A DNA stretch of 64,000 bases, from positions 13,407,305-13,471,304 of the forward strand of contig NC_068988.1 of NCBI RefSeq assembly GCF_001194135.2, written 5' to 3'. Source of the DNA: Octopus bimaculoides. Taxonomy: Eukaryota. A program made the translations under genes and the position numbers. Below the pieces are notes generated by a model, which was given only the letters and a program-made list of their open reading frames with translations, was not told the DNA's origin and did not search any database. The first letter of the stretch is position 1. Each line of letters starts with the position of its first letter. Shown one piece after another: positions 1 to 64,000 of the stretch.

Positions 1-182
1 TTTGACCCCTCACCATCACTTGACAACCAATGTTGGTGTGTTTACGGTCCTGTAACTTAGCAGTTCGGCAAAAAGAGGCCGATTGAATTAGTCTAGGGGT
101 CGATTTCTTCGACTAAAAGGCGGTGCTCCAGCATGGCCGCAGTCAAATGACTGAAACAAGTGAAAGAATAGAAGTAAAGAAT
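1..182 (+). mobile_element. SINE 3' half (same family as 16121)
   Basis: gtaacttagcagttcggcaaaa ... gcggtgctccagcatggccgcagtcaaatgactgaaacaagt. Confidence 0.8.
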
Positions 183-1350
183 ATTAAAATGTATTTTAAA
201 AATAGCTGTGACTGACAAACTGTGGCAAGGAATCGAATTTAAACTTTAATGAAAGTAATATAATGGATTTGAAAGAAAATATGATAGCTCTCTTGTTTCA
301 CACGTATTATGTCTCTACATAGCTGTTAAGGACTAAACTGCAAACTATGACATGCAGAGTTTAATCATATAGTGCTGTATGACAGACAAGCAAGGTGGAC
401 TTGGTCAGTGGTGTACATCTTCAGGATAGTGTTTGGATCTAATGTGGCTACAGATGCTGCTGTCTAGTGGAAGAGACAGTGGTTTTTGGATGGTGTTGCT
501 GTAGTGTTTTGTAGATGTGTTTGTGCATTTAGTGTGGCAAGGACCAAGGGTTAGTATCAAATTGAGCTCCTTGCATATCCAGGTGGTCTTTTGTAAAGCT
601 TGTTTCTGGGTGGGTGTGGTCTGTATACAACTTGTGACAATGTAAAGTGTGCTGTTTTGTGTTCTTTGTTATTGTGGAGAGATTGGGAGACTGTGCAGAA
701 CTGATTCAGTCTTAGATGATCTCTAATGCATTGTTTGTTCACTAAGATATTATTTCTGTTGGCTAAGTGTCCAACATGTATGTGTGCTCTAAGTCTGTAT
801 GCCATTTTCTTTTATTTACTGTCTCTTCAGTATGTACTATGAATGTTGTAGTCATGTTGAATTAGCATTTTTGTCTTCTCTGTGTATGTGTGTATGTTTT
901 ATGGTATGTTTGTTTCTGAGTGTGATAGTGGATTGTATTTCTTGTTCTCTATGTAGCATTACTGGTTAGAAGGAAGACTGGATTTAGTAGATGCTATTTT
1001 ATATTGGAACTAGATGTCTAGGTGATTGTTGTAGGGTTGGTGTATCAATGACTCAAATGAATTAGTCTTTGGTTGGTGTTTTCAGAATGACAAACATTTT
1101 GTCATCGATTAATGAACTTGGCCTAATGTAAAAATAATGAATCAATAATTCATATCTATGTAACAAATCAAATATTTGTTTGAAGCTGACAATTCACTCT
1201 ACTACAAGTTTTTTTCCCCACTCCTTTGCATTAATTCAGGCACCTGATTGAACATGTGAAAACTCAGAGTAGCACTGGAGTGGATCATCTACATTCATTG
1301 AGTACTTTCTCCTCTTTGTACACCCAAGTGTGTGTGTGTGTGTGTGTGTA

Positions 1351-1625
1351 TTGTCATTGTTTAACGTCCGTCTTCCATGCTAGCATGGGTGGGATGGTAC
1401 CACAAGAGCCGGCCAGGCTTCTGTGACTGTTTTGGCAGGATTTTTACAGCTGGATACCCTTCCTAACACCAACTACTCAGAGTGGGCTTTGTGCTTTTTA
1501 TGTGGCACAAGCACAGGCGAGGTCAGTTTTGGCAAGGTTTTTACAGCTGGATGCCCTTCTGAACACCAACCATTTTACAGTGTAGAATGGGTGCTTTTAA
1601 GTGGCACCTGCACTAACAAGGTCAC
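1351..1625 (-). mobile_element. Diverged RTE-related 3' end
   Basis: gtttaacgtccgtcttccatgctagcatggg and tttacagctggatgcccttc motifs shared with the young copies. Confidence 0.7.
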
Positions 1626-2454
1626 CAAGTACTTCCAAGACAAGAAAAAAAACTTAAGAGGGGAGGAGGTGATGATGAAAAGGTTATAGTGAGAGAGATA
1701 CAGGTGACTTGCTGTAGAGGAAGTACAAGGTTACCTGGCCGGAGAAAGATCAGGAATGAAGACAGAAACAGGTGTGCTACTGCAAAGGTAGTACATGGTT
1801 GCCTAACCTGAGGGAAGTGCAGGATAAGGAGAGAGAGTGGGAGATAGCAGGTTAGAGATGGTGGCAAAATGCCAGGCATACTCACAAGGAACAGGGATCA
1901 GAATATAAATGAGATGGTTGAGTAAAGGAAGAGAGAGATATAGATGATGGTAAGTGCCAGGGCATACCCTTGAGGTTCAAATGCCATAATATAAGTGACA
2001 GGATATTACGAAGGGAGTGTGATTAGAGTGCGAGTAAGTGGCGAAAGACCTGGGTATATATATAGTTCAAGGTGGGGATACTGGATAGCAATGATACAGA
2101 GGAACGGGTATGAGGACAGGATTGGGGGTGAGAGCTAGGTATAGTGAATGAAGGAGGAAATGTGCGAAAGAGAAGAGATGTAGATTAGTTTGTTGGGGTA
2201 GGGTGAGGGAAAAGTTTTCTTATGTGTGGGTGGAACACCCAGGTCAGGGACTAGCAGATAACAATAATAGTGAGACAGGGCATGTGGGTAGAATGCACAG
2301 GTTAGGGGCAAGCAGAGAGCAATGATACAGTGGCACAGGGCCAAGAGGACAGGATCGGGGAGTGGGAGGCAATAATAGTACATGAAGTGGAAATGTGAAG
2401 AGAAGAGACGTAGTTTGGTTTGTTGTGGTAGTGTGGGTGGGACACAGAGTTTCT

Positions 2455-2824
2455 AGAACTCAGTTTTGCTGATGTGGGCAGGTCTTTTCAGGAATTTCAT
2501 ATCGCCGGACATCTCAGTCCATTGTCATTTCGTCCATGAGGCCCAACTCCCTGAGACTAGTCCTTACCACCTCATCCCTTGTCTTGGGTTCCCCCCTTCC
2601 ACAGGTACCATCCACTTAGAGTGATCAACACTTCTTTATGCAGCTGTCTTCATTCATACGCATCACTTGTCCAAACCAACGTAGTCTTCTCTCTTGCATG
2701 CTATATTTGATTCCTCTTATGCCCAACTATATATATATATATATATATATCATCATCATCATCATCATCGTTTAACGTCCGCTTTCCATGCTAGCATGGG
2801 TTGGACGATTTGACTGAGGACTGG
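2455..2824 (-). mobile_element. Older RTE C-terminal relic (2455-2728) abutting a young RTE 3' end (2751-2824)
   Basis: Minus strand reads LGIRGIKYSMQERRLRWFGQVMRMNEDSCIKKC with stops; the adjacent (CAT)n-tailed 3' end matches the young copies. Confidence 0.75.
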
Positions 2825-2988
2825 NNNNNNNNNNGGCAAATCTTTCCTTATCTGCTTCCCCTCTGGCTAAATAAACCTGTCGCCTAGCCTCCCTTCTGGC
2901 ACATATATATATATGTATATATATGTATATATATATATATATATATGTATATATTTGAAACTAATAGTTGAATATAATTTTCTTGCAG

Positions 2989-3070
2989 AAAACTGATAAT
3001 TTTGCTGCAAATACCTTGCATGAGCCAACTCCTGAAGACAGAGTTGAAGCTGAAAAGCTTAAAAATAAAG
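2989..3070 (+). CDS. SGTA/SGTB: SGT exon ([28 protein letters not shown])
   Basis: tttcttgcag acceptor, GT donor at 3071, 82 nt, phase 0 to 1. Confidence 0.9.
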
Positions 3071-6000
3071 GTTTGGAGATATATATTTTTAATGATTAAA
3101 TAATTTAAGATGTCAAATAGCATTGTATGAAACACATTTGTTTTGTAAATTGAATGTGGTTGTAACATTGAATGTGTCTGTTTTCATAGACATTTCATCT
3201 TTCAGTGTAAATTTTAAAGATGTTTAATCTATTAGCATGTAAAATGAAAGAGTGTATGTATTGTACAGATACATGCATGGACACTTTAGATTTGAAATTT
3301 CATACTTATTTTGAAAATATTCTATAGGAAGTTATCAGTACAGTTATGTCTCATGATAAAGCTAATTCCACTATGGAATTATTGAGGAATTATTTTGCCA
3401 TTTTCTGGTATCACTAAAGAATATATTGTTTTATTTTAGATAATGTTGTTCCAATTCAAACTTGAAATATGCAATCATTTTCTGTCTCAAAAGAAATAGT
3501 TCTTTTTTATATAATTTACAGGAAATGACTTCATGAAAGCAGAGAAATTCTCCGAAGCACTAGAATGTTACACAAAGGCCATAAAGTTGGACAACAAAAA
3601 TGCTGTTTACTATTGTAACAGGTAACTAAATTGTTTCTTTTTTTGTGTAATTCTTTTAAAGAATGCACTTATTTATCCTAGAATCCGTTGTTGGTTTCAA
3701 TTAGTGTCTTCTCATTTGAGTATTAATTTTGTAATTACTTTTTTTTATTTTGATATAGCTGGTTTTATTTTTTTATTCTGTCCTTTCCTATTCTTGACAT
3801 TAGGAACACTAAAGAAAAGCTTTTAGATTTTACATATTATTAACTGAATAATAAAATAAGAAAAGTCTTAGTGTAAAGATGTGATAAATTATTGCACAAA
3901 TGGCTTTTCTAGAAGTTATCAAAGGGCAAAGCTTTATCTGGGGATAATAGTTATAAAGAGGATTACTATTTGTAAATTTCACAACGAGAGATATTCAGCA
4001 ACAGTACTTTGGAGCAAAGATTGTCTGCCAACACATGGCAGTCCTGGTTTACAGCAACATTTGTCCTAAACCAGGACTGCAATGTTGTGTTGGTAGGCAG
4101 TCTTTGCTCCAGTTATAGAGAGGTACTGGATTTGGATACCTCAATTATTATTTTTTTTTGGTTTTGTTGACCAAAGGTGTCTAGGATTTAGTCTCTTTGT
4201 GCAGTGCCTTAGGCAAGTGTCCTCAATAGCCTAGAACTGACCAAAGCTACGTAAGTGGATTTGGTAGATGGAAACTGAAAGAAGCCTGTCATGTATGCGT
4301 GTGTATACCTTTGTCTTGATATCATATTATGGTTGTCAATGAGCATCGGTGTTTTTGAGGTTTTTCAAGAAAGACCTGTCTAGCTATGGGAAAATATCCC
4401 TTGCTTGGAAACAGGTAAGAGTTGGTGGCAAAAGGCATGTGGCTGTAGTAAATTTGCCTGGACAAATTCCATCCAATCCATGTAAGCATAGAAAAGTGGA
4501 CATTAAATGTTATTTACTGCCCAGCGATACTATCATGCAACCACTGAACCAGGAAATTATCAAGAGTTTCAAATGTTAATCATCATCATCATCATCGTTT
4601 AACGTCCGCTTTCCATGCTAGCATGGGTTGGACGATTTGACTGAGGACTGGTGCAACCGGATGGCTACACCAGGCTCCAATCTAATTTGGCAGAGTTTCT
4701 ACAGCTGGATGCCCTTCCTAACGCCAACCACTCAGAGAGTGTAGTGGGTGCTTTTACGTGTCACCCGCACGAAAACGGCCACGCTCGAAATGGTGTCTTT
4801 TATGTGCCACCCGCACAAGAGCCAGTCCAGGGGCACTGGCAACGATCTCGCTCGAAAACCCTACAAGGCCAGTCAGGCGGTACNNNNNNNNNNNNNNNNN
4901 NNNNNNNNNNNNNNNNNNNNNNNNNNNNNNNNNNNNNNNNNNNNNNNNNNNNNNNNNNNNNNNNNNNNNNNNNNNNNNNNNNNNNNNNNNNNNNNNNNNN
5001 NNNNNNNNNNNNNNNNNNNNNNNNNNNNNNNNNNNNNNNNNNNNNNNNNNNNNNNNNNNNNNNNNNNNNNNNNNNNNNNNNNNNNNNNNNNNNNNNNNNN
5101 NNNNNNNNNNNNNNNNNNNNNNNNNNNNNNNNNNNNNNNNNNNNNNNNNNNNNNNNNNNNNNNNNNNNNNNNNNNNNNNNNNNNNNNNNNNNNNNNNNNN
5201 NNNNNNNNNNNNNNNNNNNNNNNNNNNNNNNNNNNNNNNNNNNNNNNNNNNNNNNNNNNNNNNNNNNNNNNNNNNNNNNNNNNNNNNNNNNNNNNNNNNN
5301 NNNNNNNNNNNNNNNNNNNNNNNNNNNNNNNNNNNNNNNNNNNNNNNNNNNNNNNNNNNNNNNNNNNNNNNNNNNNNNNNNNNNNNNNNNNNNNNNNNNN
5401 NNNNNNNNNNNNNNNNNNNNNNNNNNNNNNNATTGCTGCACCTCTTATGTGTCCATAGCTTGCACCGGGTACATCTTATAGAGTTACTACCTACTCCTTT
5501 ACTGCATACTGAGCAGGGCCATCTACCTGAAGGGGTTTGTGTTTTATCTACCTTCCTACTTATTTAGGATTTTGGTTTTTGCTAGGTTGACTCTAAGGCC
5601 CTTCAATTCTAGTCCTTGCTTCCACACCTTAAACTTCTCTAGTTCTGATAGTGACTGCGCAATTAGTGCAAGGTCATCAGCATAGAGGAACTCCCAGGGG
5701 CAACCTGTCTTGAATTCCTCTGTGATCGCCTGGAGGACTATGATAAATAGGAGGGGGCTGAGGACGGAACCTTGGTGGACCCCTACCTCTACCCGGAAAA
5801 CACAATCAGCAGTAAAGAATCTATCCCTGACTCTCAACACCAAATTAAGGATGTGATTTTTTGCATCTGCTATTTGCATGGACTTTTGAAAGCATGATGC
5901 AAATTTAACTTGTTTTCATGTTTGTTAATTTAATTTCTCTTGATTTTGATTTTCTTTTAATGGTAGGCAGGGCATTATCATTGACAGAAAACAAGCATAA

Positions 6001-9000
6001 ACATACCAACACCGGTTGTCAAGCAATGTGTAGGGACAAACACACATATACGCAATGGGCTTCTTTTAGTTTCTGTCTACTAAATCCACTCACAAGGCTT
6101 TGGTCAGTCTGAGGCTAGAGTAGAAAACACTTACCCAAGGTGCCATGCAGTGAGACTGAACCTGGAACCATGTGGTTGGGAAACAAGCTTATCACATAGC
6201 CATGCCTGTACCTATTATTTTTTTTTTGAAAATATTCATTTTAACTTTGATTATTTTAAGTATTCCTTATTGTGCAATTATTTCTAGTATATGTGTAAAA
6301 TTTAGGTTTTATTTGGTTTTATTTTGAAATTACTTTTTTTTTTAAATTTTAAAATGTTTTTTCTAAATTGTTTACTATACATTTAATAGCTTTTTATTTA
6401 GGAAATTTATGACAACTACTTCCNNNNNNNNNNNNNNNNNNNNNNNNNNNNNNNNNNNNNNNNNNNNNNNNNNNNNNNNNNNNNNNNNNNNNNNNNNNNN
6501 NNNNNNNNNNNNNNNNNNNNNNNNNNNNNNNNNNNNNNNNNNNNNNNNNNNNNNNNNNNNNNNNNNNNNNNNNNNNNNNNNNNNNNNNNNNNNNNNNNNN
6601 NNNNNNNNNNNNNNNNNNNNNNNNNNNNNNNNNNNNNNNNNNNNNNNNNNNNNNNNNNNNNNNNNNNNNNNNNNNNNNNNNNNNNNNNNNNNNNNNNNNN
6701 NNNNNNNNNNNNNNNNNNNNNNNNNNNNNNNNNNNNNNNNNNNNNNNNNNNNNNNNNNNNNNNNNNNNNNNNNNNNNNNNNNNNNNNNNNNNNNNNNNNN
6801 NNNNNNNNNNNNNNNNNNNNNNNNNNNNNNNNNNNNNNNNNNNNNNNNNNNNNNNTTCTGTGTTATTGCTGTATGTTTTACACCTGTTGCTTATTGTAAA
6901 GGTGATTGATTAATTGGAAGATTCTTAAATTTTACTTGTAGATTGGTATGATCAAAATCTTTATGCTCTTAAAGTTGTCCTGTTATGGCACTAAGGAAAC
7001 TTGTTTCAGATGAGAAAAAAAAAAAAAAACACTATCTTTTACAACAATGTCTGGTCACCAGCTGTTGCAATAGATTGAGAATAGGTTTGGTCATTTTCAT
7101 ATTTTAAACTGTTTATTATTTTCTTATCCTTTTACTTGTTTCAGTCATTTGACTGCGGCCATGCTGGAGCACTGCCTTGAGGGTTTTTAGTTGAATAGAT
7201 TGACCTCCCCAGGACTTATTCTTTTAAAGCCTGGTATTTATTCTATCAGTCTCTTTTGCTGAACCGCTAAGTTTTAAGGGATATAGACACACCAACACTG
7301 GCTGTCAAGCAGTGGTGGGGTGCACACATGAGTTTCTTTCAGTTTCTGTCAACCAAATCTACTCAAGTCTTTGGTTGGCCCAAGGCTTTAGTAGAAGACA
7401 CTTGCCCAAGGTGTCATGTGATGGGAACCAGGCTTCTTACCACACAGTCACGTCTGCAGCTGTTGTTTACAATTGGAAACAATTGCATAAGTTTCCCCAT
7501 TGTTGACTCCACACTCCATTTTACAGTTGATGTGACAGATGCATAGTTAGACTACTTAATGAGAAAGAAAATATTTATTGAAAAAATAACAATTTGTTAA
7601 AAATTACTCTTGTTTCAAATCAAACTACCCATTAATGTATGATAACCAGAAGCTGTCAATTTATAGTTTGATTTGTGGCTTCTTCATTAAATATCTTTCA
7701 CTAATTCTGTTCTAAATAAGTGTATTTAATAATACGTGTATGAATGTATATAAAAAGATTTTTTCTTTTTTCTTTTTTGTTATCCATGTTAAAATTCATT
7801 TTAACATTTAGTGAGACAAGCAGAGGACTCTCATTGTTAATTTGCATATATTTATTTCTCAGTGAGAAAAATAATTCACAACTGTTTTGTTCAGTATAAT
7901 CTACTGTTACTCATTATGCTATTTCTGATGTCATAAGACATGTTCGTGATTAACAACATGTTTAAGCATTTTTATTGGAAAGCTAGAATTTGGAAGCACA
8001 TCATTAATTACTGCAAATAACTTTTCCATCATTACAATGTCATGTATAATCAATCAATCCTGTTTTTTAATTCCAGAGCTGCAGCCTACAGTAAATTAAC
8101 TAAACATACATCAGCTATCCAAGACTGTAACAGTGCATTGGCCATTGATCCTAGCTACAGCAAGGCATATGGTCGGATGGGGTGAGTGATCTTGTAGATA
8201 CAGGGACAACACTGACTTTCTAGGCACTGATGATCTAGAATCTCTTGTGATCCACACTGATTTATGAGCAGGAACATTAAATTCCTGTGATGCTAGTCTA
8301 GTTTACTGGGTGGTTCCATTTCACTGTACCTCATAAAATAAATTTATATAATTTATACACATGTACAGGTACCTGTATTTTATTTAATTAAATTTAATAT
8401 CTGTTTAATTTTGAGGAGAGCACCTCAGGCTTCGAAAAATCAGTAATCTGGGAAGGCTTTGAAACCAAAAGTTCCTGAAAATCAATGTTGTACCTGTAGT
8501 AATTTTTATCAACTCTATTGAATAGACCAGTTTCATTGTTAGATAATTTGAGACTATCTTGTTGCTTGTATTTTTGATGTTGAATCATTTTCTAATAGTG
8601 TTAATGAATTGATCTATTTTTTTTAGAATGGCTTACCTTGAGCTTGAGAACAATGAACAATCTCACGAATGCTACAGAAAAGCTTTGGAGTTGGATCCAA
8701 ACAATCAGAGCTACAAGAATAATTTAGAGATGGTTGAGCAGAGACTTCGGGAACAAGCTATGGGGGTGAGTTGACAAATACTACAAATGGTTAATCTACA
8801 AATTTAACCCTATTGATACCAACCTGCCTCATTCTATGATACAAACTTGTTTTGAAATGATCTGAATTAAAACCTCCCTTCAAAATTTCATGTTCCAAAT
8901 ACCAGCTTAATGACGAGTTATTTACTAAATTCTTAACTATTTTCAAAATTAATTGAAACAAAGGCAGCAAATTTCAACAGAAATATAACAAAAGGGTTAA

Positions 9001-12000
9001 AGATTTGCCAGTTTTTTGGCTTTTCTAGATGCAAAGTTTTCATTTTTTTTTTTTTTAATGTTTTGCATTAAATGTTCTAAATTGACCACAGTACAGTTCT
9101 CCGATTCACCAGTACCTGCCAAACTGTCCAACTCATCATGCCAGCATACCTGGCCAGCTCTTGTGAAACCATTCCACCTATGTTAGCATGGAAGGCGGAC
9201 GTTAAACGATGATGAATATGTTACAAGATGAAAGACTCAACACAGACATTGTTTTGATACTGCATATTTTGACGGACAATTTTCAAGGTTTCACAAAACA
9301 AATTTAGAGAAATAACAGGTGTAATAGAATGGTAGAATAAGCAGACAGACATCATTATCATTTAATGTCAACTTTTCCAGACTAGCATGGGTCAGATGGA
9401 ATTTGTTGTGGCAGATTTTTTTATGGCTGGATGCCCTTCCATACTATGTGCATTTCCAGGATTATGATACTGATGAGAGATCCAATTCATTGAAACATAC
9501 AGAATATGAATATCAAGTTCCTTCAACTCTAAACCTGAAGTTAATAAGGAAAAAATACTTTGTGTTTAAATGTTTTTCAGCAATCATTCGATAGTAGTAC
9601 GCTGGTTGTCAACTGGCTGTCAGCTGGTCAACATGTCTTTGTTTACATCAATTCGGCAATTTCCGTAAAGAAAGAGGGAAAGGGTGTTAGTCAGCGCCAG
9701 CAGGTAGCAGAAAGTAAGAGGGAAAGGGTGTTAATCAGCGACAGCAGGTAGCATCCCGACTGACTGAGCGTCGACGTTCGTGCGCGCGCGAGTTCTCTCT
9801 TCGGTTCGAGGTGCTTCGCGTGCAGGCGTTCGTAACAGTATTTCACAGAAATAAGAGAAATGGTTATAAAAAAAACTATAAATACCAATCGGTTTTAGTT
9901 ACTCATTTTATACTGTGCGTTCATTATAAGAAATTTGTTTGTAATTTCGACCACTTTCATTTTCTACAAACCTTTAAAAAATAAACATAAAGACTTTAAA
10001 TAAACATACTCTTTACTCTTTTACTGTTTTACTTGTTTCATTCATTTGACTGCGGCCATGCTGGAGCACCACCTTTAGTTGAGATCGGTCTTTTTTGCCG
10101 AACCGCTAAGTTACGGGGACGTAAACACACCACCATCGGTTGTCAGGCGATGTTGGGGGGGAAAACACACACACATACATATATATGACGGGCTTCTTTC
10201 AGTTTCCCTGCATACACCTCTCTAGAGAGCGAGAGATAAGTGACATGTGTTTTTAAGAGTGTGAAAGAGAGAGAGAAAGCGAGAGATAACTGGCATGTGT
10301 TTTTAAGAGAGTGTGAAAGTGAGAGAGAGAAAGCGAGTGATAAGTGACATGTGTTCTTAAGAGAGGGGGAAGGTTAGGGTTAGGAGTGTCTGCTACCTGC
10401 TGTCGCTGACTAACACCCTTTCCCTCTTACTTTCTACTACCTGCTGGCGCTGACTAATGCCCTTTCCCTCTTTCTTTACGGAAATTGCCGAATTGATGTA
10501 AATAAAGACATGTTGACCAGCTGACAGCCAGTTGACAACCAGCATACTACTATCGAATGATCGCCTGTTTTTCTGTCGTATAAATTGGTTTTCAATTTCG
10601 TTTTTCTTCCCCTTAAAACAAAATTCATTCTCATTTCAGGCTGGATTAGCTTCTGGTGCTGCTGGACAAAAAGGCTTTGATTTGTCAAGTATAGTTAACA
10701 ATCCAGCACTTATGAACATGGTCAGTTGATGTAATGTTTTTTCTTATATGAAAATGTCAAATATTAAGACCTAGGCACAGGTGCGGCTGTATGGTTAAGA
10801 ATTTTGTTTCACAAGCGCATAGTTTTAGGTTCAATCTCTTGTGTCACTTTGGCAAGTGTCTTCTACTATAGTGTCCGGTTGATCAATATTGTGTGAGTGA
10901 AATATGGTAACTAGCAACAGTGTGAAAGCCCTTTGTGTGTGTGTGTATGCATGCACATGTATCTGTGTTTGTTCTAGTACTGCTTGGGATGCTGTGGCAT
11001 TTATGTTTCCTCATAAAAATTTTTTAAATCTTGGTATAAAGTGTTAGGAAGGGCTCAGACCATAGTCAACTACCTCGAGAACTCTCATTGAGCCCAGTCT
11101 AGCATGGGAACAAAAAGCAAATATAGAAATTAAATGATTGCATGAATAGCTCTCTTGTTATTTTGTATGGAATTAATCTGTTTATTTCTTTTGTTTTCCT
11201 TCAGTTAAACTCCAATGCTTTGTGATAGTTTTTCATATTCTGTTGATTACATTAATCACTTAGACGATGTTGACTATGCAAACCTGACATTTATTATAAA
11301 TCTTGCCTTTATATATAAAGGCACAGGTTTGAATGTGTGGTAAAGAAGTTTGCTTTTCAACCACATAGTTTTGGGTTCAGTCTTACTGTATGGCACTGTA
11401 GGCAATATTGCTCTTGGCTCACCAAAGCCTTGTGAGTATATTTGGTAGACAGAAACTGAAAAAAGCCCATTGTGTGTATGTTTGTGTTTCCTTGTCTTGA
11501 CATTGTGAGGTTGTTGTAAATGAATATCATTCATTTCCAGTATTCTGTGAAAACATGTCTGGCCTTGAGGAAATATTACTTTGCTTGGAAATGGCTAAGG
11601 GTTTGACAACAAGAATGGCATCTGGCTGTAGAAATTCTGCTTCTATAAACTTCAGCTGACGCATGTAAGCCCAGAAAGATGGATGTTGACATGATAATGT
11701 TGGTAAAGACCCTCCCTTTGGCTATGAATGACCATGGGATTGCACCATGAAAGTTCACCTTTGCACAAGTCTGGTCAAGGTTGTATATGGAAGACCAGCA
11801 GTTGCCCATGCATGCCAGCCTCCCCTCTCCATGCCACTGATGTTATTCAAGGAAAAGGCAAAGGCCGATACATTTTGGCACCATTGATGTCACAACTCAT
11901 TTTTTCAGCTGAGTAATCTGGAGCAATGCAAAATAAAGTCTTGCTCAAGGACACAACACACACCCAATTCCAGGAACCGAATTCAAGCCTGACACTCTAA

Positions 12001-15000
12001 CCACTGAACCACATATAATTAATCAGCATTATGGTTTTGAATTAATTCACAAGCAAAATTAAACAGCACTATGAAATTATTAGTGTTTAAAGGGTAAATA
12101 GTTATATATCATCTGATTGTAATCACAAAAACAGCAAAATAATGATTGGTACTGAGAAGTAAAAAAACAGCAGCTAATAGTAAAGATAATGTAGAACAAA
12201 AAATGAAATGACATGAAGTATTAAATAACTTTGTTGAAAGTTTTTGCTGTTATGTCCAAATCAAAAAATCTACTGTTTTGATAAAAGGTTTAACTAATAT
12301 AAATGGGAGAGTACATTTTGATTCTGATATTAGAAACTGAAAAACAAACAAGTCAATGATCTTTTGACGGTTTTTAATTTTGTATTCCTGGGAATATGAG
12401 ACTGATATATATATATATATGTATGTATATATATATATATATATTTTTTTTTTTCTCCATGCAAATATATGTATAAATATTTGCATAATCTTAGCAAATC
12501 TTGGTATTTATTGGTCAAGCAAGTTGACTAAACTGTTTATTAAATTAAGCTTTTATTTGTGTTGTTGCTGTGGTTAGCTCCTGTCAGCCCTGATGGAGTA
12601 ATCCTATGATCAAAGATGTTCCATCCGTAACTGTCCTATCTCTTTATATATCCAGGACTACATTGTCTTGTGTGTTCATTCGTTGTTTATTACAATTTAA
12701 TTTTGTTCTTTTCATTCTGTTGCAGGCTGCTAACCTTATGTCAAATCCTCAAATGCAGTCCATGTAAGTTCTTTTCTATATATACAATTTAATTATTTAG
12801 ATTTACAACAAAACTACTTTTTTGTAACAAAAATTAAATATACCCATTTTTAGATTAATACTAACTTGCCTGCACTTCTTTCCCTCTGGTTTTTATGGTA
12901 TAAATTTGTTTTTAAGTGGAAAATAATTTAAATCCTTCCATCCTGTAAGAACCTTCTATGTTCCACATCTGTGCTTCATGATTAAAAATTCAGTTACTTT
13001 AAAAAAAATTCTTTCTAAGTTTTTATCATACAAAAAATTATGTGCAGGCATTGCTATAGTTAAGTATGGTTCATAACCATGTGGTTTTTGATTGGCTCAC
13101 ATAGTGTGGCATCTTGGGCAAGTGTCTTCTATAACATCAGATTGAAGCAACTTAGGACCTTACTAAGGACACATGCTGTCCAATCCAGGAATCAAACCCA
13201 CAGCCTTATGATCATGTGAACAACTCTTAAATGTTAAATCATGTAACTTCATGTAGTATTTTTGGCCAGAATAAAAGCCCAAGCCTTCTTGAAGTTGTAT
13301 CCTGTATAGCCCATTATTTCCAAGTTATTAATTGAATTGGTGGTGTTATGAAGTATAGTAGTGTCATTTATAAGAAGTGGAATTGTAGTGAGATTCTTTA
13401 CTTCTTGGAGGAAACAAATGTTGCCTAGTTTCTTACATGGTTTCTTAGTGAAGGAGATCCTGATACTGTGGAGAAGCAGAAACCTCTTAAATCTTTTAGT
13501 GGACAGTATTTGACATGTAAAAAAAAAAAGCAACAAAAAACATGTGGATAATTGTCATTAACAAGTGAATAGAAGTGAACAATGTAGGAAGGAAGTTATG
13601 GCACATATAAATAAAGTGCAGACTTGTGTAAAGAATGTCTATTCAATATAGTGTAGTAAGGAGAAGCAGTCATAATAAAGGGGAAAAGATAATGGGTCTG
13701 ATAATTTGATAATTGGTCAGACATGTGGAGATAGACACAAATGAAATATTTGAATTTGCAGATTTTATTCATTTGGTCAGTCCTGTCTCAAAATTATTGC
13801 TATTTCTGGCTGTAGCCACTTTGTCCTTATGTTATGGGGTACACTGTCTTAGGATTTAATGGTTCCCATTCTAAAGATGATTGGATCATTTGGTGATGTG
13901 AAATGTATTGTAACTGGTTTGTCTTTCACGTTTGATAGATCTTTATTGAATATCTTATAATAGAATATTTTTCTTATATCTAGGATGTCCAATCTTATGT
14001 CCTCAGCAGCTGGTGAAGGAAGCAATGGAGGCCTTACCTCTTTATTACAAGCGTTAGTATTTTTATTTGTATTTCCTATTTACAAAGTAGTCAACTGATA
14101 TTCACTGCATCCAACTTTGTCCCCATCTCTAATCATCTGTCAACTATTTTTACTTCGGTCCACTTAGCTTCTCACTTGCCGTTTCTATTCCTCTATCCCT
14201 ATTCTGTCTTTCATACTCACCTTGCACCTGGACCTCGCATCTCTCTTTTTCCAGATGAGAAAGTCATTAACTCACCACTTTAGCAAGACACCTACTTCTG
14301 TCTCTCTATCATACTTTCATATCCTTCAATACTATATCCTACTTAGTTGAAGGTGTCTTGTCTTACACTGGTGAGGTCACCAGGTACATTTATGTGCTAT
14401 GGAAATGAAAAGGCCCCAGTACACACTGAAGTGGCCAGCTTTAGGTAAGGTATCCAACTGTAGAAACCATGCCAAAGCAAACATTGGAGCTTGGCACAAT
14501 CCTCTGGCTTGTCAGTTTATGTTGAACTGTCCAACCCATGCCAGAATGGTGGGGGAAAAGTCATTGAATGATGATGTGCCTTGGCATACTTATTCTGGCT
14601 CTCTGCACTCTGAATTTAAATCCTGTTGAGGTCAACTTTGCCTTTTGTTCTTCCAGGGTCAATAAAGCCTTAGTCCAGGGTGTTGTATTACCAGACAACA
14701 TTACATCTAACAACTCTTATCCGTTTCAGCTCTGTGTTATGATGGTACTGGTGCCAGTTTGTATCAGCCCTTGCCATTCCCTTGGGTAATACAGGTGGCA
14801 GACTGAGAGGAGGCTTGTACGTATGGGAAAACTGCAAGTCTTCCACTGAAATAAGAAGCCTATGCTTACATCTTGCAAAGCAACTTTACAGTTGCAATTC
14901 CATGGTCTCCTGAGATATAGAGGCTCCAATAGATTTACAATAGATTGGTTAAAAAGAAAAGGAAGCCTTAAATAATCTCTTGCTTGATATATTATTTATG

Positions 15001-16824
15001 ACACTAATTTTAGCCAGCCAGACCAGTTTTGTACCTGGAAAACATGGTAGTGGGTGCTGGGATTAAAAAGACAATTAGAAAACAGAAATCAGTTACTGTA
15101 ATTGGAACAAGTACGTTAATTCATCTTTTGGGAGATAAATGAAATAAATAGCTTTAACAATCTTTGGTTAGTATTCACATTCACTGTCTATTTTAAATTT
15201 TGATTATATTACTATAATCACACTCAAACAAATGTGTTTGCATGTGTGTGTGTGTGTATAAAATGTGCCAGATATATTATAAATAGATGTTTACGGCTAT
15301 GTAATTATATTTTCTTTTTTTTTTTATTGCCTAACCAATTGTTTTTCAAGTTTATCCATCTATTTAAACTGTAGTCATTTTTCTGTGTGTGTGTGTGTAA
15401 TTGACAGGATTTCAATGTATGAGAAGTATGGATGTCAGTATTTGGAGTCCATTGACAATAAAGCTTTTGTCATGTTTTATTATCATTCCCCTGCCAATGC
15501 TTGTTAATTTCAATCACTTTGTGTGTGTGTATATACATAAATTCCAAATGACAAATTTAGAAGCAACACAGCTATGTTTAATATTCCATGTTTAAAAAAC
15601 AAAAAAAGTTTGCTATTTACTAAAATGAATGCAAAAGGTTATGTTTTACAATGTATTAAGCTATATTTAATACTTCGGTTGGGGTCCAGTGTTTCTGCTG
15701 GAGAAAGTAGTAATTTGCTGGAAGCATTTATGAACATTTAAGTCTGTTATTGATATTAATGAATGAATGACCATAGACTCTTTATGGTGTCTATAGAAAA
15801 TACCTTTTAGTGCATCATCTTTAAACTGATCTTTTTCCATTGGACTCTTTCTTTCAGAGGACAACAGCTTGCCACACAGATGCAGCAACAGAATCCAGAC
15901 TTAGTTGCACAGCTCCGCAGACAAGCTAACATTTTGAATGGAGAACAACAGACTAACTCTGGTTTGTGTTTCATTCATATAAATTCCTTTGTAAATGATT
16001 AAAAATGTGATTTAGAAAAAAGAATAAAAAATCGGAATTTATCAGATGTAATAATCAAGGGAGACAACTGCATTTGAATTAAGATTTATAACTAGTTGGA
16101 AGGGACACAAGTATTTTAATTTTACTCTTTTACTTATTTCAGTCATTTGAATATGGCTATGTTGGAGTACCGCCTTTAGTCGAGCAAATCGTCCCCAGGA
16201 CTTATTCTTTGTAAGCCTAGTACTTATTTTATCGGTCTTTTTTGCCGAACCGTTAAGTTACGGGGACGTAAACACACCAGCATCGGTTGTCAAGCGATGT
16301 TGAGGGGGACAAACATATACACACACACATATATATATATACGACGGGCTTCTTTCGGTTTCCGTCGACCAAATCCACTCACAAGGCTTTGGTCGGCCTG
16401 AGGCTATGGTAGAAGACGCTTGCCCAAGGTGCCATCCAGTGGGACTGAACCCGGAATCATGTGGTTGGTAAGCAAGCTACTTACCACACAGCCACTCCTA
16501 TTTTAATTTGATAGCATATAAACCGCCCCCTATCCCCCCCAAGAAATCTCGAACAATCGTTCTAGGTCCTGTATGCGAAGTTTGACTTCTCATAACTTTT
16601 AATGCACTAAAAAAAGGTCTTTCCCAGATATTTGTTGCTGAAATTGGGGTGCTTGTAATATGCTTGTCTTTTATGCCATCAAGTATTGCTGTGTGGAAAC
16701 TTTCTAGTTTTTAAATATGACTTTAAATTTAGACTTATTGATATGAAAGTATTAACAAAGATTGAATTGATCTGGATATTTTTTTTTTCCTTTTATTGCA
16801 GAAGAAACTGATAACAAAGAGTGA
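2989..16824 (+). CDS. SGTA/SGTB: Small glutamine-rich TPR-containing co-chaperone (SGT); spliced gene, 5'-truncated, 9 exons in window
   Basis: Joined exons total 741 nt = 246 aa + stop with consistent phases. The protein has 3 TPRs ([49 protein letters not shown]...SKAYGRMG...[18 protein letters not shown]), an NP-repeat region ([16 protein letters not shown]) and a Q-rich end ([20 protein letters not shown]). The N-terminal dimerisation domain was not found in the window. A vs B orthology cannot be resolved. Confidence 0.96.
3522..3621 (+). CDS. SGTA/SGTB: SGT exon, TPR1 ([34 protein letters not shown])
   Basis: tttacag acceptor, gtaact donor, 100 nt, phase 1 to 2. Confidence 0.96.
4579..5850 (-). 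mobile_element. 5'-truncated RTE-clade LINE (RT core, Cys/His finger, gap, 3' end with (GAT)n tail)
   Basis: ORF 5556..5879 carries [14 protein letters not shown] and LYADDLAL. 5432-5555 reads ...[28 protein letters not shown]. 4579-4883 is the 3' end with a (CAT)n tail on +. Linking across the N-gap is inferred. Confidence 0.88.
7126..7455 (-). mobile_element. SINE (same family as 16121)
   Basis: tacttgtttcagtcatttgactgcggccatgctggagc ... agaagacacttgcccaagg ... cttaccacacag. Confidence 0.8.
8077..8181 (+). CDS. SGTA/SGTB: SGT exon, TPR2 ([36 protein letters not shown])
   Basis: ttccag acceptor, gtgagt donor, 105 nt, phase 2 to 2. Confidence 0.96.
8627..8765 (+). CDS. SGTA/SGTB: SGT exon, TPR3 ([47 protein letters not shown])
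   Basis: ttttttag acceptor, gtgagt donor, 139 nt, phase 2 to 0. Confidence 0.96.
8808..8996. mobile_element. TTAA-flanked (piggyBac-like) MITE
   Basis: TTAA|CCCT...AGGG|TTAA; internally similar to 28046-28254. Confidence 0.75.
9578..10567. mobile_element. Non-autonomous foldback/MITE-like element with ~176-bp TIRs
   Basis: 9578-9753 is the reverse complement of 10391-10567 (about 7 substitutions + 1 indel). Termini CAG...CTG, ttttt on both flanks, 44-bp subrepeat in each arm. Confidence 0.75.
10640..10720 (+). CDS. SGTA/SGTB: SGT exon ([27 protein letters not shown])
   Basis: tctcatttcag acceptor, gtcagt donor, 81 nt, phase 0 to 0. Confidence 0.94.
11319..11700 (+). mobile_element. tRNA-head SINE with RTE-like 3' tail
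   Basis: Head gtgtggtaaagaagtttgc...gggttcagtc; tail ggcatctggctgtagaaattctgc resembles the RTE 3' end. Confidence 0.7.
12726..12763 (+). CDS. SGTA/SGTB: SGT exon ([13 protein letters not shown])
   Basis: gtttgcag acceptor, gtaagt donor, 38 nt, phase 0 to 2. Confidence 0.93.
13984..14052 (+). CDS. SGTA/SGTB: SGT exon ([24 protein letters not shown])
   Basis: atatctag acceptor, gttagt donor, 69 nt, phase 2 to 2. Confidence 0.92.
15858..15961 (+). CDS. SGTA/SGTB: SGT exon, Q-rich ([36 protein letters not shown])
   Basis: ctttcag acceptor, gtttgt donor, 104 nt, phase 2 to 1. Confidence 0.92.
16121..16499 (-). mobile_element. Full-length tRNA-head SINE (conserved central domains, internal (CA)/(TA) repeat, AGTAAAAG tail)
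   Basis: Minus strand begins aggagtggctgtgtggtaagtagcttgc...gggttcagtccc (A/B-box-like), then ccttgggcaag (CORE-like) and acgtccccgtaacttaacggttcggcaaaa (resembles the Nin domain); many homologous copies in the window. Confidence 0.88.
16802..16824 (+). CDS. SGT terminal coding exon (EETDNKE*)
   Basis: Long T tract plus ttattgcag acceptor; phase 1 matches the previous exon; TGA at 16822-16824. Too short to confirm by homology. Confidence 0.75.
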
Positions 16825-16981
16825 CATTCCAAGTGTAAAGAACACTGATGCTATGATGGTGTGTTGTCCATGTAAGACTGGATGTGCACTGTTCAAATTG
16901 GCTACTACAAACCAAGCAGAAAGCCTATATATATGTATTTATATATATATATATAGCATTATAATAGAGGGACTTATAACG

Positions 16982-17019
16982 AATAAATCTTTATATAAAT
17001 AGGACTTATAATGAATAAA
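16982..17019 (+). terminator. Candidate proximal SGT poly(A) signals (two AATAAA within a 32-bp tandem duplication)
   Basis: AATAAA at 16982-16987 and 17014-17019. Confidence 0.35.
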
Positions 17020-17798
17020 TCTTTATAAAGAAGTAATGGCCAAATCTGTACAGAATTTTGTAGCAAATATTTCCTGTATTTCCATAGGAATGTTGTTATT
17101 CTATGCAATATCTCTATTGGTTGTACCTACAATGTACCATTGTCGTAATATCAACAGTATGACTGATCATATGCTAGACATTCATCAATCAAAAGAATTA
17201 TAACTAACAAGCAAAAACTAGCTGGTGTGGAAGTGCAATGTGTTTTCTTTTTTCCTCTACAGTAATTTGGCTGTGACCAAGCTGCAATTTGTAAGAAATT
17301 TTAGCTGGCCCCTTTAATTTTTTTTTCGTTATTCTAGCCATTTGCTGTAAGTCCTTTCAATATCCTTCCCATCTACTTTTGATGTTTCATGTCAGTCATT
17401 GCACAAATTCACATTAGCATATGAACTTTTCCTCATCAAAACAGGATCCATCTGCTTTTTTTAGATAACATTGCTGCCTCCATCCACTTCATGATGTGAT
17501 AAACTTTATATTTTATTCTTCCTAGACCTATTCTCTGTAGACATATCAGCCAAAGAACGGTTTTTGTCACCATCATGAATGTGGCTGTTTGTAGACCTGC
17601 TCTCTGTAGATGTACCAGCCTGAGAAAGGTCTTAGCTAATCTTTCATCAGTTTTGAAAAGTATTTTGTTTATATTTACTGCCCTCTCCCTTCACTACTCA
17701 CACATACACACATAAATCCAAGCATTTTTAGTGAATTTAAAAAAAAAAAAAAAAACCCCACAAAACTGAAGTTCTTGGCATTTCTTTGTTGAAATTTC

Positions 17799-17812
17799 TT
17801 TATTATAATAAA
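17799..17812. terminator. Candidate bidirectional poly(A) signal, palindrome TTTATTATAATAAA
   Basis: AATAAA on + (17807-17812) and on - (17804-17799) between the convergent genes. Further - strand AATAAA at 17850-17845 and 17871-17866; + strand ATTAAA at 17835-17840. Confidence 0.5.
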
Positions 17813-17907
17813 TAACACAGATGTAATGAATCTAATTAAATTGTTTTATTTCAATAGTGCTACAATTTATTGGAGCAGAAATATTTAAATAATTTTCATT
17901 ATGACCG

Positions 17908-17994
17908 TCATTCACAAACAAACACTTGAGCAATTTCATCATGTTCATATGTGCGCTTGAGGAAATTGTCAGTCAGTCGAAGGCCAGAAATTGT
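17908..17994 (-). CDS. TRAPPC13: TRAPPC13 terminal exon ([28 protein letters not shown])
   Basis: ttttgcttttag acceptor, 87 nt, TGA at 17910-17908. Confidence 0.96.
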   Translation of the reverse strand, partial: TISGLRLTDNFLKRTYEHDEIAQVFVCE

Positions 17995-20900
17995 CTAAAA
18001 GCAAAATGAAGAAAACATCATTATTAGAGAAGTAATTGTATGTCAGCATATACTAATTACAATAATTGGAATATTAACACACCTGTAGACCAGGAGATGT
18101 CGCTATGACAGTAAGCGGAAGGTCTAAGCTGTTGTTTTGTGGTAATTTTCCTAGCTGTTTACCAGACACTCCACACCAAAGAACTCCAGGTGAGTTATGG
18201 TTTTGTAAAATTAGAGCAAGATCCACTGTGCGTTCACTGAAACAAAGATAAGATTGTGTAAAATAGCTGTGTGAAGTGGGTTAGAAAGTTTGCTTTTTAT
18301 TTATCTCTAGTAATTGAGGAAAAAAAAATTAGTGTAAGGGTAATTACACAAGAATTTTATACAAAATATTGACCGAAGGTACATAACTCTGCCTAACCCA
18401 TTTTGCATGATTTAGCGCCGAGTTTTATTACAACTTCATGGCTGATGTACTAGTTAAAGAAACAAGTTTAAAACTACCCAGAAGAGTAGTATGAAAAGTA
18501 AATGTGGCTTTAATTAGACTGGGTAGGTGAACTTACCAGCAATTTGTTATTCGGAATGTTATAGTAAAAGTAGTTTCGATTGATACAGTATCCGGAATGG
18601 ATTCCACAGTTAAACGGATATCTCCATAACCAGGAGCCTGAAATGAATTCGTACAAATCTCAGTTATAACAGACAAAGTAAAATCTTTATAGTTAAGTCT
18701 ATCATTCACATTAATAATTATCTGACAAAATATTTTTTATTTAATCTTGTTGCTTTATATTTGATTTTTAATACCTACCTTGATTCAATTATCAACTTCC
18801 AAATAGGTCAGAAATCAAACATGATGTGACCTTGTATTAATATTAAATTATTGCAAATACAATTCAAGTAAAAATAAAATTAAACCTTTTGATACCAACC
18901 TAATCTGAAACCTTCCATTAAAATTATATACTAAATGCAAGCATTGCTAAAGGCAGTGTATTTCAACAAATATGGTGGAGTTAATGGAAAAGCAGCTGTA
19001 AGGTTCCCTATTAACTTGAGGCTCTAAGTAGGAATGAAATATGAGAACAATGCTACTGTTAGTGTGTTTTTACGTTTGTGTGACAAGATCCTGAATTTTA
19101 TAGACTGCAGTCAAGGAAGCTAATAACATTCTCTGTCTAAAACAGCATTTTACACTGGTCTTTGAAAGTGCAGAGCAATTATCGTAAATGTAAACATCAT
19201 ATCACTGTTTCACTTGGTGAGAAGCAAAACATGGAATGTCAACAGTAATGTGCATATGTACACACACGCACATATATACATACAATAGGCTTCCATGCAG
19301 TTTCCATCTAATTCCACTTGAAGCATTGGTTGATGATGATACTGTATAGCAGGACTGGACCCTAAACCATGTGGTTGCAAAGCAAACGTCCTAACCATCA
19401 TCCTCCCTGCTTGCTTTTTCTTATTTACAGTAAAGATACTTTATAAATTACTGAAGCTATATTTCGTAACAACAGTAGAACACAGACTTCAAAGCAATTT
19501 TATAACTTCGTCTAAAACACTGAACTGTGAGGGACAAGAATCTTAGAATAGTTTTATCATTTGAAACATGTTGCAATTTACCTCCATCAAATCCTAAAGC
19601 AATGACCTGATATATTCTACAAATAAAGATTCAACATACCACTCTTTGCAGCTGACTGGTCTGTAGTCGGCCTCTCTCACCCATATTTGTGCGCCAGGTG
19701 ATGTCCAGTTTGCCAATGTTAGTTACACCCTTTAAAACCTTACTTTCAAGATAGGCTTCTGGTTTCGGAGTTAAGCAGTACAAATATTGTCTAGTATCAA
19801 GGGAATTGAGGTAGTTGACTTTACCAAACACTGGATAAACCCTGAGAAATAAAAAGATACAAAAACAAGTTTAATAAGAGATTCAGTGGTTTTCGAAGCA
19901 TGGAGTATTATTATTATTAATGTCAATTCCCCATAGCTGGAAAATGACATTTACGAGGGGTGTATGAGAAGTCTTGAGCCTCAAAAAAACAAAACATGTT
20001 ACAAGACTTCTGAAGAAGGTACAAGACTTCAAGGCTCAAAACTTTTCATACAGCCCTCGTATTGTTCAGGGTGGTTGATAGATACTGATCAAAGTGTCAA
20101 TCAAATACTTTATATTTCAATCTACATCTCTTGAAAATATACTGACTTAATAAATGTTACTTGAAACATGAGAATTTTCTGTCTACCAATTCCATTCAGG
20201 GCAGGGCTATAGCAGAAGCTCAAGATACTGCTTGGGAAGAGACCTGCCTACACCTACATATCTTTTATTAGTTTCAGTCATTAGACTGTGGCCATGAAGA
20301 ATTTTTAGTCGAACGAATTGACACCAAAACTTTTTTTTCTTATAAAGCCTAGTACTTATGCTATTGGTCTCTTGCTGAACTACTAAGTTGCAGAGACATA
20401 AACACATCGACACCGGTTGTGAAATGGTGATGGGGGGGAAAAAATCACACACAATGGGCTTCTTCCAGTCACAAGGCTATGGTTGGCCTGGGGCAAGTAG
20501 AAGCTGCTTGCCAAAGGTGCTATGCAGTGGGACTAAACTCCGAACCATGTGGCTGGGAAGCAAACTTCTTACCACTCAGTCATGCCTCTGCCTATGTTGG
20601 GTTATCAAATAAACTTGATTTGTTTCTTTCCGATTTGACGCTCCATCATCATTATATGTCTGAAGAGGTACAATTTATGCAAATTTCAAAAATGATAAAA
20701 TTTGTAGATAGAAATATTTTTGGTGTTAATTCAAATAACATTGGAAAACATTAAAATAAAAAAAAACAAAGAAAAAAAACGAACAAGTTTATCTGACAAG
20801 TCAAATATAATAACTGAATGAAAGAATTAATCTCATGGATTAAAGCAGTGCTGGCAAGGTAGTTAGAGACAGGATAATTAGAAAAGCTACATATCTGTTA

Positions 20901-23900
20901 GAGTGGTAGAATGACTACAGATTATATGTTAGTAGAAGCTAGCAGCTCTTAACTAGGATTATCAACTTCAGAGTCTTGATGACAATAACTGTGCAATCAC
21001 CAAGTAGGAATTAACAAAGCCATACAATGAAAGAAACTGCATGATAAACAGCAGTTAAGTTAGTGTTAACACATTTGCCACTGGGAGCATTATAAAAAAT
21101 AATTATGAGATGACAAAAATTACTCAAGAGATAAATTTGCTTTAATTTGGCAAGTATGGGAGAATGCATATTTCAGTATTATCCTGGCCTCATCAGCAAA
21201 GAATAAGCTTCCATATTCCATATTTTGTACATTATTTACTTAAATATTATTGCTTTACTACTTCAGTAAGAATGGTAAAGTTCATGCTTTAATAATCAGG
21301 TCACAATAATTCCAAAATATGTCCAGAGTTGTCCCTCATTTGTTATTTAAAGCATTATTACTTTTGGTGTCAGTACACAATTATTTCAAATTAGTTATTT
21401 AAAAATGCTCCCAGCATTAAACATGTTAATACTAACTTAACCTAATAATAAAGATCTTGACTATCAAATGGTATTTAGAGAATCTCAACAGCCATTTTGT
21501 TATGGTACAAAACCAAAGTGGGGAAAAAAATGAATTTAGGAGAGTGTTCATCATTACGAAGCTGTTTTTGGAATATAAATTAGCATGAATTTTTAATGTA
21601 AGGTTTTAATTTAGATCTTAAAATAGTAAGGCAGCCTCAGGTATGTTGGTATTAAATGAGTTTAAAGGGGACACAACTACCAGGTCTTCATCAACAGCAC
21701 CAAGAAGCAGCCATCCACTAAATTCTAATCACAAGATATTGCTCAAACTGAAGTTTTGACAGAAGACATTTGTCCGAAGTTCAATATAGTGAGATCGAAC
21801 CCAGAACCTTTTGATAGTGAAGTAAACTTTGTAAACCACATAGCCACACCTGCTTCCATTATCTATCTATATAACAAAGCCAAAACCTGCATCTTCAATG
21901 CCAGAAATTACTTCATATCTGAGCAGCTGCTGACTCTATAGAATGCACAAGTGCAGCCAACGCTAGAGTGCTGTCTCATGCCTGGGAAGGAACAGCTGCT
22001 ACATGCATAAACATTGTAGATAACACAAAAAGGAAAAAAATGCCACCCAACTGAATGACAGGCATTCATTCGCATATTACAACCACTTGCACACCAAAGC
22101 ACTCAAAACACCCCCCACTGTCTCTTCTTCATCTATCATTACTACAATGGTTTCTCCAATTTTCTGAACTAGCTGGCTGTGTGCATCAGCACCACTGAAG
22201 CTCACTCTGTTTTTCAACCATTTCTTCTTTTTGTCATTTGTAACTGTGTCTCTCCACAAAACCTTGCACACATTTTCTAATGGGCATCAGTCTAACTTCA
22301 ACCATACCAGTGTGACATGGCATAGAAAAGTTATGACTACTCTCTTTACTTCTATGAACAAAAATGCAATATACCAAAACCCACATTCACATATACTATA
22401 TATATATACACATGATGGGGTGTCTAAAATTTCCTGGCTTTGAGTAAAAGAAAATACAAGAGGATCAGTTAATTATGATTTTATTCAACATATTCCTCTT
22501 TCAGATTCACACACATATTGCAGCAATCCTTCAGTTTTCTAAGCCCTGTAAAAAAAACTAGGATGGTTGGGCCTCCAACAAGGTTTTTTTGTGATACCTT
22601 TAAAGCCAAGAACTTTTCAGTACCTCCTCGTATATATATATCTCACAGCAGCAGCAGTGTTTTAATGTCCTCTTTTCTATGCTTGCATGAGTTGGATAGT
22701 AGTTTCTGAAATGGATTTTCTTTGGTTGGATGCTCTTCCTGTGACCAACTCTCACCTGTTTCCAAGTAAGGTTATATTTCCCATGACCAGACATGATTTG
22801 ATGGAAGATTGAAAATGAATATTCCCCCAATTGCATGAGAGTGACACCTATTTACAACATCGCATAATGTCAAGGCAAGGAGACAGTAGTGTGCGTGAGC
22901 ACACACACACACATATATATTCACATACATATATACATATATATATATACTACAGGCTTCTTTCAGTTTCCATCCACTAAATCTACTCACAAGGCTTTGA
23001 TTGACTTGAGGTTATAGTAGAAGACATTTGCCCAAGATGCCACACATTGGGTCTAAAGCCATAACTATGTGGTTGGGAAGCAAACGTCTTAACACAGCCA
23101 TAGATAGACAGACAGATAGACAAATAGTAGTGGGGGTGGGTGCGCTGAAAGTGTAGCTGCTAGAATAAGAATAGCCTGGGCAAAGTTTAGAGAGCTCTTA
23201 CCCCTGCTGGCGACAAAGGGACTCTCACTCAGAGTAAAAGGCAGACTGTATGACGCATGCGTACGAACAGCCATGCTACANNNNNNNNNNNNNNNNNNNN
23301 NNNNNNNNNNNNNNNNNNNNNNNNNNNNNNNNNNNNNNNNNNNNNNNNNNNNNNNNNNNNNNNNNNNNNNNNNNNNNNNNNNNNNNNNNNNNNNNNNNNN
23401 NNNNNNNNNNNNNNNNNNNNNNNNNNNNNNNNNNNNNNNNNNNNNNNNNNNNNNNNNNNNNNNNNNNNNNNNNNNNNNNNNNNNNNNNNNNNNNNNNNNN
23501 NNNNNNNNNNNNNNNNNNNNNNNNNNNNNNNNNNNNNNNNNNNNNNNNNNNNNNNNNNNNNNNNNNNNNNNNNNNNNNNNNNNNNNNNNNNNNNNNNNNN
23601 NNNNNNNNNNNNNNNNNNNNNNNNNNNNNNNNNNNNNNNNNNNNNNNNNNNNNNNNNNNNNNNNNNNNNNNNNNNNNNNNNNNNNNNNNNNNNNNNNNNN
23701 NNNNNNNNNNNNNNNNNNNNNNNNNNNNNNNNNNNNNNNNNNNNNNNNNNNNNNNNNNNNNNNNNNNNNNNNNNNNNNNNNNNNNNNNNNNNNNNNNNNN
23801 NNNNNNNNNNNNNNNNNNNNNNNNNNNNNNNNNNNNNNNNNNNNNNNNNNNNNNNNNNNNNNNNNNNNNNNNNNNNNNNNNNNNNNNNNNNNNNNNNNNN

Positions 23901-24055
23901 NNNNNNNNNNNNNNNNNNNNNNNNNNNNNNNTGTAGAAACTCTGCCAAATTAGACTGGAGCCTGGTGTTGCCATCCGGTTTCACCAGTCCTCAGTCAAAT
24001 CGTCCAACCCATGCTAGCATGGAAAGCGGACGTTAAACGATGATGATGATGATGA

Positions 24056-24097
<42 letters not shown>

Positions 24098-27000
24098 GAC
24101 TATGGAAGCATTACTAATAGCAGAATACAAGCCTAAATCAAACACACAGATACATTAAATGTAAAAAATATATAATTTCATGAAATCTACAAGGATTTAT
24201 CATTATATACTTTGAAATCCAGAGTTGAGGGTTTTATCAGTTTTAAAATTACTCCCAAGACTCTCTGTGCCTTACTGCATTAACCAGGAAACTTGAAGCC
24301 AGTCGAAGCGCATAACTTACATATCTGAAACAAAAAAAGAAGCTACAAGAGGCATTATTTGTGGTCTACTTACTTATCATCCTCATCTATGTCATTCATT
24401 TTGGTGACTGAATAAGAAACTGATGGCTCTAAACTGACATGGTCCATGAATATTGGACCTGGGGTAATATTCTGGATCTGTGCTTCTAAGTAAACTTCAT
24501 CTGACTGTAAAAAAAAAAAAAAAAAAGACAAATACAAAAAAAAATTATTTGAATAAGATTTTGATTAGATAACAAATAAAAACATAAAGGAAAAGACAAT
24601 ATTGACAGTAAAGATAAAGAATGTAAAATGAGAATTTCATTTTAATTATCTGTTTAATTATCTGTTTAGAGAGCTGGCAGAATCGTTAGCACACCGGCTG
24701 AAATGCTTAGTGGTATTTCACTGCTGTTATGTTCTGAGTTCAAATTCTGCCGAGGTTGGCTATGCCTTTCATCCTTTTGGGGTCTATTAAATAAGTACCA
24801 GTTATGCACCAGGGTCGATGTAATTGACTTAATCCCGTTTTCTGTCCTTGTTTGTCCCCTCTATGTTTAGTCCCCTGTAGGCAATAAAGAACTAAGAGAG
24901 AATTTCTGCAGAAAACTGTCTTCTTAAAATTTAAAGGATTTTCAACAGATCACTTGTGGTGTGTGCATGTAAAATAATAGAAACAATATTATTGTTTGCC
25001 ATTCTAATTTAGCAAAGTATAAATTTTTACAAAAATAATTTCAACAGACATACAGTGTGAATATAGATTGATTTGATTTATGTGTGTTCCTCCTATCAAC
25101 CAGATCAAATGTTCAAACAGATCAATGCTACCTTCACAATAGTAAGGTTTGATTTTCATTTAATATTATAATCACTGTCCATGTGCTTCTGTGTAATTAG
25201 CAATAGTAAAATTATTACTTTATAGCACATTTTTTATTGGTCAGTGCCAACATTCACACACTAGGGAGTGTTGCACAGCTGGAGTGAGCAGAAGGTAAAA
25301 TAATTAATGAACTTAACTATCCAACATTTTTTCTCTCCAGACTCCACAGCTAACTCTAAAGAACTGCCAGTAGCCAATGGCTTTGTGTTGTAAGATAATC
25401 CAGTTACTAACATATAGAAATATATAGTAAACAATTGTAAACATTATCCTTAATATTCTTTCCTTATCTAGCAGCAAAATGGGAGAGTTACAGATTTATT
25501 ATATCTTGTTTCACTTTCAATTAAACAACAGGTGATATAATGAAGAGTTACAATGGCCAATGTTCTGGTTATTTTTGTGAAAAGTCATGGTTCATTTGCT
25601 TGATTGTTTTTTTATTTGTTGTTTGAGAATGGAAAGCTTCATTAAAGATAATTTTTCTTTATTCATAGAGTGAAATAACATGGGTAAAAACCAGTTGTGT
25701 ATTATTGTTCAGTCTGAATAACACTCCAGCCAAACTGCAGCACTGTGTTCCGAATAAGGCCCTGATAATTCACCTGCCTCTAATATCTGACAATATCACA
25801 AAAAAAAAGAAAATAAATGAGAGAGAGGAGAGAGATTTTGTTGATGGATTTCAGCAAATGGTTAGATGGTTCACAGTGATTGGATGAAGATATAGGGCAG
25901 GGGGAACTTCAATATAAACACTCAGCTAAGGTTTGCTCCACTTCCTGATAGAAACTGTATTGATCCGATATAACCATTTCTGATATGCTAACACTCATAT
26001 TTTATGGCTATGCACTAGGTTGGGCTTCTTTCAGAGTGGAGGCATTAAAAAATAGGAAGGAAAAGACGAAAATGTAAAAAACCCATCAAAACAAATTAAA
26101 GCAACAGCAACAAAAAAACAAAGAAAAAAAGCACCATTGTTTATATGAAAGTGAAACAAGATATAATAAATCTGTAACTCTCCCATTTTGCTGCTAGATA
26201 AGGAAAGAATATTAAGGATAATGTTTACAATTGTTTACTATATATTTCTATATGTTAGTAACTGGATTATCTTACAACACAAAGCCATTGGCTACTGGCA
26301 GTTCTTTAGAGTTAGCTGTGGAGTCTGGAGAGAAAAAATGTTGGATAGTTAAATTCATTAATTATTTTACCTTCTGCTCACTCCAGCTGTGCAACACTCC
26401 TTAGTGTGTGAATGTTGGCACTGACAGAAACAAAAAATTACAAAAATATAGAAGGAAGAACTGAAACTATTATTATTATTATTGTTGTTGTTGTTGTAAT
26501 GAGAATGAAGTTGATGATGACAGGCATGTGTGATATATTTTCTGATTATATATATATATATATTTTCAAGTAAATGGAATCTGTTTTCCCTCTTAGATTG
26601 AATAACCATCCCTTATGAAGTCATTGCTCTTGGTAAATGTCATAAAAGTGTTAAGATTTTATAGCCTGTATAGATTATAGGAGTTATTATAACTTGCTAT
26701 TACTTTTTCTTTTCTTCAGAATCTATGATAGTTATGTTTAAAGCAGAGAGAAAATGCAGTAAAAAAAAATGACTTTAACACCTGGAGCACGTACAAGATG
26801 TAATTATGTATAAATAACTAGAATGGGACCTAACATTGTTTACTGGAAAGTGCGAAAAAGGGGAACTTATATGTGTGTGTTTGTGTGTGCGTGTGTATGT
26901 TATCTCCTACAGAGACATGACAGGCAGACACATATTCTTTGAGAGATACAAGAAATCTAAATTAGTGAAGGCATATGTTCCAAGAGATCAACATTAGTGT

Positions 27001-30000
27001 ATACAAAAGAAGTATGGAAAGAGGTGTTGATTTCAATAAAAATAATAGTTGATGGAGCAGAAGAGGAGCAGGGTAGAGGTGGGGATGAGTTTCAAGCAAA
27101 TGAGAGACAATCACACTTTTGATTACAATCCAAAACTGATGTTGCCGCCAACCATACACTCACTATTTTTACATTAGGAAAAACTGCACATAAAAGTCCT
27201 TTAACACCTTTGTAGTTAACTGTTTCCTATGCCATCAAATATTTACTCTTTCAAGGCCCTAGTAATACTATGTATCATTATTAAAACTATATGAAACTTT
27301 TATCGCAAGACTGCAACTTTAAAAGTGCACACTAATTCTACCTTTATTCATTTAGCAGAATTCAATTCTGCAGATGTCTGAACAAGCCCTAGATTTAGTT
27401 CGATATTTTATTAGTCAAATCTGGTTTAAAAACGTTCCTTCCCAACCATATAGTTTCAAATTCAGTCTCATTGCATGTGGTGCCTTTGGCAAGTGTCTTT
27501 TACTATAGTTCTGGGTCAACAAAAACCTTGTGAGTGGATTTGGTAGATGGAAAATGAAAGAAACTTGTGTCCCTTTTGTCTTGACATTATATGTACTCTC
27601 AGAATAACACAAAGGAATAGAAGAACATTTAATCAAAACTTGGTAATGGCTTTAAATGGTAATTCCACACACACACATACACCACAGGCATCTTCAGGGT
27701 TTCTATCAACCAATTTTATTCACAAGTTATCAGTTAACCTGAAGTTATAGTAGAAGACACTTGCCCAAGGTGCCATGCAGTATGACAGAGCTCCAAACCA
27801 CATCACTCCGTAACCATATAACCATGCCAGAACCAAATAATAGTTAGAAAGAGCCAACAAGAAGTAATCGTTCCAATGAATGTGTTTTATTTTCTTGAAA
27901 TTTTATACTTGAATCAGAACAATTTGTTTGAAAACAAGAACACAACTTATCACAAGATATGTTAATCAAGGCTTCCTTTTCTGATTCTGGTGTCATGTAG
28001 ATATTTTGAATTTATTTAAAAGATATAGAGTTGAAACACCATTAACCCTCTTGATATCAAATGCCTGAGATCACTCCTGGTTCTATAACACTTTTCCTGT
28101 TCTAAATTAAAATCTTCCATCAAAATTTCCAGTTAATTTATGTTGCAAACATCAGCTTAATAAGAACAAAGCTATTTTACTGACTTCTTCATTATTTTCA
28201 GAATTAGTTGAAACAAATCTATTGTATTTCAATAGAAATATGATAACAAAAAGGTTAATATATGTAATCATTATTGAAGACAGACCTGTTGTGTTTGTGG
28301 TAATTTATCCAGGTTTCAAATTTACAAAAATTGATATTAAGATATTATCGTAAACAGAAAAAAAAAAAAAAAATTATAGTTCAAAGTCACAAATAAAAAT
28401 ATCAAAACCTTTTCAATATCAGATATCAGATATTCCATTCCATTTGATAAAAATGAATAGATCCAAGCTTATTAACAACAAAGTGAATAAAGGTATTCTA
28501 AAAATTATTCTAAGTAAAGCTATGTAAGCAGATAAATAAACAAACAAAAATTTACAGTATTTTCAAGAGAACTAGAATACAAATAATCTAGTTTTAACTG
28601 AGTCTTGATTATTTTTTGTTTAATGAAACAATGTCTTCTCGAGAAAATGCATCTTGTGAAACATTGAATTAAGCAAAAGACTTTCAAATTAAATAACTAT
28701 GAAGCAGTTCTGGAAATATACTTTTCTCCTTGATGCATGTAACTATTATTTGAGAAACGAGGTTTGTGGGATAGCATGGATTGTTAGTATATTTGCTATT
28801 GATCTTGGTGAAAGGCAATGTTGATGTTGAGTGAGGCAAAAACGAATGATGTGCAATGTTAGAACTGCCACGGTTGAAGTAGGAACATCATTTGAGAAAC
28901 AATCCATCAACGATATTAAGATGGAAAAATGAACAAAGAACAAAGGTCTAATTGAACATTGTGTTCAGAAAACTCTAGATAATGGAGATTCTGTTTTTGT
29001 TTTCTTTACAACACATTTAAGAATAAATTGAAAAACAAAAACAAACGAGTAAAAAAAATAAATAAATAAAAGATTCTTTCGAATGACTTTAATCTTTATT
29101 GAGTTAGATATTACATTATTATCAATTCTACATTGTATTGAAGCCATTTAATCAATCAAATGAAACTCAAAGTAAAGGTGGTGGCAAAGATGATGATGAT
29201 GATGACGATGATGACGACAACACTGATGATGATGACAACAACGAGGATGATGATGGTGGTGGTGGTGGTGGTGGTGGTAACGCTACAGCTGCCACAACCA
29301 CTGCCAACACCACACCACCGCTATTATCATTAGCATTATTGTTTTTATGTCCTCAAAAGTAATAATAATTATGTTTTATTATTTGTAAATTAGTAATTAA
29401 AACATTCTAATATTCCAAGGAATTTTCAAATAATTCTATGTTAGTTTGCACAGTTTTATCTATTTGATATAGCAATCTGTGAGCTGCAGCATCACAGGTT
29501 ACTGGTTTCCAATGAGTCAATAACTGGTGTATGGCATTCTTAACAACGAGAGTAACAAAGAAAATCTGTGTCTCAGCAAAAAAAGAAACATTGCTTGGCT
29601 GTTGACTAATTTGTTGGGTTACTAGTCCCTAAGATTACAATGTTTAACCCTTTAGCATTTAAACTGGCCATATCCTGCCCAAATACTCCACCTGTTTTTA
29701 TGTTCAAACCATCCAGATTTTGCCTCTCACACTTACCTTACAATGTCATTCTAAGAATAAAACAATTTCATCATCGAAATCTCAAAGCTATGAGATAACA
29801 TAAATAATTCAAAACAATGTGAATAAATAAGCAGAAGATTTGACACAGAAATCTGAATGCTAAAGGGTTAAATTGATCCAAAACATTTTGGTCTACCTTT
29901 TATTTAACTGTTTGACATTCAAATTACTCTGCCAAATGTAATGTTTATTTTTTTCACATTGTTTTGAATTAATCATATACCATCTCATAGCTTCCAGATT

Positions 30001-32892
30001 TTGATGATGTGATTGTTTATTTTTAGAATGACATTGTAGGGAAGGTGTGAGAGGCCAGATCTTTCTGATTTGAACATGAAACAAGTAGTAAATTTGGGTC
30101 AGATATGGTCAGTTTAAGTGCTAAAAGGTTAAGGCACATTAAATAAGTTATGCGGTCTACCATATGGAAATCGGAACTATTCACACTAAACTACCTGCAT
30201 CAGTTGTTAGCTGCCGGGCCATTGCATCCTTTAAAACCTCCATGCTTCCTGAAATTCGCCAACACTACATCTGAAATCCTCACCTCCATATGCATGCACA
30301 CATGTATATCATGGCTCTTACACTGTTCGCTTTCCTGACTTTTGAACATAATTCTATGTACTGTACATACACCTTTGATGAGTTGTAGTGCATCTGAACA
30401 CTATACACAATAATTTCATCATTATTATTATTATTATTATTATTATTTCAAGTTAGAAGTTTTTGTAAGTAAAAAAAGGAAGGATCCAACAAGAAAACAT
30501 TTATTTTAGACTATGCATGTATGGAGAGAGAAAGGTGAGCGTGTGTGTGTGTGTGTGTGTGTGCGTGTATACACGTACATATATACATACAACACATGTA
30601 TATGTTCTGAATTCAAGTTATTCCACTATGTGCACTTTGGGTACACACCTTCTACTAGAGGTTTTGGGAGTAAAATTGGGTTGGTGGAAACCATATGGAA
30701 ATCTACAAGATGACTATTTATAATTCAAAGGTTTGGCTTTGTCATAGACTGATTCTACCTACAGGTTACGTTAAATAGTCTAAGTGTTTATGGAATAGCC
30801 AGCCACTAATATTGTAATACAACTGATGAGGAGTTTTATTGTTCAAACAACTGCAATACTTATTGTTGAGATTACTGAGAGGGCCATTTACTTGTGCATT
30901 CACATGCATGTTTCCACATGTGAAGCAACATAATAAGAAAACTGAATAAGATTGAATTGGAATATACTGTTCAGAAATCCGATATTTAATCAATTAAGCT
31001 ATGTTAAGATTCCTGATATGGAGAACTTTACCAATGCATGATAACAAGCAGATTTGAATACACAAGTGAAAAATTATACTCCTTTTATCTTTATCCCCGA
31101 TCCTGTAATATTAATGGAATGTTGCTAATTATCCCAGATCACACAGGAAGCATTCATAATACCAGTGTAAAAGAGCAGATGCTATACTTTAATTTGCCAT
31201 GGCAAGATTAGGTTTGCAGCCATTTCCTCAATGGAAACCAGGCTATAATATGTAAAAGTCTGACATTTTTATATACAGCCTCCAAGTATAATTATAGACA
31301 TGCCAATATTGATTTCAGTGATATGTTTTGGTTACAATTAAGAAAATATTATTCTAATGTAGACTACACAGCAGGCCCTGTTGACCGTATAATTTCAATT
31401 AATGATAATAATTGCTGAGAAAATATAGGTATAGGATCTAGTTAATGGTTGTAGGATTAAATTACTAGATGGATAAGAAAAAAAAAAAATCTCCAAGAAA
31501 CAAAACAAACAAAAAAACCTAACAAACAATAATCCCAAATGATATCAATAAAAAACTAGATCCTCAACTTTATTTGTTAACCACACAAGTCTAATGGTTA
31601 TTGACCCAATGTTATGTAAATCAAGTAGTTGTGGCATAGTTCACAGAACTGGTCAGCCTGGACAACTGACTACAGATTAAACGTATAATGTGAATTGACC
31701 ATAGCAATTACTAATAAATAGTTAATTAGCTTACTTCAAATTGATTACTTATTGAACAACATTAAGGCCATCATTGATTTATGTACTTCGATAGAGTTAT
31801 TTCCAATAGCCTTACTTAAATGCTTTCTAAATTCTCAACTCTTAAGTCTAAGTTGTAAAGAAACAAATTGATTACCTATAATAACATTAAAAATACAATA
31901 ACAAACAAGCCAAAAAAGTCAATCCTTCCACGTGGCTGGCATTTCATTGCAGTTTCTGTATTATTTAGTGGACAAAAGATGAATCTTCCTCTGTATAAAA
32001 CATTAGCCCATTGTACATAATCTCATCAGAATAAAGTGAGTGTGTTACAACTAGAGGCAATTTAATGCTTGATTGGTTATATTCTAGAAGAAAGAGTATA
32101 ACAACCTAAAAGAAATCTAATGCTTGATGTATTGTAGGTAACCTCGCTAGAATAAAATATACTGCAACCTAGAGAGAAGTGATCTATTGTAGGTAAGAAT
32201 TTCTCTACAATAAAGTGTATTACAGCCTAGAAGCAATTTAACACTTGATCCATTATAGGTAACATTGCCAGAATAAAGATTGCTACAAACTAGAGGCAAT
32301 TTAATGCCTGACACGAAATCACAAATGAGCTGGCAGTCCATTCCTTTAACAACTTAGTTATTTCACCTGTAATTCAAAAACAATGAAATTAAGAACCAAC
32401 CATTCAAAAATTTCTTCTATAGTAACTCTGGAAGATAAATAAAATACATGGGGGTTTCTCTAGAAGAAAGAAGCAATCTGAATTGGCAAGACAAAATATG
32501 AGTTAATCACCAGTCAAACATAAGAACAGCTGCTGAAAGTTATCGATCTCTTCCTGTCCTAATTATAAAACTGTGTGGGTTCTAAAACAGACTCTGAAAC
32601 ACACAATTCTCTTCGAAGCATCTTAATGTCTTCACTGAAAAATTTTCAAATATAACCAAATTGGATGGATATCTTAAAAAGAATAAAAACCTAAAAATGT
32701 TGCTTAGAGTTTGATCATGTGTGTTTTAAGTATCCTTTGATAATCTTTTTTTTTTTAACAAAATACTACTTAATAATCAGGATGGTATATGTGTGTGTGT
32801 GTGTGTGTATGTAAAGTAAAATTTGTTAAATAATAGTTTCAAAGTAATACATCTCAGAGTTGAATTATGGAAAATGTATAATTCATCTAACT

Positions 32893-32924
<32 letters not shown>

Positions 32925-33152
32925 CAAATGGTTAAGAAGTTCACTTTGCAGTCATATGGTCCTGGGTCCAATCCATTTGCATGGCATTTTGAGTAGATGC
33001 CACTTTTTCTAGTGTTGGGTAGACCCATACCTTGTAAATAAAATTGGAGTGACAGAAACTGGATAGAAGACCATTGTGTAGAGTGCAACTCTAATTTAAA
33101 AGGTATAGCCATGTCAGATTTTATGTCATGCTTTTTACACCTAATAATTATG

Positions 33153-33195
<43 letters not shown>

Positions 33196-36100
33196 ACTAC
33201 CTTTTAGCCGCTATTGTTCCCAGGTCTATGCTGACTGGAAGTAGTAGCACCTGTCAGGGCTCCCACTACAGGTTAACTAGCATATATGATAATAATCCAT
33301 CTGAGTGCAGGGATGCAGATATACCTTTGGTTAGTGACAGAAAGCACAGTAAAACCGATGGGAGTGAGGGAACCCCAGCTATGACAACAGATAAGAGAGG
33401 GACACTCTGATGTAAAATCGCATGACTACTGGTCATCTTGATTCAGCCTGTCACTAGATACTAACCACAGAGGCTCAGAGAGTGGTATGCGTGTTGTGCA
33501 AGTGTTTGTCACTATAATCCAGTGATGTACAGATGGTTCTTTATGGTGACCTCATTTGTCATTTCATCCACTGAAAGTCCAATGTCAATAGAAAGGTAGT
33601 GATGTGTGCAGGCCTAATCAGTTGGAAGCATACATATAAGTTACAGCTTTCATCTGTCACTTATGCTTTAAACAATACATATCTACAGCAGGACTGAATA
33701 GTCATCTGAGAGGTCATGGATGGGAAGCCAGAAATGCCATTGGCAATGAGAAAGCATAAAGAGATAACAATCATCAGTGAAGGTGGAGCAACCACCATAT
33801 AAATATATCATCATCATTTTAGCATCCACTTTTCCATGCTTTCATGGGTCAGACAAAATTTCTCAAGAGAAAATTTTGTATGGTTGGATGACTTATTTGA
33901 CATGAGAGGGAAAGAAGTCCATTACTGATGATTGAGAAGATATTAAGTAAAAGTGTGTTTACTGATTTTAAATCTGATAATGATGATTTTTATTAGCTAT
34001 AAGTGTTCCCATGATCCTCTGTAGCCTGCTACAAAGAGCACAAACATTCTGCTGATGAGACTGATCAAAGTCTTGAAATTTTTATGGGTTAATAGATTTA
34101 GAAATGCTATTGTTCTAAACTAAACATTAAGGACTAATAAGGAAATATGAAAACTCTTAATAATAAAAAAAGATTAAAATTGAATAGAGTTGTGGCTCTA
34201 ATATAACAGGTTTAAAAGAAAATCTGTTCATTATTTTTACTCTCACAGTTGTGTGTGTGTGTGTGTGTGTGTGTGTACATATATAATAGGAGCAGGCATG
34301 GCTGTGTGGTAAGAAGTTTGCTTCTCAGCTACATGGTTTTGGGTTCAGTCCCACTGCATGGCACCTTGGGCAAGTGTTTTCTACTATAGCCTTGAGCTGA
34401 CCAAAGGTTTGTGAGTGGATATGGTATATGGAAACTGAAAGAAGCCCATCAGGTATATATATATATATATNNNNNNNNNNNNNNNNNNNNNNNNNNNNNN
34501 NNNNNNNNNNNNNNNNNNNNNNNNNNNNNNNNNNNNNNNNNNNNNNNNNNNNNNNNNNNNNNNNNNNNNNNNNNNNNNNNNNNNNNNNNNNNNNNNNNNN
34601 NNNNNNNNNNNNNNNNNNNTATATATATATATATTAGCCTGCTAACCTAGCCAGCAGGGTGGTGTCATTTGAAGGTTAAAACAATGCAAAAACGCATTGT
34701 GACCAACGATGTGTAACAACATCTGGCAGCCTGGTTGGTCATGTGATATCTATCTATCTATATATGAATGTATGTGTGCATGGGCATGTGTAATACTCTC
34801 TCCTTGAATTGACATCATGTGATAGTTGTCATGCAAGCAGTGACTTTTGCTTCCAATCTTCCATGAAAATGTGTCTGGCCATGAAGAAATGTTACCTTAC
34901 TTGGAAGCAAGTGAATGTTGGTGACAGGAAGGGCATCCAGCCATAGAAAGACTGCATCAGCAAATTCTGTCTGACCCATGCAAGCATGGGAAAGTGGGTG
35001 TTGAAATGATGATGACAATGATGATGATACATGTGCATACACACCAACACATATACATATATATCTTTCACTTGTTTCAGTCATTAAGTTGGAACAAGTA
35101 ATAGTAACCATTCAAGAGAGTGCCGGAATACTGCCTTGAACATCTTTACTTCTTTTCTTATTCATAATAAATCCAGTACCTACTTTTTAAAAAGTCTGGT
35201 ACTTAATTTAGCAATATATATTTATCACACTGCTAAATTACAGGACATAAGCAGACAGCAATAAACACATACAAACATAGACACAGGCACACATACCTAT
35301 GTGGTCAAGCCACTCAAAGTCATAAATCTGAATGTTAGCGCATTTAATTTATAACTGAATCCAACAAGATCTTTGCATTTTGCCTGAAGAATCCTTGGTA
35401 GTAAACATCACAGTTTTAGGTTTGTTAGGAACAGCACAAGTAGTTCCAAACAAGCCTATGAGTAGCTAATCTATGTACTGGGACTCACAGTTAGGGATTA
35501 AATATATAAATTTTATTTTGAGAGAGAGAGAGAGAGAGAGAGATGTCTAAGTTAAGAATTAAATAAACAAGATCTCCAAAATTGTCTGAAAAGAGATTCT
35601 CTCTCCTCTGATGACATATTTCCCTGCCAAGGGGCNNNNNNNNNNCCCCCCCCCCCCTCCCTTCCCCAACACACACATGTATCAGACTCTTTAGTTCATG
35701 ATGATTTTAGTTTACAAACACATATTGCAAAAGTCATGTGCAACAACTGAGCAATGAAATGTAAATTCAAAGATAAAGCTTTATAACATAAACATTAACA
35801 TCCTGTCTGTTCTTTTCATAAAGCAAATTATAATTACTATAAATTGTGATAACTAGTTTTTACAAAAAATTTTAAGTGTTATGGTTTTTAAGTATTATTT
35901 TCATGTTAAATACATTAATCCATGTTAATTAAATTCAGTCTCTTATGAAAAATTTGCTTCCTTTGAAATTCTTTTCTAATTCATAACAAATGAATGGCAC
36001 TGATAGCATTTCCTTTTCTCTGTGTAATCCATTCAATAAATGATGGTCTTTTTTTAACCTCATATTAAACCAATATCACTACATAATGAGAAAAGTTCCT

Positions 36101-39100
36101 AAAATTATTTTAAAATTAACACAGCATTTATTATATGTGATCTATTTATAGCCAGTTGGCCATCTGACTTGATTTTGGTGATTATTAAACAAAAGATGAC
36201 AAACTGAACATTTAAGTATGAGACGGATGAAATTCTTTGAAATTTAGACAACCCTGGTTTTGCGGGGAGAAAAGCGATAATTGTAGTGTTAATAGGTTTT
36301 CTAGAATTATATTCTAAGTAAATGATGTATTATCAGACTCAGTAATTTGTAAGTTTATTATTTAATTTAAAATTACTTCAAGCTATAGCTAGGTTCATTT
36401 TGGATAGAATGTGATTTTTTTTTGCTTTTACACAATATTTTAAGATTGATGTTTAAAGCAAAAATGTTAGACAAGAGTCCTTGTTGTTGATGTGTGAGTT
36501 AGTGTTTGATGTCACTGTTATCTGTGATGTGCTTTGGTCACTGCTAATGCTCTTGACACTGTTAATTATTTTTACCTACTCGTATTCTCTTTGTTTCAAG
36601 ATATAGAGTAAATGCAAATAGCAAGACAGATTTCTATTTCTATTTTCTACATCAGGTCTTGTTTTAGTTTGCTTTGCATTTTAACGTTTCTGCTGCCATT
36701 GCACCCTCTCCTATCTCCTATAGCCACCAATATAAAAGTACATGACTTAGGTCACTAAGTACTCTCTATACACTTACACACTTGTTCCTTTTACATACCA
36801 ATTGTGGCCTTTCTGCCATCATAGTACTCTCGCTTTAGCAGAGATGGCATTGGTTTGTGAGCCCCTTTAGAATAGTCCTTTTAAGGACTTAACTCTCTAG
36901 GATTGTTGCCACAAGAAAACACACCTAGTGCAATCTGTAAAGCTGTTGGCAATAGGAAAGGTATTCATCCATAGAAACTAAACCAAATGGTACATTTGAC
37001 CACTAATCTATGAGAGCAATGACTCCCAATCAGAAATGACTTGAACTGTGATGGCCCATCTAACCTATGCTAGCATGGGAAATGGACATAAATTGATGAT
37101 GATGAGACAAAAGAAAGATTTCTACAGAATGAAATGAAAGATTGACTGTAATATAATTGATTACTTTGAACAAATTGGATAGGGGCACTGCTAACCAAAA
37201 GAAATAAAAGTCTTTTCAAGGTTTTATAATTATAACATGTCAAATATTTTAATTTTAGATTTCAGTATCAATGAAAAATCGAATAAGAAATATAGGCCAG
37301 TTCCCCACCATTTACATCTACAACTTTACTGTAATTAAGTTAATACTAATAATAATGAACATTGAAATAATTAAAAATATTGCAAAATTCAAAATGGAAA
37401 TGAAAAAAAGTCCATATTTTTCCTTCCATTTTCTTTCTTTCTCTCATTTTTTTTTCCAATTAAAAAATATATTTAGACATTCAACTCCATTATTTAATAG
37501 CAGTAGTTTAAATATGAAAAGTTATTTTTAGACCAAAGTATGAGACCATGACAAGAATTAAAAGATCAATGTTTTACTGGCCGTTTTACCCCATTTGAAA
37601 TCATTCCCCTCTACTCTTTCTAATGTGTTTATTGTCTCATGACAGTTATGCATAATAAAACAAATTCAGTTAAGTTTAATTTTCTCTGATCCTCATTTAG
37701 CATAAATCTATTTTTAGAAACTAATAACTTTTATCTTTATAATTTGCTCTCTCTTTCACCACTTAAAACTATATGCTTCATTGCACACTATTTCCCCACC
37801 TTCAGCACATGGACATCAGATTAAACTGTTCTTTCTGTGTAAGTACAGAAGGGAAAAAAGAAAATTCCATTTAAACCAAGATTAATAATGTGCATCTAAA
37901 GCCAAGCATTAAAAAAACATGTAAAAAGTGTCAATTAGTGACCAGGTTTGGCTGTTGGCCAATGGAAAGGAATCCAACACATAACAACCACCACCACCAC
38001 CACCACCACCACTGCATCTGGTTGTCATTAAGTATTTATTGCTGCTTCCCCCTGGACATAACATTACTTCTGAGATTATGCTTCAGTGTGGTGGCAATCT
38101 GTTGTTGATTATCTTTTTGAAAATAAATACTATCAATTAGCACAGAGAGAGAGAGAGGCTGTTAACATTAATTGATTCATCAATGTTTGTTTTATACTAA
38201 TGGAGCTTTAATATTTATGTATTTTATATTGCATTTTGTGAACAATAGTATCATTGGTCAAGTTTATGAGGGGCCAATCATTGGTTCATGACATTTTCAA
38301 TAGCAAGAGTGACAAGGAAGTTATCTGAGCAACTTGTGCAGAATAAATACCACAATATTATTTTTTGTTTGAAAGCAGCAGTTTATCAGATTTCTCACCA
38401 ATGTCCACACCCTTTGCTGCTGTATATTGTTTAAATATATACATATTCATGCACACACACACAGCACATTCACATATACAGTAGGATTCCATACAGTTTA
38501 CAAGTTGCTCAGATAACTTCCTTGTCACTCTTGCTATTGAAAATGTCATGAATCAGTGATTGGCCTCTCATAAACTTAACCAACGATACTATTGCTCACA
38601 AAAAATGCAATATAAAATACATAAATATTAAAGCACCGTTAGTATAAAACAAACAATGATGAATCAATTCTATATAGTTTACATATATAACATTCCACTC
38701 TCATATTAGTTGGACAGTAAGAGGCTATTGTAGAAGACACATGCCCATAGTGTAATACAGTGAGATTGAATATGGAACAACAATAAAGTGAATTTGGTAG
38801 ATAAAATCTGCCTGAAGTTATGTATGTGTCCATCCATGCCTGTTTTTATGTTTAACACTGGTCAAAAAAAGGAAATGCTGATGTTATTTATGCTGTGTCC
38901 CTTTACATCTTATAAACTAGTGGATTGATAAAATAAGTACTGGGCTATAGGCATGGCTGTGAGGTTAAAAGTTTGCTCCCAAACCACATGGTTTCAAGTT
39001 CAGTCACACTGTATGACACCTTGGGTAGGTGTCTTCTACTACGGCCCCAGGACAATCAAAGCTTTGTGAGTGGATTCAGTAGATGAAAACTGAAAGATGC

Positions 39101-39142
<42 letters not shown>

Positions 39143-42100
39143 AAAATGAAAAATAATAATAAGACAGAATGCTAAACTGGACGCGTATTTTAATAAAGAT
39201 TTCTAACCGGCTTTCATTGCAGAGCAAATTTTCAAGAAGAGGGAAAATGAAAATGTTTTTTACAAAGAAGTACAAAATGAATAAAATAATATATAAAAAA
39301 ATAAATATACCAATACATTATATTGTCTTTGAGCTTTTGAAGTTCAATGGTAATTCATGTATATAATGGTTGGAAAAATAAGGATGCATGAGAATTGAGA
39401 GTTGTGTTAGGTTTAGAAAAAGGGTTAAAAGTTTGTGTTAAGCAGGAAGTATGGTGTCAAAACAGGAAGTGTGTGTAAGAGGAGACAAATGTTTTTAGTT
39501 GGAGTTATGAACTCTTTTTCAACAGGAAGAAAGATGTAAAATCAAAGAAACAAGATAAATTCACAGTATGCTTGAGAGAGAGAGAAAGAGAGAGAGGTGG
39601 GGAATTAATGCAGTTAATCATTTTAATAGTTTGAAGTAAGTAATTAGAATATATAAAGAGGCAAATCAAATAAGATATTGGTGTATTGATTTTTCAGACA
39701 ATTGAACAGAAATAGTAAATTACAATTATGCTCAGAAGATACAGTTTCATTAAATTTATCCACATAGTGATTATGGGCAACAAGATTTTCTAAAACAACA
39801 ACCTATGTATCAACATGAATTTCCTCTTGTAGGAAAGGAAATAATATAAATGGCTAAAGATGTACATTTGATAAAAAAAAGACTGGGAGCAAGGGATAAC
39901 AAAAAANNNNNNNNNNGGGGGGGGGGGGCAAAAAAAAACATTTGAAGAAATTGTTTTTTTTCTGCCCTGAGGAAGAAGGGCAGCAACAAATAGAATACGT
40001 ATGCTCTGCAAAACATGAACAGGGAGTGTATTCCATATGGTTGTGGTTTTGGTGAAGAAGGATTAGAAAAAGCATTTAGAGAAGGTCTCTGGTCTGAGAA
40101 TAACTTATACATATCCAGGTAAGAGGTGAGTGACAAGGAAGACAGAATCTATGCAAGCACAGAAATTAGCTTTTGGAATGAAGTTAGAACTCTCTGGACA
40201 GCAGAGATTGATTGAAGACAGGGATTAAGAAATTTGTATCATGGAGAGGAATAGGATATATGATCTGCATTTGAGTAAGAGATGTTGAGTGCGATCTAAG
40301 TTGGAACAAAATCCATGGATAATTGGCGAAGAGGAGGGAGATTGTCCAAAGGGTTTATTTATTTATTTATTTTCATTTTGGGGACAAGTAGACGGTGAAA
40401 GTGTATTAATTTCTTCCTCTGTTTCCCTGCTACAAGTCTCAGAGGTTATTCAAAAAGAAATGGTGAAGGGCTCTGTATTCCATACCATGACTCAGAACAA
40501 AAAAAAACAACAAAAAAACCCCACAACAGAATAAGAAGGGGATAATTAAAAGAAAAAGATAGGTATATCAAAGTGTCAAAAGAAACATGGGATGTTTCAA
40601 GAAGCAGATGAGATTGTAGGAGTAGTAATTGTAGAAGAGACATAGGAAAAGTCCTAGATGTCAGTGGAGTAGTGGTTAGGGTAGATTGGTAAGTGAAGGT
40701 TGCTTATCTGTCAATGGGTCTTTATTTTGGATGCGGAAGGTAATAGTGGAAAGTGGTGGTGTTGGTGATGATGAAGAAATTGTATTTTTAATACTAAATT
40801 ACAATGAAATAGAATAAATTATAAATATAATTTCACTGTATTTAAGAGCCCAGGGATTCATTTATCTCAATCATATCATTTTCTTGTATGAATGATTCTA
40901 ACTTTATTTTATCTCTTTCAGGGAATTTATGAAAAATATATACAGCAAATAAGATGCAACAAATTTGATTAAATCCCGAAACACATATGGCTGCCTCAAA
41001 GCATTTGATGTTCTGTATGGTGATAACCTTACTGCAAATTATTGAATGGAAATAGCGTTCATAGCTGTTAATAAATGTGTAATTGAATGCAGCCACAAAT
41101 ACTAATTAAAGACTACAGACACTTATCCTTGCAATATCTGTAGATATTCCAGCATAATATTTCAATAGGTTAGCAGAGCACTCTTTACTGAATATTAAAA
41201 CAAGATAGATTAAAAAAAAAAACCCATGTAGATATCATGCATAAATGTGAGATATAAGAGAGAAAGATAAATAAAATTAGAGGCAGAGATTTCAAAAATG
41301 ATAGTGAAAATATTTTTTGTTTTGGTAGGGAAGAATGAAATTAGTGAAGTGTGGAAAGCAAAAGCTATTGTAGTAACAGAAGAGATAATATGTAAAAATT
41401 GTTGGTTAGAGTTTGCATTTCTTTAGATACTGTCTAGTTATCAAGGAGTTTGAACAGTGTCATAACAGTAGTCTATAGTTAGGTGTATCTATATTTTGTA
41501 AAGAAAGTATGTTCAGTGATGAAGTTCTTTATCTCTAAAGAGTGAAGAATTGTTCTCTATATGAAATGATGTTATTTTCGTTGTACTATTTTCTGTACTG
41601 AGTAGTGAATAAATGTCAACATATTTCCTATGTTTATACAATTATAAGTTTTCAGACTATTAAGTTCATCATTAGGGACGACATATCTAATATTCACATC
41701 TACTACTACTATAACAAAAACATATCAATCCTTTGAACTCCACTGTTGCTCTTCTAATATAATGTAGTTCTATCATGCATGGCATAAAAAGTTCTTTCAC
41801 AGTTGGAGGCACATCATTCCACCTGGTTTAATATCACCATCTAACCCATGGTTGCCTTTACTGGAGATCCAGCCTAATTCTAGAAAAAAAAGGGAAACCC
41901 TCTGGACAATTTTTCCTCCTCTAGTTATTCCATGGATTTTGTTTCAACTCAAATCTCACTTATTTCTTTGTTACATGCAAACTCACATCCTATTACTCTC
42001 CAAGGCACAGATCTTTCAACTCCATCACTGCTGTCCTGACAAGAATTTCTATTAGATTCCATTCTCCCCGCCATTCAACTGGTTATCAACAATAATAGCT

Positions 42101-45100
42101 TCTAGCCACTCTGACCCAAAGCCTCCCTCCCACAATCCCCAAAATACATCTGTTCTTTCTATTGCTCTCCTAACTCCTTAAACTACCAGCTTCTCTTCAA
42201 CTATGTCTCCTCAGTTGAGGTCATATATCTCAATCCCTCACCAAAGCCAGTGACTTCAGTGTTCATTAGTGGCTCTCTCACTTAATTCACATTGATGTGA
42301 AGAAGCAGATAAGAAGATTCGCCAAAGTTATTTGGATGCATTTAGTAAGTGACAGAACTGAATGGGAAAATAAAACATTACAAATCTTTTAAGATTCCAA
42401 AGGAGAGATTAGAAAACATTCCCTGAATTTATTTCACATGAGAGATGCCATAAAAGGAAACAGATGATACAGAAGAAAACACTTACTTCAGCATTATAAA
42501 ATTTTGTCTTAACATCAAGGGGTTTCAAGACCTGTAAAAAAAAAACATTTAGAGAGTCAAAGCTAAAATCAATACCTCAATCACATGGATGATATTAAAA
42601 AAAAGTAAATAAAAATTGAAGAGAAGTAGAGGTTAAAATATTTTCATATTTATTTTTAATTCTATTGAAAAAATAATATCATCCTGGAGGAGCTTTCTAC
42701 TTTCACTATAGTTGGTAATGTCTTAAGAAAAGGTAGAAATCTCATGACTTATTTTTCTTCCTAAAATTCTGATGAATCTTATTTCTTTTTTGACATTTAA
42801 ATGTCTTTGATTCGTATTTCTTCAAATCTACCTTGTCACACAAACAACACAGAAACTCCACTCATTGAAGCAGCCTAGCATGAATTCTGCCTGAGTGACT
42901 AAGATATCTACTAACACAATAATAAATTAATAATAATAAAACAATAACAAAAACAATGCACTGTTTAATGAAAAAAACTGATAAGATAGTGGAAAAAGTA
43001 CTCTATTATTAAGATATTTTCTGAATGAATTGGAACCTTAGTTTTGAAACTAAGTATTTTATTGTTTTTATATGGGATGTGTTCAAAGTTATGTTAGCAC
43101 CTTAAAATTTATAAAAGATTTTATCAGAAGATTTTACCAAATTCTTAAACTGCCTATTTTTCATTTTGTTTTCTCTATATCAGTGGTAAAAGTCTATAAA
43201 AAAGAATCTGATTTTTCCAAAATAATAAATGATGTTCTTCACATAAGGCCCCACTGCACAAAACTGATTTGTATTGTTCACCATTTTCACTTACTGACAT
43301 AGCATTACATTGAAGGTAACTGCCTAGCAACTCATTTAATAAACACAGGTAATATTATATCAGATGGTTGCATACAAGCCATTGTGCTAATATACTTTAA
43401 CATTTAAGACTGCAAAAAGTATGTAAACAATTTGATATTGTCACATGAAAGGGAATAGACTTTCCATAATCATAACACATATCTGAGTACTTTTGCTTAT
43501 CACTTGACATCTCAGATTTCAATTTCATTTAATAGACTGTATCTAACATACAAAAAAATGTGCTTTCTTTTACTTGACAATATTGGCAATTGTTTGCCAG
43601 TGTTTTTCATAAAGAGTTAATAAACTATATCAAATTCCACTGTGTTGTTTGTATGAAATGTCTTCATAATAACAATGTTTGACAATATCAAATGGTTTTA
43701 CCTACATTTTCATCATAAACTGGAGATCTATATTTATACGATTGCCCTATTTATTACACGAGATGTCTTAAAAACAATGAGTGCTTACAAGAATATGAAA
43801 AACATGTGATATTTTTATGACCTAGCTAATCAGAAAAGATTAGCTTTACTTATAAAAACTCACCTGAAATTTGAAGAACTTGCGGAAAGCCATTTTATCA
43901 CCAGATTCCGTGACATAACTAACTGCACACACCAGACTGTAACCAAAAATAGATAATGTTGTTTTGAGTGTGAAATGAATATTATTTATTAACAAAACAT
44001 TTATAAGATACAAATATGAAGAAACTAAAACTCCAAGATAAAATGAAGACCAAATTTCCCATTCATTTCATGAGACATCATTTCACAGTTGGTACACTTT
44101 ATAAGAAGGACTATGTTAATTTTAAATACATTTGTATTTTGCTAATGTGTTTGGCTTTATTTCTTGTTGAACATTTTTTCTCTACATTAGAAGCATGCTA
44201 TCTCTATGGAATATGATGGGTAGATTGCTGATCCTAAGTCATGGGCTCACATTCTGCTTGATTACTCAGTTTATTTCAATCTATATACCTGCTAATACAC
44301 TCCATTCCATGGCAGGGTGACTAATATTAGGAAAGCATCCACATGTTAATACCAGCCTCAGTAAGTCATACAAGTATTTGAATATAAATAGTTCAGAAAT
44401 TTAGTAAATCAGGTATAACAATAATATTTAAAAATGAGTTTATAAAGTACTTTGTTAATTAGGAATTTTGTAGTAAAAAGAAGCAGGTGTAAAAGAGACT
44501 ATATTTTATAGCCCTCATATGTATTTTTCAATAAGGACTTAACAGCCATAAAGTGCAGGCATTATGCATCCCAGGAAAGGCAGAAAGAAAAAAAAAGAAT
44601 AAAAAAGAGCACCTATGTTTTGACTTTATGAGATCTAACTACAGTTAAAGAAAAATCCCCAAGAAATAATTATTTTAGGAATATAGCATAAATAATCCAA
44701 CGACCCAATAAGCTAGTAATAATAAAAAAAGAAAAAGCTAAAATTAAAAAAAGTAAAAAAAAACAATAACCCAACAACACAAGACAAGAAAAAATGAAAA
44801 GAAAAAAGTAATATAATAAAAGGAGAAAATATAAAAGAGCAAGTATTTTTTTGTGTCTGGCAACTACTGTCTCAGAAGAATCTGAGAATGAGTTATTAAT
44901 AATACATGGAAAAAATATATTAATGTTTATTATTATTAATGTTAATCATCGTCATTGTCATCACCATTATTATTATAGTAAATTAAGAAAATATTGTGTT
45001 GTTGTTTAGTTGTATGTCAGCCCTGATGAAGCAGACTTGTGTCATGTAGGTAGTTGGTCAAGCAACAAAATGTGATCCAGAAACTCAATGTTCCAGATAA

Positions 45101-48100
45101 GCCGTGAATAGTATGGGTTTAATTAAGGCCCATACTGTATATTAACATAACAACAGTTAATAGTATAGGGTATAGCATTACAGTCTAGATATGTTGCACT
45201 CTCTCCACTGCCTGCTCTATATCTCCTGCTGTTGTTTAACCATATTAGGTCATCTCTAATTAAGCAGGCTTAAGATCAAAAATGTTCTGGCTGAGACTGT
45301 CCATCCACACTGCCCAATGTGGATGGTTAGTCTTTTTTTTAAGACAGCAGATTGCACATTAACAGAGTTTTGGCTGCTATTTCTAACAGGTTGAGTAACC
45401 ATGTAAAATTATTTCTGTTGGCCAAATATGGTGCCTATGCATATGTGTATCCATTTACTTTCTTTAGTATATCCTGAACATGTGCTCTTACATGTTGTAC
45501 AAGTATTTGTATGTAATTCCTAGTATTTTTGTATTTTTGTCTTGTGGGTGTTGAGTGTGATGGTTGGTTGTATATAATGTTCTCTAGTGTTGCAAGCAAG
45601 AAAGGAAATGATAGGTTTGGCAAGTCTGTTGTTTTGAAGTTCAGTTTCTAGGTGATTGACATAGAATTAGAGTAGTTTGGAGTAGTTTTGCGTTTGTCTG
45701 AACAATGGTCTAAGGATGATACTGTAATTTTATCTGCTTTTGAGGATGTGTGGATGTTTTGAGCAGGTCATGTGGGTCAAAGGTTAAAAAGAAAATGAGT
45801 GAAAGAACAAATCATTGTGGTACTCCACTCAAAGAATAAAAAATTCTAGTTGTTTTGTTGTACTTTCAAAACAATGTATCAATCACCATCTGGTGCAGTT
45901 TGCTCATGACTACAGTACTGTATTTTGGTAAACTTTGACTTCCATTCTAATAAATCACCTCACACCATGTCAGTATTTTATCTACATAAATTAACAGGTG
46001 GACCAATGACTGATGAGGTGTGATGATTTAGATCAGTGGTTCTCAATCCAGAGTTCACATGACCCTTGGGGGTCCGTATAAGGTTTTGTTATTAAAGTTT
46101 ATGTGCAATAAATTGGTTACATTTCTACAATGTACAAAATATTTTAACAATTTAAAAAAATATAATTCCTAATAATATTTAATTATAAAAATATAATAGG
46201 ATTTTTTAAAACATTGAATGGGTATGAAGGTCCAGTAGAGTAAAATAGGAATCAAATGGGTCCATAGGTAAAAAAATGGTCGAGAAACACCAATCTGTAT
46301 CTAGTAGGTTTGGTGATTTGTTACAAAATGGACAATGAGGAATTTGGAAGAGCTGTAAGTCTGTGTGAAATTTGTTTCAAATAGGGAAAAAAAATTTATG
46401 AAGGACTTTTCTAATGTTGCAGTTAGCATATGAAGGGGACAATTGAACTGTGTACAATGTCACAAGTGATAACAGAATTTCTAATTGGGAAGAACATCTA
46501 CTGAAAACAATCCCAAATTCGGACAACTTGTGAAGAAAACAGGTGGTGATCAAATTGTGAAGGTGTTTACTATGATCTGTAAAAATTATCATCTGACTAT
46601 CCATGATATTTCTGAAAAAAGTACATGTTTGTATAATTTTATGCTACAAGATTTTAGAAGAAAATTTAGAGATGCATCATATAACTATAAAAGTCTGCTG
46701 AGAGGTGAACAAAAAGAGAATTCAGCCAGTCAGAAGTTGATTGATCATTAGAATGCTGATGAAAACATTCTGAATGTGATATAACTGGTGATGAATCAAG
46801 GGGTGATGACTACAGTGTTGAACAGAAAGTTGGTTGATGAAGTGAGGAGTTGGATAATAAGACAAATAAAATATAAAAAAGAGGGCACTGAGTTGCTCAA
46901 ATGAGAAAGTGATGTTGATCATCATTTTTGATCAGAGGGGTGTAATTCACATGAGTTTGTTCCATAAGGTCAAATGAACAGTAATGAGTTTTATTAGGCT
47001 GTCCTGAGACATTTGAAAGAAGCAGTGTAAAAGAGAGGCCTAAAGCATGGGCAGACAAACCTTGAATGCTGCAGCACTACAATACAACTCATGCACCACT
47101 CCTTGTTTGTGACATTTTGGTAAAGTACAAGACAACTCTCAGTTCACTCCCAGTTGCCCTACACTCTGGATTTGGTCTCTGTGAACCTTTTTGTTTCATG
47201 AGTTTGAATTTTTTCCCCAAATGGTTACTAATTTCAAACAATAGAAGAGATCAAAGAAAATTTACTATTAGAACTGTGCACTACCGATGGAAAAACAATT
47301 TGGGAGGTATTCCAAAACTGGAAAAATAGTGGGAGAGCTGTACCAACGGGCAATGACCTATTTTGGACAAGACAAATCTGATTAAATTGCAATTAAAGCA
47401 ATAATGTTATTTTTTTAAAAGTCTGGTTTTGTTTTGGACAGATCTTGTATACTACATAGTCTTGGCAAGCTGAGAGACAGTTTGCTAGTCAGCACTTTCT
47501 TTTGTTTCTTAAGGAGGTGTTAAGTATTTTGTTTATAAGTAGTTAACGGGGAATGGAGCCAAAAGCTTTGCTGATGTTAACAGTAATTAGGATAGTCTAG
47601 CTGGGTGGTTTTTTTTTCTTTTTGTGGTTGTTCAAACCATTAGTATTTTTGTGTAAGGTTTAGGAATGGTGAGGTAGTTGGAGTGTCTGAATCCATATTG
47701 TGTGTTAGAGGCAGAAATATGTGGGCTGGTGATGTCCAGAATTTTTTAGGACATGCATATGTGGGTGATAGATCTGTGTGACAATATTTTGATTGATCTT
47801 TTTTTATTGAACTTTAAAATTGTTTTGAGTTGCCCATTTCCAGATTTTGGGTATTTGGCTGTATTGATATGAATAGTTGAAAGTGTTTCTAAGTGCAATA
47901 TTTCCTTTGGTTGTATGCTAGTGATTTTGTCAGTGATGTTTTTAAGATTTTGGATTTCCCTTTCACTTTTCTGGTATCTGATAGAAGGAAGAGGCCAAAA
48001 CTATGACGTAGGTAGAAGACATATATCTTAAGTTTCTATTTTCTATATGCATTCTTCTGGTAGCTGATTTTGGAAAAGTGCTTGTTGTTGGAGCATGAGT

Positions 48101-51100
48101 ATGTTACTTGAAGTTGTTATTGTGACATGTGATGCGATGAGGCCTTTGTGGATGTCGATGCCACTAATTACTTTGTGTGCAATTTTTAATGCTTGTTTTG
48201 TGGTTTACATTGGATGCAAATGTTTGCCAGTTTGCTTTTCTTTGTCTAGTTGCTTGATGCTCAATTTTATTTCTGTAATGCATCATTGTTGGTGTATTAT
48301 GTTTGAGGTTGTCCCAAGTTTTTTCAGGTTAACTTTTCAGGTTGTATTTTTTTAATGCTGCCTCAAATGACATGCTTTTGAAAACGCCTACAATTACTCT
48401 GTTGAATACATGTAGTGCAGTGTCTATTATGTCGGAGAATTTAGTGTTGAGTTATGCAAGTCTTAATCCGGTTTTTCAATGAAAAGTGATTCTACTGTCC
48501 TTTTTGTTAATAAAAGTATTAGTTTTGTTCACTGATGAGCATGTTTTAATGATAGATGTGTAGCAAGAGGAGATTCGATGGGATATTTAGCAGTCTATTT
48601 TTGATGGTTAGGCATGTGAAGCAGAAAGGGATCCATGGTGAGGTGTTATTGTAGTTGGATTAATTAGTGGAGTGTGTCAGTGTGGATTGTTTAGGATATG
48701 TAATGCTCTTGTGCAATAACTCGTGTTATCTGCATTGATGCTGTGCCCCATGATGTTTGGGAGTGTTTAAGGGTGTTGTGGTTGAGGTATGTAACTTTGT
48801 AGGATGTTAGCTGAGGCTGGGTGGTATGTATATACTCTTTACTCTTTTACTTGTTTCAGTCATTTGACTGCGGCCATGCTGGAGCACCACCTTTAGTTGA
48901 GCGCAAATCGACCCCAGGACTTATTCTTTGTAAGCCTAGTACTTATTCTACCAGTCTCTTTTGCTGAACCGCTAAGTTACGGGGACGTAAACACACCAGC
49001 ATCGGTTGTCAAGCGATGTTGGGAGGACAAACACAGACACACAAACACACACACATACATNNNNNNNNNNNNNNNNNNNNNNNNNNTATATATATATATA
49101 TATATATATATCTCACCTAAATTACATCTTTAAAAAATAGGATGCACTTGATCATGTAACCCTGGATACTCTTACTAATATGGGATGGCCATGATTGGAA
49201 TGTAATTAATCAGATCTAACCAGAAGATAAACAACAAACACAATAACTGCACCAATAGCAAGCATATATTCAGGTATACAAAATCCATTCTGTATATTCT
49301 TTCGTCTTGAAAGCTCCTTCCACTTAGCGACTTCACTGGTGCTAGTGGCATGAAAAAAAAAAAAAAAAGCATCCAGTACACACTGTAAAGTGGTTGGCAT
49401 TAGGAGGGGCCAAGTTGGAAAACAGACATTAATTGATTATAATGATGATATCCTAATATGGAAAAAACAGATGGAAACAAAATCTCCATCTTAAACCATG
49501 GGATTAAGATTCATTTAGTTTTCAGTATTGAAATTAAATGGAAAATCTTAGAATTCTATAAGAAAGCATTTGGTGCTGTTCTGCTAGTCAGCATACAGTG
49601 CTAAGATTTTGCCAAACTCTAGCAGCAGCAGTAGCCATAAGTGCTACTCTCATATAAAGTAATGAAGAGATTATTATTTTTTTCTTTTTTATCAGTTGCC
49701 ATTATAGTTATCTCTTGATTTCTTGGAAAGTTCATAAGAGTGGAAAATGCTATTCTATTTTCTGAATGGATTCTGAAACTTGTTAAAGAAAGGTACTTTA
49801 AATTTAAATAATTTTCACCCCTAATTCTTAATACTTTTTGAAAATAACAGTTCTTTTAATGTATTTATATTTTGTAAATATGATTATTAAAAAATATAGC
49901 AAAAAAAGAAGGAAAACATTCTATAAAGCTCAAAAATAATTGTCCTTATTTTGTTGCAAATAAGTAAAAGGTTGTGAGCATAGCACCTCTACGATATTTA
50001 ATTCATACTGTGGGAACCTATATATGATTGCTTAACCTGGTAGAAATAGCAGTTAAGTCTCCATTAACTATCACTACACCATCTTTAAAAAAGAAGTAGG
50101 ACTCACTGGATACATTTTCTCATATATAATCTGAATACATCTGATCATATATAGTCTGCTGAATAAGAGCTGAGCTGGGATTAAACAACAATAATAACCA
50201 ATTTATAAAAAAAAAAAAAGATAAAATAAAATAAAATGTTGACCTTCATCCTTCTGTATACAATTTAAGCTACCACAATGAGGTTAGAATACTGGTCCAT
50301 TTAAATGGATACCCGCATGAGGATTTTTGATGTAAGAAGATCAATACATAGGAATTGGCCACAACATTCTTCACAAGAGAACTGTTAACAATATATTATC
50401 TGAGTAGAAGTCATTATCATCATTATCATCATCATCATCATCATTTAATGTCTATGTTCTATGCTGGCATAGGTTCTATTAGTTATACTTGTCACACCTG
50501 TGTATTGGAACCTATTTAATCTCCAAAGTATCACTCAAGATTCGGTCATCATGTAGTGACTCATATGGGAGATAAACTATGAATATTCTTTCATTGCATT
50601 CTCCATGAAGGATTTGGATTCATTTATAGCAGGATAATGAAAAACTTGTTAATTACTCTATGAGTCGTATCTCCCCATTGTACCCATTTACATGTAAGTG
50701 GACTAAAAATGGTATCTGATAAAATGTAACAAAATTGTTAGCTTCAGCAGGATTCAAACCACATCAGTTATAATCTATTAAAACATATGGCATAGTTTTG
50801 GTTGTGTACATAAGTTGGGGATGTTAATGTTAGCTAATTTTAACAATTCAGTGTCTGCATGTTAACATGCAGAGAACTACTCAGCCCAGTAAGAGTTAAT
50901 TTTACAGGGATACTGATAATATAAAAATAAAAATGAAAAAAAAAAAGACATGGAAATAAAAAATTCCAAGAAGAGAAAAGACAATTGTAGTTTCTAAAAT
51001 TGTCACTGGAAGTCTCTTGTTATTAAGTTTGTAATTTAATTCCCCCCCACCCCCACCCAAAAGTGCTGAGTGTTAACTTGAAGGGAAAAAAATTAGGGAA

Positions 51101-51133
51101 CAATTTTATTATCAGAAAGTCAAGTAATGCAAT

Positions 51134-51168
<35 letters not shown>

Positions 51169-54100
51169 GAGTAGTAGAATAAGACATTTTTTTTTCTATG
51201 AGAACTCTAGGTGTAGATATGGGTCAGAAGGTGTAAAATTATATGTTAAACCATTCTGCTTTTGAGTATGGTCTTCATAGATATTGCTTTGAATACTGAA
51301 TCGTTTCTTTATCAAACTTATAACTTTTAATATATTTTAATATAACACCATTAAGTAATTGATTTCAGAATTACAGAATATCTTCAAGAGAGAAATGAAA
51401 TTGTATTGAATAGTGAGAAAGGTTAACAAAAGTGTTTATATATTTTGAAATAATTTTACTAGACATTTTTAGTGATAATCATCATATATATATATAGCAA
51501 CAATGAAAGTGATGTAAAAATGAAATTCAGTGTAATACATGAAAAAAAAAAAAAAAAAAGATGATGCGAGATTGATAGTGGTAACTCAATAGTAATATGT
51601 TTTGCTTCCAAACCCCTATGAATCTGCTTTTAAAATCACCTTAAATAGATGAAAATAGTAACTGATGAAATGGTATCAAAGTTATTAACTACAGAATAAT
51701 AAACTGGAATTAGGAAGAGATGCTGAATTGAATGTGTTCTGCTATTGTAGTGATTCACTATAGGTCAAATTTGATGCATAAAAATGGCCTGACTATCAAT
51801 ATCAAATTTGCCAACTTACTGGACTATATAGCATAACAAATTAAGAACTTTTCAGTGCCCTGTTTGGCATATATCCAAGGGATTTTACTTATAGAAGCTG
51901 ACAAGAGGAAATGAACAGTAGATTGGTTTTTTTTCATCATGTACTACATGGATAGAAGTTAGATTTGGGAATTGAATACTGTAACTTACTTCAGTAATCC
52001 CATATATTAAGAACTGACTGTCAGTTGATCTAAAATTGACAAAATGCCAGATATTATTAGTGAATTATATTCATAAGAGGTAGAGACAAATGAAATCTTT
52101 CCAAAGTACTCTAAAAGGCACTTTCATCAAGAAGATCCAAAACAGTAAATTTTCCATTATATTATTGGAAAGATGGCTATTGGATTGGCAGAATTGTCAG
52201 AGTGTCAGACAAAATACCTAGTGGTATTTCATCTGGCCTTTACTTTCTGAGTTCAAATCTTGTTGCGGTTAACTTCGTCTTTCATTATTTCATGGTTAAT
52301 AAAATAAAATATTAGTCAAGTGCTGGGATTAGCAAAAACATACAGAATTGGAAGGTGTATTGTAAGAAAATATTGAAGGAAGACAGTTCCACAAAGCAGC
52401 AGTCATTTCACAGAAGGATTTCACATATTGTAATGAGAATGTAATTCCTAAAGCCCAAGAGGCATTTAAAGTCATTTTTTAGCTCTGGTTATTTATCATC
52501 ACATCTGTTGAAAAATATCATCATTGACTATATGTTTCCAATAGGCCAATCACAGGTTTAAGGTATTTCAGATCATCATCATTTTAATGATCACTTTTCC
52601 ATGCTCCCATGGGTCAGACGGAATTTATTGAAGCAATTTTTCTACATTCAGATGCCCTTCTACAGTTGTTGCTAAACCTCCCCTATCTCCAAGTAAGGTA
52701 ATATTTCCCTATGATCAGGTATATTTCTACAGAAGATTGGAAGTGAAGGAAACTGCTTGCCTGATGGAGACACATGCTTACAACTATCACATGATATCAA
52801 GGTAAAGGGACAGTAATACACACACACACATATATATATAGTGAGCTTCTTTCAGTTTCTGTTTGTCAAATCCACTTACAAGGCTTTGATTAGCCTAGGG
52901 CTATAGTCAGCTTAGGACCACAGTCAGCTTAGGACCATAGCCAGCCTAGGGCCATAGTCAGCCGAGGGCCATAGTCAGCCTAGGGCCATAGTCAGCCGAG
53001 GGCCATAGTCAGCCGAGGGAAGACACTTGCTCTAGGTATCATGTAGTGGGACTGAACCTGAAACCATGTGGTTGGGAAAGAAACTTCTTACCACACAGCT
53101 ATGCCTGTGTAGTTGAGAGTAATGAAGGAATTTGATGATGAACACATTTCTCAAAGGACTTCATTTGCAGAGTACCACTTCTTCAATCATCTTATCAATG
53201 TCTATGTCCTGCACTGATATCTATATTCCTTGTTAATATACAGCAATGAAAAATATAGATACATATGCACACGAACATGTATATTTGATGAACTTTGACA
53301 CAACTTCTATATCGCAAAGAACCCACTCAAGGTTTTGGAAAACCCAACACTACTGCAGCAGACTCTTGCTCAAGGTGCTACACAGTGGAATCAAACCCAG
53401 AACTACATGGTTGTTAAATGAACTTCTGAACCATAGAGCCATGCCTACAGCTATGGTCACATGGTGTTAGGTGAATGGAAACTTGGATTAGTTGTCAGTC
53501 TATAAGTAACATTTTTACATAATCAGGTACCTATTTATGACAGGTAGTTGCACCAAGATGTGTAAAATTAAATACACTGATTAAACACTTAATGAAGTGT
53601 CTGAAATGGGACTGAACTGAAGATCTATAAACTGATAGCTATATAGCAGTTCCACTAAGCCATTTTATCTCTACACTTTATATGTTGCTTGATGCTGGCT
53701 TTAGGAAGGAAAACACAACACAGCTAGTGAAAAGTAAGTAGAGATAGGCTGCATTCAATGATTTATGAACATGCCGTAGTACTAGCACAGTCCTATTATT
53801 AACAAAGAACGGAAGGGTGGGTTATAGCTACTAAGGATTTATTAATTAAGGAGATGGGATTTCTTTTGAATGAAGTCTAAAATGTGAATGATCAAAAGCT
53901 TTCTGTCATCTGTCTCAGATGTGACAGTAGTATCTAAAATGAGAATCAGCAATCTCAATAACAGTTATATGAATTTTATGAGTCCTGGGAGATGCTCGTA
54001 TAAAGAGAAAGGTTGAAAAGCTTGAAGGGATTGCTTGACATAATAACTGAAATGTCACATTGTTACAGTAGATCTATGGGTAATATGTTCCAGGCCTTTA

Positions 54101-55123
54101 AAGTCTAATTTTCCTTGTACAGTGATGTAATGTTTCTTAGAAAACAATTTAGTGATTGACTTTTACGTGTCTAAAACTGTAGGGAGGGTGGTGAAGCTAA
54201 ACATACCAAAGATGATAGTGTCCAATAGATTTCTAGCTCTAGTTCAGCCAGGCGTGAACTACATTAGTTACCAAGAGTGGTCATAATAAAATTACTGAAA
54301 TAAACACTTGACAGCTTGTTCTGCTTAAAATAATCTACAATGATGAAATTAAAATGCAGTTTTTCAGTCGGTTAAGCTTTATTTATCTTACAAGAACAAT
54401 AACATCAGAGATCAAATACTACAATACGATGTTACTCTGATTATTTAATCTGTTTTTGGAATAATGAAGGAGACTATAGAGGGTCCTCCCACCACAATTG
54501 AGCTTTTTCCAGTTTTCCTTTTCCTTTTTCCAGTTCTTTCTTATCTCACAAGTTACTTGGTAACCTCATTGGTGGCAGAAAAGAGCACCCAGTACATACT
54601 GTAAAGTAGTTGGCACTAGGAAGGGTATCCATCTATAGAAACTAAGTCAAAGCTGAGACTGGTGTTTGATGTGGCCCCTTCTCCACTGCTTGACAATTTG
54701 TGTTGGTTTGTTTACATTCTGGTAACTTAGTAGTTTGGCAAAAGAGACTGATAGAGTAAGTACCAGACTTTAAAAAAATAAGAACTGGAGTTGATTTATT
54801 TGACTAAACCCTTCATGGCAGTGCCCCAGCATGGCAGCAGTCCAATGACTGTAACAAGTAAAAGATAAAAAGATAAAGTCTTCTAGATTATTTATAAATT
54901 CAAATTCCTTCAAAATATCTGAATATTTTAAAATTCAGAATCAAAGTTTGGACTTAAGCCAATACATATAAAATAACAGTTGATAAACTTACATGTGTGT
55001 CCCAAGTTCTTTGACTTCATGATGAATCACTCCATCAATACTATCATTTGGAGTGAGTTCAGCAGTAGGATGTGGGGTTACACCAGAGAGCATCAATCTT
55101 TGTGAGCTGGTCTGTAGGTCAGC
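17908..55123 (-). CDS. TRAPPC13: Trafficking protein particle complex subunit 13; spliced gene, 5'-truncated, 8 exons in window
   Basis: Joined exons total 924 nt = 307 aa + stop, in frame. Recognised motifs: [122 protein letters not shown]. The N-terminal ~100 aa were not found and presumably lie beyond 64000. Confidence 0.97.
18083..18236 (-). CDS. TRAPPC13: TRAPPC13 exon ([52 protein letters not shown])
   Basis: ctttgtttcag acceptor, gtgtgt donor, 154 nt, phase 2 to 0. Confidence 0.96.
18537..18637 (-). CDS. TRAPPC13: TRAPPC13 exon ([34 protein letters not shown])
   Basis: catttcag acceptor, gtaagt donor, 101 nt, phase 0 to 2. Confidence 0.96.
19640..19841 (-). CDS. TRAPPC13: TRAPPC13 exon ([24 protein letters not shown]...[14 protein letters not shown])
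   Basis: tttatttctcag acceptor, gtatgt donor, 202 nt, phase 2 to 0; overlaps ORF-track entry 19631..19831. Confidence 0.97.
19954..20059. mobile_element. Tc1/mariner-type MITE, 106 bp
   Basis: TA|CGAGGGGTGTATGAGAAGTCTTGAGCCT...AGGCTCAAAACTTTTCATACAGCCCTCG|TA; 28-bp TIRs with 25 matches. Confidence 0.85.
20265..20590 (-). mobile_element. SINE, diverged
   Basis: Shared tail and head motifs with the 16121 copy. Confidence 0.7.
22411..22630. mobile_element. Tc1/mariner-type MITE, left end degenerate
   Basis: Right end aaagccaagaacttttcagtacctcctcg|TA; left catgatggggtgtctaaaatttcctggcttt. Confidence 0.6.
22632..23098 (-). mobile_element. tRNA-head SINE with RTE-like tail
   Basis: ggcttctttcagtttcc...agaagacatttgcccaag...tgtggttgggaagcaaac; tail gctcttcctgtgaccaactctcacctgtttccaag. 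Confidence 0.7.
23126..24058 (+). mobile_element. 5'-truncated RTE LINE, gap inside
   Basis: Open frame [51 protein letters not shown] (post-RT region). After the gap comes the same 3' end as the 4579 copy, with a (GAT)n tail. Confidence 0.85.
24374..24504 (-). CDS. TRAPPC13: TRAPPC13 exon ([44 protein letters not shown])
   Basis: poly-T+acag acceptor, gtaagt donor, 131 nt, phase 0 to 2. Confidence 0.96.
24680..24890 (+). mobile_element. Second SINE family with a Meta-like central domain
   Basis: gagctggcagaatcgttagc...gagttcaaattctgccgagg...gcctttcatccttttggggtctattaaataagtacc; partial copies near 52180-52330 and 59290-59360. Confidence 0.7.
25240..26425. repeat. 280-bp inverted repeat, 2 mismatches, 626-bp spacer
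   Basis: 25240-25519 is the reverse complement of 26146-26425, checked base by base. Confidence 0.95.
28046..28254. mobile_element. TTAA-flanked (piggyBac-like) MITE
   Basis: TTAA|CCCT...AAGG|TTAA; same family as 8808. Confidence 0.72.
29177..29340 (+). repeat. Compound triplet microsatellite (GAT/GAC, GGT, ACC/GCC)
   Basis: Directly visible. Confidence 0.85.
29648..29867. mobile_element. TTAA-flanked MITE, second family
   Basis: TTAA|CCCTTTAGCATT...AATGCTAAAGGG|TTAA. Confidence 0.8.
29908..30128. mobile_element. Inverted, more diverged copy of the 29648 MITE
   Basis: Reverse-complement similarity (tagaatgacattgtagggaaggtgtgagaggc); TTAA at 29904-29907 and 30129-30132. Confidence 0.72.
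32030..32310 (+). repeat. Degenerate ~60-bp tandem repeat, 4-5 copies
   Basis: Recurrent agaataaag...acaactagaggcaatttaatgc..gat..attgtaggtaa. Confidence 0.6.
34294..35015 (+). mobile_element. tRNA-head SINE with RTE-like tail, gap inside
   Basis: aggcatggctgtgtggtaagaagtttgc head; aggaagggcatccagccatagaa...cccatgcaagcatgggaaagtgg...(GAT)n tail. Confidence 0.72.
38170..38669. repeat. ~170-bp inverted repeat, ~94% identity, 162-bp spacer
   Basis: 38170-38337 vs 38500-38669; about 9 substitutions and a 2-nt indel. Confidence 0.92.
42487..42531 (-). CDS. TRAPPC13: TRAPPC13 exon ([15 protein letters not shown])
   Basis: poly-T+acag acceptor, gtaagt donor, 45 nt, phase 0 to 0. Confidence 0.96.
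43864..43936 (-). CDS. TRAPPC13: TRAPPC13 exon ([25 protein letters not shown])
   Basis: tttggttacag acceptor, gtgagt donor, 73 nt, phase 2 to 0. Confidence 0.96.
46034..46292. mobile_element. hAT-like MITE
   Basis: CAGTGGTTCTCAA...GAGAAACAC; homologous copy at 61475-61712. Confidence 0.7.
46328..47449 (+). pseudogene. Degenerate mariner transposase
   Basis: Frameshifted remnants of VCVKFCFK, TGDES, HEFVP-GQ, LQHYNT (HHDNA), PYTLDL..CEPF.F (YSPDL..DF.LF); right TIR-like ttttggacagatcttg|TA. Confidence 0.8.
48833..49060 (-). mobile_element. SINE 3' half, little diverged
   Basis: Close match to 16121-16320, ends at an N-gap. Confidence 0.85.
52570..53105 (-). mobile_element. tRNA-head SINE with RTE-like tail and an internal 17-bp array
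   Basis: Head, core and tail motifs as in other copies; array at 52888-53019. Confidence 0.75.
52888..53019 (+). repeat. 17-bp minisatellite, ~7.8 copies (agtcagccKagggccat)
   Basis: Exact 17-nt periodicity from 52905; no spacers. Confidence 0.92.
54993..55123 (-). CDS. TRAPPC13: TRAPPC13 exon ([44 protein letters not shown])
   Basis: ttttgcattaacag acceptor, gtaagt donor, 131 nt, phase 0 to 2. Confidence 0.96.
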
Positions 55124-55921
55124 CTGTTAATGCAAAATAAAGGATTTTTATAATTTGCTCTTCATACAAAAAACAAAAGTTTCATTATAACTGAAAAATT
55201 AATCAATTCAAACTTAACTTGCACATTTAGTGGTATCTTGTAACTGAAAGGGTTGATTTGCTACAATCAACCCTTTACATCATTAAGTTTATTGTAAATA
55301 ATTAATTTGAAACCTGTTCTTTTAAAAGATATTCTATAACTATAGTAACAGTAAGGTAGATTTCTGAGTGTATAGAAGATGCAAGTATGGCTGTGTGGTT
55401 AACAAGTTTGTATCCCAACTACATAGTTTCAGGTTCCGTCCCACTACATGGCACTTTCAGCAATGCCCCAGGCCAACCACAACTTTGTAAGTGGATTTGA
55501 TAGATGTGAAGTGAAAGAAGCCAAATATACCGTAAAAACCCATGTAACACGCACATTTTTTCACAAAAATAAAAATAAACTAGGGGGTGCGTAAATTACA
55601 TGAGTAGATTGTTTCCTGAAATTTTTTAGGAATTTTTTTTTGTTGAAAAAAGATGTACAAAATGTAAACATTCATACCGGAAGTTGACTCATTTAATGGG
55701 CTTAAATATAATGAAGTTGACTTATTTATACTGGACAGTATAATGCTTGCATTTTCTGTATAAATTTACTAAAACCATTAAATGGTTAACTTCTTTTTGA
55801 AATTTGACATTCATTCTGGTAATCACGGTTTGGGCCATATTTTACATACTTTACTCTGTTAAGTGTCATCCAAACTGATGTTTATTGGTGGATAATGAGA
55901 ATTATAAAAATATGTTTTTAT

Positions 55922-55964
<43 letters not shown>

Positions 55965-56699
55965 TATATGAATGTTGATTCTATATGTTGTTATTAATGC
56001 CATTTGAGCTAAAATAGCAAGAGTTTTACAGTAAAAAAACAAGAGTGTTGTAGATCAGTGGTTTTGTGAGGACAACTGGATTTAAAACTGCTTGACATGA
56101 ACAAAAAGTTGGGATTAGTAGCATGAAGTTTATTTGGCCTTAGAAAATCTGCCTAGTATGCATAAATGAATGTAAAAGTAATGATGAGGATAAACATGTA
56201 TGTGTGTGTGCTTTTTTACAAGTTAATAGTTTTAGCGAAGGAAATCCATTTTCGTTAAGTCAGCTCTTCTGAATTAGCAAAATTGGAGTTTCTTTGCTAA
56301 GTCACTAAATCTGTAAAATAAAATTATTTGCTCTACACTCTACACTTATATTTAACTTTTACAGAGACTTCTTTACACACACACACACACATGTTAATTT
56401 GTTCCTTTCTTCTATTTCCATATTTTCAATGGACATAAAATTACAGAGGCAGTGAGGTATTATTTTACAGCAAGATGCCTTTCCTATCACTTGCTCTTAA
56501 CTGTTTTTCAAGTAAGAGATATCTTACTGCATATTTGAAAGTGCAAACCCAGTAGATTATTTGTTAACAAATATGAACAACCAATCCTAATAAATGTTAT
56601 AAATTTATCAAAGGAGACAGTATACAATAAATCAACATACTAGTACTAGCAAAAGGAGTAAAATTTACCCCAACCCCTCAGAGATCTAATTATAATGAA

Positions 56700-57720
56700 A
56701 TTAAAAATGACACTTCAGAATTTTGTAGAAAATTGCAACTCACAGAGAATTATTTGATGAGAATAAACAATGATGAATTAATTATTAGTAACAACTATCA
56801 CAAAAAGGTAGGAATAAAATTCTTGATGATTTTTGTGACCTCATTTTGAATTTTTCCATACAGTATAAATAAACAAAAAATTAAGTCGAAATTCAGCACT
56901 ACTGAATAGGAAAACATAATTGAATTGAGAAATGATAATGAACTGACATATAAAGAAGCTGATAAAAGGAGTGCAAATATATTGATGGATACTGAAAATT
57001 ATAAAAGAAATTTTTTTTATCTAAGCAAGCAGACAATATATACATACTATGAAAAGATAAAAAACTACAACCAGCAAAAAACTAATGAAAAATCTTAGTT
57101 TTCTTACACTTGTACTGAAAAGCATTCATTAAGAATGTAATTATATAAGTAATTTTAAATGTAAATCACATCTTTTCTATGGCTTACCAAAAAAGTCACA
57201 AAAATAAGATAACTGAAGCATGCAAAAAATCCACGTGTATATGAATTAATGTTTTATTACCAGGTGATTTAAAATTACAACCAATAGTAGCAGGTCCATA
57301 TATGAAACTTGTATCTGAGTAATTTTTTTAGACATTTTACTGAAAACATTTTTCAAACACATCAAAAGGTTTATAAGCAATGACCTAATATGTTGAATCA
57401 CCCTCCAAATATGGTCAATGAAAAGAACACATTGTATTTTTTGATGTAGTGAATTTATATACAAATAGCTCCCATGATTATTGAATAGAAGCAATAAAAC
57501 AGTAGCTGTAGAATTTTGAAGACAAATTACCAGAATACAAGAACATAAAAAAAAGTATAAATAAATGAAAGTTTAGAATTTATTATCTAAAATAACTATT
57601 TCCTGTTTGATGTAAGTTTTCATCAACATAAATCTCGAACAGTGATGGGAGCCAAAGCATCCCAACCTACACAAATTTGGTTATGGGTTACTTGGAGCTT
57701 AAAAAATATGCAACAGGTTT
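56700..57720 (+). pseudogene. Degenerate Penelope-like retroelement RT
   Basis: Ordered remnants ELRNDNELTYKEADKRSANILMDTENYK (56922), FYGLPK (~57175), KLQPIVAGP (~57270), LYTN, and VMGAK..PTYTNLVMGYLE (~57640-57697). Confidence 0.75.
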
Positions 57721-60700
57721 CAATATCATGTGGAAGATCCTTGTGAGATACAGCTCTTAAAGAAATGGAAAATGCTTCAGGGTATGTATAATTGAGAAAG
57801 AAACATACTCAAATACCTTAATAAATATGCAAACTTAGCTAAATGACAAATCAGAAATCTTCACTAATTGTTACCACTTTGATAAGTACCTCCTGAAATA
57901 CTGGAAAATTACACCAACAAAATGAACAGATCAAATTTAACTACTATAAAAAAACAATCACAATCCAACTATCTTCTTTCTCTTTCTTAACTCATTAAAA
58001 GATGCTCCTAATCTCACTGCACATTATAACAAACTATTTGATATTTTTAACCTTTTTTATATATTCATTTCCATATTGTAAAATGGTTCAATACTCGATT
58101 ATTTACCAGCAGCAATCACATTCTCTCTATTTACCTCTTCAGTTTTAAACTGCGAATAGATACTCCTGATCTCACAACACTTTATAATACATTCATCGAT
58201 ATCTTAGACTCCTTAACTTTCTACGCTCATTTCAATTTACCAATTCCCTACCTTCTCTATTCATATGTTTTTAAAGTTCTTTACTCAAAAGAAATAACTT
58301 ACTCTTAATATATGTAATGAGCTGCATTCCTTACAACTTTTAAACCCATATATGAATATATGTCACAGGCAAACTGGCTGAGCTTATCTTCTAATGACTG
58401 TTTGGCATAAGCCGAGCATGAAACTAAATTACAGTGTATTATCACTAACTGACTATATCATATATAAATTCTCATAGCAAGGAAAGATATAATCAAATCT
58501 TTAAGGGACATGTTGCATTTTCATTATAAATCTAGAACAGATGCTTGTCAAAAAAAAGCAATGACATATATATATATAGGATTTTTAAAAATTGTTTTAA
58601 GTTTTAAACAAATCTAAAAACTACTTTACATTTGGAATATTTCTACATGCAAATTTGTCCAATAATTCTACATGAAAAAACAAGAAAACAAAAAAGCAAA
58701 CAAATCCAAAAACTATTTCTTAGTCACATTTCATTGAAGTGTATAAAACTTGAGCTTCCAAAAATTGCATATTGCTTCAAACAGTTTAAACCCTTTTTAG
58801 ATTTTAATTTCTAAAAATGATTTAGCAAATGGATTTGAAATATCAAAGTATAATATTTAAAAAAATCCTTTTAGCTGATGAGTTATTTGAAGGTAAAGAA
58901 TGAACAGAAAAAATTTACGAGTAAAGGAATTATATCCGACAATACAAATATGAAGAACATTAATACATTCAAATCCTTCTGCTTTTGATTATTCTTTATA
59001 TTTATTCACACTTTAACCTGAATATAACCTACTTTAAAATAACTGCATATTAGTGAACTATATTGTAGAGGCAGACGATATTTTGAAGAATATTAAATTG
59101 AAAATAAAGTATGACAGATAATCTTCCGTTATTTCTGAGATATTTGGTGTCAGCTATAGACAAACAGCTTATAAATCTTGGATCTATAACAACTGAATTT
59201 ATGTCAAGTTTTAAAATGTCAAAATAAATGCATTTCAATGAAAGCAGCAGCTGCTACCACCACCATCGCTACCATTTGTTCTGTCTTTCTTTCTGAGTTC
59301 AACTCCAGTCAGCATCAATTTTGCCCTTCCCCCTTTCAGGGTTGATAAATAAAGTACCAGTGCTGGGGAGTGAGCTGGTTGAAGTGTTAAAATGTTGAAC
59401 AGTATGCCTTACATCATCTATTCTGGTACTGTAAATTCTGAGTTCAAATTCTGCCTATGGAAAAATAGATCCTTTGGAATCCAGCAACAGTGGTAGCTAT
59501 AGCAAGTGCCAATGTATTTTTAGCTTATCACTTTCAATGGCAGCACACCATATGACAGGAGAGAATGGAAACATTCAAATTCCTCTGTTATCTCTATTTT
59601 TTTCAATGCAGCAATTTTACATGAAGATGAGCCATGACTTCTGTGTAGTGAATTATTCTCAAATTTGACCTAGGCACTTCTAAAAACCTCTTTGCTTTTC
59701 TTTTAGAAGACCTCTAAATATTAACATACTTTGTAATTAATTATTCATACATTCAGACACACACACACACATATATATAATTATGTGATGTGAAGGTTTG
59801 TATACATACATGCGTGCATGTATACATACTTAGTTATCTACACCCCACCCCTATACACTTCTAAATATGGGAGTGTGTGTAATATTATACTCCGATTTTC
59901 AGTTCATCATATGAGTTCACATGTACAGTGAACATGTGTTACTGGAAAGACCACCTCTGGTTCAAGTGCTATTCAGGTGACATCACTGCATCCACAGCCA
60001 GAGTGGATACCATCCTGGTTTGAAGGAGAATAAGCATGTCCAGTGTAGAGAAATCTGTTGAATAGTATGAAGTAGTGATATTAATCAAACTGATTCTACA
60101 ATAGTTACTATATACTGTCTGATCACTTTTGTTGAAAAACGAATTACTCCAGTAATGTGGAACACTTTCAGTATTTCATACAATAAATAAATGTTCATTC
60201 AGTCATAACTGTTCTGGTTAATTCTAGGATGGTAAATATTTCCAAATTTGTGAAGTCAAATGAATAATTTAACAAAATGCTTGACATAATGTCAAGGCTG
60301 ACGTTTTTACATTATAAGTCATTAACCGTTTGTCTAGCTTTCTTTAAAACCCCAAATTATCACCAAAAATACCTACAAAATGATATGCAATATTTGAATA
60401 ATAGATTGTTTCTATCACAAGAGAAAGATTTAACCTTAGTTTGAGCTTTTAGTTACACTGACTCCATAGGTGGTTTCATCTACAATATTATAACATAAAA
60501 TAGATATCATAACACAACGTCCTAATAGATTTATTGACTACCAGGAGAAAGTAACAGAGTTACATGCTTATTATTTTGTGTGATTGAAATTAATTTGAAA
60601 AATAATTTCCAACAATAAATCTATAAACAGAAAAACAATCATAAAATATACATAGAAAGCAAAATGTATATAAAACAAAAATTGTCTGGAAATTTTCATT

Positions 60701-61474
60701 ATAACAAGTGATGTAATTCTATAAAAGTTGTAGAAATATAAAAATGCTATACATCATGAAGTATAAGCCTTGACTATTCTATTATGATTTACACCTCTTT
60801 TTAGAATAAATGTAGTAACTATTGCACTCATAGGAGAGGAAGTGATATGTTACACAGAAAATTATTTTTAAGTTTGCAGACAATATTGATTGTATAAATA
60901 CTTTTGAAATAATTCTTTATCTCACAGCAAACATATTTTTTTCTGAACATACAATCCATTACGCATGCAGTTTTATAGTGAAATAGAAATGATTTACAGG
61001 AACTATAAATAGTTGAAGAAGTATATTCAGCTCTAGTAAATGTCACAGATTAGATGGTAGTCTCCTGGCAAATGAAATTTGCAACTTAGTTTACATTCTT
61101 CCAGGTAGAAGATATTACACATCATTTATGGTGGTACAGTGAATGGCCATTTTACACGTCTCTGAATTCAAGTGAATGGTATCATGAATTTAGAGATTCC
61201 TTTGAGTTTCAAAAATTAGTAGCAAATAAAATTATTAGTTTCTTATTTACCCTTTATAATTAGATAATTCTAATTCAGTTGAAGGAGTGAATATGGTTAA
61301 GACCTAACAGAGTAGGACAAAAGATTTATGCACTTAGATTTATCCCTTCACATTACAAGTTCAAATCAAGTTGAAGCTATTCTTTCTCTCTCTCTATAAA
61401 AAAGGGGGAGGGTGATCAATAAGATGAGTGTTTGTGTGTATATTTATTTTTTTCCTTACTAGCACGAGTTAGAT

Positions 61475-61712
61475 CAGTGCTTCTCATCCAGGGTCACATG
61501 ACTCTTGGGGGCCCATATACGATCTTGTTAGAATTTATATACAATAAACTGGCTATACTTCTACAATACATAAAATTCTAATATTTTTATACAATTCCTT
61601 ATAATATTTAATTATAAAAATATAATAATACGATTGTTTAAACATTGAATGGCTAAGAGGGTCCACTCATGTAAAATAGGAATCAAAGGGTCCAGAGGCA
61701 AAAAATGGTTAC
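61475..61712. mobile_element. hAT-like MITE, copy 2
   Basis: cagtgcttctcatccagggtcacatgactcttggggg...taaaataggaatcaaagggtcca, colinear with 46034. Confidence 0.68.
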
Positions 61713-61905
61713 ATACCATATTATTGAGGCATTGCTTTACAGCTGAAGCTCCTCTTCTTAACTACTAACTGTTTTTCAAGAGAAAGATTTTTCTTTTATT
61801 CCAGACAGACATCTGTGAAAACACAGAGCTAGATTTGTTGTCAGAGATGACAACATACTTCACAAGTTACAGTTCAGTGATTTTTTCAAGTGAAGTGCAA
61901 AATGT

Positions 61906-61907
<2 letters not shown>

Positions 61908-61954
<47 letters not shown>

Positions 61955-61981
61955 CACACGCACACACACACGCACACACAC
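61908..61981 (+). repeat. (CA)n microsatellite; representative of many (CA), (TA), (GA), (CAT) tracts
   Basis: Directly visible. Confidence 0.9.
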
Positions 61982-63787
61982 AGTGGTTGTCATATAGTTA
62001 CTGTCGAAAAAATTTACACGCATGGCATTTGGTAGCCCAAGGCTTACAATAAAAGGCTACTTACCAAGCAGCAGAAGTGAACCTGCAATCACATGGTTGA
62101 GAAACAAACTTCTAAACCATGCAGCTATTTATATTTTTGTGTTTGTGTGTGAATGCATGTACATGCACCCAGACATACATACATACATACATACATAAAT
62201 CTTTTTCTTTTCAAGTTATTAGGTCCAAGCATGTTTTGGTTTGCACACAAATATATACATACATATACACCTATACATGGTCGTATGGTTCAAAANNNNN
62301 NNNNNNNNNNNNNNNNNNNNNNNNNNNNNNNNNNNNNNNNNNNNNNNNNNNNNNNNNNNNNNNNNNNNNNNNNNNNNNNNNNNNNNNNNNNNNNNNNNNN
62401 NNNNNNNNNNNNNNNNNNNNNNNNNNNNNNNNNNNNNNNNNNNNNNNNNNNNNNNNNNCTGACATGATGGAGAACTGTGTTCTGCTCCAATGTCTACTTT
62501 GGCATGGTTTCTACAGCTGGATATACATTATGTATGTGTGTGTGTGTGTGTGTGTGTGAGATATATGTAATGTCTATATATGCACACACACACACACACA
62601 CACACACAAATATTTCATATTCATAAAGCATTCATAGAGTATTTCTTTTACTATGTTGTCACTTACATCTACAGATATTTTGATTGTTTTTGAAGAAAAC
62701 TCTTAGTTTACATGAGCAGTGAAAAGAAAAAAAAATTTAGCTTGAAATCTTTGAAGACGAGATGAAAGTACTACTTGACAATAATGGACATTTGATGCTA
62801 GTTATTTTAGAATAGTTGTGCATCATCCAAAACAAACAAATTCTTAAACTGCAAAATTCCTCTAAAATGCTATCAACAATTTCTTGCTTGTAATTTCTGC
62901 ATAAGTGTGAAAATTGTCATTACACAGACATAAACAATAATTGTAAAATATTATTGTAGAATTGCTAATATAAAGAATAATGTTAATATATTTTCTGTTA
63001 TATTGCTAGTATACAAATAATGTTTTTGTTTTTTTTCAGCATACAAAACAAGTTACATTTGTCTGGTATACATTTCAGAAATCAATAGATTTAAGAATAT
63101 ACATGAGAGAAAAAAAAAGAAGTTATTCTATAATCATTGCTTATTAGGATTAGCTGTGTACTATGAATTTTTCCTAAGGATATACATTTGTACCTCAGAA
63201 GTCAACACAAGTGAAATTAACCCACCAGCATCAAGATTGTTTATTTCCTGTACAAATGTTGTAAAGCTGACTTTAACTCTTTCACTGTGAAATCAAGTTT
63301 CATGGTTATTCTAGTATTGATGTTACATATTTATTAAACAAACAGAATTGGTATTTTCTGCAAGTCACATCACCTCAATAAACTTCACATATCTCAACAA
63401 AAAATACTTCCAAGCATGACAGTTCTCATCAAAAGATAGAATGGGATATACAACTGCTTCCTGCAGTTATGGGTGAGGACATTTTGATTGGATGTATCTG
63501 ATTTCTGCAGTAAAAGGGTTAAATATATATACTTAAAATAATTAAAGTTCTTTCAAATAAAAAAAAATTTTGTTATCAATATAATTGATGTTGAAAGTAA
63601 GATCCATCATATTTCAATCACAATCATAAGAAACTCACATAATCTCTCTCTCTCTCTCTCCACACACACATACATACATACACAATCTGTATGGTAGATA
63701 ATATTCCTGTGATATTTTTACTGTGACTTTGTTTTCGTAAATATGTTGAAGCTTTAATCTTTTTAATCAATCAAATTAGCATCTTTG

Positions 63788-64000
63788 TCATCATCATCAT
63801 CATCATCATCGTTTAACGTCCGCTTTCCATGCTAGCATGGGTTGGACGATTTGACTGAGGACTGGTGAAACCGGATGGCAACACCAGGCTCCAGTCTGAT
63901 TTGGCAGAGTTTCTACAGCTGGATGCCCTTCCTAACGCCAACCACTCAGAGAGTGTAGTAGGTGCTTTTACGTGTCACCCGCACGAAAACGGCCACGCTC
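63788..64000 (-). mobile_element. RTE 3' end, young copy running off the window
   Basis: (CAT)n+gtttaacgtccgctttccatgctagcatggg...; about 5 differences from the 4596-4816 copy over ~190 nt. Confidence 0.88.

Follow-up and report, generated by a model that had tools for sequence, protein, structure and literature searches.

The window analysed here, a stretch of 64,000 nucleotides of the Octopus bimaculoides genome, carries exons of TRAPPC13 on its minus strand, recognised by Pfam as TRAPPC13_N, TRAPPC13_M and TRAPPC13_C. We mapped the exons by tblastn, and the junction KFYNAE/SDEVYLEAQ is found in the RefSeq proteins of O. bimaculoides and O. sinensis. This protein junction, together with the splice sites, delimits an intron at 24505-42486, inside which lies a long inverted repeat. 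The original prediction had described the repeat as intronic, and the minus-strand Pfam exons, the RefSeq protein junction and the GT/AG sites confirm this placement. The features of the locus, in window coordinates, are the following:

24374-24504, minus strand: downstream exon (SDEVYLEAQ...DIDEDDK), TRAPPC13_M (Pfam E=3.5e-13; tblastn)
24505-42486, minus strand: host intron of TRAPPC13, 17,982 nt, with GT at 42486-42485 and AG at 24506-24505, between codons 188 and 189 of the RefSeq protein
25240-25519, minus strand: 3' arm of the hairpin, with a weak extension to 25230-25528
25520-26145, minus strand: spacer (loop) of 626 nt, without coding or known RNA signal
26146-26425, minus strand: arm on the 5' side of the hairpin (TRAPPC13 pre-mRNA), pairing with the 3' arm at 278/280 positions, with a weak extension to 26137-26435
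42487-42531, minus strand: upstream exon (RefSeq protein junction, splice site)

The repeat is situated 735 nt upstream of the 3' splice site. We identified full-length TRAPPC13 proteins in O. sinensis, O. bimaculoides and Argonauta hians, in which the gene extends over 262 to 332 kb, and our literature search returned no paper naming both TRAPPC13 and octopus.

Structure of the inverted repeat

A base-by-base comparison found exactly two non-complementary positions between the arms, G25264/T26401 and C25312/A26353, in agreement with the arm limits, the two differences and the 626-nt spacer originally reported. On the TRAPPC13 (minus) strand these become one A.C mismatch and one G.U wobble, again as predicted, and a four-arm alignment with the orthologous copy described below assigns both window-specific differences (25264 and 25312) to the 3' arm. 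Under looser criteria the inverted repeat extends to 25230-25528 and 26137-26435, with arms of 299 nt that are 97% complementary and 608 nt between them. The whole structure thus covers about 1.2 kb, and a 280-nt repeat with two mismatches cannot have arisen by chance. No assembly gap falls within it, the closest one being at 23281-23931.

Arms and spacer gave only chance-level matches of 11-25 nt when compared with the whole 64-kb window by sensitive blastn, that is, no second copy was present. Sub-repeats were not found either, and no direct repeat of 2-10 bp flanked the element in the window or in O. vulgaris, whether its arms were taken as 280 nt or as 299-302 nt long, the best 8-mer comparison at the candidate element boundaries having 4/8 matching positions. 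The blastn and boundary comparisons therefore uphold the original description of a repeat without target-site duplication, sub-repeats or similar repeats in the window. Each arm has a short A-rich run at its outward end.

We found no coding or structured RNA content in the repeat. The spacer ORFs had no Pfam match, the arms showed no similarity to exons in the window, and six translated ORFs of arms and spacer retrieved nothing at E<=10 from a database of 5.8 billion proteins in which the proteomes of O. sinensis, O. bimaculoides and O. vulgaris are represented. The lack of a protein match argues against an origin of the arms from a coding gene; on copy number this search is uninformative, as the known O. 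vulgaris copy itself has no called ORF. Rfam 15, run on 24300-27500, had no match within the inverted repeat, its sole hit being a sub-threshold U8 on the exon (25.8 bits against 41, E=0.069), and a scan for tRNAs revealed neither a tRNA nor a tRNA-like region in the repeat. An exact 26-mer that is invariant in all four arms had 0 matches in the JGI metagenomes. A hAT/ZBED5-like ORF in the TRAPPC13 intron, suggested by the O. vulgaris gene model, was absent among the window ORFs tested.

The same repeat, with the same boundaries, occupies the orthologous site in O. vulgaris, where it lies within a collinear 5.4-kb alignment to chromosome OX597821.1, 11.8-13 kb from the stop codon of a neighbouring SGTA-like gene. 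Its arms, at positions 6810-7111 (5' arm) and 7678-7979 (3' arm) of that locus, are 302 nt long and 96% complementary. They differ from each other at about 9/281 positions overall but at only 3/256 in the inner part, the outer 25 nt having decayed. The O. vulgaris assembly was built from ONT long reads (PMC10700109). The arm identity of 99.3% in the window could be taken as the mark of a very recent inverted duplication or of a mis-assembly, but both become hardly credible in view of the O. vulgaris copy, which has identical boundaries and comes from an independently made long-read assembly. The very recent duplication put forward in the original prediction is thus refuted, as are the mis-assembly and the individual-specific repeat that it had allowed for, the copy being present in a second Octopus species. 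It follows that the repeat is older than the split of the two species, which corresponds to about 4.7% neutral divergence.

Beyond these two species, we looked for an inverted repeat of at least 60 nt upstream of the homologous TRAPPC13 exon in three more distant animals, one represented by a locus from Logan run SRR25445049 (2.4 kb examined) and two by loci from ENA (about 6 kb each), and found none in the 2.4-6 kb covered. For the SRR25445049 locus, the only distant one compared by sequence, the exon could be aligned and the intron could not.

Concerted change between the arms

The two arms of the window differ from each other at 2/280 positions, fewer than the 5/280 and 12/280 substitutions that separate the orthologous arms of the window and O. 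vulgaris. Such higher identity within the genome than between species, a comparison proposed in the original prediction, is the pattern that concerted evolution would leave in the window. In the four-arm alignment, three substitutions and one mirrored 1-nt indel separate the two species in both arms alike, while no site in the core has an arm-specific state common to both species; with two species compared, the four concerted sites are unpolarised. An independent count with RNAalifold also gave three pairs in which both partners had changed (U-A/A-U, C-G/U-A and A-U/C-G).

We simulated arms descending from a perfect ancestor and evolving independently at the observed neutral rate, with the 4.7% divergence assumed to be split equally between the lineages. 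Three or more concerted substitutions arose with P=7e-4, and two or fewer arm differences in the window with P=2e-4. Pooled arm-to-arm differences were 11 against 26.3 expected (P=6e-4), and the inner 256 nt of O. vulgaris had 3 against 12 expected (P=0.002, assuming equal lineage rates). These sequence comparisons reject an independent evolution of the two arms (P about 7e-4), which implies that the arms would have been homogenised after the species split. Gene conversion from arm to arm would account most simply for this homogenisation, and the three two-sided substitutions, the mirrored indel and the absence of orthology-type sites support the original suggestion that conversion kept the arms alike.

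Arm-to-arm gene conversion is well established in palindromes (PMC3403216). The TRAPPC13 repeat shares with the palindromes of the primate Y chromosome the inverted arms, a unique spacer, an arm identity that is higher within a genome than between species, and changes found in both arms of one lineage. It differs from them in being about a thousand-fold smaller, autosomal, intronic and gene-free, and in its incomplete homogenisation in O. vulgaris. The arms of the primate Y-chromosome palindromes measure from 9 kb to 1.45 Mb, and arms of 0.3 kb are near the lower length limit usually thought efficient for gene conversion.

The original prediction had also considered that selection might keep the stem perfect, and the hairpin could then be an RNA element whose pairing is maintained by compensatory evolution for ADAR recruitment or titration, for TRAPPC13 splicing or intron turnover, or for small RNAs. 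Its conservation in two species, with three compensatory pairs and a mirrored indel, would fit such a role, and so would the internal mismatches, all of which are transitions (G.U or A.C) in both species. Taken singly, the 5' arm has accumulated fewer substitutions than the flanks (1.8% as opposed to 4.7%, P=0.024 without correction), which leaves room for mild constraint on that arm. Nevertheless, the arms overall have diverged by 3.0% and the spacer by 5.3%, about the neutral rate given by the flanking intron (4.7%, 194/4134), and arms and flanks differ only at Fisher P=0.08. Around nine arm differences are tolerated in O. vulgaris, including those of the decayed outer 25 nt. Moreover, no wobble intermediate exists for two of the three compensated changes, which are transversions and fit copying from one arm to the other better than stepwise compensation. 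With transitions making up about 75% of the flank substitutions, mismatches that are all transitions can be expected by chance. The lack of an inverted repeat of at least 60 nt in the 2.4-6 kb covered upstream of the homologous exon in the three more distant animals, of any match of the arms to a window exon, a protein or an Rfam family, and of a detectable endo-siRNA pathway across molluscs (PMC12479628) points the same way. We therefore regard a stem kept by selection as quite improbable, and the original suggestion of it as unsupported. Still less probable is an Octopus-specific functional intronic dsRNA of about 290 bp whose pairing would be maintained by gene conversion and selection together; it could serve, for example, as a local site of ADAR recruitment or titration or as a regulator of the processing of the 18-kb TRAPPC13 intron, and it would account for the three compensatory pairs, for internal mismatches that are all transitions, and for a 5' arm that has diverged so little.

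Part of the signal could have been produced by the assembly. If an assembler or gap closer had merged the reads of both arms of a real repeat, the near-perfection in the window would be largely artificial, and the true arms would be about as diverged as those of O. vulgaris, reflecting plain decay without notable gene conversion. The window does come from a fragmented short-read assembly, with nine N-runs in 64 kb, and the O. bimaculoides assembly consists of 713,915 contigs (PMC10700109). The arms have common canonical k-mers, so that their differences resemble heterozygous bubbles to an assembler, and copying one arm onto the other would create concerted sites automatically. In addition, every difference between the window arms is found no further than about 75 nt from an arm boundary, where single reads reach unique sequence, a clustering that is compatible with a collapse in mid-arm, yet not significant. 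However, the same assembly resolves arm divergences of 4% and 6% in two other long inverted repeats of the window, and the compensated pair closest to the inner end of the arms (alignment column 273, 26 nt from the spacer) could be anchored by single reads in each arm separately. The long-read O. vulgaris assembly likewise has few differences in the inner 256 nt of its arms, as counted above under equal rates. A collapse of this kind is thus unlikely, although it is the alternative to gene conversion that we take most seriously. The first of the two other repeats, a younger element at 9579-10565, keeps its 4% arm divergence, which indicates that the assembler resolves diverged arms and that the 0.7% arm divergence of the TRAPPC13 repeat is probably real. 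Apparent inverted-repeat matches at 34450-34641 proved to be an artefact of an N-run.

Origin of the repeat and its expected fate as RNA

The 987-bp element at 9579-10565 is flanked by a target-site duplication of 8 bp, and the orthologous position in O. vulgaris is empty; on this sequence evidence the element is demonstrably mobile, a lineage-specific transposon insertion. Such non-autonomous DNA transposons with long terminal inverted repeats (TIRs), of foldback or MITE-like type, are built like the TRAPPC13 repeat: they span about 1-1.2 kb, have arms measuring 175-300 nt on either side of some 600 nt of spacer, and lack coding capacity. Arms of 280-299 nt that are 97-99% complementary are what terminal inverted repeats of this kind would look like. 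In contrast to the element at 9579-10565, the TRAPPC13 repeat lacks a target-site duplication, shares no terminal motif with that element and occurs as a single copy in the searched sequence, and its orthologous site in O. vulgaris is filled; as it predates the species split, a target-site duplication may have decayed. The inverted repeat may nevertheless have originated as a transposon, because further copies could easily be missed in a sample of 64 kb and the window contains a similar long-TIR element that is mobile.

The arms might instead be two independent interspersed repeats, such as SINEs, inserted head-to-head. The short outward A-rich run on each arm would agree with this, as would the fact that repeats make up about 66% of Octopus genomes (PMC13282606). 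Nonetheless, no further copy of the arms was found in the 64-kb window, the 28.7-kb O. vulgaris locus or the SRR25445049 locus, whereas a real abundant repeat was seen four times. Furthermore, the arms have neither target-site duplications of their own nor a tRNA-like head, and they were identical at the species split (0 arm-specific shared sites), which would be rare for two independent insertions. We consider such a pair very improbable.

Taken jointly, the data fit best, and with fair probability, an old neutral foldback repeat whose arms were homogenised by conversion and which would be an incidental substrate for ADAR as dsRNA. A foldback repeat of about 1.2 kb, with arms of about 300 nt and a spacer of about 600 nt, would have been fixed in the 18-kb TRAPPC13 intron before the split of O. 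bimaculoides and O. vulgaris, having arisen either as a non-autonomous long-TIR DNA transposon or by a local inverted duplication. Its later evolution would have been essentially neutral, apart from the homogenisation of the arms, which would have been repeatedly overwritten by each other through intrachromosomal gene conversion, strongly in the lineage of the window and, in O. vulgaris, over the inner 255 nt or so. Since the repeat is inside an intron that is presumably transcribed, given its position within the gene, the pre-mRNA would form a hairpin with a stem of some 290 bp, on which ADAR hyper-editing is to be expected as a side effect until the intron decays.

From the predicted stem of about 290 bp, a long and near-perfect duplex in a region whose transcription is deduced from its intronic position, we infer that dsRNA would form in vivo and be edited, and ADAR editing of this duplex is plausible. 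The predicted folding energy of the stem is -621.5 kcal/mol in the window and -595.3 kcal/mol in O. vulgaris. Across animals, including O. bimaculoides, the main ADAR targets are young repeats with a nearby inverted copy (PMC9989829). The situation is similar to that of the inverted Alu pairs of human introns and 3' UTRs, which are hyper-edited by ADAR1, in that a long intramolecular dsRNA would be produced by nearby inverted copies in a transcribed gene. The TRAPPC13 arms, however, are outside any recognisable abundant family, and their predicted duplex (about 280-300 bp, with two mismatches) is much more perfect than that of typical Alu pairs.

A role of the hairpin in feeding Dicer is unlikely in molluscs. 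The hpRNAs of Drosophila originate from a protein-coding gene, which they also target, and they depend on a specialised siRNA pathway with Dicer and Ago2. Like the TRAPPC13 repeat, these loci are fast-evolving, long and near-perfect inverted repeats with a loop (PMC10317233, PMC10292708). The arms of the TRAPPC13 repeat, unlike those of hpRNAs, match no gene, homology to a target being absent both among the window exons and among the 5.8 billion proteins at E<=10. A survey that covered 32 molluscs and kept a specimen of O. bimaculoides among its animals reported no evidence of endo-siRNAs (PMC12479628), which makes the feeding of Dicer less likely.

Nothing we found shows the repeat to be more than a neutral foldback with dsRNA as a by-product. 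The results have no bearing on protein recoding and leave the existing knowledge of TRAPPC13 unchanged. If the favoured reading is true, the locus would provide a small and clean example of an inverted repeat in an autosomal intron whose arms, just about 0.3 kb long, evolve in concert, and near-perfect long hairpins in cephalopod introns would need to be neither young nor selected. This would call for caution when repeats are dated, or functional dsRNAs nominated, by the identity of their arms. At the same time, the TRAPPC13 repeat offers a well-delimited candidate locus for the action of octopus ADAR on a long and perfect intramolecular duplex.

Structure and placement of the repeat

The arms of the inverted repeat (25240-25519 and 26146-26425) are complementary at 278 of 280 positions, as first described, and differ in this core only at G25264/T26401 and C25312/A26353; once a few end mismatches are allowed, the repeat extends to 299 nt at 97% (25230-25528 versus 26137-26435). 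No assembly gap lies within it, the closest being at 23281-23931. A blastn search of the window (word size 7) with the arm and the spacer gave only chance-level matches of 11-25 nt, in agreement with the original prediction that it resembles no other repeat in the window. No target duplication, known terminal motif, coding remnant or Rfam match was found for the repeat, no gene similarity was found for the arms, and no second copy was found in the window or in the O. vulgaris and L002 (a more distant animal) TRAPPC13 loci compared.

Exons of TRAPPC13 (Pfam matches) and of its neighbor
54992-55126 and 43861-43935, minus strand: TRAPPC13_N exons
42487-42531, minus strand: exon starting TRAPPC13_M
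24374-24504, minus strand: exon continuing TRAPPC13_M
near 18.1-18.7 kb, minus strand: TRAPPC13_C exons
8021-8182, 8613-8771 and about 10640-10726, plus strand: SGTA/SGTB-like TPR co-chaperone gene, convergent with and downstream of TRAPPC13

Because KFYNAE is joined directly to SDEVYLEAQ in the TRAPPC13 of both O. sinensis and O. bimaculoides (RefSeq), and matching splice signals are present in the window (GT, 42486-42485; AG, 24506-24505), the repeat lies within a 17,982-nt intron, its 3' arm (25240-25519 in the sense of the transcript) ending 735 nt upstream of the acceptor site. Exon map, protein junction and splice signals thus agree with the intronic placement originally proposed.

The U8 snoRNA model of Rfam gave a hit below threshold on the plus strand at 24367-24505, antisense to the TRAPPC13_M exon (25.8 bits versus a gathering score of 41, E=0.069), most likely by chance. 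The TRAPPC13 gene extends over 262-332 kb in O. sinensis, O. bimaculoides and Argonauta hians, with an SBF-domain gene nested on the opposite strand, and the GenBank annotation of O. vulgaris divides it into two models, one fused to a FAM200/ZBED5-like domain. The SGTA-like neighbor is also found in O. vulgaris, A. hians and L004 (the locus of a more distant animal), and the pairing matches the human TRAPPC13-SGTB arrangement. In the literature collection searched, TRAPPC13 and octopus were not mentioned in the same paper.

Concerted evolution of the arms

The O. vulgaris TRAPPC13 locus (L001, OX597821.1:101421583-101450329), reached through a fragment protein of that species (P0001), aligns collinearly with the window (30029-24666, minus strand, versus L001 3164-8544). 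It contains an inverted repeat with arms at L001 6810-7111 and 7678-7979 (302 nt, 96% complementary) around a 566-nt spacer, and the outer and inner boundaries are identical in both species. The O. vulgaris assembly was produced from ONT long reads with linked-read polishing (PMC10700109); the orthologous repeat therefore excludes a mis-assembly, an individual-specific variant and the very recent inverted duplication contemplated in the original prediction. In three more distant animals, the stretch examined upstream of the homologous exon, 2.4 kb for L002 and ~6 kb for L003 and L004, contains no inverted repeat of at least 60 nt. Relative to the window, O. vulgaris has insertions of 1.25 kb between the repeat and the next exon (L001 8544-9800) and of 2.5 kb in the following intron (L001 12109-14586), the latter with a copy of a ~380-bp interspersed repeat.

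When the four arms were aligned (two per species, both 3' arms reverse-complemented), no site of the 280-nt core had each arm keeping its own ancestral state in both species. The arms were therefore essentially identical at the species split, and the repeat either arose shortly before it, by under roughly one quarter of the time elapsed since, or was already being homogenized. A 1-nt indel in a T/A run and three substitutions set the window arms as a pair apart from the O. vulgaris pair, and RNAalifold on the two full hairpins, independently of the arm alignment, identified three pairs in which both partners had changed (U-A/A-U, C-G/U-A and A-U/C-G). The other differences affect a single arm: two are in the 3' arm of the window, while in O. 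vulgaris the 5' arm has one or two and the 3' arm about eight, six of the O. vulgaris arm differences being grouped in the outer 25 nt.

In simulations that started from a perfect ancestral repeat, the four arms evolved independently of one another, each lineage receiving half of the substitution divergence of the flanking intron (194/4134, 4.7%). At least three concerted substitutions occurred in 0.07% of runs, and two arm differences or fewer, the window value, in 0.02%. Pooled over both species, 11 arm-arm differences were observed against 26.3 expected (P=6e-4), independently of how divergence is split between lineages; for the inner 256 nt of O. vulgaris alone there were 3 against 12, assuming equal lineage rates (P=0.002). 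The original suggestion that gene conversion keeps the arms alike is thus supported by the concerted substitutions, the mirrored indel and the rejection of independent evolution.

Mid-arm differences could have been merged in the short-read assembly of the window, which has nine N-runs in 64 kb (the O. bimaculoides assembly comprises 713,915 contigs; PMC10700109). The arms share canonical k-mers, so that differences between them resemble heterozygous bubbles, and no called window difference is more than about 75 nt away from an arm boundary. However, divergences of 4% and 6% were resolved between the arms of two other inverted repeats in the same assembly, single reads could anchor the compensated pair located 26 nt from the spacer in each arm, and the long-read O. 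vulgaris assembly has the same tendency over the inner arms, all of which weighs against a large artefact.

Stepwise compensatory selection, by which the stem would be held perfect for its pairing, is unsupported. Arm divergence between species is 5/280 and 12/280 (3.0% together) and that of the spacer 5.3%. Arms versus flanks gave P=0.08, and the 5' arm (26146-26425) alone, less diverged than the flanks, an uncorrected P=0.024. The spacer is clearly neutral; the arms, if slower, are only mildly so, and may be under mild constraint in this two-species comparison. Against selection, six true mismatches and three wobbles are tolerated in the O. vulgaris stem, transversions, which have no G.U intermediate, account for two of the three compensated changes, and the 1-nt indel is mirrored across both arms. 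Together with the near-neutral rate, these features fit copy-paste homogenization better. Gene conversion between palindrome arms is well known (PMC3403216); here, one arm would be overwritten from the other, which would keep them alike.

Origin and neighboring inverted repeats

N-run artefacts excepted, the window has two further long inverted repeats; apparent perfect palindromes at 34450-34641 are artefacts of an N-run (34471-34619) with TA-repeat flanks.

Other long inverted repeats (repeat finder)
9580-9753 and 10391-10564: 174-nt arms, 96%, 637-nt spacer
38171-38337 and 38500-38669: arms of ~168 nt, 94%, 162-nt spacer, within the 18-kb intron of TRAPPC13 that also contains the main repeat; no evident target duplication; orthologous region outside L001

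The first belongs to a 987-bp element (9579-10565) with TIRs of ~175 nt (96%) and internal sub-repeats, flanked by the 8-bp direct repeat TGTTTTTC (9571-9578 and 10566-10573). O. vulgaris lacks the element at the orthologous position and has the 8-mer only once there (L001 27133-27140). The element is a long-TIR DNA transposon whose insertion, into an intron of the SGTA-like gene, is lineage-specific; a duplication of this length is consistent with hAT, P or Merlin. Foldback-like repeats of similar size are thus common in this genome and mobile, and their copy number can be so low that 64 kb shows only one. Of the claim that the TRAPPC13 repeat is unique, non-transposon sequence, the lack of a second copy in the window stands, but the argument from uniqueness loses its force beside such elements. 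The O. vulgaris genome is rich in TIR elements (PMC13282606), and the repeat may be either a transposon relic or a local inverted duplication. That its arms were two independent SINE insertions is unlikely, given their identity at the species split and the lack of per-arm duplications and of other copies in the loci compared.

Truly abundant families are visible at this scale, as four copies or fragments of the ~380-bp interspersed repeat are present in the window (27488-27568, 16125-16499, 10024-10186 and 7129-7311), all matching L001 13883-14262. An ORF at 5559-5915 (minus strand) with an RVT_1 reverse-transcriptase domain (E=1.1e-11) is a retroelement fragment adjoining an assembly gap.

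Predicted fold and its fate

The minus-strand transcript is predicted to form a stem of ~290 bp (-621.5 kcal/mol for the window sequence, -595.3 kcal/mol for that of O. vulgaris), and the window stem has the one A.C mismatch and one G.U wobble originally expected. In Metazoa including O. bimaculoides, the primary targets of A-to-I editing are evolutionarily young repeats with a nearby inverted copy (PMC9989829), so that hyper-editing would be the expected fate of this intron segment and ADAR editing of the duplex is plausible. The further proposal that the hairpin feeds Dicer is unlikely, as is an hpRNA role, because a survey covering 32 molluscs, which suggested editing as the route by which dsRNA is resolved, yielded no evidence of endo-siRNAs (PMC12479628), and because the arms match no exon in the window and their ORFs no protein at E<=10 in a collection of 5.8 billion.

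The repeat is a fresh instance of known phenomena: a foldback repeat within an intron, whose arms have evolved in concert. It warns against taking arm identity for a sign of recent origin or of function, and provides a defined test locus for octopus ADAR.
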